DNA from: PVC group bacterium
Lineage (GTDB): Bacteria; Auribacterota; Erginobacteria; Erginobacterales; Erginobacteraceae
Length of the DNA: 49,675 bases
Direction: 5' to 3'
NCBI GenBank assembly: GCA_043804695.1
Contig: JAZDIV010000151.1
Location: 1 to 49,675 of the forward strand
The notes beneath the pieces were generated by a model, which worked only from the letters and a program-made list of their open reading frames with translations, had not been told where the DNA came from and did not search any database. The first letter of the stretch is position 1, and every line of letters begins with the position of its first letter. The position numbers and the translations under genes were made by a program. Shown piece by piece: positions 1 to 49,675 of this stretch.

Positions 1-352
1 AAAGTTGTCGCACCAACTTCTAACTCCGGCAGGGGAACTGTCCCAGATTGATCAAAGGCGCGTGGAGATATGCCGGGCTCTGGCGTCCCGCCCGGCCCTT
101 CTTCTTCTGGATGAGCCTTCCGCCGGAATGAACCCGGGAGAAACAGCAGAATTAATGGATGATATCCGTACGTTTCGAGCCGGGCGCCCCGATGTCAGTG
201 TTGTTATTATTGAGCATGATATGACGGTTATCCGGGCCATTTCGGATCGAGTTGTGGCTTTGAATTATGGAAGGAAAATTATCGAAGGGAGCTATGCCGA
301 AGTTTCCCGCGATCAGGAAGTAAAAGAAGCGTACATGGGAAAAGAGGACTGA
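1..352 (+). CDS. livG: Branched-chain amino acid ABC transporter ATP-binding protein (LivG-like), 5' end outside window
   Basis: RRVEICRALA, Walker B LLLLDEPSAG, IEHDM H-loop, C-terminal VKEAYMG typical of LivG; followed by a LivF-like gene. Confidence 0.85.
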   Translation, partial: KLSHQLLTPAGELSQIDQRRVEICRALASRPALLLLDEPSAGMNPGETAELMDDIRTFRAGRPDVSVVIIEHDMTVIRAISDRVVALNYGRKIIEGSYAEVSRDQEVKEAYMGKED

Positions 353-353
353 A

Positions 354-1058
354 ATGATGCTCAGCCTGGATGGAATTACCACGGTTTATGGTAAAAACCA
401 GATGCTTCAGCAAGTATCTCTTCGGGTTAAAAAAGGAGACTGCGTCTGTCTTCTGGGCCCTAACGGCGCCGGGAAAACCACCTTGATAAAAGCAATTTTA
501 GCTCTGGCCGAAGTCGTTGAAGGAACTATTCATTTCCTGGGCCGGAGGATAGATAGATTAAAAACCCACCAGATCATCAACCGCGGTATCTCGATTATCC
601 CGGAGGGGAAGAGGATATTTTCCAAAATGACGGTGGTTGAGAACCTCCGGATGGGCGCGTTCAAGGAAAACGATAGGAGAACGATAAGAAGCAGAATGGA
701 TTATATATTCAGTCTGTTTCCCCGGCTGAAAGAAAGAAGCAAACAGATAGCCGGAACCTTAAGCGGCGGAGAGCAATCCATGCTGGGCATCGGCCGGGGT
801 TTGATGGCAAGTCCGAAGCTGATGATATTTGATGAACCTTCTCTGGGACTGGCACCGGTTCTGGTGGAAGAAATTTTTCACATTATCAGGCAGATTAACG
901 AATCGGGAGTGACCTGCTTTATGGTCGAGCAAAATGCTCACAAAACCCTTTCGGTGGCAAAATACGGCTACCTTCTTCAGGCCGGAAAAATCCTGGAAGA
1001 AGGAACTTCTCAGGAACTGAGAGAAAGTAGAATAATCAGAGAAGCATATTTTGCTTAA
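354..1058 (+). CDS. livF: Branched-chain amino acid ABC transporter ATP-binding protein (LivF-like)
   Basis: Walker A GPNGAGKTT, PEGKRIF, signature LSGGEQ, DEPSLGLAP, VEQNA. Confidence 0.9.
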   Translation: MMLSLDGITTVYGKNQMLQQVSLRVKKGDCVCLLGPNGAGKTTLIKAILALAEVVEGTIHFLGRRIDRLKTHQIINRGISIIPEGKRIFSKMTVVENLRMGAFKENDRRTIRSRMDYIFSLFPRLKERSKQIAGTLSGGEQSMLGIGRGLMASPKLMIFDEPSLGLAPVLVEEIFHIIRQINESGVTCFMVEQNAHKTLSVAKYGYLLQAGKILEEGTSQELRESRIIREAYFA

Positions 1059-1152
1059 ATTCCCACTTTCCTTTTAAATCCAATAACCTTACTCCCGGTG
1101 TGACCCTGGGTGCACTATTAAAGACAGTTAAATTGAAATTGGGAGGAATAAT

Positions 1153-2283
1153 ATGAAGAGGCTTGTTTATGCTTCAATCGGCTTGGCTAGTTTTATCTTT
1201 AATCCTGATTCAATAAGTTATGCATCTACTGCTGATAAACAACCGGAGGGGAATAAGGTTAAAACTGTAGTGACAAACTCCACTAAAACTGAAGACCCTG
1301 GAAAAAGAGTTTCAGTTAATCATGAATGGGGTTCGCTGAAGGAAGTTATTGTAGGTAGAGGAGATGATTTTGTTATACCGAGCTGGTCCGATCAGGTAGC
1401 GAAGCTGGAGGCACCACCGGAAACCAAGGAGTATATAAAAAAACACGGCGGTAAAAAATATTCTGAAGTTGATCCGGAGGGCTCAAAAGAAATTGTCGAG
1501 CAGATGAATGGGTTGGCCGGGCTTTTGGAAAGCCGTGGAATTATTGTGCATAGAAATAGGTTATATACACCTGAAGAGATGCAATATCTTTCCGATATCC
1601 AAAAAGGAGCCTCTTTAATTTTTATGCGAGATCCTGTGATAGTAATCGGAAACAATATTATAGAAACGGCTCTTCAGGCGCCGGTGAGAAGAAAAGAGAG
1701 GTTTTCCATCCGGGAGATCCTGCTGGATGCAGCTAAAGATGGCAACGCGAGATATATATCAATGCCGGTTGCCTCTCCGAGGTTTCCCAAGGAAGCTGAA
1801 TATGATCCTTTCTTGGAAGGGGGAGATGTCTTACTCAATGGGTATGAAATTTATGCGGGGTATTCCGGGCGGGCGTCTAATCAAGCCGGTATCGAATGGC
1901 TCCAACAGTACCTGGGGCCAAAATACAAAGTTCACACAATTAAATTGAAGCCGCATGTCCTGCACCTGGACTGCGCAATGGCTCTTTTACGACCCGGACT
2001 TGGGATTATCTGCAAAGACCGGATCATCGGGGAATTACCCGAGTCGCTCAAGGACTTTGACTTTATAGAAGTGACAGAAGAAGAGGCTTCCAAGCTGGGA
2101 GCCAATGTGCTGGTCTTGGATGAGAAGACAGTCATTGTGGATAAACAGCTTACCAGAATCGGTAACGAGCTGAGTAAGAAAGGACAGGAAGTAATTGAGA
2201 TCCCCTACGACGCCTTAGCTAATTGGGGGGGGTCTTTCCGTTGCTCTCACCACCCATTAAGGCGAGACAGCAAACTGGATTAA
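1153..2283 (+). CDS. Amidinotransferase family protein (glycine/inosamine-phosphate amidinotransferase-like) with possible N-terminal export signal
   Basis: HEWGSLKEVIVG, RDP, LEGGD, HLD and GGSFRC motifs of the pentein/amidinotransferase fold; GGAGG RBS. Confidence 0.85.
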   Translation: MKRLVYASIGLASFIFNPDSISYASTADKQPEGNKVKTVVTNSTKTEDPGKRVSVNHEWGSLKEVIVGRGDDFVIPSWSDQVAKLEAPPETKEYIKKHGGKKYSEVDPEGSKEIVEQMNGLAGLLESRGIIVHRNRLYTPEEMQYLSDIQKGASLIFMRDPVIVIGNNIIETALQAPVRRKERFSIREILLDAAKDGNARYISMPVASPRFPKEAEYDPFLEGGDVLLNGYEIYAGYSGRASNQAGIEWLQQYLGPKYKVHTIKLKPHVLHLDCAMALLRPGLGIICKDRIIGELPESLKDFDFIEVTEEEASKLGANVLVLDEKTVIVDKQLTRIGNELSKKGQEVIEIPYDALANWGGSFRCSHHPLRRDSKLD

Positions 2284-2406
2284 TAAACCGGGGATTAGGG
2301 ATCAGTTCGTGTATTTATGCAATTCTTGCTTCCACACGATCATGTGAAACTATAAATTTAAGGTCGGGGATAATAATATGTCTTCAGGGTCACCCCCCGA
2401 TTAACA

Positions 2407-2526
2407 AGTTCATGATTTAATTATTCTTGAATTTAAATCCCGTGTATTCAACCTTCCGGGCAGGGAGGGTTTTTTTGTATACCCTGAAATAAAAAAATAC
2501 ACTCTTTATCCAGTGATTGTTCTTAT
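2407..2526 (+). repeat. ~120-bp dispersed intergenic repeat, copy 1, containing a terminator hairpin
   Basis: Near-identical to 9949-10068 (about 5 mismatches by eye); ACCTTCC-GGGCA-GGGAGGGT followed by a T-run. Confidence 0.9.
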
Positions 2527-2746
2527 TCTATTTTCTCTTCAATTAATCATGGCAAGACAACTTGATCTCATGTATCGCGGCATCTCCGCTTTTAATCGGA
2601 TGGTTGTGATGCAGTAGGACTGAGAATTTATGATTTGTTTTAATAGTTAATCAATCGGATTAAAATCTAAATTTTCAAGCAATAGTCAGGGTTTGACCTT
2701 GGTTTTTGATGCGATGGGATAGAGACTTCAGCTGAAGGAGGATAGC

Positions 2747-4012
2747 ATGAAGAAATTAGCATTGATTGTTTTGCTTACTCTATTATCCACGGTGGCAGGT
2801 GCGGCCGAGCTTAACCCGCCGGCGCAAAAAGCTTTTGATTCAGCCTATGAGCTTAAGAAGAAAGGCCAGTTTTATGATGCGATTAAATTCTATGAACTAG
2901 CAATTCGGCTTGCCCCGGAATTCCAGGGGATATGGATGGAGTTTGTTGGTTGCCTGAGAAAAGCAAATTACTTGCAGCGCGCGGCCCGCGCAGGCTGGCG
3001 CGCCCTCGAATTGGGACCGCCAACCGCTGACATTTGGGGCAATCTTGGAAATGTTTTCGACCAGGCGAGAGAATGGGATGCGGCAATGGCCGCTTTCAAA
3101 AAAGCGGAAGCCCTCTCCGATGACAAACGCTGGATCGCTCAGAAATTTCTGAATCTGGGATACGGGGAAATGGTCAGCGGTCACGAGGGCCTTGCATTGA
3201 AGACATTTCAGTATGCCTTAAAAGTAGATCCGTCTCACGGGCTGGCAATGGTTGATTGCGGAGTAGCGAAGGCATCTCTGGGAAACATTGAAGAGGGGGT
3301 CAAAGAAATTAAAAAAGGCATAGCCCAGATCAGGAAGGAACATAACAACAAACCCGGGCAATACGGAGGCATTAAATACGCGCAGACCGCGTTAGATATT
3401 GTTGAAAAAGATGGGAAGATCAAACCGTCCGTGGATTTTAGAAAGGAGCCTTTTCAGAGATTGCCGGAACGATTTCTTGCCCAACCACCTAAAGGCTCTG
3501 CGCTCTCCCTCAAGATTGATGATAAAGTAGAAAGATCGTATCAGATCAGCCCTCAAGGTATTTTGACGATTACTACACCTGAATCATGGCGCGAGCGGAT
3601 CGTGGAAAAGACTTATCCTGTCACAGAGTTTAAAAGTTCAGCAACCGTTTATTCTCCGGATAATGGGGAGCGGTTCGAGTTTCTTCTAACTCCCTATCCG
3701 ACAACTAAAAAGATATCCGAAGTTGAATCTATAGTTAAAAAAATCGGGCAACAACGCCTAAAAACTTCCGTTGAGAAAAAGCTGGATTTGATACAGGTCA
3801 AATCGCCTTCCGCTAATGGATATGTATATATATTAACTGACAAGAAACTTGTTGGAAACAAACTCAAAGAAGGTGAATATCTACATGCGATTCAGGGAGT
3901 TATCAAATCCGGCAATAGCTGGTCCTATATCACGGTTCTCACTGATAACAGAGCGGAAAAATTCGTCGAAGAGATGCTCACTATCATGAAGAGCATTTCT
4001 TACCGCGAATAA
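2747..4012 (+). CDS. Secreted TPR-repeat protein
   Basis: Signal peptide MKKLALIVLLTLLSTVAGA; TPR motifs (WGNLGNVF..AREWDAAMAAFKKA; FLNLGY..ALKTFQYALKVDP); GGAGG RBS. Confidence 0.8.
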   Translation: MKKLALIVLLTLLSTVAGAAELNPPAQKAFDSAYELKKKGQFYDAIKFYELAIRLAPEFQGIWMEFVGCLRKANYLQRAARAGWRALELGPPTADIWGNLGNVFDQAREWDAAMAAFKKAEALSDDKRWIAQKFLNLGYGEMVSGHEGLALKTFQYALKVDPSHGLAMVDCGVAKASLGNIEEGVKEIKKGIAQIRKEHNNKPGQYGGIKYAQTALDIVEKDGKIKPSVDFRKEPFQRLPERFLAQPPKGSALSLKIDDKVERSYQISPQGILTITTPESWRERIVEKTYPVTEFKSSATVYSPDNGERFEFLLTPYPTTKKISEVESIVKKIGQQRLKTSVEKKLDLIQVKSPSANGYVYILTDKKLVGNKLKEGEYLHAIQGVIKSGNSWSYITVLTDNRAEKFVEEMLTIMKSISYRE

Positions 4013-4033
4013 TTAAAAGGAATCAGAAAAAAT

Positions 4034-4175
4034 CAGGGGTAAACCCCAAATACTAAGTCTATGATATAGCTGTTTGCGAATTCAAGTTTCACGTACTCAA
4101 CCTCCCGGAGAGGGAGGTTTTTTCTTGTGTACCTGGCTCTTAACCGATAAACTCCTTATCCATAATGGTTCTCAG
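4034..4175 (+). repeat. Diverged third copy of the 120-bp repeat, with intrinsic terminator AACCTCCC-GGAGA-GGGAGGTT-TTTT (~4099-4123)
   Basis: Colinear similarity to 2407-2526 by eye; preceded by CAGGGGTAAACCCC. Confidence 0.65.
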
Positions 4176-4381
4176 TTTCTATATTCATTAATCAATTGTG
4201 ATAGGAACCATCAACCCCTAATACCGCCGCATCTTAACCCTGAAGCTGAGGTAAAATCCAGTCGGTAGTCGAGGTTTGATCCCGTGCCTTTCCCCTTCGC
4301 CTTGAAGACCAGGAGTGGTAATATGGACAAGTTCGGGGATGACCCCCAATAAGTCGCCGCTGGAGAAGAATAATATCCATC

Positions 4382-5590
4382 TTGCTCAAACGCCTGCTGG
4401 TACTGCTTTTGATACCCGCCGCGCTGGTTCTTCTCGTAACCCCTCTCCCCACCCACAGCAGCGCCTACGTGGAACAGGACTTTGTGTTCGTCATCGCCTC
4501 CCCGAGATCGGCCAAAACGAAGTTTGACAATGAGCTTCCGCGGATAACCCGGGAAGAGCTGCAGCCGTACCCGCATATTCTCCGGGCGGTTGAGGACCGA
4601 GGGGCGGAATTTGCGAGTTTTCGGGTTTCCGACGAGGAAGATGGTAATTCACTGGGACTGGAGGAGCTCGGCAAGACGCTCTCGGAGATGGAAGGGGTCT
4701 CCCCGGAGGACGCGGAACGGCACCGGAAGACCGTTGCCAAGAGCAAAGAGATGTTTCGCCGGGCGGAAGAAGAATCCCGGAAGGTTCAGCGGACGCTCCT
4801 GGCCGCCCGGCAGGAAAGCTGGGAGCATGCACCCACCGATATTCCGGTCGGGGAGTGGCAACAGATGGTGAGTGATCTTCTCGATTCCGGGGAGAGAGAA
4901 GCTTCGTTTCTCTTCGACGGATCTCTCTATCAGGGATTCGTGAGATATGACAGCGCTTGTATAAATCAGCCGATTCCGGGTCTCGAGATCGGGCAGAGAA
5001 TAGCGGGTGGTGTCTTTCTCCTCATCGGCATATTGCTGATTACAGGCCTGTACAGAGAGAAGACGGGCATCATGATAGCGAAACGCTGGGGGATCGTCCT
5101 CTGGGATGTCATCTCTATCTGTGTCAGCGGATTTTTTCTCTACGGTGTCATCGACCTTGCCCTGGTGAAGGTATTCGGCACGCCGACGGCTACCGAGGAG
5201 TTTCTCCAGTTCATGGGGGTCTTCTGGGTGGTCTTCGCCATTCCCGTCCTCGCTTTTCTCATTTCAGCGACCGCCGCTCAGGCGGTCGAGATTGACGGGA
5301 AAGGCATCAGGCTGGACGGGCTGTTTACAGAGAGGTTTATCCCCTGGGAAGAGCTCCGAGGAATCGAGGTTACCGAACTGCGATCGGTGAAGCGGGCGGG
5401 GGGCTTTACCGCTCCGAAGCGGCTGATGAAGATCATGTGGCTGACGGGCGATTCTTCGTCCATCACCCTGATGGAGCCGCCGCTCAAATCCACCAAGCAG
5501 CGTATCTTCGAAGCCCTGACAGCCCACGCACCGGCAGAGTGGAAAGGAACTATCGAAGAAGAGGGGAAGACCTGGCGGGCATTTTTCTAA
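4382..5590 (+). CDS. Hypothetical membrane protein (N-terminal anchor, soluble helical region, several TM helices, bacterial PH-like C-terminal domain)
   Basis: Long ORF with hydrophobic segments; VEIDGKGIRL...RFIPWEELRGIEV resembles bPH domains; start uncertain. Confidence 0.65.
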   Translation: MLKRLLVLLLIPAALVLLVTPLPTHSSAYVEQDFVFVIASPRSAKTKFDNELPRITREELQPYPHILRAVEDRGAEFASFRVSDEEDGNSLGLEELGKTLSEMEGVSPEDAERHRKTVAKSKEMFRRAEEESRKVQRTLLAARQESWEHAPTDIPVGEWQQMVSDLLDSGEREASFLFDGSLYQGFVRYDSACINQPIPGLEIGQRIAGGVFLLIGILLITGLYREKTGIMIAKRWGIVLWDVISICVSGFFLYGVIDLALVKVFGTPTATEEFLQFMGVFWVVFAIPVLAFLISATAAQAVEIDGKGIRLDGLFTERFIPWEELRGIEVTELRSVKRAGGFTAPKRLMKIMWLTGDSSSITLMEPPLKSTKQRIFEALTAHAPAEWKGTIEEEGKTWRAFF

Positions 5591-5700
5591 CATCGGGAGC
5601 TGAGAATATGAAATCGAAGAGTGCTCAAACAATCTAAATGGAGTAGATTATATCCGGGCAAGTAAAGTTCAGGCGGAAACCCAATAAAAAGGAGGAAAGG

Positions 5701-6047
5701 ATGAAGAAGATAATGGCGGTGATAATCTTAAGCAGTCTCATTGTGGGAGTTTCGTCAGTGTCGGCGGAAGATATCGTTCTCTGGGGGAAGCAGACCAGGG
5801 GATGGGGCGCCACCAACGCCAAGACTGAAAGCAAGGCTATCACGCTGGAAAGGCAGCCACGATCGTCAAAGTCGAGGGAACTGCCAAGAGATACTGCATC
5901 TGGTCCGGCGGCCGATCGGTCCTCTGCGGCGGCAAGGGAAGAGAAAGCATAATTGGAAAGACCCTTTCTCCCGGGCAGTACACAGTCCTTCCCGGTCTGA
6001 ATGACCAGAGTGCGGCGGAAGTGAGGATATATCTCCAGGAGAACTAA
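5701..6047 (+). pseudogene. Small secreted protein interrupted by a frameshift near 5850
   Basis: AGGAGG RBS and signal peptide; after ...ITLE another frame continues AATIVKVEGTAKRYCIWSGG...VRIYLQEN* to TAA at 6045-6047. Confidence 0.6.
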
Positions 6048-6097
6048 TATCCCGCCGGCAGGGGCAAGAGAAGCAGGTAGATTCAAGGAGGAGAAAT

Positions 6098-9000
6098 TTG
6101 AGTTTAACCCATGGTCTTTCCAGAATTGTTTGTGTTTTTTTTGCGGCGGGATTGTCGATTATGGCCGGGGAAGGAGCCCGGGGCCAATCTGCGCCGGCAA
6201 CTCCCCAGGCGGCGCTCGCCCTGGAATCGGTCCGCCTCGACCCCCTCTTCCCCAGCACTTCCGATCTGCCGACCTTCGGTAAGCTCAAGTGGCGGCGCTT
6301 GAAGAAAAATCTCGGCACCGACGTTGTGCAGAAGGAGAGCCGCGCGGTCTCGTCCGGAATGTACTACGTCAGCTATATCAAACTTGGCGATCGGCTTGAG
6401 GACGGAAAAAAAAATTTGGAGTATACAAGGGATTATCTCCAGAGATTACCTAGAGAATATGAAGCTAAACTGGCGAGCGAGCGCGATGAACTGGCCCGGG
6501 CACTGGACGGGGCTCAGGCCTACGCCAGTAAAAAACATAAGCAGAAGAGATACCTGGACATGGCCGAGGCGGCCCAGAAGATAATAGACTACACAATAAA
6601 AGACTATCCCGACCTGCTGGCGTCGGCGAAAGAGCAGTTGGAGAATGCCGAAGAACGCCTGGCCAAGATGGAGAAAGAGACTCCCGAGGACCGCCTCTGG
6701 AATGATCTGATGGAATCATCCATCTTTAACGTGATCAGCGGGATCAGATACATGGAAGACCCTGATGAATGGCTGCGGGCGATCGAGGGATATGATCCCC
6801 TGTTCAAGAATGCAGATTCTGCCGGCGTGGGGGAGTATTCGATTCTATCCCCCACAAAACAATTCTACGACGTGCGCTTCAAACGAGGACATTACATAGT
6901 CTCCCTGATGGTAACCGGGGGGATCGGGGGGATAAACAACGATGAGATCGACGTCGGCAGCCATGAGGCCGGCAAGGCTATCGCGCTGGCTTTCGACCGG
7001 GCGCTAAGCGGAGACGTTCCGGGTATCTCGCTGGAGAAAAATCCGGTCACGAAGCAGCCTTTTCTCGGTCTGGTGGCCGACGGCACCAATACGCTGGCAA
7101 TCTCTATCTTTCTGCCCGAGGCCGACGGCAGCGTTAAAGTAAAACAGCCTCAACTGGGGTCCCTGAAACAGAAAGCAAATAATAAGTGGGAGACCGTTAA
7201 ATCGGGGGATATTCCCCTCCAGGGGCCGGGAAAGGCCGCTCTCCGCTATCACCCGCCGGAATACATAAAAAAATCGGATCTGAAAAAGCAGATCCCTATC
7301 CATCCCAAAGGTGAACCGGATACCTGGTATGCCGAGGAGATGCTGAGCTTCCGTTACACGACCAAGGAGGGAAAAGAGGAAAAGGTCGATCTGCCCATCC
7401 GTATCTTCCGCCCACCCGTGGTGCTGGTCCACGGCTTTACCGGCGGTCTCGACACTTGGGAAAAACTCGATGCCGATCTGACTGACCTACTGTGGGACAC
7501 CCAACGGAATGAATACTATTTTGGGGAACAGGGCGTTTCCGACCAGGCGGTACTGCTGCGCTCTAATATCCAGAACAGCAAACTGCATTATCGGAAGAAG
7601 AACGTCAAGATTCAGAAGGTTGACATCGTGGTCCACAGCATGGGGGGACTGATCAGCCGTTACTATATTTCACTCTCGGGCAAGTACGAAGATGATGTCC
7701 GGAAGTTGATAATGGTGGCGACACCCAACCACGGGGCCAGCCTGACAGAAAAGTACATCGGCAATGCCGCTTCGCTGTTCAGCGGTCTCGCCCATTCCAA
7801 GGCTGGCAACGACCTTCACGAAAACAGCGATGTCATTACCCAGCTGAATCTGCTGGAGTCAACCGGCGGCCATCTCCACAAGGACGTACAGTACGCCGTG
7901 CTCTACGGCAGGAGGCATAATTACTGGATCTGGGGAGTCTGGAGCCGGGACAGCTATTATCCCAACGATGGCGTTGTGTCGGTGGACTCCGCGCTTCTCA
8001 ACGGCGTTGTAGCCTATCGCTTCGACGGATGCCTCCATACCGGCGGCGGCCTCAAATCCATATATCCCCGCGACACCGGCATCTGCGAATATGGACCGGT
8101 ATTCGACAAGGTCAAAACACTGCTGCTGAGCAACATCCCCCAGTTGGACCTAGCCCACAGCGACGCGGTCATCAAAGAGGTCTCGGGCGACGTACAGTGC
8201 CTCACGCTTTCCTGGCAGCCGGCCAAGCCGGGCACGAGCATCTGCCGGAAAGGTGTAAAGACGGGTCCCGACAGCACCGCTCAGATCAATTTCACTCAAC
8301 AGGGGGTCCCGTTTGCCCGGCTCTATCTGAAACCTGATACGGAAGTACGGATCTTCAGCGCGTCTTACCGGTACGTTCGTATTTACATCTACACGGGACG
8401 GGCCCGGTTTTCTTCGGTCCTGGGAAAAAAGAGCGACGTGGAGATTGTGGCCGGGAAAGGCTCGCATGAACTGAAGTTCTACCCGATGGCCAAGATTATT
8501 CACCTCGAGACCGATTTCGATGTCGGCGTGATAGACGGTGACGTCCAGGTATATTCCCGGGAGGGAAGAGTGGCGGTGGAGTACTGGGATAAGGAAGGCC
8601 GGCCGCAGGGGAAAGTTCTGTCCGGAGGCGAGGGCGTGTCTCTGATCGGCGGAACTGAATTGGTGGATACGGACGGACCAGCGGACGAGGCGTCCGGGCC
8701 GGGGAAAGAGATAGATATCCGGGAATCCGCCACCCCCCCGGCGAGGGAGGAGCCGTCCGGCAGCCGGACCAAGGCGATTGAGCTGATCATCTCGGATACT
8801 CCCCTAACCGCGCGGGGGGACGGAGACAACATCTATGGGACGACCGCCGCTCTCTATGGGAGATGCTCCTGGCAAGGCCCGGCCCCGGGAACCATCTTGG
8901 ACGTGCGGGTATTCCGCAAAAACTCACCGAAAGCCGTCCTGACGATGCCGCTGCTGATCCCGCCCGGAGACAGCATATTGGATTTCAGTATCCCCGCCCG

Positions 9001-9100
9001 CCCGACGGGATGGGATGAAGGTCTGTACTCCGTCCGGATATTGAGCGGAGAACAGCTTCTGGCGGAAGAGTCATTTGAGATAAAAACTTACAGCAACTGA
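6098..9100 (+). CDS. Large exported multidomain protein: coiled coil, alpha/beta-hydrolase (PGAP1/lipase-like), FecR-like domain, C-terminal Ig-like domain
   Basis: PVVLVHGF, DIVVHSMGGL nucleophile elbow, ATPNHGA, NDGVVS; VKTGPDSTAQINF...LKPDTEV and TDFDV (FecR-like); AGGAG RBS before TTG. Confidence 0.75.
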   Translation: MSLTHGLSRIVCVFFAAGLSIMAGEGARGQSAPATPQAALALESVRLDPLFPSTSDLPTFGKLKWRRLKKNLGTDVVQKESRAVSSGMYYVSYIKLGDRLEDGKKNLEYTRDYLQRLPREYEAKLASERDELARALDGAQAYASKKHKQKRYLDMAEAAQKIIDYTIKDYPDLLASAKEQLENAEERLAKMEKETPEDRLWNDLMESSIFNVISGIRYMEDPDEWLRAIEGYDPLFKNADSAGVGEYSILSPTKQFYDVRFKRGHYIVSLMVTGGIGGINNDEIDVGSHEAGKAIALAFDRALSGDVPGISLEKNPVTKQPFLGLVADGTNTLAISIFLPEADGSVKVKQPQLGSLKQKANNKWETVKSGDIPLQGPGKAALRYHPPEYIKKSDLKKQIPIHPKGEPDTWYAEEMLSFRYTTKEGKEEKVDLPIRIFRPPVVLVHGFTGGLDTWEKLDADLTDLLWDTQRNEYYFGEQGVSDQAVLLRSNIQNSKLHYRKKNVKIQKVDIVVHSMGGLISRYYISLSGKYEDDVRKLIMVATPNHGASLTEKYIGNAASLFSGLAHSKAGNDLHENSDVITQLNLLESTGGHLHKDVQYAVLYGRRHNYWIWGVWSRDSYYPNDGVVSVDSALLNGVVAYRFDGCLHTGGGLKSIYPRDTGICEYGPVFDKVKTLLLSNIPQLDLAHSDAVIKEVSGDVQCLTLSWQPAKPGTSICRKGVKTGPDSTAQINFTQQGVPFARLYLKPDTEVRIFSASYRYVRIYIYTGRARFSSVLGKKSDVEIVAGKGSHELKFYPMAKIIHLETDFDVGVIDGDVQVYSREGRVAVEYWDKEGRPQGKVLSGGEGVSLIGGTELVDTDGPADEASGPGKEIDIRESATPPAREEPSGSRTKAIELIISDTPLTARGDGDNIYGTTAALYGRCSWQGPAPGTILDVRVFRKNSPKAVLTMPLLIPPGDSILDFSIPARPTGWDEGLYSVRILSGEQLLAEESFEIKTYSN

Positions 9101-9110
9101 GGAGTTAAAG

Positions 9111-9875
9111 ATGAAAAAGCGATATCCGGCTTTCATATTTGCGGTTCTGGTCGTGAGCGCGGGCTGTTCTTCATCATCAGAGTTCAAGCAGGTGCAGTAC
9201 GAGCGGGACGTCCTGGACGGTGAAGTGACCGTCCTGCGCGACCGGGTGAAGGAGTTAACCTCCGACCAGAGCGATCTGCTGAAAGACCTGGACCTGATGA
9301 AGGCCGGAAAAGCCTCCGTCGAAGAGGAGAGAGACAGCCAGTCTCTGCAGAACCGGAATATCCGTCACGCGGTCAGAGAATTTATCCGGCAGCAGCTGCA
9401 AGCTCTCCGGGAACTGTCTCTCCAGCGCGGACTGATGGATACCGTCGGAAGTGAGATCATCACCCGCAAACAGAACGACCGGGAATCCCGGCTTATTGCT
9501 GATTTCCAGCATCCCGTGCCCTCCCAGGCAACCCTGCTCGGCATCGGGTTCAACGCCGGGGGGGAGACCCGCCTGTCGCCCTGCCTGCTGCGTCCATCCG
9601 GGGAACAACTGACGGTCATCTGGCGGGGAAAGGAACTTCACGCCGAGAAAGCCGGCACTTATTACTCCCTGTTTGATGTTCCTGTGATCGCCCAAAAAGG
9701 CGACTTGATCGGAATTGCCAGTCCCGCAGGACTGGACATTACTTATGACCCGGGCGTGGGCGATGGACGGATACTTGATATTATCGCCGCGCCGGGCGAA
9801 TCACTTCCTGCAGGGGACTTTAAAGACAAAAGGAAACGCGCCTATTCATTCAATATGTATGGAATTATAGAATAG
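9111..9875 (+). CDS. Putative lipoprotein with coiled-coil region
   Basis: Lipobox-like VSAGC after a hydrophobic stretch; heptad region; GAGGAG RBS. Confidence 0.7.
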   Translation: MKKRYPAFIFAVLVVSAGCSSSSEFKQVQYERDVLDGEVTVLRDRVKELTSDQSDLLKDLDLMKAGKASVEEERDSQSLQNRNIRHAVREFIRQQLQALRELSLQRGLMDTVGSEIITRKQNDRESRLIADFQHPVPSQATLLGIGFNAGGETRLSPCLLRPSGEQLTVIWRGKELHAEKAGTYYSLFDVPVIAQKGDLIGIASPAGLDITYDPGVGDGRILDIIAAPGESLPAGDFKDKRKRAYSFNMYGIIE

Positions 9876-9884
9876 CTGTAAATC

Positions 9885-9908
9885 GGGGTCAAATCTTTAC
9901 TTTTGACA
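9885..9908 (+). repeat. REP-like motif GGGGTCAAATCTTTACTTTTGACA
   Basis: Imperfect palindrome GTCAAA...TTTGAC; related copy on the opposite strand at 10738-10761. Confidence 0.6.
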
Positions 9909-9948
9909 ATAGGAATTTATGCGAATCAGGGTCTAACCCCAATTATTG

Positions 9949-10068
9949 AGTTCATGATTTGATTATTCTTGAATTTAAATCCCGTGTATTAAACCTTCCG
10001 GGCAGGGAGGGGTTTTTTATATACCCTGAAATAAAAAGATACACTCTTTATCCAGTGATTGTTCTTAT
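9949..10068 (+). repeat. ~120-bp dispersed intergenic repeat, copy 2, containing a terminator hairpin
   Basis: Near-identical to 2407-2526; preceded by CAGGGTCTAACCCC (9927-9940). Confidence 0.9.
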
Positions 10069-10207
10069 CCTCTAATTTAATTTCCATGAATAATCCGGGT
10101 TAAAGGCTCCTCAAATGTGTCAGCGGTCACTTAAAATGGGCCATTAAAGAACGGTTCACTTTGAGATGGTTAATAATCAAGTTGCTCATGGCAAGGAGGT
10201 TGGGGAT

Positions 10208-10639
10208 ATGAAAGCTGATGAAAAGACGAGGGAGGAGGTTCTTGCGGTCCTGGACAGGTTGAACGAGGGGTACGCCGCGGGCGATCTGGAAGGGATGGCG
10301 GCTCTGTATACCACCGATCCCGACCTGGTAGCCATCGGGACGGGTAAGGACGAGAAGTTTCTCGGGCTGGAGGCCGTCCGGGAGGGTCTTGAGCGGGACT
10401 TCGCCCAATCGGAGAGCGTTGCGATTGAGGTTGACTGGTCCTCGGTCTCGGCGCGGGGGGACGTGGCGTGGCTGGCGGCGGAGACGACGGCCCGGGTAAA
10501 GGCCGCCGGGGGAGAGATGACCATCCCCGCCCGCCTCACCATGGTGCTTGAGAAGAGGGACGGCCGTTGGCTCATTGCGCAGTTCCACCTTTCGATGGCG
10601 ATGCCCGAGCAGGCCGCAGGAGAATCATTCCCGGGTTAG
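10208..10639 (+). CDS. SnoaL-like / NTF2-family protein
   Basis: YAAGDLEGMAALY, RLTMVLEKRDGRWLIAQFHLS; AGGAGG RBS before ATG 10208. Confidence 0.85.
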   Translation: MKADEKTREEVLAVLDRLNEGYAAGDLEGMAALYTTDPDLVAIGTGKDEKFLGLEAVREGLERDFAQSESVAIEVDWSSVSARGDVAWLAAETTARVKAAGGEMTIPARLTMVLEKRDGRWLIAQFHLSMAMPEQAAGESFPG

Positions 10640-10737
10640 GCTCTAAAAGTTTCGGCGCACAAGATACTCCGGCGGACAGGCTGTCCTAGCGGCCGGGGGG
10701 CTGGGATTTTTTAGGGGGGCAGCCGCCAAGGCCCTAA

Positions 10738-10761
10738 AGTCAAGAGTAAGGATTTGCCCCC
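10738..10761 (-). repeat. REP-like motif (GGGGGCAAATCCTTACTCTTGACT on the minus strand)
   Basis: Inverted relative of 9885-9908. Confidence 0.55.
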
Positions 10762-10769
10762 CACTCTCT

Positions 10770-11192
10770 TTATTTTAAGAAATCGAAGTAGACCGCGACT
10801 AAAAGGGCCACCGCCGACAGGCCGAAGATGAAGAAAAAATTGATCCGTTCTTTCCGGGAGCTCAAGGCGCAGAAGATGGCGCCGACCGCGTCGTAGTCGT
10901 CGTCCGACAGCCCGCTCCGGCGGGCAAACTTCTCCACCAGGCCCCTCTCCTCGATGATCCGGGAGCGGGCCTGGTTTACCCTGAACTTGTAGACGAAGAA
11001 GAGGAAGAACCCCGCCACCCCCACGTACCACGCGGCCTTTCCGTAGACGGGGTTGACACTGATCAACACCGTGACCACCCTGAGCGCGATCGTGGCGATC
11101 AGCCCGATGATGAAAAAGATCCAGGACGACGCGCTGTCCCGGCACCTCCGGTACTCGACACAGTGTGCGCACCTTGATGTATCTTTCCTCAT
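10770..11192 (-). CDS. Small hypothetical membrane protein (3 TM) with N-terminal CxxC-x5-C
   Basis: MRKDTSRCAHCVEYRRC then three hydrophobic segments; GGGAG RBS. Confidence 0.65.
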   Translation of the reverse strand: MRKDTSRCAHCVEYRRCRDSASSWIFFIIGLIATIALRVVTVLISVNPVYGKAAWYVGVAGFFLFFVYKFRVNQARSRIIEERGLVEKFARRSGLSDDDYDAVGAIFCALSSRKERINFFFIFGLSAVALLVAVYFDFLK

Positions 11193-11462
11193 GAAAACGG
11201 CTCCCCGTCCCCGGGACCGACACAGAAATAGTAGCAGGAAAGGGGTCGGGAGTCCAGGCATTTCCCCGGGCCGGTAATTTTGGGGTCGGATCACAATAAC
11301 TTCTTGCCTGCCAAATGCTTAAGTGTAAAATAGGACGGGACGTAAATAAGGCGTGAAGGGTTGAAATATCCGTATCTTCCTGAATAAGAATGGATATTGC
11401 GGTCCGACCCCGGAAATCAAAAGTCGAAGACGGCCCGCGCTTTTCGGCGCTCCCGGGAGTTG

Positions 11463-12068
11463 TTAGAAATAAACCCCCAGTCCGAGGCGGAACTGCAGGT
11501 GGTCCAGTTCCCAGTCCTCTTTGTCGACCGTCACAAAACCCTGGTTGGGGATAAACGTTTCATACACCAGTTCCGGAGAGAGCATGTTATAGCGGAATTC
11601 CGGCCGGAGTATCAAATACTCGGTCAGACTGATCTCGGCGCCCAGGCAGGCAAAATAAATCATGCTGTCTTTCAGCGTGGTAAAATACCCGGTCGAGCCC
11701 CCCGAGTATTTGTTGTAGCTGTAGCCGATCCCCAGGCCGGCGTAGAGGAAGACGGGCTCAAAGGTCGGCCCCGCCCGTACGGCCACGGTGACGGGGAGGA
11801 GTTCGATGTCATCCGACTCCGTGTCCTTGATATCCGGATTGAGGTAATCAACGCCCAGGTCCACCTTGAGATACGGGGTCACGGCACAGACGAGCGCCAG
11901 GCCGCCGCCGAAGGCATCTTCGGGCTTGAGTTCACCCGGTTTCAGATCGCCGCTGAACTCAAAGGCGTACAGCCCGCTGGCCGTGATACCGAATGTCTGG
12001 GTAAACGCCGGGCCGGCGATGCCGGCCATGACGAACATGCCCAGGCTCCAGAGAACCAGTCTTTTCAT
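11463..12068 (-). CDS. Outer-membrane beta-barrel protein (OmpW/OMP_b-brl-like)
   Basis: Signal peptide, alternating aromatic strands (LYAGLGIGYSY), C-terminal FRLGLGVYF; GGAGG upstream. Confidence 0.8.
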   Translation of the reverse strand: MKRLVLWSLGMFVMAGIAGPAFTQTFGITASGLYAFEFSGDLKPGELKPEDAFGGGLALVCAVTPYLKVDLGVDYLNPDIKDTESDDIELLPVTVAVRAGPTFEPVFLYAGLGIGYSYNKYSGGSTGYFTTLKDSMIYFACLGAEISLTEYLILRPEFRYNMLSPELVYETFIPNQGFVTVDKEDWELDHLQFRLGLGVYF

Positions 12069-12282
12069 CTCCCTGCCTCCTTTTGGTTTTTTCGGGTCGG
12101 TTTTTTCGGGTCGGACCACATTAATTTGTTCCGGCACAAATAGATGCGTATATTTTAACCTTCATGTGGGGTCTTACAAGCTATTTTCAGCCCTGAAAAT
12201 CGCCGGTAAAGAAGGACGTCACATCGAAAAAGAGGCCTAAAATCATCACCCATCTTCTAACCCGATTTATTCATAAATCTGG

Positions 12283-13719
12283 TTAACCGGATGGCCCCAG
12301 TTTCTCTTCCAGAAGGCGGCGCAACTGTTTGGGGTCGGCCGTGCCGCCCGACGCTTTCATCGCCCGGCCAACCAAAAACCCGAGAGCCGGTTTCTTGCCG
12401 ATATGGTAATCCTGAACCGCGTCCGGATTATCCGCGATCACTGCGTCCGCGACCGCCTCGAGCGTTTCCCGGTCGGATACCTGTGCCAGCCCTTCCTCAG
12501 CCACGATCGCGGCCGGTTCGAGGTCGCTTTCAAAGAGACAGGCCAGCACTTCCTTCCCCGCGCTGGAGCTGATCTCCCGCCGTTCGACCAGGAGCAAAAG
12601 CGCGGCCAGCCGGACGGGGGTTACCCGGGTCGAGGCGAGGGACTCGCCCCGTTCCCGGAGGATGGGGAGAAGCCGACCGGTTATCCAGTCGACCGCGGCC
12701 CGCGGCGGCGCCCCGGCGGCCACCACGGCTTCGTAGTAATCGGCCAGCTCGCGCTCCGAGCTCATCAGGGCGGATTCCTCCGGGGTCAGGCCGTGCCGCT
12801 CCTCGAAGGCCTTCCTCCGGGCGCCCGGCATCCCAGGAAGGCGGCTCCGGAGCCCCTCCAGAAACTCCGGGGAGACCATGATCACGGGAACGGAGGGGTC
12901 CGGGATGCAGGGCCCGGCGAACTTGCCCCGCATCGGGGTGGTGACATTCCTCTCCGGGTCCCAGAGGCGGGTGTGCAGGGTCACCTGTTTCCCCCGGCCG
13001 ACCAGTTCCGTCTGGCGGGCGATTTCGTGGGCGATGGCGTTCCCCACGTGCCGGATCGAGTTCATGTTCTTGACCTCGACCTTGGTGGCGAGACCGGTCG
13101 ATCCTTCCGGGCGGATGGAGATGTTGGCGTCGGCCCTCATGGTCCCTTCGTCCATGCTGCACTCGGCCGTCCCCGCGTAGCGCAGGCACCCCCGCAGCAT
13201 CCGCAGGAACTCCATGGCGTCATGGGGAGAACGCAGGTCGGGCTCGGTGACGATCTCCACCAGCGGGGCTCCCGCCCGGTTGAAGTCGACCAGGCTGAAA
13301 CGCCGCCGCCCCTCGGTCTCGTGGAGAAGTCGGGCGACGTCCTCCTCCATGTGCGTCTCCCGGATGCGAAGGCGTTTCCAGCCGCCGTCTTCGGCGGGGA
13401 TGTCCAGCCAGCCGTTCCTCCCCAGCGGCTGGTGGAACTGGGAGAGCTGGAAACCCCGGGGGAGGTCGGGGTAGTAGTACACTTTCTGGTCGAAGGCGCT
13501 CTCGGGCTGGACCTCACAGTTCAGGGCCAGGCAGGAGAGGACCGCCTTCTCGAGAGATTCCCGGCCGAATTGCTTCAGCGTGCCGGGGATACCGAGGCAG
13601 ATCGGGCAGATGTTGCTGTTAGGAGGGTCGCCCGGCGCATTCCGGCAATCACAGAACATCTTCGTGGCGCAGTTCAGCTGGACGTGGATCTCCAATCCGA
13701 TGACCGCTTCGTAGTTCAT
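12283..13719 (-). CDS. gatB: Asp/Glu-tRNA amidotransferase subunit B (divergent)
   Basis: GLEIHVQL, YYYPDLP, HMEED, DFNRAGAPLVEIVTEPD, RADANISIR, VEVKNMNS, C-terminal YqeY-like domain. Confidence 0.95.
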   Translation of the reverse strand: MNYEAVIGLEIHVQLNCATKMFCDCRNAPGDPPNSNICPICLGIPGTLKQFGRESLEKAVLSCLALNCEVQPESAFDQKVYYYPDLPRGFQLSQFHQPLGRNGWLDIPAEDGGWKRLRIRETHMEEDVARLLHETEGRRRFSLVDFNRAGAPLVEIVTEPDLRSPHDAMEFLRMLRGCLRYAGTAECSMDEGTMRADANISIRPEGSTGLATKVEVKNMNSIRHVGNAIAHEIARQTELVGRGKQVTLHTRLWDPERNVTTPMRGKFAGPCIPDPSVPVIMVSPEFLEGLRSRLPGMPGARRKAFEERHGLTPEESALMSSERELADYYEAVVAAGAPPRAAVDWITGRLLPILRERGESLASTRVTPVRLAALLLLVERREISSSAGKEVLACLFESDLEPAAIVAEEGLAQVSDRETLEAVADAVIADNPDAVQDYHIGKKPALGFLVGRAMKASGGTADPKQLRRLLEEKLGPSG

Positions 13720-14969
13720 CCCGTCCCCCCGCCGCCGGGTTTGACGGGGCCGGGCGCCCCGCCGCGGGAATCCGCGATCCGCCCGGCGAACTCCAGAAGC
13801 CGCGCGTCGGAGAGGTGCGGTCCGACCACCTGCAGGCCCAGGTCCGTTCCGCCGCTCACCGCGAAGCCGGGGAGGCTAACCGCCGGAGACCCGGTTACGT
13901 TGGCCGGAAGCGTGAACGCGAAGGCCTGGTAGGTCCCGGCGACGGTCTTCTCTTCCCCCACCTCCCGTCCGTGACGCCGGGTGGGGAGGAGAAGGAAGTC
14001 CACCTCGCCGAATATTTTCTCTGTTTCCTCGACCAGCCGCCGCCTGATCCGGCAGGCGTTCTCGAAGGCCGCGTAGTCCCTGAACTGGAAGTAGGCCCCC
14101 TGGAAGAGGTAGGATTTTAACAGGGTGCCGAAGGCTTCCCCGCGGGTTTTGATATACATCTCGTTCCAGTTCCCGCAGTCTTTCGCCCGGTACCCGAAAC
14201 GGACGCCGTCATAATTTCCGGCGCTGGAAGAAGCCTCGACCGAGCCGATTATTTGATGCGCCAGCGGGAAGATGTCGAAATCGGGGAGAGTTACTTCCCG
14301 GACGGTGTAACCTCTTTTTTCGAGGATCGCGACGGCCTGGCGCAGGGCCTCGGTTTCTTCGGGGAGCAGAGCGGCCAGGCACTCGCGGATCACACCCAGC
14401 GTGGCCGGCCGCCCGCCGGGCGGCCCGTCCCGACGGAAGTCGGGCAGCCCCCGCCGGAGCATCGAGAAATCCTCCTCGTCAACGGTTGCCAGCACCGCGG
14501 CTATCTTCCGGATCGGGGAGATGTCGCGCGCCGCCACCCCGGGGCATTCCATGGAAGGGACGAGGCCGATGACCCCGGCCCGGGAGAAGATCCCGTAGCT
14601 CGGCTTGTAGCCCGTGACCGCGGCCCCGGTGGCCGCGACCCGGATTTCACCCAGGGTGTCGAGGCCGAGCGCCGCGGTGCAGCGGGTTCCCTCCAGGGTC
14701 GCCGCCGTCGTGTCCCCGGCCAGCCCGAAGCCCATCTCGCTGATTCGGGGGGCGCCGGGGAAGGCGGCTCCCGCCTCCCGGAGCAGGCGGACGGCGGTCG
14801 AGTCTTCCGGTGCCGTGAAGCCTTTCAGCGCCCGGGAGACAGCCCCGGCCGGCCGGCCGCGGACTGAGAAATTGGGGGAGATAAGCACGGAGACCCCGGC
14901 CAACTCTCCCCGGCCGTCCGCGGCCGGCCGGCGGTTCAGGGATAAAAGCGGTTTCTTCTTTGTCTTCAT
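13716..14969 (-). CDS. gatA: GatA-like amidase-signature protein lacking catalytic residues
   Basis: GYKPSYG, EASS..YDGVRFGYR, TRGEAFG, TLPANVTGSPAVSLP, GLQVVG; sits between aspS and gatB with 4-bp overlaps; triad missing. Confidence 0.85.
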   Translation of the reverse strand: MKTKKKPLLSLNRRPAADGRGELAGVSVLISPNFSVRGRPAGAVSRALKGFTAPEDSTAVRLLREAGAAFPGAPRISEMGFGLAGDTTAATLEGTRCTAALGLDTLGEIRVAATGAAVTGYKPSYGIFSRAGVIGLVPSMECPGVAARDISPIRKIAAVLATVDEEDFSMLRRGLPDFRRDGPPGGRPATLGVIRECLAALLPEETEALRQAVAILEKRGYTVREVTLPDFDIFPLAHQIIGSVEASSSAGNYDGVRFGYRAKDCGNWNEMYIKTRGEAFGTLLKSYLFQGAYFQFRDYAAFENACRIRRRLVEETEKIFGEVDFLLLPTRRHGREVGEEKTVAGTYQAFAFTLPANVTGSPAVSLPGFAVSGGTDLGLQVVGPHLSDARLLEFAGRIADSRGGAPGPVKPGGGGTG

Positions 14970-17074
14970 TCCAGTATGGCGGGGACCTTGAAATAGCCGT
15001 TTTTAGCGGAGGGAGCGCCCTTTAAAAGCGAGCCGTCCCGGGCCAGGGGATGGACCCGAGGGTCCCTTCCCGTCCGTTCGCGCCCTCCGGCTTTAATCGG
15101 GGAGTAGAGCGGTTCTTCTTCGCCGGCCCGCTCCCCGGCCCGTTCCGCCGCGTCTTTCGCTTCCCCGACGGCGGCTTCCAGGGCGGATCTTTCCCCCTCC
15201 CGGATCCCGATCCGGGAGACCCAGGAGAGCGACGAGACAAGGTCGATATCTTCGGGGGCCGGGACGGCGCTCCGCTCGCCCGCGTCCGCGAGGTTCAGTT
15301 CCCGGAGCTGTTCCCGGTCCACGGGGGAGGGGGCGCCGGTCAGGGGACAGGCGGCGGCCCGGTTTTTCGGGAAGGCGATCACCTCCCGGATGCTCGGCGC
15401 TCCCAGGATCATCGCCGTTACCCGGTCAAGCCCCAGAGCTATCCCCCCGTGCGGCGGCGCACCGTATTTCAGGGCGTCGAGGAAGAAGCCGAACCTCTCC
15501 CGCGCCACCGTGTCCTCCAGGCCGAGAGCCCGGAATATCCGGGCCTGGAGATCGGCGCTGTTAATGCGGATGCTGCCGCCGCCGAGTTCCTCGCCGTTCA
15601 CGACGAGATCGTAAGCCCGGGACCGCAGAGAGAGCAGATCTTCTCGATCTCCGGGGTCGAAGTCGTCCCGGTCCGGGGCGGTAAAGGGGTGGTGCCGGGA
15701 GGTCAGTCCGTCTTCGGCAGCTTCAAAGAGCGGAAAATCCGTGATCCAGACCGGCCGGTATTCGCCTTCCGGTATCAGTCCCAGCCGATTGCCCAGATGG
15801 AGGCGGAGCCGGCCCAGGGCGTCAGTCACGATCTGTGGGTTCTGGTCGGCGATCATCAGGATCACGTCGCCGTCCCCGGCGCCGAACCTCTCCAGGATAT
15901 TCGTCCTCTCCCCGGCGGTGAAGAAACGCACGATGTTGGATTCGAGCGTGTCCCCGGCCACCCGCATCCAGGTCATGCCCCGGGCCCCGAACTCCGGGAC
16001 GAGGCGTTGGGCGTATTCGTTCTGCAGGATGTTCTTGCTCAGAGCCGCGGATTGTCCTCTGACGTTGATCCCCTTGATCAAGCCTCCCTGCTCGATGATT
16101 TTCCTGAAGACGGCGTAGCCTGTCCCGGAGAAGATGTCGGTCGCTTCGATGAAGCGCAGGCCGAACCGGAGGTCGGGGCGGTCGGTTCCGAAGGAGTCGA
16201 TCGCTTCCCGGTAGGGGAGGCGGGGGAACGGGCGGGGAAGGTCGATCCCCCCGACCGCGAACATCCGTACCGTCAACTCTTCGAGCAGCTCGTAGATAAA
16301 CTCCTCGTCGATGAACGCGGCCTCGATATCCAGCTGGGTGAATTCGGGCTGGCGGTTAGGGCGCAGGTCCTCGTCCCGGTAGCAGCGGACGACCTGGAAA
16401 TAACGTTCGAACCCGCTGAACATGAGGATCTGCTTGAAGAGTTGCGGGGACTGGGGCAGGGCGTAAAAGCACCCCGGGTGGACCCGGCTCGGGACCAGGT
16501 AGTCGCGGGCGCCCTCGGGCGTGCTCTTGGTGAGCACCGGGGTCTCTATTTCGACGAACTCCCGCGAGTCGAGGAAGTCCCGGGCGCACTTGATGATCCG
16601 GTACCGTCGGACCAGGTTTTCCTGCATCGAGGGGCGCCTCAGATCGAGATAGCGGTATTGAAGCCGGAGGTCTTCTCCCACGGCGTCACCCGCCACCGCC
16701 CCCCCGGCCACCATCGCCTTTTCCGAAATCGGGAAGGGGAGGATCGGGGAGGGGTTCAGGATCGTGAGTTCGTCGGCGATTATTTCGACCTCGCCGGTTT
16801 CCAGGGCCGGGTTTTCCGACCCCGGGCGCCGGACGACCACCTCGCCGCGCACCGCGACGCAGTATTCCTCCTTCAGGCGGCCCGCCTCCGCCCTCACGCC
16901 GGGCGTTTTGTCGGGGTTGAAGACCACCTGGATGATCCCGCTCCGGTCCCGCAGGTGGACGAAGAGGATGTTGCCATGGTCCCGGAGCGCGTCCACCCAC
17001 CCGGCCGCCAGGACCCGGCGGCCGGCGGCGGCTTTGCGCAGGGAACCGCAATATGTCCTTGATTGAAATTTCAA
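14966..17074 (-). CDS. aspS: Aspartyl-tRNA synthetase (probably non-discriminating) with a C-terminal GatC-like fusion
   Basis: RDHG, DRSG, RYRYLDLRR, STPEGARDY, LPQSPQLFKQ, RQPEFTQLD, GGGSIR, APPHGGIALGLDR, IREVIAFPK; last ~95 aa end in AP...GYFKVPAILE like GatC. Confidence 0.95.
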   Translation of the reverse strand: MKFQSRTYCGSLRKAAAGRRVLAAGWVDALRDHGNILFVHLRDRSGIIQVVFNPDKTPGVRAEAGRLKEEYCVAVRGEVVVRRPGSENPALETGEVEIIADELTILNPSPILPFPISEKAMVAGGAVAGDAVGEDLRLQYRYLDLRRPSMQENLVRRYRIIKCARDFLDSREFVEIETPVLTKSTPEGARDYLVPSRVHPGCFYALPQSPQLFKQILMFSGFERYFQVVRCYRDEDLRPNRQPEFTQLDIEAAFIDEEFIYELLEELTVRMFAVGGIDLPRPFPRLPYREAIDSFGTDRPDLRFGLRFIEATDIFSGTGYAVFRKIIEQGGLIKGINVRGQSAALSKNILQNEYAQRLVPEFGARGMTWMRVAGDTLESNIVRFFTAGERTNILERFGAGDGDVILMIADQNPQIVTDALGRLRLHLGNRLGLIPEGEYRPVWITDFPLFEAAEDGLTSRHHPFTAPDRDDFDPGDREDLLSLRSRAYDLVVNGEELGGGSIRINSADLQARIFRALGLEDTVARERFGFFLDALKYGAPPHGGIALGLDRVTAMILGAPSIREVIAFPKNRAAACPLTGAPSPVDREQLRELNLADAGERSAVPAPEDIDLVSSLSWVSRIGIREGERSALEAAVGEAKDAAERAGERAGEEEPLYSPIKAGGRERTGRDPRVHPLARDGSLLKGAPSAKNGYFKVPAILE

Positions 17075-17303
17075 CGTTTATCTGACTCCCGGAGAGTAAT
17101 TTTAAAGAGTGTATAGTATTTAAGTGGAGAGTCAAATCTTTCTCGATCAGAAAACCGGGAATCGGCTGATGAATCCCTGCCGTGACGGAAAAAACACGGG
17201 ATCAGTTTAAAGCGGGATCCGATAACGTGATATGATCTGGTCATCAAGGACTGATCAGTGTATATTAAAAAGAACAGGAGATAAATCTCCAGGGAGGTGT
17301 TGT

Positions 17304-17870
17304 ATGAAAAAGTTTCTGGTCGTCGCAGTTTTAATAGTGGGGGCAATCCCGCTGTTTCTTCATGCCGGAGATGAAAAAGATATCGGGGAGATGCTCTTAA
17401 ACTTCAAAGATTGCCTTCGCCTTGACAACCATCAGAAGGCCGCCGGTTACCTCAGCCCGCGCTTCGTTAATGCGCTTAAAGCCGCCGGCGATAAAACTCA
17501 ATCCCAGTCCGGCTCCGGACAAAGCTATAATTTTCTTCACGAAGACCCGGTCGAGTTCGTAAAAAGTGAACTAGACGGAACCTTCTTCGAGGACTTTGAG
17601 ATCGGCTCGATTAAACAAACGGGTGATATCGCCACCGCCGATTTGAAGCTCAAGAGCGGCAAGCTGGTAAAACTCTTCCTGGAAAAGCAGAGCGACGGCT
17701 GGAAGATCACCCCGGCTCCGCAGGATGTCCTCCAGGAGTCTATTAAAACAGACCAGGTCCGGATTCAGCAACTGGATGAGAAGCGGCACGCGATAGAGTG
17801 GAGGCAGCATCTGGCGGACGATATCAACGCCGACCGATGGGATAACGGGTGGTACTGGAGCGAACGCTGA
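17304..17870 (+). CDS. Secreted hypothetical protein (NTF2-like fold possible)
   Basis: GGAGG RBS, signal peptide MKKFLVVAVLIVGAIPLFLHA, GDIATA...LEKQSDGWKI. Confidence 0.7.
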   Translation: MKKFLVVAVLIVGAIPLFLHAGDEKDIGEMLLNFKDCLRLDNHQKAAGYLSPRFVNALKAAGDKTQSQSGSGQSYNFLHEDPVEFVKSELDGTFFEDFEIGSIKQTGDIATADLKLKSGKLVKLFLEKQSDGWKITPAPQDVLQESIKTDQVRIQQLDEKRHAIEWRQHLADDINADRWDNGWYWSER

Positions 17871-17930
17871 TCTGAAAGATTTCGAATTTGTTCCTGAAAA
17901 AACTGGGGGACCATTCCGGAGAAGAAATCG

Positions 17931-19229
17931 TTGCGGAAAAAATATATAAGGTGGCTTATCGCCGAGTTGCCCGACCTGATGGGGAGAAATATTCTCTCGC
18001 CGGATGCCGCCGACCGGCTGCGGGAGTACTACGGAGGATTCGGGAAGGAAGGGAAGAGGACTCTCGCCGCCAACGCCTTCAGCATCCTGGCCGCGATATT
18101 GATCGGTTCCGGGATCATCCTTCTCCTGGCTCATAACTGGGATGAACTTTCCCGGGAGATCCGGGCCGTTATCTCGTTCGTACCCCTGGTGGTCGCCCAG
18201 GTCCTGGCCGGATGGGGGATCTGGCGGGGAAAAGAGTCCCGGGGTTGGAAGGAAGGCATCTCGATCTTCCTCATGCTGGCGATGGGGTCCTCCCTCGCCC
18301 TGATCTCTCAGACCTACCACCTCTCGAACGACCCGGATACCTTTACCTTGACCTGGATGCTGCTGAGCATCCCGCTGGCCTACCTGGTCGGCGGGGGGGC
18401 GATTATTCCCCTCTATCTGACGGGCATTACCGTCTGGACCGGTATGGCGCATGCTTTCGAAGGGCACCCGACCTTCTTCTGGCTGCTCATCGCGCTCCCA
18501 CTCCCCTATATCTGGGCGATCAGTAAGAAGGATCCCTATCGGACGGGGCCGGTTCTCCTCCGGGCCTGTTTCACGGTCTCATTGATTATCGGAACCGCGA
18601 TCATCCTGGCCGATGTTCTCGGCAAGTACTGGGTGCTTATCTTCAGTTCCATGTTCGCGATTACCTACCTGGTGGGGCGCATCTGGTTTGACGACGCTCC
18701 GCCCCGCGTCGCCCTCCAGCCTTTGCGGAGTATCGGGGGGGCGGGGGTGCTGGTTGTCGCACTTTGGGCATCCTTTAGAGGGTCCTGGGAAGCTATCGGC
18801 CGGCACCCCGGCTTATTGTTTACCATCAGCCCCGAGATACTGCTGACCCTGGTACTCCTGATAGGATCTTTCGGCCTGCTCATAATCTGCCTGGTCAGGT
18901 TCAAAGGGTCCGGGGGATTACTGGGATCGTTGCCGCTGGTGGCCCTGCTCGGGACGGTCGCGGCCCGGGCCGGGGGGGCGATCGGGATCAATATCGTTCT
19001 CTTCACCGCCTACGTCTTTATCCTGGGGCTGACGAACCTGCTGGCCGGGATCAAAGAATGGTCCGTCGGGCTGATTAATCTCGGCATGGTGATTCTCTGC
19101 CTCCTGATCGTGATCCGGTTTTTTGACAGCGACCTGAGTTTTACCGTCCGGGGAGTGGCCTTCATCATTACCGGGATCGGTTTTCTTTTAACCAATGGCA
19201 TCCTCCTCCGGAAAAAGCAGTCGAAGTGA
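17931..19229 (+). CDS. DUF2157-family membrane protein
   Basis: LIGSGIILLLAHNWDEL, LALISQTYHL, many TM helices; paired with a GDYXXLXY gene. Confidence 0.85.
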   Translation: MRKKYIRWLIAELPDLMGRNILSPDAADRLREYYGGFGKEGKRTLAANAFSILAAILIGSGIILLLAHNWDELSREIRAVISFVPLVVAQVLAGWGIWRGKESRGWKEGISIFLMLAMGSSLALISQTYHLSNDPDTFTLTWMLLSIPLAYLVGGGAIIPLYLTGITVWTGMAHAFEGHPTFFWLLIALPLPYIWAISKKDPYRTGPVLLRACFTVSLIIGTAIILADVLGKYWVLIFSSMFAITYLVGRIWFDDAPPRVALQPLRSIGGAGVLVVALWASFRGSWEAIGRHPGLLFTISPEILLTLVLLIGSFGLLIICLVRFKGSGGLLGSLPLVALLGTVAARAGGAIGINIVLFTAYVFILGLTNLLAGIKEWSVGLINLGMVILCLLIVIRFFDSDLSFTVRGVAFIITGIGFLLTNGILLRKKQSK

Positions 19230-19233
19230 TTGG

Positions 19234-19812
19234 ATGAAGAAGAAATACTGGATATTAGGCGCTTTCATCCTGTTGGCGGTTGTACAGATCGCCGTCTCCG
19301 CTGCCCGGATTGTGAAGTGGGAGGACGTCCTCCGGACGGGGACGCTGTTGCGGTTCCGGACCGAGCCGGTCGATCCCTCCGACGCCTTCCGCGGCCGGTA
19401 CGTGGCCCTCGAATTCGAGCAGAGCACCGTCCCTCTCGAACTCGGCCCGGATCTCAAAAGAGGGGAGGAGGTCTATGCCCGACTCGGGGAAGACGAAGAG
19501 GGATTTGCCCGGATCGGCAAGCTGGTAAAAGAGAGACCGACTGAGGGGAACTACCTCAAGGTCGACGTATTGTATGGTAGTACCCGCGACAACAAAATCC
19601 ATCTCCAGTTTCCGTTCCACCGCTTCTACCTGGAAGAGGAGATTGCGCCGGCTGCCGAGAAGGCTTACAGGGCCCGGAGCAGCCGGGACAAGCGCGACGC
19701 CTATGTAACCGTCCGCATCAAGAACGGCTACGGGGTCTTGGAGGAACTATTCGTGGGAGGGAAACCGATTATGGAATTCCTCCGGGATGAAAAGGGGGCA
19801 GGGGATGGTTAG
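19234..19812 (+). CDS. GDYXXLXY-domain membrane-anchored protein
   Basis: TEPVDPSDAFRGRYVALEF, RFYLEE; usual partner of DUF2157. Confidence 0.85.
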   Translation: MKKKYWILGAFILLAVVQIAVSAARIVKWEDVLRTGTLLRFRTEPVDPSDAFRGRYVALEFEQSTVPLELGPDLKRGEEVYARLGEDEEGFARIGKLVKERPTEGNYLKVDVLYGSTRDNKIHLQFPFHRFYLEEEIAPAAEKAYRARSSRDKRDAYVTVRIKNGYGVLEELFVGGKPIMEFLRDEKGAGDG

Positions 19813-20045
19813 CCCCCGGAATTGGGTTAAGGTATAAAGCGCGAATCATCATTTCGCCATTGAAAATATGAACTAATGAGTAGACGTGACCCCTATGATC
19901 TGATCTCGCAAAGGAGTTAATCAAATCCCTGAACGCCTCAATGGGAAGTGGTGTCTTAGACACCACTTTGGCGGAATGCCGTAAGAAGCAATAACTTACA
20001 ACCACCCCGCGCCCAAAATCAGCGAAAACTCATGGACAAACCGCC

Positions 20046-20771
20046 GTGATGAAACAATTGATAGTCTTAGTAATTACAGCCGGAGTCATTCTTTCTTTTC
20101 CTGTGCTAACAAAAGGAAATGGTGGCGCAGAGATTATATCAAAAAGCGAGGAACTCTTGGATCTGGGGCAAGTCGAAGAAACTCGGGCGTTGCTTGAGAA
20201 AGGGATAAATCCGAGAAGGCATGCAAGCAAGCTATCGAACTGAACCAAGATAATCTTGATGCCTGGAGGTCATTAGGGCTCACATATTGTGCTTTCAGGA
20301 ATGAAAATAAAAAGGGAGAGGAAGTCTTTAAGAAGATGATAGAGCTTTTCCCAGACAAGGCGGATGGTTATCTGCGGCTGGGGCGTTCTCTATGGCAAGC
20401 TGGATAAGCCAACTGAAGCGTTGCCTATGTATCTCGAAGCAGTTGATGTAGAACCGGAAAACCTCTATGTAATTTATTTATTATTCAGTTTTTTCAATAA
20501 CCAAGAGTGGAAAAAAGCGAGGGATGCAATAGCTCGTCTGGGATTAAAGGCAAAACCGGACGGCACTCTTGATATGCAAGAATGTTATTATAAAGGAGAA
20601 TATTATAAGCAGCTGGAGATGTTGGATAACGCCGAAAAGCTTTATCAAATGGCTTTAGAAAAATATCTTCGAAAAGATTCATATCGTGAATCGATAGAGT
20701 ATGAACTGAATTCTTTGCAATGGGAAAAAAAGCTTAATGAAATAAGAAGAGAGCGCTTAGCTGTTAGCTGA
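20046..20771 (+). pseudogene. Secreted TPR protein broken by two frameshifts (~20203 and ~20380)
   Basis: Signal-peptide ORF 20046-20243; middle frame reads KACKQAIELNQDNLDAWRSLG...FKKMIELFPDKADGYLRLG; third frame GVLYGKLDKPTEALPMYLEAVDVEPEN; AT-rich. Confidence 0.7.
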
Positions 20772-21218
20772 ATTTGAAGAGCAGACCGATTCTATGCCAG
20801 AAAATCCATCATCAAAACATAGACGCGAAATCTTGGCCCATGAACGGGAAGAAATATTAAAGATCTGGAATGATTGGAAAAAGAAACAGAATATTTAGAA
20901 CATTTCATTCTCCTGTTGCGTGTACTCCATCAATCATAAATAAGGCAGGGGACTATTTGGGTTTGTGCATGGTTCCCGGTGGCTTAAGGAATGGCAATAG
21001 TGTTTCTGTAGAGGTTTTCAGGTTGTCCTGAATACCGGAGGTTGATTTGAACGGCTGGGAACGATCCCATGGTAGGCAATCTCCCATCTCCGCCAACTAC
21101 ATCCGTGTCCGGAGCATCACGAGAAGGCGATCAAGAAGCGCGCCAAATTTATGCCGACCCCCGGCCTTCTGGTCAGAATTATTATCTGTCCGATCGGGGG
21201 GACTTGGTAGTTGATCTG

Positions 21219-21289
21219 TAGAATTTAGGGTTTGACCCTCATTTTACTGATTTTTACAACTTAGAATTTAGGGTTTGACCCTCATTTTA
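21219..21289 (+). repeat. Tandem 28-bp direct repeat TAGAATTTAGGGTTTGACCCTCATTTTA x2 (15-bp spacer)
   Basis: Exact copies at 21219-21246 and 21262-21289; core AGGGTTTGACC also at ~2688-2698. Confidence 0.9.
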
Positions 21290-21305
21290 AGTAAGGAGGT
21301 TTTAC

Positions 21306-22142
21306 ATGAGAAATGGATTGTGGCGGACAGGGATAGTCGCGGGTGCGCTGCTCACCCTGGCAACAGCAGCCGGAAGCGAACAATCGGCGGCGGGTGAGAA
21401 AAAAACCCGGGTCGAAGTCCGGGGACTCCGGATAGCGGGAAAGGGCTACGGCGACGACCAGATGATGCGCCCCTTCAACTGGAGCTACGGGACCGTGCTC
21501 GCCCTGCTCCTGATATCGGACGAGGGGGGGGTCATCGCCTTTGACGAAGACAAGAGCGTCGTCTTGAAATGCCGGGACGACCGGGGAACCAACCTCCTGG
21601 AGGAGGTGAAGGAAGAAGGGTTCGCTCAAAAAGCCGGCTTCGGCGGTTTCCCCGACATCAGCCCCGACGGCAAAGCCTGCCTTCTCGAGCTGAGGCTGCA
21701 GAGGAACGCCGCCCCGGGAGCGACCGTCATCGAAGCGGCAGGCATTCTGGTGGTGACTTTTGCCACCGAGAAGGAAACGCACCGGCAGACGGTTGCTCTG
21801 AAAAACGGTGAGATTGTTTCCGCCGGCCCGATCACGTTTCAGATCACCAAAATCGGCAAGCCCGAGTATTCCACGAACGAAGGCGACGGGCTTTCGTTCG
21901 CCTTGGAAGCGAAACAGGACCTGGGCTCGGTGGCGGAGATCACGTTCTTCGACAGCGAAGGACAAGAGATCGAATCCTCGTCCCAGGGGCAAAGCCGATG
22001 GGGGATAATGGGCGGTATCACGGAGCAGTGGGCGTATAATCTGAAGAGGAAAGTGGAGAACGTCACCATAGCCGTGACCCGCTGGACCGATATGGCTGAA
22101 ACCCGGATTCCATTTTCCGTCAAGGTCACACTCGGCCTTTAA
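21306..22142 (+). CDS. Secreted hypothetical protein
   Basis: AAGGAGG RBS, signal peptide, 278-aa beta-rich ORF. Confidence 0.7.
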   Translation: MRNGLWRTGIVAGALLTLATAAGSEQSAAGEKKTRVEVRGLRIAGKGYGDDQMMRPFNWSYGTVLALLLISDEGGVIAFDEDKSVVLKCRDDRGTNLLEEVKEEGFAQKAGFGGFPDISPDGKACLLELRLQRNAAPGATVIEAAGILVVTFATEKETHRQTVALKNGEIVSAGPITFQITKIGKPEYSTNEGDGLSFALEAKQDLGSVAEITFFDSEGQEIESSSQGQSRWGIMGGITEQWAYNLKRKVENVTIAVTRWTDMAETRIPFSVKVTLGL

Positions 22143-22186
22143 TACGAGTGGGAGATGGTGTTAAATAGTTAAAGGGAGGTTAACGC

Positions 22187-22825
22187 ATGAAGGAAAAGCA
22201 TTATGTTGCCGCAGCGCTGGTTTCGTTCTTGATCATGGCCGGAATTAACAGCTCAGGGCAGGGAACAGAAAATCCCACGAACCTGGGGAAGGCGTGCTCC
22301 GGAGCTCCGATCCAATTCACCTGCCAACGCCCCAATACCGAAGAAGATGTGAGCCTGCAGGCAACGTTGCCGGGGGGATGGAAACGTAACCCGGTTTTCG
22401 GCACAGTGGTGTTTGAACCGGGTGACGCGGAAGACTACTTCGAAGCTCCGTCCATGGAAGTGGAGGTTCTTTGCGAAGGCGAGTGCAAAGCGGAAGCCAT
22501 CCCGGGCAATATCTCGTCTTTTATTCAACGTCTGCAGGCTGGCTGGAAGACGCTGGCGACCGGCAATCCGGAAATGGATAAGCTGGGAACCAACGTGGAG
22601 ATTATCAAAGATGAGCAATCAGGAGATACTCGAGTCTTTGAGGTGAAGCTGACCTACCCGGAAGGCGTATCGGCGGCGATGTATCCGCCGCGATACTGGG
22701 TGTATCGATTTATCCATAACCCGGAAGAGCCAAATTTTATCCTGGTTAAGGGGAAGGTGCCCGTAAATCTGGCCGGCCAGTTCCTGTCCGATGTCCGGGC
22801 CGCCTGCCTGAGCGTGAAAAATTAG
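22187..22825 (+). CDS. Secreted hypothetical protein
   Basis: GGGAGG RBS, signal peptide, paired cysteines. Confidence 0.7.
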   Translation: MKEKHYVAAALVSFLIMAGINSSGQGTENPTNLGKACSGAPIQFTCQRPNTEEDVSLQATLPGGWKRNPVFGTVVFEPGDAEDYFEAPSMEVEVLCEGECKAEAIPGNISSFIQRLQAGWKTLATGNPEMDKLGTNVEIIKDEQSGDTRVFEVKLTYPEGVSAAMYPPRYWVYRFIHNPEEPNFILVKGKVPVNLAGQFLSDVRAACLSVKN

Positions 22826-22882
22826 GGAACGGGGACGGTGTTAAACGATTAAGGTGGTTCAGATGAAATTAAGATCGCACGG

Positions 22883-23837
22883 ATGGTCGGTATAATCGGC
22901 ATTCTCTTTTTACTGCTTTTCGGGATAAATAGTGGTTCTCCCGCCGCCACGCAAGTGTATGTCAGTACCGCCACTGGAAGCGATCTTACCGGTGACGGCA
23001 GCATGGAAAATCCCTGGGCATCCATCGGGCACGCAATTGATTCCGTTAGCGGAACCGCGGGCGACCCCTATGAGATTCTGGTGGCGCAGGGGACCTACAA
23101 TGAAAATGAACTCGATCTGGGTGAATACGAATCCATTCTCGGCGGTTACAACCCCGACAACTGGGTACGGGACATTGATGCTTATCCACCGTCATTAATG
23201 GCGGGGATTCCGAGAGCAACGTCATCTGGGGAGAAGACCATTGCACGATCGAGGGGTTGACGCTCCAGAACGCGGAGAGGGGAGTTTTCTGTTACGGTGC
23301 GCGTCGTACAATTACCATCTCGATCCCGATTCTCCCTCGATCGACGCCGGGGAAAACCAGGGCGCCCCGTCGGTTGACCTTGATGGGAGATTGAGGCCCA
23401 ACCCCTCCTCCAGCCAGGTGGATATCGGCTGTTATGAATATTACGCGGCCGGCGCGCCGCCCTGCTGGAAGTATGATTACAACGGCGACGGCACGTCCGA
23501 CATCGGTATTTTTCGGCCCTCTTCCGGGCTCTGGGCGATCCGGGGTGTGACCAGGGTCTACTTCGGTTCCTTCTCCGACCTCCCGACCCCCGGCGATTAC
23601 GACGGGGACGGCACCACCGATATCGGGATATTCAGAAGCAGTACCGGTCTCTGGGCGATCCGGAGCGTGACCCGTGCTTATTTCGGATCTTCCTCTGACA
23701 CCGCGGCCTCCGGGGACTATACCGGGGACGCAAGCGACGGTATCGGGATCTTCCGCGATTCCACCGGCCTCTGGGCGCTCGAGGGCATCTCCCGGATATA
23801 TTTCGGCGGGGTAGGGGATATCCCGGTCTCGAGATAA
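22883..23837 (+). pseudogene. Exported DUF1565/beta-helix-type protein with C-terminal FG-GAP-like repeats, frameshifted (~23187) and internally deleted (~23300)
   Basis: VYVSTATGSDLTGDGSMENPWASIGHAI, VAQGTYNE; shifted frame TVINGG...CTIEGLTLQN; then YHLDPDSPSIDAG...DLDGRLRP...DIGCYEY and 3 repeats ending DIPVSR. Confidence 0.7.
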
Positions 23838-23913
23838 GTGTTTGGAGTAGTTAAATAACTTCTTCCCCTTTCTCTCCCCTATAAATTAGCGCCTTCGGCG
23901 CTGCTTTATACTG

Positions 23914-23940
23914 GCCCCCCGACTGATTCAGTCGGGGGGC
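23914..23940. terminator. Strong hairpin between convergent genes (possible terminator)
   Basis: GCCCCCCGACTGA-T-TCAGTCGGGGGGC perfect inverted repeat; a second small hairpin AGCGCC-TTC-GGCGCT at 23888-23902; no U-tract directly after. Confidence 0.5.
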
Positions 23941-24096
23941 TGCTGGTTAATTAAAATATTTTCACCGAGGCAATACGATAAAATAGACCGATAACCTCAG
24001 CCACTATTTTATCCCATGGAATATAATTTATCAGTCGGCTTCAGATATACCGTTCTTATTTTTCGCAGAAAAAATAAGATTATTGCCCCGATTCAT

Positions 24097-24450
24097 TTAT
24101 TTAAAAATATTGTTATCGGGATCCCGACGGATGTCGGGAAAATTCCGAAGCAGCAAGTTAGCATGTGACGGGAACATCTCCAGAGGCGCCAAAGTACAGC
24201 CGGGAGATGCCGCGCACCGCCCACCGTCCTGAATCATTCCGATGTCCCGGAAGCGTTCCATGTGGTCCTGATAGGCCGCTCCCGCGTCAGTAAAATACCC
24301 CCTGATCGTATGCCGGGCGGAGCTGTTCGGGTTGAACGGGATCACGTACTCCGTGCAGTAGTTCAGCCTTTTCCAGATCGCGTAAAACAGCGTGTCAGCG
24401 CTTTTCCCCCTGGCGTCCAGAGAGGATAGAGGAGCTTTTACCAGAGCCAT
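24097..24450 (-). pseudogene. Degenerate small protein, possibly of phage/mobile origin
   Basis: GAGGTG RBS; N-terminus MALVKAPLSSLDARGK...YAIWKRLNY..YVIPFNPNS resembles small basic proteins I recall from mobile DNA; C-terminal half does not look protein-like. Confidence 0.35.
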
Positions 24451-24698
24451 TGTTTTTCACCTCTTTCGATGTTCGGACATGGTTATCTCTTCACCAATAG
24501 TCATTTTCAAGGGTATCTTGACCATGTCTTCCGTTCTCTGCTTTTGATCTGCCTCCGGCAGGTTGACCAACGGCCTGAACTTCCTCTCCGTCACGATAAA
24601 CGATGGTAGAAAATCACCGCGCGCGGACGGCGCCGGCTTGCCATCTTCGGCCGGATATGCGATACTTATGTACGCTGAAAATCGGGGACAAAAACGCG

Positions 24699-26456
24699 AT
24701 GAAAAAGACAGGGTTCTCATCCATGGCGGTGGTCTCTCTCGGAGGACTGCTTATCCTGGCGCCGTCTGCCTTTCCCCAGGCGGAGGCGGTGGTCATCGAC
24801 CACACCTGCACTGGACTCTCCTCGATCCCGGACGACTGGATCGACCTGGCGAAGAACGATCTCCACATCGCCTACCAGCACACCTCCCACGGCAGCCAGC
24901 TGATCACCGGGATGGACGCCCTGGCGAGTTTTCCCGCCTTCGGCAACAGATACGAGTGGTCGGACGACGGCTCCGCCGGGCTCGACCTGGACGATGAGGG
25001 AATCCCCGGCTGCGGTGACTTGAGCGTTGGAGACTACATCGACGGGAACGGGGTCACCCCCTGGGTGACGGCGACCCGGACCTTGCTCGACAATGAATCG
25101 AACTACCACATCAACGTGGTGGTCTGGTCCTGGTGCAGCATCAACCATCACAACCCGCAGCGCTATCTCGACAACATGGAGATCCTGATCTTGGAGTACG
25201 GTGATGGGGGGACCGCTCCCCGGGCGGCGCAGTATCCGGTGGAGTTCGTCTTCATGACCGGGCACGCGGAAGGGCAGGGGGAGGACCTCTACGACGACCC
25301 CCAGCCGGACGGGACCGGCCACGTCCATTACAACAACCAGCTGATCCGGCAGCACTGCGCGAATTACGGCCGGATCCTCTTCGACTTCGCCGACATCGAG
25401 GCGTATGACCCGGACGGGAATTACTACTGGGACCGGGCCATGCACGACAACCTTGACTACGATAGCGGTAACTGGGCCGCCGATTGGATCAACGACAACA
25501 CCGGCTCGGAGCTCGAGCAACTTACCACCGGCAACGGGGTGGAGGGCTACGACGGCTGCCAGGGCTGCGCCCACTCCGACTCCCCGGCCGAGGCCAACCT
25601 GAACTGCGTGCTCAAGGGAAGGGCGGCCTGGTGGCTCTGGGCGCGCCTGGCCGGCTGGACCGGTTCGCCGGGAGAAGCCACCCCCACCCCGTCCCCCGGG
25701 TCCACCCCGCCTCCTCCCATTACCGGCTCCGGCGACTACAACGGGGACGGCACCGATGACATCGGGATCTTCCGGCCGGGGTCGGGGCTCTGGGCGGTCC
25801 GGGGGATAACCCGGTGTTACTTCGGGGCCCTGGCGGATGTGCCCGTGCCGGGCGACTACGCGGGGGACGGGACGGCGAGCATCGGGATCTTCCGGGCAGC
25901 CTCCGGTCTCTGGTCGATCCGGGGAGTTACCAGGTGCTACTTCGGAGGCGCATCCGATCTTCCCGCCCCGGCTGACTATGACGGCGACGGATGCTGTGAT
26001 GTCGGGATCTTCCGGTCCTCAAACGGTCTCTGGGCGGTCAGGGGAATAAGCCGGATCTATTTCGGGGGTCCCGGCGACCTCCCCGTGCCGGGCGATTACG
26101 ATGGCGACGGAGGCTGCGATATCGGGATCTTCCGGGAAGCCTCCGGCCTCTGGGCGATAAGAAATACCAGCCGGGTCTACTTCGGGGGAAACGGCGACCG
26201 GCCGGTCCCCGGAGATTATGACGGTGACGACATCCGGGAGCCGGGATTATTCCGGCCGACCTCCGGCCTCTGGGCGGTCCGCGGCGTGACCAGGTGTTAT
26301 TTCGGCGCCTCCCCGGACATCCCGGTCCCGGCCGATTTTGACGGGGATGGGACGCCTGATATCGCCATCTTCCGAGAGAATTACGGCCTCTGGGCGGTTA
26401 AGGCTGTGACCCGGGTTTATTTCGGGAACTCGGGGGATATCCCGGTCACCCGCTGA
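24699..26456 (+). CDS. Exported protein: uncharacterised N-terminal (SGNH-like?) domain, PT linker, 6 C-terminal FG-GAP-like repeats
   Basis: Signal peptide; IAYQHTSHGSQL, VVVWSWC, LFDFADIE, CAHS, KGRAAWWLWARLAGW; repeats DYxGDG..DIGIFR..SGLWAVRG.TR.YFG. Confidence 0.8.
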   Translation: MKKTGFSSMAVVSLGGLLILAPSAFPQAEAVVIDHTCTGLSSIPDDWIDLAKNDLHIAYQHTSHGSQLITGMDALASFPAFGNRYEWSDDGSAGLDLDDEGIPGCGDLSVGDYIDGNGVTPWVTATRTLLDNESNYHINVVVWSWCSINHHNPQRYLDNMEILILEYGDGGTAPRAAQYPVEFVFMTGHAEGQGEDLYDDPQPDGTGHVHYNNQLIRQHCANYGRILFDFADIEAYDPDGNYYWDRAMHDNLDYDSGNWAADWINDNTGSELEQLTTGNGVEGYDGCQGCAHSDSPAEANLNCVLKGRAAWWLWARLAGWTGSPGEATPTPSPGSTPPPPITGSGDYNGDGTDDIGIFRPGSGLWAVRGITRCYFGALADVPVPGDYAGDGTASIGIFRAASGLWSIRGVTRCYFGGASDLPAPADYDGDGCCDVGIFRSSNGLWAVRGISRIYFGGPGDLPVPGDYDGDGGCDIGIFREASGLWAIRNTSRVYFGGNGDRPVPGDYDGDDIREPGLFRPTSGLWAVRGVTRCYFGASPDIPVPADFDGDGTPDIAIFRENYGLWAVKAVTRVYFGNSGDIPVTR

Positions 26457-26515
26457 GTGCGGGCCCTGTACTGTCTGCTGATCGCGGTTGGTTGTCCTGA
26501 AAAAATAAGAACGGT

Positions 26516-29284
26516 ATGAAACGCGCCGCCGTTACCTTTGTTATCTCCCTGACTCTGCTTTTTCGGGGCAGCGCCGTCTTCGGCCTGGTCCTGGACGTGC
26601 CGGAAAAGTTCCAGGCCCTGGACCAGTGGTGCTGGGCCGGCGTCTCCGAGGCGATCATGAATTACTACGGTGAGTTCGCCACCCAGTCGGAGATCGCGGA
26701 TTACGGCACCGGGGGCGTCAATACCTGGAATTATCTGTATGGCTCGGACGCTTCGCGGAACGGGATTAACCTGATCCTTGGCCACTGGGGATTCACCAGC
26801 AGCTATGGGGCGTACACGATGGAACTGGCCGACGTCGAGGCGCGGATCGACGGGCGCCAGCCGTTCGTGATCCGGTGGGGCTGGTACACCGGCGGCGGGC
26901 ATTTCCTGGCCGGACGCGGCTACATCGGCAGCAGCATTTACTACATGGACCCTTGGCCCGGCAACGGGTACCAGATCGAGCCCTACGACTGGGTGGTGAA
27001 CAACGGTGTCCACTCCTGGACGCACAGCCTCGAATGCACCAGCGCCCCGCCGACGACCCCGACACCGACACCTACCCTGACGCCTTCGCCCACATCCACG
27101 CCGGCACCGACCGCCACCCCCACACCGACACCCCCGCCGACAGCCAGTCCCACACCGTCAGTCACCCCCACCCCCTCGCGGACACCGACCGCCCCGCCGA
27201 CCCGGACCCCGACGCCGGTCCCGACGGAGACACCGGTTCCGACGGCGACGCCCCCGCCGACGGCCACGCCTCCGCTCCCGATGCTGATTTACTCCGAGAA
27301 CCTCAGCAGCAACCCGGGCTGGACGACCCAGTCCGACTGGGCCTTCGGTGTTCCCACCGGGGGGGGAGGTGCCCTTCCCACCCCTCCCCAATCTGAGGGG
27401 AATCCCGATCCGACTTCGGGCCACACCGGCAGCAACGTCTACGGGTACAACCTGAACGGCAATTACCCCGACCGGATGCCCCATACTTATTACCTGACCA
27501 CCACCGCGATCGACTGCTCCGGGCATGAAAACATCACCCTCTATTTCTGGCGCTGGCTGAACGTGGAGCGCCGGGAGCACGACAAGGCGTACATCCAGGT
27601 TTCCAATAACGGAACCGGCTGGTCCGAGATCTGGAAAAACGATTGGAACCTTCCCAATACCAAGGATTCGAGCTGGACGCGTTACACCTACGCCCTGGCG
27701 GCGGCGGCCAGGCAGCCCAATGTCTTTATCCGGTGGGGGATGGGGCCGACCGACACCATCAACGTTTTCTCCGGCTGGAACATCGACGACATCGAAGTCT
27801 GGGGCGTGCCGATCATCCCGGGAACTCCGACCCCGTCCCCGACCAGAACGCCCGTTCCCACCCCCTCCGCGATCCCGCCCGCCTCGCCGTCCCCGTCCCC
27901 CTTGCCGACCGTGTCCCCGGTGCCCACCGCCACCCCGGCTCCCTCGCGGACACCGGGGCCCTCGCCGATACCGACCGCCACCCCGGGAGAACCGGTCCTC
28001 ATTTACTCCTTCCCCCTCGACAGCGATCCGGGCTGGAGCGTGGAGGCGGAATGGGCCTTCGGCATTCCCACCGGCCAGGGAGGGACCGTCTGGGCTCACC
28101 CGGATCCGACCTCGGGGCATACCGGAGAGAACGTGTACGGCTACAACCTGAACGGCGATTACCCCAATGACCTGGCGAGGGCATACTGGCTCACCACGAC
28201 CGCCATCGACTGCTCCGGCCTGGTCAAGACCCGCCTCAAGTTCTGGCGCTGGCTGAACGTGGAGAGGAGCGAGTACGACCACGCGTTGATCCAGGTCTCG
28301 GCGGACGGGTCGGCCTGGAATACGGCCTGGGAAAACCCGGGCAACCTGTGGACGATCGACTCTTTCTGGGCTCAGGTAGTCTATGACATCTCTGCCGCCG
28401 CTGACGGGCGGGCTACGGTCTTCATCCGGTGGGGGATGGGGCCGACCAATCAGTGGAATATCGCCTCGGGCTGGAACATCGACGATATCGAGATCTGGGG
28501 CGTTCCCTTCGGCCCGACCCCGATCCTATTCCCCACTCCCCACTCCCCATTCCCGATTATCGACTACAACGGTGACGGGACCAGCGACATCGCGATCTTC
28601 CGGGATACTACCGGCCTCTGGGCGGTCCGGGGGGTGACCCGGTGTTACTTCGGGGGGGGCCTTGACGATCCGGTCCCCGGCGATTATAACGGCGACGGGA
28701 CGACCGAGATCGGGATCTTCCGCCCTGCCGCGGGCCTCTGGGCGGTGCGGGGCGTCACCCGGTCCTATTACGGATCGGCATTCGATCTGCCGGTTTCCGG
28801 TGATTATAACGGCGACGGCAACTACGACATCGGGATCTTCCGTGAATCCGCGGGTCTGTGGGCGATCAAAGGCGTGACCCGGGTGTACTTCGGGACATCA
28901 GTAGATACGCCGGTCCCCGGCTACTACGCCGGTAACGGGAGCAGGCAGATCGGTCTCTTCCGGCAGAGTTCAGGGCTCTGGGCGTTGAGAGGAGTATCCC
29001 GGGCTTACTTCGGCGGCGGGGCCGATGAGGTCGTCCCCGGGGACTACAACGGTGACGGGTCCTGGGAAATCGGGATCTTCCGACCGTCCGCGGGTCTGTG
29101 GGCGATCCGGGGCGTGACCCGATCCTACTTTGGGTCCTCCTCCGACGACCCCGTCCCGGCCGACTACCGGGGGGACGGCGTTGACGTCATCGGGGTTTTC
29201 CGCCCCGCTTCCGGCCTCTGGGCGGTGCGGGGGGCGAGCCGGGTGTATTTCGGCACGAGCGGGGACATTCCGGTAACGAGGTAG
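26516..29284 (+). CDS. Exported papain-like (C39-like) cysteine peptidase with Pro/Thr linkers, two duplicated jelly-roll domains and 6 C-terminal FG-GAP-like repeats
   Basis: Q..DQWCWAG (Cys), GGGHFL (His), YYMDP (Asp); duplicated W.FG.PTG...YGYNLNG.Y...FWRWLNVE...GWNIDDIE domain. Confidence 0.8.
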   Translation: MKRAAVTFVISLTLLFRGSAVFGLVLDVPEKFQALDQWCWAGVSEAIMNYYGEFATQSEIADYGTGGVNTWNYLYGSDASRNGINLILGHWGFTSSYGAYTMELADVEARIDGRQPFVIRWGWYTGGGHFLAGRGYIGSSIYYMDPWPGNGYQIEPYDWVVNNGVHSWTHSLECTSAPPTTPTPTPTLTPSPTSTPAPTATPTPTPPPTASPTPSVTPTPSRTPTAPPTRTPTPVPTETPVPTATPPPTATPPLPMLIYSENLSSNPGWTTQSDWAFGVPTGGGGALPTPPQSEGNPDPTSGHTGSNVYGYNLNGNYPDRMPHTYYLTTTAIDCSGHENITLYFWRWLNVERREHDKAYIQVSNNGTGWSEIWKNDWNLPNTKDSSWTRYTYALAAAARQPNVFIRWGMGPTDTINVFSGWNIDDIEVWGVPIIPGTPTPSPTRTPVPTPSAIPPASPSPSPLPTVSPVPTATPAPSRTPGPSPIPTATPGEPVLIYSFPLDSDPGWSVEAEWAFGIPTGQGGTVWAHPDPTSGHTGENVYGYNLNGDYPNDLARAYWLTTTAIDCSGLVKTRLKFWRWLNVERSEYDHALIQVSADGSAWNTAWENPGNLWTIDSFWAQVVYDISAAADGRATVFIRWGMGPTNQWNIASGWNIDDIEIWGVPFGPTPILFPTPHSPFPIIDYNGDGTSDIAIFRDTTGLWAVRGVTRCYFGGGLDDPVPGDYNGDGTTEIGIFRPAAGLWAVRGVTRSYYGSAFDLPVSGDYNGDGNYDIGIFRESAGLWAIKGVTRVYFGTSVDTPVPGYYAGNGSRQIGLFRQSSGLWALRGVSRAYFGGGADEVVPGDYNGDGSWEIGIFRPSAGLWAIRGVTRSYFGSSSDDPVPADYRGDGVDVIGVFRPASGLWAVRGASRVYFGTSGDIPVTR

Positions 29285-29307
29285 AGGAGCTGTAGTATCG
29301 CTCCGCT

Positions 29308-29478
29308 TGTAGGATCGTGATTCCTTCGGAATCACTTGTAGGAACTGCCCGTCTGCTATCGCCTGGGCGAAGCGATGGCGATCAGGTCGTATTGACTGCT
29401 ACAGGGAGGGCACTGTGGGAGGGCCATCTTGGCACGATTCCCGGCCACCCAGGATCGAGGTTAAAAACCTCTCCCACA
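29308..29478. repeat. Cluster of REP/REPIN-like palindromes between convergent genes
   Basis: TGTAGGA starts at 29308 and 29337; GTGATTCC-TTC-GGAATCAC hairpin; TGTGGGAG (29414) ... CTCCCACA (29471-29478) inverted pair. Confidence 0.6.
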
Positions 29479-29481
29479 ACG

Positions 29482-29526
29482 ACTGATCACTGATTACAGA
29501 TTACCGATTACTGATTACTGATTACC
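29482..29526. repeat. Heptamer tandem repeat (CTGATTA/CTGATCA)n
   Basis: ACTGATCACTGATTACAGATTACCGATTACTGATTACTGATTAC; related arrays at 30663-30760. Confidence 0.8.
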
Positions 29527-30609
29527 GGTCCTCCTCTCCAGTTCGGAAAATACGTCCGAATATCTCCCCGCGATCCGGTCCCAGCCGAAATTCCCGGCCA
29601 CGTGGCGCCGGGCTTTTTCTCCAAGTTCCTTCCGCTTTTTCGGATTTCTGATCAGGTCGAGCAGGGTGTCGATAAAGGCCCGGTTGTCGTCCCACGGGAG
29701 CAGGATCCCATTTTCGCCGGGCGTGACCGCCTCCTGTATTCCCTGGAGGCGGGAGGCGACCACCGGCAGCCCCGTCGCCCCCCCCTCGATGGCGACGATG
29801 CCGAAGCCCTCGATGTCGTCCGGGACCTCGACGTTTGGCATGACAAAGATGTCGGCGCAGCAGTAAAGGGCCTTCAGCCGGCCGTCGTCCATCGGGACGT
29901 CCCCCATCAGCAGGACGATATCTTCCAGTCCTTTCTCTCGGATGGTGTTTTCAATCGACTCCCGGAGCGGGCCGTCCCCGACGACCAGGTAGAGGATGTC
30001 AGGCGCTTTTTCGACCACCGCCGGGAGGATGTCTTTCACGAAACGGTCCACACCTTTCTTGGGGACGAGGCGTCCGACCGTGATCAGGACGCATCGTCCG
30101 CGGGTGTCGATCCCCAGCTTTTCGGCCGGGGGCGTGTCCTCCGTCCAGGTGAAATCATCGACATTCACGCCGTTGGGGATGACCCGGATGATCTCCGCCG
30201 GGACGCCGTACCCCCGGCAGACTTGTCCGAGCTGCCTGCTCACGCAGATCACCCGGTCCATCTTTCTCAGCGCCGCCGGGACGACCGTCAGGTAGCCGGG
30301 GAAGGCAAAGGCGATGTCCCGCCCGTGGATATTGACTGCCACCGGGACCCGGAGAAGTTTTTTCAGGACCAGGCCCATCGGGCTCATCAATCCGTCGGAG
30401 AGATAGATCAGGTCGATCTTGCCGCCCAGCCGGAGGAAGATGGCTTTGCCGAACGCGAAGAGCAGGAAAAACGGCATCAACGCCTGGGAGCGGCCCCAGG
30501 AGATGAGCCGGAACGGCCGATCTTTCTTCAGGTGCTCGATCAGCTTCTGGTTGAAGCGCTGCATCCCCCCGATCGAGGGCGCGTTCTTCCTGGTGATGTA
30601 TAACAGCAT
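29515..30609 (-). CDS. Glycosyltransferase family 4
   Basis: IGGMQ, VIPNGV, VGRLVPKKG, GDGP, EGFGIVAIE. Confidence 0.9.
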   Translation of the reverse strand: MLLYITRKNAPSIGGMQRFNQKLIEHLKKDRPFRLISWGRSQALMPFFLLFAFGKAIFLRLGGKIDLIYLSDGLMSPMGLVLKKLLRVPVAVNIHGRDIAFAFPGYLTVVPAALRKMDRVICVSRQLGQVCRGYGVPAEIIRVIPNGVNVDDFTWTEDTPPAEKLGIDTRGRCVLITVGRLVPKKGVDRFVKDILPAVVEKAPDILYLVVGDGPLRESIENTIREKGLEDIVLLMGDVPMDDGRLKALYCCADIFVMPNVEVPDDIEGFGIVAIEGGATGLPVVASRLQGIQEAVTPGENGILLPWDDNRAFIDTLLDLIRNPKKRKELGEKARRHVAGNFGWDRIAGRYSDVFSELERRTGNQ

Positions 30610-30662
30610 CTTAAAATAGTTACGTAAAGAATCGTAATCTAAGCACGGTAAACATTGTTTCC

Positions 30663-30760
30663 ACAGTAATCCGCAATCAGTGATCGGTTATCAGTAATCA
30701 GAAATGGAGCAACCCGGTAATCACTGATCACTGATTACTGATTACCAATTACTGATTACT
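30663..30760. repeat. Inverted heptamer arrays (CAGTAAT)n ... (ACTGATT)n
   Basis: CAGTAATCCGCAATCAGTGATCGGTTATCAGTAATCAG followed by ACTGATCACTGATTACTGATTACC. Confidence 0.7.
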
Positions 30761-32412
30761 TCCCCCTTTCTCCCCGTTACTAAATAAAGCTTCAGGGGGT
30801 AGAGATGGCCGGGGATGAAGGCGGCCCCCAGACGGCTCAGGGGGGAGAGCTGCACCGGTCCGGTCACGGCGGCCACTTCGTAATTATCGAGGATGAACGT
30901 TTCCACCAGGGGATCGGTCTGGCTGGCCGGGTAGGCGACCCGGTAGTCTCTCTGCTCCACCCGCCGGATGGCCTCGCCGATCGTATCGGCGGGGAACTGG
31001 GTCCCGTGGGTATAGACCATTCTCTCGGGGAAGACCAGCTTGTCCCAGTAATAGGTAAAGAAAACCGTGCGTTGATCGGTGTTGTCGAGGAGAAACCTCC
31101 GGCATTCCCGGTAGTACCGGCTCTGCATGACCGTTTCAATCGATCCGCCGGGGCCGATCAGGGCGACGGTGAGATTGAAACCCGCCAGTACCGTGAGCAG
31201 GCGGACGGAGGGATAGGAAAAGCGGGAGAGGACGCGGGCGGCGAAGAGGGGGAGGAGGCAGATGGCAGGCATCAGGTAGCGGAGAAAGGAGGAGTTGATC
31301 GTATACTCACCCAGTTCGTGCCCGAAGGTGGCGAAGTTGGAGAAGAAGCAGACGGAGATGACGAAAAGCCAGAAGTAATAGAGGTTGAACCGGACCGGGC
31401 GGTAGTCCCCGGCCCCGCCGGGCGCCTCCCCGGGGTTTTGATCTTGATCGAAGTCGGACCGCCCGCCGGCCGGATCCGGCTTTTCTCTCCGGGGGATGAA
31501 AAATCCGACCAGCGCCAGGACCAGGAGGGGACAGGCCAAGGTGAGCGAGAGGGGAGCGTTCTTGAGATGGAGAATCCAGATCCGGGGGTGAAAGTTCAGG
31601 TAGTCGATGATCCGGCGGATGCTGAGGGGGACTTTCGTGGTGATCTCGGTCTCGTTCGGGATGTGGGTGGCGGTATAGCTCAGGTTGAAGTAACCGCCGT
31701 AGATAAGCTTGTTGTAGATAAGCAGGCCGCCGCCGAAGAGCGCGATGATCACGGCCGAGACGATCAGGAACTTGCCGGATACTTTCCTCCGCTCGATCAA
31801 AAGCAGGAGCAGGAAAGTCGTCAGGTAGACGGCGTTGGTCGGCCGGATCCAGATCAGAGCCCCGGCGAAGACGCCGAAGAGCAGGTACGCCCCGAATCCC
31901 CGGTACCGGAGCGCCCGGAGGAGGAAACAGAGGGCCGCCAGAAAGACGGCCAGATTGAAGAGGTCCGCGTTATAGGCGTAGGCCCGGCGCAGAAAGACCG
32001 GGGTGGTGGCAAGGAGGATCACCGCCCGGATCGGCGTTTTGGCGGAGGGGAAAGTCTCCTTCCCGATCAAGAAGAGGAAGAGCAGCGAGATGACGGCGCA
32101 GAGGGGGTTGACCAGGCGGGAGGCCTGGTGTGGAAGGACCCGTTTCAGCCCCGCCCAGAAGATGATAAACCCGGGGAACTTCCGGGGGAAGGTCTCCCCG
32201 TTCTGGTGATAGACGAAGTAGCGGGGGGTGAAGCCATCCTCCCCGAAGATACCGTCCCCCGGCGGCCGGTAACCGAGGCGCCCGGTCGCGGCCAGGTGGG
32301 AGGAAAAGAAGTCGTACACCAGGTCGTCCGGCGAGATGACCTCGTCGCTGAAGAAGAAGAGCAGGCTGTAGCCGACCAGGGCGATCAGTAATACCAAGAA
32401 CAGTTTCATCAT
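30742..32412 (-). CDS. GT-C fold membrane glycosyltransferase (ArnT/PMT-like)
   Basis: N-terminal TM then SPDDLVY acidic loop, many TM helices, IRP, RYLMP; lies among GT genes. Confidence 0.7.
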   Translation of the reverse strand: MMKLFLVLLIALVGYSLLFFFSDEVISPDDLVYDFFSSHLAATGRLGYRPPGDGIFGEDGFTPRYFVYHQNGETFPRKFPGFIIFWAGLKRVLPHQASRLVNPLCAVISLLFLFLIGKETFPSAKTPIRAVILLATTPVFLRRAYAYNADLFNLAVFLAALCFLLRALRYRGFGAYLLFGVFAGALIWIRPTNAVYLTTFLLLLLIERRKVSGKFLIVSAVIIALFGGGLLIYNKLIYGGYFNLSYTATHIPNETEITTKVPLSIRRIIDYLNFHPRIWILHLKNAPLSLTLACPLLVLALVGFFIPRREKPDPAGGRSDFDQDQNPGEAPGGAGDYRPVRFNLYYFWLFVISVCFFSNFATFGHELGEYTINSSFLRYLMPAICLLPLFAARVLSRFSYPSVRLLTVLAGFNLTVALIGPGGSIETVMQSRYYRECRRFLLDNTDQRTVFFTYYWDKLVFPERMVYTHGTQFPADTIGEAIRRVEQRDYRVAYPASQTDPLVETFILDNYEVAAVTGPVQLSPLSRLGAAFIPGHLYPLKLYLVTGRKGEVISNW

Positions 32413-32537
32413 TATTTTTTCTCAACCTTTTCGAGTAAGCTAAAGCTAATGTATAATAAACGGGACGGCGCCGCAAGTTTAACCAGCCCCAATTTTAAAA
32501 GGCTGACTACTCACCATCAAGTAATACACTAAGTATA

Positions 32538-32567
32538 TTGACATACTTAAGTAATATGCGATATATT
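32538..32567 (+). promoter_or_regulatory. Sigma70-type promoter overlapped by a palindromic probable Rrf2 operator
   Basis: TTGACA (32538) then 18 nt then TATATT; TACTTAAGTA palindrome in the spacer and ATATT...AATAT dyad. Confidence 0.55.
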
Positions 32568-32574
32568 TAAAATA

Positions 32575-33015
32575 ATGAAAATGTCTACTCGAGGACGCTA
32601 TGGGTTGCGGGTAATGGTGGAACTGGCCATCAATTTCGGGCACGGTCCGGTTCCCGTTGAGACCATTGCGAAAAACCAAGAAATTTCAGGCAAATATATT
32701 CACGTGCTTGCGATTGTTCTTCGCTCCGCCGGACTTATCCGGGCGGTCCGGGGACCGAGCGGCGGATATAAGTTGGCCCGCCCTCCATCGAAAATCACCG
32801 CACTCGAGGTGGTTTCAGTCCTGGAAGGGAAAAACGTCCCGGTCGAATGCGTCGCCGACGCTTTATCCTGTCCGCGGGCGGCCCGTTGCGCCACCCGGGA
32901 CGTATGGTGCGAGGTCGCTTCCGCGGTGGACAGCGTCCTATCGGGACTGACCCTGGAGCAGCTCGCGGCGCGGCAGCGGGCCAAGCATGATGACGCAGTG
33001 ACCTACCATATCTAA
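32575..33015 (+). CDS. Rrf2-family transcriptional regulator (IscR/CymR-like, three Cys)
   Basis: [24 protein letters not shown]-x6-C-x5-C. Confidence 0.9.
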
Positions 33016-33029
33016 AAAGGAGAACCGCC

Positions 33030-33995
33030 ATGCAAAAAATCTACCAGGACAACAGCCTGACCATCGGCGATACGCCGCTGGTGCGCATCAACAAGATCAC
33101 CCAGGGCTTCCCGGCCACCGTGCTCGCCAAGATTGAGGGCCAGAACCCTTCTTATTCGGTCAAATGCCGCATCGGGGCTTCCATGATCTGGGACGCCGAG
33201 CAACGGGGGATTCTCCAGCCCGGGTCGCCAGACATCACGGTATTGGAACCCACCAGCGGCAATACGGGCATCGCCCTGGCCTTTGTCTGCGCTTTGCGCG
33301 GCTACCCCCTTCTTTTGACGATGCCGGAGACGATGTCGCTTGAACGCCGCCGGATGCTGGCGGCCTTTGGGGCCAAGCTCGTGCTGACTGAGGGGGCCAA
33401 GGGGATGAAAGGCGCGGTGGCCAAAGCCGAGGAGATCGTCGCCTCCGACCCGGCGAGGTATTTCATGCCCCAGCAGTTCAAGAACCCGGCCAACCCGGAG
33501 ATCCATTTCCGGACGACCGGCCCCGAGATCTGGGACGACACCGCCGGCGCGGTCGATATCTTCGTCTCCGGCGTCGGCACCGGCGGGACCATCACGGGCG
33601 TCAGCCGTTATATCAAGCAGGTCCGGAAAAAACCGATCTGGTCGGTAGCGGTGGAGCCGATCCACTCACCGGTGCTCACGGCCATCCGCAATGGCCAGAC
33701 CCCGCAACCCGGGCCGCACAAGATCCAGGGCATCGGGGCGGGTTTCAAGCCGGACGTACTTGACTTAAGCCTCGTCGATGAGATCGCCACGGTTTCCAAT
33801 GATGAATCTATCGAATACGCGCGCCGCCTGCATAAGGAAGAGGGGATCACCTGCGGCATCTCCAGCGGGGCCGCTCTGGCCGTCTCCGCCAGGTTCGCGA
33901 AGGATCCGAACAACCAGGGCAAGCTGATCGTCACCATACTCCCCGACGCCGGCGAACGGTATCTGAGCACCGCGCTTTTTGAAGAGATCAAGTAA
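33030..33995 (+). CDS. cysK: Cysteine synthase A
   Basis: [10 protein letters not shown] (PLP Lys), [28 protein letters not shown]. Confidence 0.95.
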
Positions 33996-33999
33996 CCCG

Positions 34000-35031
34000 A
34001 TGACGACGCGAATGCCGGCCCTCGCGCTTGGGCGGGTGAAGGCTGTCGCCCTCCTCTCGGGAGGGCTCGACAGCACTCTCGCCATCAGGGCGCTCCTGGA
34101 TCAGGGCGTGGAGGTGCTGGCGCTGAATTTCGTCGGCCCCTTCTGCACCTGCAGCCCGCGCCGCGAAAGCGGATGCCACCTCGCCGTGAGGGTGGCCCGG
34201 CGTCTGGGCGTGGAGATCCGCGTGGTCAGCAAGGGGATGGATTATCTCAAGATAATCGAACGTCCGCGCTTCGGCCGCGGGCGCGGGTTGAACCCCTGCA
34301 TTGACTGCCGCATCTATATGCTGCGCAAGGCCGCCGCGCTCATGGAGGAGGTCGGCGCCGTCTTTGTAGTGACCGGTGAAGTGCTGGGGCAGCGGCCGAT
34401 GTCCCAGCATCGCGCCGCTTTAGATCTTGCCGAACGCGAAAGCGGGCTCGAGGGCAGGTTAGTACGGCCTCTCAGCGCCCATCTCCTCGATGCAACGATC
34501 CCCGAGCGGGAAGGTTGGCTGCGGCGCGACCGGCTTTCCGGCATCCAGGGTCGAGGGCGGGGGGTGCAATTGAATCTGGCGCGGAAACATAACCTCGATG
34601 TTTTCGGATGTCCCGCGGGGGGGTGCCTCCTCACCGACCCGGTGATCTCGCGGCGCCTCCAAGATATGTTCGAACGCTGCCCGGGCTGGGATCTTCGAGA
34701 TGCCGGGCTCGCTACATTCGGAAGGCACCTTCGTCTCCATGACCGCCTGAAGGTTGTTCTCGGCCGCGATGAGAGCGAAAACGCGCGGCTGGTCGAACTG
34801 GACGCTCGGTGGCCCCGGGTCGAGTTCGTTTCCGCGCCGGGGCCGACGGCCGTCCTGCGCGGCGGCTACGACGACCGGGATCTCGCGACGGTGGGGCGTC
34901 TGCTCCGCTTCTTCGCCAAGAAGGCGACCGGACCGGAGGTGGAGGTGCATCTGCGCGATGGCGATCGCCGGATCGCGTGGTTCGCCAAAGAATGCGCCAC
35001 CGGCGAGGAGGTCGCGCGATGGACCATCTGA
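34000..35031 (+). CDS. PP-loop thiouridylase-like protein (ThiI/MnmA-related, no THUMP domain)
   Basis: SGGLDS PP-loop, FCTC, NPCIDCRIYM, TGEVLGQRPMSQ, PAGGCLLT. Confidence 0.8.
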   Translation: MTTRMPALALGRVKAVALLSGGLDSTLAIRALLDQGVEVLALNFVGPFCTCSPRRESGCHLAVRVARRLGVEIRVVSKGMDYLKIIERPRFGRGRGLNPCIDCRIYMLRKAAALMEEVGAVFVVTGEVLGQRPMSQHRAALDLAERESGLEGRLVRPLSAHLLDATIPEREGWLRRDRLSGIQGRGRGVQLNLARKHNLDVFGCPAGGCLLTDPVISRRLQDMFERCPGWDLRDAGLATFGRHLRLHDRLKVVLGRDESENARLVELDARWPRVEFVSAPGPTAVLRGGYDDRDLATVGRLLRFFAKKATGPEVEVHLRDGDRRIAWFAKECATGEEVARWTI

Positions 35032-35966
35032 CCAACGGCGAATCGCCCATGACTTTCGCGGACGGATGCGCGGGTTCGCTGGCCGAGATCGGCGACGGAC
35101 GCGAAACCGTCGACCTGTCTCCCCTGGAGGCGGCGCTCAAGTGCCGCGATCAAGGCGAGCCGGCGGCGCTGGTGACCATCATCGGCGCCTCGGGATCCGC
35201 TCCCCGGTCCATGGGATCCCTGATGGCGGTGCGGAAGGACGGGTCCATCATCGGGACCGTCGGCGGCGGCAACCTGGAGCTGTTCGCGATCCGCCACGCG
35301 CTGGCGTCCTTGAAAGACGGACGTCCCCGGCGACTGCACTATGACTTCAGCGGGGGGACGGGGCAGAACGTCGAAAAACCCTGTTGCGGGACGACGGACT
35401 TCTTCATCCAGCCGATCCTCGAGACGCCGCGCCTGGTGATCTTCGGCGCGGGGCACGTCGGGCGCGCCCTGGCCCCCCTGGCCCTCTCCTGCGGCTTCGC
35501 GGTGACAGTCGCCGATGACCGGCCGGAGTACCTGGACGCCGCCCGGTTCCCGGCCGGGGTCGGTTTCCAATGCGGTCCCTTCTCCGAGACGGCGGCCGCC
35601 ATCCCCTTCGACGGCGCCACTTACGCGGTCATCATGACCTATGGTCACATCCACGACGAAACGGCGCTGGGAGCGTGCCTGGAGCGGCCGTGGCGCTACC
35701 TCGGTCTGGTCGGCAGCCGGGCGAAGGTGGCGACGCTCAAGGAGTGCCTGGGGACGACGGCCGCGGCGCGGGAGAAGCTCGCACGGATCCATGCGCCGGT
35801 GGGCCTTGACCTCGGCGGGCGAACGCCGGCCGAGATCGCGGTGGCCATCATGAGCGAGATCCTCGCGGTGCGCCACGGCCGCGAGAACGTTCGCTCCCTG
35901 GCCGTCGCTGGTTCGAGAGATGGAGGAACGGGCGAACCCGGCAAGGAGCATGACACCGTGTCATGA
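35019..35966 (+). CDS. XdhC/CoxI-family molybdenum hydroxylase maturation factor
   Basis: GSAPR, GTVGGGNLE, IFGAGHVG, DDRPEY, YLGLVGSR, APVGLDLGGRTPAEIAVAI. Confidence 0.9.
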   Translation: MDHLTNGESPMTFADGCAGSLAEIGDGRETVDLSPLEAALKCRDQGEPAALVTIIGASGSAPRSMGSLMAVRKDGSIIGTVGGGNLELFAIRHALASLKDGRPRRLHYDFSGGTGQNVEKPCCGTTDFFIQPILETPRLVIFGAGHVGRALAPLALSCGFAVTVADDRPEYLDAARFPAGVGFQCGPFSETAAAIPFDGATYAVIMTYGHIHDETALGACLERPWRYLGLVGSRAKVATLKECLGTTAAAREKLARIHAPVGLDLGGRTPAEIAVAIMSEILAVRHGRENVRSLAVAGSRDGGTGEPGKEHDTVS

Positions 35967-37111
35967 CCGCCGTCTACCTCGATTACAACGCGACCACTCC
36001 GCTTGACCCCGAGGCGCGGGCGGAGATGGACGCCTGTCTCGACCGGTCGTTCGCCAACCCGTCGAGCATCCACGCGGCCGGACGCGAGGCTCGCCGGATC
36101 GTCGATATGGCGCGGGAGCGGGTGGCGCGCCTGATCGGCGCCCGCCCCGAGGAGATCATCTTCACCGGCGGCGGCACCGAGGCGAACAATCTTGCCATCC
36201 TCGGCGGCCTGGCGGCGCCGGAGGGGAAACGCCGCCGCATTCTGACCACCGCGATCGAGCATCAGGCGGTGCTCAACCCCTGTCGCCACCTTGAAAAGTC
36301 GGGATGGGCGGTCACGTTCCTGCCGGTCGATCGCCAGGGACGTCTTGATCCCGCGACCGTATCCGCCGCGCTGGGCGAGGACACCGCGCTCGTTTCGGTG
36401 ATGCTGGCCAACAACGATATCGGGACGGTTGAGCCCGTGGCCGAGATCTCGCCGTTGGCCCGGGCCCGGGGCGTCCTTTTTCATACGGACGCCGTTCAAG
36501 CCGCAGGGAAGATACCGGTGGACGTGAAGAAACTTGGCGTGGATCTGCTGTCGTTTTCCGCCCACAAACTGCACGGCCCCAAGGGGGCGGGGGCGCTCTG
36601 GGTCCGCGCGGGGACAAGATTGTTTCCACTCTTTTTCGGGGGCCACCAGGAGCGGGGGTTGAGACCCGGCACCGAAAACGTCGCTGCCATCGCCGGGTTC
36701 GGCAAGGCCTGCGAGCTGGCGGCGGCGCGGCGGGAGGAGGATGCGGCGCGCCTTACCGCTCTGCGGGCCGCTTTCGAGGAGGCGGTCCGGCGGGGGATCA
36801 GCGGGGCGGTCATCAACGGGGAGGGAGCGGAAAGGCTGCCGAACACCTCGAACATCTGCTTCGACGGTCTGGACGGCGAGCTTCTCGTGATCAACCTGGA
36901 CTTGCTCGGCGTGGAGGCCTCCACCGGCGCGGCCTGCGGCGCTGGCAGCCGCGAACCATCCCACGTGCTTCTCGCCCTGGGCCGGTCCGCCCCGGAAGCT
37001 CGCTCGGCCGTCCGTTTCTCCTTCGGCCGCGGGACCACCACCGACGAGGCGACGCGCGCGTTCGAAACGCTGCGCCGCGCGATTAAGAACATGCGGGAAA
37101 GCCGGCGATGA
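35963..37111 (+). CDS. iscS: Cysteine desulfurase (IscS/NifS class I)
   Basis: YLDYNATT, HTDAVQ, SAHKLHGPKG, RPGTEN, STGAAC catalytic Cys. Confidence 0.9.
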   Translation: MTAVYLDYNATTPLDPEARAEMDACLDRSFANPSSIHAAGREARRIVDMARERVARLIGARPEEIIFTGGGTEANNLAILGGLAAPEGKRRRILTTAIEHQAVLNPCRHLEKSGWAVTFLPVDRQGRLDPATVSAALGEDTALVSVMLANNDIGTVEPVAEISPLARARGVLFHTDAVQAAGKIPVDVKKLGVDLLSFSAHKLHGPKGAGALWVRAGTRLFPLFFGGHQERGLRPGTENVAAIAGFGKACELAAARREEDAARLTALRAAFEEAVRRGISGAVINGEGAERLPNTSNICFDGLDGELLVINLDLLGVEASTGAACGAGSREPSHVLLALGRSAPEARSAVRFSFGRGTTTDEATRAFETLRRAIKNMRESRR

Positions 37112-38220
37112 GCCCCAACCTTCAATGGGGCGAGCCCCCCAAGGCATCGCCGGTCGTCGCCGCCATGAGCGGCGGGGTGGACAGCTCCGTCGCCGCCGCC
37201 CTGCTTCACCAGGCCGGCCACGAAGTCATCGGCGTCACCTTGAAGCTTCAGGATTGCCGCGAAGCCCGCGGAAGCCGGTCGTGCTGCGGGATCGACGGCG
37301 GCGCCCGGGCCCGGGCGGTGGCCGGGCATCTCGGCATTCCGCACTACGTCCTCGACTGCGCGCGCGAGTTCGGCGAAGAGGTCCTGCGCCCGGCCTGGAA
37401 CGAGTACGCCGCCGGACGGACGCCGAGCCCCTGCCTGTTTTGCAACGAACGCATCAAGTTCGGCCTGCTCCTCGCCTGGGCGCGGCGACTCGGGGCTTCG
37501 CTGATCGCGACGGGTCACTATGCGCGCATCGCGCCGGATGGACGAGGCGAGCCGTCTCTGCTTCGGGGGGAAGATCGGGAGAAGGACCAATCCTATTTTT
37601 TGGCCGGTCTCAGTATCGATCAGCTCCGATCCGTTCTTTTCCCAATCGGCCGCCGGCGTAAGCATGAGGTGCGCGAGCTGGCGCGATCGGCCGGTCTGCC
37701 CAACGCCGACTCCCCCGACAGCCAGGACGCCTGTCTCGTCGGGCCGGATCAATCCTTCGCGGAGATGCTCCGCGAGCGCTTCCAGGCCGAGGCCAGACCG
37801 GGATCGATCGTCACGAGTGACGGCCGCGTGCTGGGGCGGCATCCGGGGATCCATCGCTTCACCGTCGGGCAACGCCGGGGCCTCGACGTCCGGTCGAGCC
37901 GGCCCTATTGGGTGAAGTCGGTCCAGGCCGAAACGGCGTCAGTCGTCGTTACCGAGGACGAGGACGAGCTCTTCACGGATCGGCTGGTGGTTGCCGGGAT
38001 CAACTGGCTGGGCGAGGGCGCGGCCAGCGCTTCCACAGCCTGTCAAGTCCAGGTTCGCTCCCGTCAGGAGCCTGAGCCTGCGGCGCTAAAGATGCTCGGC
38101 GCCGGCGTGGCGCGGGTTATCTTCGCGAGACCGGTCCGAGCCGTCACGCCGGGGCAGGCCGCGGTTTTTTACGACGGGGCGCGGGTTCTCGGAAGGGGGT
38201 GGATTCATGGAACCGGGTGA
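37108..38220 (+). CDS. mnmA: tRNA 2-thiouridylase MnmA (Cys-rich type)
   Basis: AMSGGVDSS, SCC, TPSPCLFCNERIKF, ATGHYA, KDQSYFL, DSQDAC, TVGQRRG, TPGQAAVFY. Confidence 0.95.
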   Translation: MSPNLQWGEPPKASPVVAAMSGGVDSSVAAALLHQAGHEVIGVTLKLQDCREARGSRSCCGIDGGARARAVAGHLGIPHYVLDCAREFGEEVLRPAWNEYAAGRTPSPCLFCNERIKFGLLLAWARRLGASLIATGHYARIAPDGRGEPSLLRGEDREKDQSYFLAGLSIDQLRSVLFPIGRRRKHEVRELARSAGLPNADSPDSQDACLVGPDQSFAEMLRERFQAEARPGSIVTSDGRVLGRHPGIHRFTVGQRRGLDVRSSRPYWVKSVQAETASVVVTEDEDELFTDRLVVAGINWLGEGAASASTACQVQVRSRQEPEPAALKMLGAGVARVIFARPVRAVTPGQAAVFYDGARVLGRGWIHGTG

Positions 38221-39259
38221 AAGCAAAACCGCCGAGACAACCCGTATCGGGGGCCGGTACGCCCGCCAGTCCGTGCTGGGCGTCATCGGCCCGGAAGGAC
38301 AGCGGCGGCTCGAAATGAGTTCGGTCCTGATCGTCGGGTGCGGAGCGCTGGGAAGCATGCAGGCGGAATTGGCCGCCCGCGCCGGGGTCGGGAGATTGAT
38401 CATCGTCGACCGGGACATCCTCGATCTCCACAACCTCCAGCGCCAGCTCCTTTTTGACGAAGAGGACGTCCGCGCTCGGCTGCCGAAAGCCGTGGCGGCG
38501 GAGCGCCGCTTGAAGAAGGTAAACTCCGAAATCCAAATCGAGGGGTTGGTGAGCGATGTCACCCCGGCCAACATCAGAGATCTCATTCGACCCGCGGACC
38601 TGGTGCTCGACGGTACGGATAACTTCGAGACGCGCTACCTGATCAATGACGCCGCCGTCCAGGCAGGCAAACCGTGGATCTACGGCGGAGTTCTGGAAAC
38701 CGACGGGGCCGTAATGGCCGTGCGTCCCAGAACAGGCCCGTGCTTCCGCTGCGTTTTCCCGGAGCCCCCCGAGGCCGGCGCGCTCCCGACCTGCGAGACG
38801 CAGGGGGTCCTCAACACGGCCGTGGTTTGGGTGGCCGCTCTTCAGGTCACCGAGGCGTTCAAGATCCTGATCGGCGATCCGGCGGCGGAGTTCCGCTTGT
38901 ACGCCGTGGACATCTGGGGAGGATCGGTCACTTCGGTGAGCGTGAAGCGGAGTGAAGATTGCGTGTGCTGTGGTCAGCATCGCTTCGAGTATCTCGATTC
39001 CAAGCGGGGGTCCTCTTCCACGGTCTTCTGCGGCCGGAACGCGGTCCAGGTGACGCCGGAACGGCCAACGGCGTTGGATTTCACGGAGCTTTCCCCGAGG
39101 CTTCAGCCGCTCGGCCCCGTGACTGTCAATGGGCTCGTGCTCGAGTTCACGACGGATGAGCACCGCCTGGTGGTCTTTCCCGACGGGCGGGTACTGGTTA
39201 TGGGCACCACGAACACCGCCGAGGCCAGGAGCCTCGTGGCAAAGTACATCGGGAGCTAG
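38207..39259 (+). CDS. ThiF/MoeB-family sulfur-carrier adenylyltransferase
   Basis: RYARQ, GCGALGS, NLQRQ, TDNFETRYLIND, PCFRC, TCETQGV, CVCC, LVVFPDGR. Confidence 0.9.
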   Translation: MEPGESKTAETTRIGGRYARQSVLGVIGPEGQRRLEMSSVLIVGCGALGSMQAELAARAGVGRLIIVDRDILDLHNLQRQLLFDEEDVRARLPKAVAAERRLKKVNSEIQIEGLVSDVTPANIRDLIRPADLVLDGTDNFETRYLINDAAVQAGKPWIYGGVLETDGAVMAVRPRTGPCFRCVFPEPPEAGALPTCETQGVLNTAVVWVAALQVTEAFKILIGDPAAEFRLYAVDIWGGSVTSVSVKRSEDCVCCGQHRFEYLDSKRGSSSTVFCGRNAVQVTPERPTALDFTELSPRLQPLGPVTVNGLVLEFTTDEHRLVVFPDGRVLVMGTTNTAEARSLVAKYIGS

Positions 39260-39296
39260 GCGACTGGACGACTAAGCGACCGGAGGACCGAGCGGA

Positions 39297-40112
39297 ATGA
39301 AAGAAACTACGATAAATAACAATGCCAAGATCGATCCACTGAATGCTCCTTTTGCCATCGCCGACAGGAAGTTTCATTCCCGGCTGATGCTCGGGACCGG
39401 GAAGTTCCCGTCCTTCCGGATTATGCGAATGGCGATAGAAGCGAGTGCGGCGGAAATCGTGACCGTAGCCTTGCGCCGGGTGGATCTCGACAACCCGCAG
39501 GACGATATGCTCGGATGTCTGCGGGATGGGCCTTGGTTGCTTTTGCCCAACACCTCGGGGGCGCGGGACGCGGCGGAAGCTGTCAGGTTGGCGAAGCTTT
39601 CGCGCGCGGCGGGTCTGGAACCGTGGATCAAGCTTGAAGTCACGCCCGATCCGCGCAGCCTTCTTCCGGACCCGATCGAAACCCTCCAGGCCGCGGAGTG
39701 GCTCGTGCGAGAAGGGTTTGTGGTTCTGCCGTACATCCAGGCGGACCCGATTCTGGCCAAACGGCTCGAGGAGGTCGGCTGTGCCACGGTGATGCCGCTG
39801 GCAATTCCCATCGGGTCGAATCTGGGGATCCGCTGCCGGGACGATCTTGCCCGGATCATCTCCGCCGCCCTGGTTCCTGTCGTCATCGACGCCGGCCTGG
39901 GGGCACCCTCTCAGGCGGCGCAGGCGATGGAGATGGGGGCCGACGCCGTCTTGGTCAATACCGCAATCGCCACCGCCCGCGATCCTTTGCGGATGGCCGA
40001 GGCTTTCCGCTCGGGTGTGGCTGCCGGTCGCGCAGCTTTCCTGGCTGGATTGCCGAGTCATCAAGGGATGGCCGAAGCTTCGAGCCCACTGACGGGATTC
40101 CTGCGCACGTGA
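39297..40112 (+). CDS. thiG: Thiazole synthase
   Basis: [47 protein letters not shown]. Confidence 0.95.
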
Positions 40113-41224
40113 GTTTCGCCGAACAGCTCGATACCGTTGATCTCGTCTCCATGCGGAGTCGGATCGATTCGATGCGCGAGAGAGATGTTGAAGCGGTACT
40201 CTCGGGAAAAAGCACTGATTTCCTTCCGCTGTTGTCGCCGGCGGCGGTCCCCCAACTCGAGGTAATGGCGCAACGAGCGCGGAACGAGACCGTCCAGCGC
40301 TTTGGGCGCGAGATACTTCTCTATGCGCCGATGTACCTCTCCAACCATTGCATCAACGGCTGTCGGTACTGCGGGTTCCATTCAGGTGCGGCAACTGCAC
40401 GAGTGGCGCTGAGCGAGGAGGAGGTGATCGAAGAAGGCCGGCACCTCCGGGATATCGGGTTTCAGCACGTTCTGGTGGTTTCCGGCGAATCACCATCGCA
40501 TTTTTCAACCAGCCGCTTGCGGAGCGCGATCCGGGTCCTGGCGCCGATGTTCTCCTCCATCTCGATCGAGGTTCAGCCGTTTTCCACAATCGAATACTCA
40601 GAAATGGCAGAGGCCGGGGCGGACGGGGTCACGCTCTATCAGGAAACCTACCTGCGCGAGGTCTATTCGCAGATGCACTTATTCGGCCCCAAACGCGACT
40701 TTGCCGCGCGCCTCGATGCAATCGAACGTGCCGGTCAAGCCGGGATCAGGCGATTGGGAATCGGCGCGCTGCTCGGGTTGGGTGATTTTCGCGCCGAGGC
40801 GATCGCCCTGATGCTGCACGCGGAGTACCTGCTGAAACGATTCTGGCGTTCCCAACTCACGATCAGCATCCCGAGGCTGAGAAAACGAGCCGATGGGGGT
40901 CGTATACCCAATCCGCTCAGCGATCTCAATCTGGTGCAGTTGCTGCTCGCGCTGCGGATTCATCTGCCGGAGGCCGGCTTGGTTCTTTCCACGCGCGAGC
41001 CGGCCGATTTGCGGGATCAGTTGATTCGCTTGGGGATTACCCAGATGAGCGCCGGTTCGAGGACAGAGCCCGGCGGATACCGTCGAGCGACTCCGGCCGG
41101 GGAGCAGTTTGCCGTGACGGATCGGCGCAGTCCGGCCGAAGTCGTCGAGGCGGTTTGCCGGGCCGGCTTCAATCCGGTCTGGAAAGACTGGGACAGGGAG
41201 ATGAACCAGGGGGTCTCGCATTGA
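40109..41224 (+). CDS. thiH: 2-iminoacetate synthase (radical SAM tyrosine lyase)
   Basis: [56 protein letters not shown] start overlapping the thiG stop. Confidence 0.92.
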
Positions 41225-41421
41225 ATATCTCGCTGAATGGGAAACAGCGCGAAGTCGAAGCGGACTTGTCGCTGTCCGGGCTGCTGAAGGAACTCAAACT
41301 GAGTCCTGATACGCTGTGTGTCGAACATAACGGTCGGATCGTTCATCGCGAGCATTTTCATAAGATCGTCTTGAAGGATGGCGATGCTCTGGAGTTGGTG
41401 CGCTTCGTGGGAGGCGGCTGA
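41221..41421 (+). CDS. thiS: Sulfur carrier protein ThiS
   Basis: 66 aa, ISLNGK, VEHNGRIV, ELVRFVGGG C-terminus; TTG start overlapping the thiH stop. Confidence 0.92.
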   Translation: MNISLNGKQREVEADLSLSGLLKELKLSPDTLCVEHNGRIVHREHFHKIVLKDGDALELVRFVGGG

Positions 41422-41586
41422 TGAGAGCAAACGCCCAGTTGCTTGATTCCAAACCATACTCCGGGATGTGCGACCGGCTCGCGCGTGGAACGGCTATTGT
41501 CCGACCTATGAGCGGATACTCCCTGAGTTCGTTAAGAAAAGCCGACGACCAGAAAAAATAAATCATAAAAAACAGTAAAATCGTAC

Positions 41587-41615
41587 TTGACAGCTATCGG
41601 TGCGTATGAAATAGT
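41587..41615 (+). promoter_or_regulatory. Putative sigma70 promoter of the met operon leader
   Basis: TTGACA at 41587, 17-nt spacer, TGn-AATAGT (weak -10). Confidence 0.45.
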
Positions 41616-41671
41616 TAAGCATATTAATTGAATTACTACAGAAAGCCACGCTCGAGATTCGGGGATTAAAC

Positions 41672-43185
<1,514 letters not shown>

Positions 43186-43285
43186 TCCCGGCGAAAACCG
43201 CCGAGCAAAACCGCGAACAGAGAGGGGGCCGGGTACCGCCGGTTCTCGACCAGGCCGCGCATTTCTTATGGTGACGGGATAACGC

Positions 43286-44446
43286 ATGACTGAAAAAAAG
43301 CCGACAATTCAAAAAGACGGCGTGGGGATCGTCCGGACCAACTGCTTCACGTTTGACGGACTCCGGCTGGAAAGCGGCGTAACGTTCGGTCCGATCACGA
43401 TCGCCTATGAAACTTACGGCGCGCTGGAGGGGGACAAGGCGAACGCCATCCTCATCCTCCATGCCCTTTCCGGGGATGCCCACGCCGCCGGGTTTCATGA
43501 GGGAGAAAATATCGCCGGATGGTGGGACTCCATGATCGGCCCGGGCAAGGCCTTCGACACGGATAAGTACTTCGTCATCTGCTCGAACGTGCTGGGGGGC
43601 TGCCAAGGCTCCACCGGCCCTTCCAGCATCAATCCGAAAACGGGAAAACCCTATGCGCTCGATTTTCCCCTGATTTCCATCGGCGACATGGTCGATTGCC
43701 AGAAGCGCCTTGTTGAACACCTGGGGATTGACCCGTTGCTTTCGGTCGCCGAAGGTTCGATGGGAGGAATGCAGGCGTTATCCTGGTTCGTCAAGTCTCC
43801 CGATAAAATCCGAAGCGCCATACTCATTGCGACGGCGGCGCGCCATTCTCCCCAGCAGATCGCCCTCAATGAAGTCGGCCGGCAGGCAATCATGGCGGAC
43901 CCGAATTTCAAGTCGGGGAACTTCTACGGGAGCTCCCCTCCGGCCAAGGGCCTCGCCGTGGCCAGGATGATCGGCCATATAACCTATATGAGCGACGTCT
44001 CCATGACCGAGAAGTTCGGGAGACAGAAAAAAGGCGGAGCACGCGCGCATAAGTTTACCGAAGATTTCGAGGTCGAGGGATACCTGCGCTATCGGGGCGA
44101 TAATTTCGTGAAACGATTTGACGCCAATTCGTACCTCTATATCACCAAAGCCATTGATAACTTCGATGCTTCGGGAGGAAAACCGCTGGCGGACGCGCTC
44201 GGGGGGGGTCAGGGCAATGCCCTGGTCATCGCCTTCAAATCCGACTGGTTGTATCCGGCCCACCAATCCAAGGAAATCGTCACGGCCTTAAAGCGCGCGA
44301 CCATCCCGGCAACGTACTGCGAGATCGACTCCACGTACGGGCATGACGCGTTTCTCCTGGAGATCGAGGAGGAGACTCACCTCATCCGGCATTTCTTGAG
44401 AAAGGTGTCCCATGGATATGAGGCGGTCGATACGTATGAAATCTAA
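43286..44446 (+). CDS. metX: Homoserine O-acetyltransferase
   Basis: HALSGD, GWW..MIGPGK, NVLGGCQGS, GSMGG, ARMIGHITY, RFDANSY, GHDAFL. Confidence 0.92.
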   Translation: MTEKKPTIQKDGVGIVRTNCFTFDGLRLESGVTFGPITIAYETYGALEGDKANAILILHALSGDAHAAGFHEGENIAGWWDSMIGPGKAFDTDKYFVICSNVLGGCQGSTGPSSINPKTGKPYALDFPLISIGDMVDCQKRLVEHLGIDPLLSVAEGSMGGMQALSWFVKSPDKIRSAILIATAARHSPQQIALNEVGRQAIMADPNFKSGNFYGSSPPAKGLAVARMIGHITYMSDVSMTEKFGRQKKGGARAHKFTEDFEVEGYLRYRGDNFVKRFDANSYLYITKAIDNFDASGGKPLADALGGGQGNALVIAFKSDWLYPAHQSKEIVTALKRATIPATYCEIDSTYGHDAFLLEIEEETHLIRHFLRKVSHGYEAVDTYEI

Positions 44447-45086
44447 CGGAGATAGGATCGACCACCGCGTGATCGCGGAATTGATCGCGCCGCGCTCATC
44501 GGTCCTGGACCTTGGATGCGGCGACGGGGAACTCCTGCGCCTCTTGATCAAGGAGAAAAACGTCCGGGCGCAGGGGATCGAGATAGACGAAGGGGCGATA
44601 TACAAATGCGTGGCCAAGGGCCTTAATGTATTTCATGGAGACATCGACAGCGGCCTGGCCGAGTATCAGGACAAGTCTTTCGATTACGTTATCCTCAATC
44701 AGAGCCTGCAGCAGGTGAGGCGCGTCGAAACGGTGCTGGAAGACGCCTTGCGGGTGGGTCGGAAGGTGATCGTGGGATTTCCCAATTTCGCCCACTACCG
44801 GGCGCGGTGGCAGCTATTCTTTCTCGGCCGGGCGCCCGTGACCGGCGCCTTGCCCTATCAATGGCACGAAACGCCCAACCTCCATTTTTTAAGCATCTCC
44901 GATTTTAGATCGTATTGCCGGTTGAAAGACATCGTCATCGAACGCGCTGAATACTTCTCGGTGGGAAAGCGCGTTGTCTTTTCCCCAAACCTATCGGCGC
45001 AGGTCGGGATATTCCTCATATCTAACCGGTTCTCTCGCCGTATCGTCCCCGGCAGTAATCCAGGAGTCCTCTCCGCCAGGCCCTGA
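44436..45086 (+). CDS. metW: Methionine biosynthesis protein MetW
   Basis: VLDLGCGDG, FDYVIL.QSLQ, FPNFAHY, LPYQWHETPNLH; follows metX. Confidence 0.92.
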   Translation: MKSNGDRIDHRVIAELIAPRSSVLDLGCGDGELLRLLIKEKNVRAQGIEIDEGAIYKCVAKGLNVFHGDIDSGLAEYQDKSFDYVILNQSLQQVRRVETVLEDALRVGRKVIVGFPNFAHYRARWQLFFLGRAPVTGALPYQWHETPNLHFLSISDFRSYCRLKDIVIERAEYFSVGKRVVFSPNLSAQVGIFLISNRFSRRIVPGSNPGVLSARP

Positions 45087-45927
45087 TCTTCGGCCCGCGG
45101 GAAGGCCCGGCAGTGACGGCGGCGAAGATTAAGGTGTAGACGACGATCAGGAGGTTTCGTATCCCCCGGCCTGCCGGGCTGAGCGGATATTGCCGGTTGA
45201 TGAGCAGGAGGTGGTTCCGGGTCGAGTAGTAGACGACGGTCTCGGAATGCTCCCCGCCCATGGAGCCGCTCACGTGGTGATAGACGCGGGATGCGGGAAC
45301 GGTGACGGTCAGGTAACCCTTTTGCCGGGCCCGGAGGCAGAGGTCGACGTCCTCGAAGCAGAGAAAATAGTCTTCATCAAAGCCGCCGGCCTCCCGGAGC
45401 ATCTCCCCTTTTAAAAGCATGGCCGCGCCGCTGACGGCGTCGGCCGGTCCGCCGCCGTCGGGAAGACCGCGGTCCGGCCGATTCTGGAAGGGCGTGTAAA
45501 TCCTCCCGCTCAGCCGGTGGACGGCGATCCCCTGGCTCCAGACCACATCCGGCCGGGAGCGGTAATAGACCCGCGGCCCCAGGATCCCGGCCCGGGGATG
45601 GCGCTCGGCGGCTTTCAGGAGTTCGGAGAGGAAGCGGGGGTCGGCCACCGTGTCGTTGTTGAGAAGACAGACATACCCGGCGCCCGCGGCGAGCGCTTTC
45701 TCGATCCCCAGGTTGTTTCCCCCCGCGAACCCGCGATTGACCGGGGAGGAGATGATCTCCACCCCGGGAAAGCGTTCGGCCGCCGCGTCCGCCGTGCCGT
45801 CGGTGGAGCCGTTATCGACCACGATGATGGCCGGGCGGGGAGGCTCGATCTTCTCCAGGGAGGATAAACACTCCAGGAGGTCATCCTTCCCGTTCCAGGT
45901 GACGATGACGATGGCGACTTTCGGCAT
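45022..45927 (-). CDS. Glycosyltransferase family 2 (WbbL/rhamnosyltransferase-like)
   Basis: VVDNGSTDGT, NRGFAGGNNLG, LLNND, FDEDYFLCFEDVDLCLR. Confidence 0.9.
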   Translation of the reverse strand: MPKVAIVIVTWNGKDDLLECLSSLEKIEPPRPAIIVVDNGSTDGTADAAAERFPGVEIISSPVNRGFAGGNNLGIEKALAAGAGYVCLLNNDTVADPRFLSELLKAAERHPRAGILGPRVYYRSRPDVVWSQGIAVHRLSGRIYTPFQNRPDRGLPDGGGPADAVSGAAMLLKGEMLREAGGFDEDYFLCFEDVDLCLRARQKGYLTVTVPASRVYHHVSGSMGGEHSETVVYYSTRNHLLLINRQYPLSPAGRGIRNLLIVVYTLIFAAVTAGPSRGPKIRAWRRGLLDYCRGRYGERTG

Positions 45928-46071
45928 GCTATTTAAACCGCGAATCCGGCCCTTCGATAAACTCAGGATCTTCAACGAATCTTCGCGGATGGTTACCCCG
46001 CCGCGGTATCTAAAAACAGTTAATATGAATGTGATCGGATATGAGGGGGTGGATGTCTGTTTGTTGGACGT

Positions 46072-46500
46072 TCAGCTTTTATCCCGATCTTCTGACTCCT
46101 GGCTTTTGTCTTTGAACGCTGAACGTTCAATGGTGGACGTTTGTTCTTCTCCCCGTCCTTCATCCATCGTCTCTCCGTCCTTCTTGAGCGCCAGTGCCTG
46201 GGTCAGCCGCTTGACCTGGTTGGTGAGCTGGGAGATCTTGACCGAGACATGGAGGTTGATGAAGACCATGAACATCAGGCCGAAGAAGAAGACGGTGTTG
46301 ATGGGGAGTTCTATCCCCAGGAGCCCGGTGAGGGAATAGAGAAAATTTTGCCAGAGGGAGAGAATCAGGATGACGGTCCCGATCAGCACCCATAACCAGG
46401 CGTACTCCTCGCGCAGTTTCCGTCGCCGGACCGTGTCAATAATAAATATCAAAAGGCCCACCGCCATCACCACCGCCAGTATCTTTTGTTTCAGGAGCAC
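46072..46500 (-). CDS. DUF2304-family membrane protein
   Basis: VRRRKLREEYAWLW, LLGI..P.N, KISQL...VKRLTQALAL; follows a DPM1-like GT2. Confidence 0.8.
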   Translation of the reverse strand: MLLKQKILAVVMAVGLLIFIIDTVRRRKLREEYAWLWVLIGTVILILSLWQNFLYSLTGLLGIELPINTVFFFGLMFMVFINLHVSVKISQLTNQVKRLTQALALKKDGETMDEGRGEEQTSTIERSAFKDKSQESEDRDKS

Positions 46501-46512
46501 GGCGTCCCTCCT

Positions 46513-47253
46513 TTACGGGCCCGGTTGATCCCGCTTGAATCGCAAGCTGGCGACAAAAGTGGAGAGCAGCATCTTGTAGATGTAGTAGATGATGGTCCAC
46601 CCCCGGTGCAGGCTGCGGGACCGGGTCTCCCCGACCGTGATCGGTATTTCCCGGATCCGCAGGCCCCGGAAATGGGATGAAATAATGACGTCGGCGTCGG
46701 GGAAGTGCTGTGGATAGTAACCCTCGGTAAAAATCTTCAGCGCCCTCCGGTTCATGCCCCGGAAGCCGGAGGTGGGGTCGGTGATCTTCCGCCGCAGGAC
46801 GAGCGAACAGATCGCGCTGAAGAGCTTCATCCCGATTTTCCGGGCCGGGGAGAGGCGGTAGGTATACTCTCCCAGGAAACGGGAGCCGACGACCAGGTCG
46901 GCCTCGTTCCCCCGGAGCGCGGCCAGAAAGAGGGGGACCTCCCGGGGGGAGTGCTGGCGGTCGCCGTCCAGATGGACAACGTAATCGTATCCGTGCCGGA
47001 GGGCGTAGAGAAAGCCGGTCTGGCGGGCGGCGCCGTCGCCCAGGTTGAAGGCGTGGCTGACGACCAGTGCCCCCCCGGCCCGTGCCTCATCCGCCGAGCG
47101 GTCGCGGGATCCGTCGTCAACGACCAGGACATCCATGTCCGGGTAGAGTCCCCGGATCTCCGCCACCAGCTTTCGGATGTTCCGGCGCTCATTGAAGACC
47201 GGGATCAGAATTAAGACCTTTTCCCGGTGGTTGGTTGTTGCGTTATGATCCAT
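46513..47253 (-). CDS. DPM1-like polyprenol-phosphate glycosyltransferase (GT2)
   Basis: IPVFNE, VVDDGS.D, LDGDRQH, GSRF, TDPTSGFR. Confidence 0.88.
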   Translation of the reverse strand: MDHNATTNHREKVLILIPVFNERRNIRKLVAEIRGLYPDMDVLVVDDGSRDRSADEARAGGALVVSHAFNLGDGAARQTGFLYALRHGYDYVVHLDGDRQHSPREVPLFLAALRGNEADLVVGSRFLGEYTYRLSPARKIGMKLFSAICSLVLRRKITDPTSGFRGMNRRALKIFTEGYYPQHFPDADVIISSHFRGLRIREIPITVGETRSRSLHRGWTIIYYIYKMLLSTFVASLRFKRDQPGP

Positions 47254-47347
47254 TGTCAAGCGGTAGATGAGGATTATAAATAAATCACAAAATCCAAGCA
47301 CCAAAATACAAACAAATCTCAGATAACAAACACCACATTACAAACCT

Positions 47348-47470
47348 GGTAACACTTTAGTTCTTTGAAAATACCGCCCATCCACCTCGCTGCCACGCTC
47401 CACGTGGTAGCGAATCAATTTTCTTTCCCACGCGGAGCGTGGGAAAGAGGTAAAGAGCTAAAGTGTTATC
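47348..47470. mobile_element. Non-autonomous MITE-like element with terminal inverted repeats, target duplication and two internal REP-like hairpins
   Basis: GGTAACACTTTAGTTCTTT (47348-47366) / AAAGAGCTAAAGTGTTATC (47452-47470); flanking direct repeat AAACCT; internal TCTTTCCCACGC-GGA-GCGTGGGAAAGA. Confidence 0.7.
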
Positions 47471-47550
47471 AAACCTGTTTGGGATTTGGAATTTGGTATT
47501 TTTAGTTTCGGGCAATCTTAATTGGTTATAAAAACCCATCTAATACCGGC

Positions 47551-48744
47551 TCAAGATTTATCCGTAGCAACAATACTCTGGTACGCTTTCTCCATCTTCG
47601 CCCGGCCTTTTTCCCGGCTGAACTCCCGCTCCGCCCATGTTCTCCCCGCCTGCCCGAGGCGGCGGGCCTCGTCGGGCGACTTCAGCAGCCGGATGACCGC
47701 GCCCGCGAAGTCCTCCGGCCGGTCGGCGATCATGATCTCCGATCCGTCCCGGGCGCCGATCCCGGCATTGGCCGCCCGGCTGGCGACGACCGGGCACCCG
47801 GCCGTCATCGCCTGGACGATCTTCAGTATGATCCCGCCCGCGACCCGGAGCGGGACCACCAGCAGCGCGGCGGAGGACAGGTACGGGTCGATCCGCTCGA
47901 CCTCCCCGGTGACGATGAAATCATCGGAGGAGAGAGCCCGGATCCCTGCCGGAGGATTCGCCCCGACCACCAGGCAGCGCGCCTCCGGGCATTCCTTCCG
48001 GACCAGGGGCATGATCTCCTTCTTCAGCCGGATCGCCGCGTCCCGGTTCCCGGGCCGGTGCATGGCTCCGATGAAGAGAACGGCGGCCTGCTCTCTCTGC
48101 TCTTCCGGCCTCCGCAGCAGGTTTTCGTCGAGGAGGGGCGGCATGATGAACGTATTGACCCCGATGTCCCAGGCCTCGACCGCGCGCCGGTCCTTCAGGG
48201 ACATGACGAAGACGTTCCCGCACCAGATCGAGTACCATTTTTCCCAGTACCGGCTCAGTTTCCATTGGCGGTAATAATAGTATTTTTTCAGGCCGCCCGC
48301 AATCCGGACCTGCTGCCGGAGAACATCGCTGGCCAGGTCCTGGAGGACCAAGATGCGGGGGATCTCCGCCGGGATCAGCCGGGCGTATTGCCCCATGTGG
48401 AAATTCTCGAACTGGATGCAATCGAAAGAACCGTCCCTGATCATGTCATGAAGGTTCCCGAGAAGCGGTTTCGAAGAGGTGGCGGCGACCGCGAAGGGGC
48501 GGGAGAGAAGGAGCGGCACCCTCCTCAGCCGGTTCAGGAACCCCCGCTCGCCCGGGACCGTTCTGATTTTCTCAAAAACCTCACCGGCGGCCGGGAGGGA
48601 GGGGAGATCTTCCTCCCGGATAAAGGAGAGCAGTGAGAAGGCGTGCGAGCCGGAGAGTTCCTTTGCCCATTGAAAGGTATGCCGGCCGCCGCCGTGCCGC
48701 GCTCCGGCCGACGGGAAATCGGATGTGACCAGGAGGATCCTCAT
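47551..48744 (-). CDS. Glycosyltransferase family 4
   Basis: MRILLVT, FIGAMHRPGN.DA, VTGEV, VVPLRVAGGIILKIVQAM..G.PVV; GGAGG RBS. Confidence 0.85.
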   Translation of the reverse strand: MRILLVTSDFPSAGARHGGGRHTFQWAKELSGSHAFSLLSFIREEDLPSLPAAGEVFEKIRTVPGERGFLNRLRRVPLLLSRPFAVAATSSKPLLGNLHDMIRDGSFDCIQFENFHMGQYARLIPAEIPRILVLQDLASDVLRQQVRIAGGLKKYYYYRQWKLSRYWEKWYSIWCGNVFVMSLKDRRAVEAWDIGVNTFIMPPLLDENLLRRPEEQREQAAVLFIGAMHRPGNRDAAIRLKKEIMPLVRKECPEARCLVVGANPPAGIRALSSDDFIVTGEVERIDPYLSSAALLVVPLRVAGGIILKIVQAMTAGCPVVASRAANAGIGARDGSEIMIADRPEDFAGAVIRLLKSPDEARRLGQAGRTWAEREFSREKGRAKMEKAYQSIVATDKS

Positions 48745-48876
48745 ATTATTTTTCCTCCGGAAAAACAATAAATAATAGTATACTGCCACAAAGGAACAAT
48801 CCCGGGTAGATTATTTCTTGTCAGACAGACGGTGCATTTATTAAAACGATCAACCGTCTGGAACAATAATTGGTTA

Positions 48877-49410
48877 ATGTCCATGTTTTCCGATCGATAC
48901 CGGATAGCAAAAATCGCGGGGCTGGCAATCCTGCTGGCAGCGCTGGCCTGGTACGCGGATGCCGCTCAAAAGGTGCTGACCTATTCGGAGTGCCTGAGCG
49001 ACCCGGAGCGCTTCGACGGGAAAGAGGTGCCCATCTTTATGGAGGCCCGGATCCTGGAAACGACCCCCGGCTCCATCCGGATTTCTCAGCCCGACGGTCC
49101 CCTCGATCTCCTGGTCCCCCCCCATTTCCAGGGCATGGTACCGGCCGGGGCTTCCCTGGAGGACGTGAAGCCGGGGCAGTCCCTGGAGGCCGTTGCCGTC
49201 TTCCGTCGTCCCCGCTTCCTGGAACTGAAGGCCTTCCGCAGCGCTCAGCTGCGGAAGTTTAAGATCTTCGTCTCCATCTTCCCGGTGGTGCTGGTCGCCT
49301 TTTTCCTTTTCCGGACGATCCGCTGGGAAAACGGGCGGCTGATCATAAAGGAAGTGCCTAAAGTGAACTTCAGCCAAAGGCTGATCCGCCTCCGGCGGAA
49401 AAGTGCCTAA
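48877..49410 (+). CDS. Hypothetical membrane protein (two TM segments around a possible OB-fold)
   Basis: Hydrophobic N- and C-terminal segments; LSDPERFDGKEV; start uncertain. Confidence 0.55.
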   Translation: MSMFSDRYRIAKIAGLAILLAALAWYADAAQKVLTYSECLSDPERFDGKEVPIFMEARILETTPGSIRISQPDGPLDLLVPPHFQGMVPAGASLEDVKPGQSLEAVAVFRRPRFLELKAFRSAQLRKFKIFVSIFPVVLVAFFLFRTIRWENGRLIIKEVPKVNFSQRLIRLRRKSA

Positions 49411-49576
49411 AGTCAATGCTTTGACCCAGCCGAAGACTGACATATATTTATGCGGAGAGGCGATTTATTTAATTCAAAGAACATCACCCGAAGGGACCGG
49501 GTAAATGCGGGTATCGGGTGTAGCGAAGCGAGGCGTTATTAATCCGACCGTTGTAGTATTTACAGCAAGGATTGCG

Positions 49577-49655
49577 GTCATTGCGAGCGTTAGCCGAAGC
49601 CGCGAGCAAAGCGTGGCGGGAAGCAATCTCTTGCTGTGCATATAGTTGAGATTGC
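49577..49655. repeat. GTCATTGCGAG...GAAGCAATCTC / GAGATTGC palindromic intergenic repeat
   Basis: GCAATCTC (49623-49630) and GAGATTGC (49648-49655) inverted pair after GTCATTGCGAG; resembles a widespread short palindromic element. Confidence 0.5.
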
Positions 49656-49675
49656 GTAGCCTGTCCCGAGCGATA

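Follow-up and report, generated by a model that had tools for sequence, protein, structure and literature searches.

A fusion of aspartyl-tRNA synthetase with GatC and its triad-less GatA partner: a candidate ammonia-dependent accessory transamidosome

The window, a 49,675-nucleotide stretch of DNA from a PVC group bacterium (contig JAZDIV010000151.1), carries a three-gene cassette that encodes a fusion of aspartyl-tRNA synthetase (AspRS2) with GatC, a GatA-like protein (GatA') and a GatB (GatB'). The sequences suggest that this cassette is a self-contained accessory Asn-transamidosome, which would amidate Asp-tRNA(Asn) with free ammonia instead of glutamine; we give this reading about even odds (roughly 0.5). 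The fusion of AspRS with GatC is real at this locus and is confirmed by several lines of evidence. From sequence, we infer all catalytic steps of the cassette, its tRNA substrate and its nitrogen donor.

Substrate channelling between a synthetase and a glutamine-dependent amidotransferase has a textbook example in the indirect route to Asn-tRNA. Here, the cassette is naturally fused and widespread, and its glutaminase is disabled alike in every member. This raises the questions of whether a tRNA amidotransferase can work on free ammonia in vivo, whether GatA has a role beyond ammonia supply, and why a cell would have two parallel transamidosomes. To our knowledge, a strictly ammonium-dependent, glutamine-independent transamidosome is undescribed.

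The fusion gene and its C-terminal domain

The fusion is a single open reading frame in the ORF listing of the window (Table 1). Its AspRS part matches TIGR00459 over residues 3–596 with 683.7 bits, above the cut-off of 373.85, and contains the Pfam domains PF01336 (tRNA_anti-codon, residues 23–106), PF00152 (tRNA-synt_2, residues 134–572) and PF02938 (GAD, residues 323–420). The fusion is 49% identical overall to the canonical AspRS of its own genome, and QSPQ, motif 2, HHPFT, GGGSIR and GLDR are common to both. The canonical enzyme stops approximately 12 residues past the common ...QLKEL/QLREL, and the fusion extends for about 109 further residues.

Table 1. Features of the cassette (positions in the window).
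Feature	Position	Strand	Description
gatB'	12283..13719	-	GatB, 478 aa, above family cut-off, remodelled cradle–helical linker
gatA'	13716..14969	-	GatA fold, 417 aa, without the Ser-cisSer-Lys triad
aspS2-gatC fusion gene	14966..17074	-	702 aa plus stop; TTG start; first gene of cassette
AspRS part, residues 1–596	15287..17074	-	OB anticodon-binding domain, class II core, GAD insertion
Linker, about 14 residues (597–610), AspRS end to GatC domain	15245..15286	-	Unaligned, variable in tail alignment
GatC domain, residues 611–702	14969..15244	-	Invariant SWVSRI and ...FKV..ILE

Profile–profile comparison identifies the last ~92 residues as a divergent, full-length GatC domain. The tail alone stays below the cut-offs of single-sequence searches, with 15.4 bits and an E-value of 0.022 against PF02686 (gathering cut-off 23) and 19.3 bits and an E-value of 0.001 against TIGR00135 (cut-off 47.1); against NF000684 it reaches an E-value of 0.0027 over positions 8–92 of 97. 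When a profile of 16 tails was aligned by hhalign with a profile of 16 canonical GatC sequences, the probability was 98.1% (E 1e-13, 89 columns), and the match covered GatC positions 4–93 of 93, which is the whole GatC length. The linker columns come before those matched. The GatC search proposed with the original prediction gave a match below the cut-offs for the single sequence and a clear one for the profile. The tail profile also found free-standing proteins of ~95–102 aa; all eight GatC-length proteins checked are Pfam GatC (39.5–92.1 bits), and its top PDB match is Staphylococcus aureus GatC (2df4_C, E 5e-4). These comparisons support the assignment of the tail as a GatC domain.

Structure prediction is supportive of the tail docking onto the neighbouring GatA-like protein. 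The modelled pair of tail and GatA' has an ipSAE of 0.88 against 0.05 for the best control; 116 of 157 solved complexes attain this mark, as do 2 of 215 mismatched pairs. Contact agreement between runs is at least 66% and partner pLDDT at least 58, and the contacts to GatA' are made by tail residues 20–68. As solved GatCAB structures exist, this pass may merely mirror them; with that reservation, the model agrees with the predicted tethering of the synthetase to its GatA neighbour through the fused GatC.

That an assembly error or frameshift joined aspS to a separate gatC has a practically negligible probability, and no evidence supporting it was found. All 16 related loci read from aspS into the tail without a stop, and their fusions are 60–64% identical to that of the window. 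In all 14 of these with the whole gene, one tblastn segment spans query residues 1–702 (1–701 in locus L030 and 4–702 in L025; L018 and L021 begin within the gene). Among the best 120 database matches, 115 are 693–751 aa long with 99–100% of the tail covered. In addition, a related public contig spans positions 15210–15442 without a gap; 13 letters differ, and the nine of these that are listed create no stop. Its four residue differences in or just before the linker fall at residues 594 and 598–600. This contig comes from one public DNA run with 0.13 of the sampled words, whose contigs are short and 85–99% alike, and the run is informative for the junction only. The original prediction, a 702-residue AspRS with an extra C-terminal GatC domain, is therefore upheld by the open reading frame, the hhalign result and the NF009460 match described below, and the public contig across the junction and the relatives both favor a genuine fusion. 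The expression look-up listed no RNA dataset with the window sequence.

The partner genes and the canonical set

The stop of the fusion gene overlaps the start of gatA' in an ATGA (4 nt), and the stop of gatA' overlaps the start of gatB' likewise. GatA' scores 227.1 bits against TIGR00132, below the cut-off of 481.1, and matches model positions 145–460 only. Its AF2 model has a pTM of 0.82 and its top Foldseek matches are GatA chains (TMq 0.78–0.82). GatA normally contains a Ser-cisSer-Lys triad with Ser178 as the nucleophile, as given in the available part of PMC2330236. In GatA', S31 stands in place of the Lys, the GGSSGGS loop is deleted and E108 replaces the nucleophile Ser. Alignment with the GatA of the same genome and with solved GatA chains shows the same loss. 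These changes are common to the family: among 17 GatA' members, the Lys is replaced in all (Gln in 15, Ser in the window and Trp in L022), a 24-column gap takes out GGSSGGS in all, and the nucleophile Ser is Glu in all. The alignment has 64 invariant columns, which include this Glu and an adjacent Asp, Gly and Arg. As GatA' is without all three glutaminase residues, the complex cannot run as an ordinary glutamine-dependent GatCAB, and the original proposal that the fused GatC serves an active GatAB is contradicted at this locus.

GatB' scores 473.6 bits against TIGR00133, above the cut-off of 314.8, with PF02934 (GatB_N) at residues 6–288 and PF02637 (YqeY-like) at residues 327–474, and is 47% identical to the canonical GatB of its genome. 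The cradle motifs checked, GLEIHV, EED, NRAG.PL.E, R.DANIS and KNMNS, are retained. After the cradle domain, in the DYRYFPEPDL stretch, the protein reads KFAGP-CIPDPSV with a 3-residue gap; in 17 of 17 GatB' members, KF[EA]GP-C[VI]PDP stands for the canonical KEEA.DYRYFPEPDL and brings an invariant Cys. The 3-10 turn region, which picks U1-A72 tRNAs according to the part of PMC2811023 available, is of bacterial length. The cassette ORFs are intact in all related loci. Among three related genomes, dN/dS is 0.33–0.42, which seems to us somewhat relaxed for an enzyme of translation.

The same genome also contains a canonical set, found by profile search: aspS (763 bits), gatC (100.8 bits, at C23:25072-25350), gatA (605.5 bits) and gatB (602.3 bits), with gatC and gatA paired. 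The cassette is therefore an accessory second set, and the idea that it is the sole amidotransferase of the organism must be given up; the survey proposed for a second aspS and a canonical gatCAB found both. The statement that the operon has no separate gatC is correct, as the ORF listing and the ATGA overlaps leave none there; the separate gatC lies elsewhere in the genome.

The histidine of the RDHG motif correlates with a non-discriminating AspRS. The original prediction cited this association; the histidine occurs in both paralogues (the fusion reads LRDHGN, the canonical enzyme RRDHGG), so the motif cannot separate them. Composition gives no signal of recent transfer, as GC3 is 0.82–0.85 for the cassette against 0.79–0.84 for canonical aspS, gatA and gatB; the short canonical gatC has a GC3 of 0.67. 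No tRNA(Asn) gene is present among the 36 tRNAs of the 88%-complete assembly. Contig C88 yielded a 'tRNA-Asp(atc)', which was treated as a false call because its cloverleaf is poor, contains mismatches and is rich in G-U pairs. Neither the window nor any of 19 loci has a dedicated tRNA beside the cassette, with the exception of L029, where the fusion gene has a tRNA-His ~3.9 kb upstream.

Distribution and related systems

All 16 loci, which come from several lineages, keep the order fusion, gatA', gatB', and at least 115 similar proteins of ~700 aa exist. A tail-profile search of representatives clustered at 50% identity, which masks most full-length fusions, showed one 710-aa representative and gave no family size. 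Within one order, 32 of 121 genomes have the cassette, and 30 of these 32 also have a second, canonical-type GatA match. In other carriers checked, two AspRS are present in 5/5, canonical GatA in 4/5 and AsnRS in 2/5. Among 31 genomes related to that of the window, distribution is patchy, with GatA'-type proteins in three (the window's own included) and one fragment. Carrier MAGs are labelled Verrucomicrobia, Kiritimatiellia, Dehalococcoidia, Thermoleophilia, Desulfobacterales and others, and represent several phyla. The 88 ORFs that flank the cassette in 14 loci include no recurrent neighbour, such as a gene for a donor enzyme or a substitute glutaminase; two additional amidases occur in L031 only. 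An apparent triple fusion of AspRS, GatC and GatA' (a 1102-aa ORF in L026, with long open frames elsewhere) was rejected, as there is a stop straight after ...FKVASILE, and L020 has the same stop after the fusion tail. Here, the gatA' frame stays open upstream in GC-rich DNA, which results in a misleading long ORF.

The AspRS–GatC fusion itself is not new, as NCBIfam already catalogues this gene type. NF009460 (PRK12820), the 'bifunctional aspartyl-tRNA synthetase/aspartyl/glutamyl-tRNA amidotransferase subunit C', has the same end-to-end architecture: residues 1–702 match model positions 18–723 of 723 with 1141.5 bits (E 0). This is below the curated equivalog cut-off of 1379 bits, as are the three class I relatives tested, which have the same cassette (1340–1357 bits). 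The family name is silent on the dead GatA partner, and database sources label such fusions plain 'aspartate--tRNA ligase'. With such public labels (plain AspRS, GatA) the paralogy goes unseen, and metabolic reconstructions of how these anaerobes, most of them uncultured, use asparagine and glutamine would be led astray. No description of a natural AspRS–GatC fusion or of a triad-less GatA was found in the literature outside subscription papers; neither is present in the available portions of PMC8762117, PMC9499178, PMC4206432, PMC9437257 and PMC2330236.

A known counterpart is the bacterial asparagine transamidosome, which consists of a non-discriminating (ND) AspRS, GatCAB and tRNA(Asn) and has the same four protein modules (PDB 4WJ3, Pseudomonas aeruginosa; 3KFU, Thermus thermophilus). 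The GatA' model superposes on the GatA of 3kfu_E and 4wj3_A (TMq 0.79), and GatB' matches 4wj3_B and 3kfu_F. However, these complexes are non-covalent, held by tRNA and glutamine-dependent, whereas in the cassette AspRS and GatC form one polypeptide and GatA' lacks the triad. GatC is also covalently joined to a synthetase in the Thermotoga maritima glutamine transamidosome (PDB 3AL0 chain C, 'subunit C, Linker, Glutamate--tRNA ligase 2'), but this protein was engineered for crystallisation, with GatC at the N-terminus, GluRS instead of AspRS and an active GatA. AtzE–AtzG acts as an amidase and includes neither GatB nor a synthetase. This GatCA-derived, non-translational pair (PDB 6C62), known here by its PDB title, is the rank 31 Foldseek match of the GatA' model and may be regarded as a precedent for a repurposed GatA/GatC-like pair. 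A second synthetase paralogue supplies the amidotransferase in the cases of Helicobacter pylori GluRS2 and Thermus/Deinococcus AspRS2 (PMC2777447 and PMC4206432, in the parts available), but these enzymes are unfused to GatC and use the single, glutamine-dependent GatCAB of the cell.

Possible functions of the cassette

In the ammonia-dependent transamidosome that we propose, AspRS2 would charge tRNA(Asn) with aspartate. The C-terminal GatC domain would wrap onto GatA', keeping the GatA'–GatB' core on the synthetase, for which the linker of about 14 residues would have to bridge the distance between the AspRS C-terminus and the GatC site; GatB' would phosphorylate and then amidate the aspartyl side chain. 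GatA', with its triad gone, would be a scaffold only, possibly also providing for ammonium entry; as the triad is lost, the nitrogen would come from free ammonia instead of glutamine. Amidotransferases accept NH4Cl once the glutaminase is bypassed (PMC4027206, in the part available). The cell would thereby obtain Asn-tRNA(Asn), and with it asparagine, without drawing on the glutamine pool, and would spare the ATP for glutamine synthesis. Dedication of the cassette to Asn is plausible. The intact ORFs, the dN/dS values and the invariant Glu, Asp, Gly and Arg suggest that the GatA'/GatB' cassette is not decaying, and are counted in favor of the proposal. Counted against it are the AsnRS in two of five carriers, the seemingly relaxed level of those same dN/dS values, and the absence of a tRNA(Asn) gene from the assembly and of a tRNA gene near the cassette. 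In addition, the canonical ND-type AspRS, which bears RDHG, and GatCAB should make Asn-tRNA already, leaving a second route unexplained, and the loss of DYRYFPEPDL from GatB' together with its invariant Cys could indicate another chemistry.

Two other readings bear on whether the proteins are active at all, and on what. In one, which we consider doubtful, the set is a non-catalytic or decaying paralogue and the fusion is a mere second AspRS, or else sequesters Asp-tRNA(Asn) or tRNA(Asn) in the role of a sink or regulator. The lost triad, the GatA' score of 227 against a cut-off of 481 bits, the apparently relaxed constraint and the patchy occurrence among relatives fit such decay, but the three genes, intact and in unchanged order at all 16 loci of distant lineages, do not, nor do the 64 invariant GatA' columns, a GatB' above its cut-off with conserved motifs, and retention in 32 of the 121 genomes of one order. 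The other reading, which we think unlikely, is a new tRNA-dependent chemistry: Asp would be loaded by AspRS2 and its carboxylate activated by GatB', followed by attack of a non-ammonia nucleophile or another use of the acyl-phosphate. This would employ the GatB' Cys loop and the GatA' Glu/Asp/Arg cluster and yield a non-canonical aminoacyl-tRNA or a metabolite. Here, GatA' would be a pseudo-glutaminase, whose Glu/Asp/Arg site would admit or bind a different nitrogen or other nucleophile. The glutaminase residues are indeed swapped in a conserved, non-random way (Glu in 17/17, Gln in 15/17), the Cys motif is invariant, canonical genes make the cassette redundant, and AsnRS coexists with it in two of five carriers. 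However, no sulfur or other donor enzyme, transferase or special tRNA is conserved beside it, GatB' has the cradle motifs and U1-A72-reading region length of an ordinary bacterial GatB, and loss of the glutaminase most simply implies the use of ammonia. The boldest form of this reading, in which the cassette would turn Asp-tRNA into a new aminoacyl-tRNA product, is quite unlikely.

The ammonia-dependent reading also departs from the original one, in which the glutamine-dependent GatCAB of the cell is pre-assembled covalently on an ND-AspRS through the fused GatC. The fusion and its GatC homology are real and the operon is without gatC; nevertheless, this arrangement is very improbable here and contradicted at this locus, where window-class GatA' has lost the Lys, the cis-Ser loop and the Ser nucleophile, and gatC-gatA and gatB exist separately in the genome. 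It fits instead a rarer class of relatives, class II (L035, a Caldithrix MAG, and L037, a Desulfobacteraceae MAG), in which gatA and gatB come after an AspRS–GatC fusion gene. Their AspRS part is nearer to the window fusion (53–54% identity, 695–706 bits) than to the canonical AspRS of the window's genome, and both genomes also have a second, unfused AspRS. In contrast to the divergent tail of the window, the class II tail matches canonical GatC directly (35–41% identity), and class II GatA, unlike GatA', retains the Lys, GGSSGGS and Ser. As this GatA is the sole one above the cut-off in both genomes, the fused GatC is the housekeeping GatC there.

The fusion protein and its GatC tail

The fusion protein is divided into two parts. 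The first, residues 3–596, is a standard bacterial AspRS (TIGR00459, 683.7 bits; cut-off 373.85), in which Pfam recognizes the OB anticodon-binding domain, the class II core and the GAD insertion. QSPQ, motif 2, HHPFT, GGGSIR and GLDR are common to this part and the canonical AspRS of the same genome, which stops about 12 residues past ...QLKEL, where the fusion has about 109 further residues. These form the tail, which the original prediction took to be GatC. By itself, the tail is only a marginal GatC match (PF02686, E 0.022; TIGR00135, E 0.001; NF000684, E 0.0027), so that the single-sequence evidence for this assignment was weak. In contrast, the evidence at the level of the family is strong and bears the assignment out: the profile of 16 fusion tails aligned with that of 16 canonical GatC proteins of related genomes with a probability of 98.1% (E 1e-13) over 89 columns, spanning GatC positions 4–93 of 93. 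Against 1.84 billion representatives, the tail profile matched, end to end, free-standing proteins of approximately 94–105 aa, and all eight that were checked are Pfam GatC (39.5–92.1 bits). The best match among solved structures was S. aureus GatC (2df4_C, E 5e-4).

The fusion protein is uninterrupted in 16 of 16 related loci (tblastn). The 14 loci that hold the whole gene (the sequences of L018 and L021 start within it) each give one matching segment, covering query residues 1–702 in 12, 1–701 in L030 and 4–702 in L025. In addition, 115 of the best 120 database matches are 693–751 aa long with 99–100% tail coverage, and a related-strain contig in a public run crosses 15210–15442 gap-free. 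This contig differs from the window by 13 letters there, and the nine listed alter four linker residues. No stop between aspS and gatC was found in the 16 loci or among those nine differences. The fusion is therefore not an artefact, and the probability that assembly or a frameshift created it is negligible. At two places, GC-rich DNA leaves the gatA′ reading frame without a stop for over 1100 codons, back through the upstream aspS-gatC gene; this apparent triple fusion is ruled out, as the true fusion gene ends in a stop.

The architecture is already catalogued. NF009460 (NCBIfam) matches the fusion end to end at 1141.5 bits, below its strict cut-off of 1379, and since relatives with the same cassette reach 1340–1357 bits, this model was evidently built on the window's class. 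The fusion itself is thus known from annotation, whereas the complete cassette varies a known type in a new way. Among studied systems, three come nearest. The bacterial Asn-transamidosomes 4WJ3 and 3KFU are non-covalent, and in the T. maritima glutamine transamidosome 3AL0, chain C is an engineered GatC-linker-GluRS, a man-made counterpart with the opposite domain order. The third comprises GluRS2 and AspRS2, second synthetases with a dedicated role. A triad-less GatA occurs in none of them. Neither the natural fusion nor the dead glutaminase was found described in the full-text papers searched; subscription papers might contain a description.

GatA′, GatB′ and the canonical set

The fusion stop overlaps the gatA′ start (ATGA), and the gatA′ stop overlaps the gatB′ start likewise. 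GatA′ reaches only 227.1 bits against the GatA model (cut-off 481.1) and matches only its rear two thirds. PMC2330236 describes the Ser-cisSer-Lys triad, in which Ser178 has a covalent role. The triad was read from three alignments: with the genome's canonical GatA, with 16 orthologues and with the solved Aquifex and Thermotoga GatA chains. Where the catalytic Lys would stand, the window's protein has Ser, whereas 15 of the 17 family members have Gln and one has Trp. A 24-column gap in 17/17 takes out the loop, rich in Gly and Ser, that bears the cis-Ser, and the nucleophile Ser is Glu in all 17. The GatA fold is retained in the AlphaFold2 model (mean pLDDT 77.9, pTM 0.82), whose best matches are GatA chains from transamidosome and GatCAB crystals (TMq 0.78–0.82).

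The loss of the triad does not reflect decay: the ORFs are all intact, GatA′ has 64 invariant columns (among them D104, G107, E108 and R110 in the region of the former nucleophile) and dN/dS is 0.33–0.42 among three related genomes. Selection seems to us somewhat relaxed.

GatB′ is a good GatB (TIGR00133, 473.6 bits; cut-off 314.8) and retains the cradle motifs GLEIHV, EED, NRAG.PL.E, R.DANIS and KNMNS, which we take to be metal-binding. Its 3-10 turn region has the bacterial length; according to PMC2811023, this turn selects U1-A72 tRNAs. In 17/17 proteins, KF[EA]GP-C[VI]PDP, with an invariant Cys, stands in place of KEEA.DYRYFPEPDL and is three residues shorter.

Since the window's genome (2.97 Mb, 155 contigs, 88% complete) also has canonical aspS, gatC-gatA and gatB, as the survey proposed with the original prediction revealed, the cassette is a second, paralogous set. 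Identity between window and canonical copies is 30% for GatA, 47% for GatB and 49%, by alignment, for AspRS. The same survey gave no AsnRS and also no GlnRS above the cut-offs, and zero matches to asparagine synthetase B; at 88% completeness, these are not found rather than absent. No Asn tRNA gene is among the 36 tRNA genes that ARAGORN called in this 88%-complete assembly. A 72-nt 'tRNA-Asp(atc)' is probably a false call, with cloverleaf mismatches and many G-U pairs.

Features of the window, its genome and related sequences (L, related loci; G, genomes, G000 being the window's own; C, contigs)
Feature	Location	Strand	Remarks
aspS2-gatC fusion	14966..17074	minus	702 aa, TTG start
gatA′	13716..14969	minus	
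gatB′	12283..13719	minus	
Canonical gatC	contig 23		100.8 bits; adjoins canonical gatA
Canonical gatA	contig 23		605.5 bits
Canonical gatB	contig 10		602.3 bits
Canonical aspS	contig 130		763.3 bits
Rejected tRNA call	G000 C88:23933-24004		
Apparent triple fusion	L026:1496-4804; G154:C31	plus (L026)	
TrwC relaxase fragment, PemK/BrnT/CopG toxin-antitoxin, nucleotidyltransferase-HEPN pair	L027:2-655; L020:2410-3877; L030:54-762	minus; minus; plus	
Amidase-signature genes	L031:9329-10759; L031:11182-12429	plus; minus	Pfam Amidase 335.8, 299.9 bits
GatA-like gene	G088:C32:9696-10958		488-aa frame
Cassette flanks in window	17232-19812; 11463-12137	plus; minus	ORFs of 212, 432, 205 aa; 224 aa on the other side

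Proposed function and origin

In a complex model, the tail and GatA′ gave an ipSAE of 0.88 versus 0.05 for the best control; 116 of 157 solved complexes attain the mark applied, as do 2 of 215 mismatched pairs. Three runs had at least 66% contact agreement and a partner pLDDT of at least 58. Because solved GatCAB structures exist, the model indicates likeness to the GatC-GatA interface rather than proof of binding.

As the glutaminase is gone and the GatB′ motifs are kept, the simplest mechanism, judged from sequence, may be ammonia-driven: AspRS2 would form Asp-tRNA(Asn), which the tethered GatA′B′ core would amidate using free ammonia. We give this a probability of about 0.5. Amidotransferases accept NH4Cl once the glutaminase is bypassed (PMC4027206). 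The weak points of this reading are that the canonical pathway makes it redundant, that it does not account for the altered loop of GatB′ and that selection seems relaxed. An altered chemistry at GatB′, where this loop stands beside intact cradle motifs, is unlikely. That the cassette is a non-catalytic or regulatory remnant is unlikely as well; here, the lost triad and seemingly relaxed selection are set beside intact frames and invariant columns. The original prediction of a sole, glutamine-dependent transamidosome is contradicted at this locus by the canonical set elsewhere and the lost GatA′ triad, which leaves it very improbable.

A second, rarer class is represented by L035 (Caldithrix) and L037 (Desulfobacteraceae), where the tail is recognizably canonical GatC. 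Their GatA retains all three catalytic elements and is the sole GatA above cut-off in both genomes, which also carry a second, unfused AspRS. As the AspRS part is nearer the window's fusion than canonical AspRS and GatA is intact, we infer that the fusion may have arisen once and that the glutaminase may have disappeared afterwards, on the branch of the window's class.

Distribution and gene neighbourhood

The contig scan gave 16 loci with a full tail, under labels including Verrucomicrobia, Competibacteraceae, Smithella, Syntrophaceae, Desulfobacterales and Dehalococcoidia; database matches add Kiritimatiellia, Gaiellales, Thermoleophilia, Auribacterota and Spirochaetales. A GatA′-type gene (more than 450 bits against the GatA′ profile) occurs in only two of 30 sampled relatives of the window's genome, with a fragment in a third. 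Five carriers of other lineages all have two AspRS, four have canonical GatA and two have AsnRS. In the order of the Smithella-labelled carrier, GatA′ (more than 530 bits) is present in 32 of 121 genomes, 30 of which have a canonical-type GatA match too. The GatA-like gene of genome G088 covers GatA′ profile positions 10–402 at only 224.8 bits, between the GatA′ class and canonical GatA (approximately 170–198 bits, rear part only), and may be an intermediate form.

The gene order fusion, gatA′, gatB′ holds in 16/16 loci. No recurrent family lies beside the cassette among 88 flanking ORFs from 14 loci. At some loci, toxin-antitoxin genes or a fragment of a relaxase gene lie next to it, and such mobile or defence-type neighbours are compatible with horizontal spread. 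In L031 only, two full-length amidase-signature genes lie directly downstream of gatB′. The cassette flanks in the window are unlike those at other loci. Window G+C in 2-kb steps runs from 0.44 (2001–4000) to 0.69 (36001–38000) around a genome mean of 0.578, with low-GC stretches at 1–4000 and 20001–22000.
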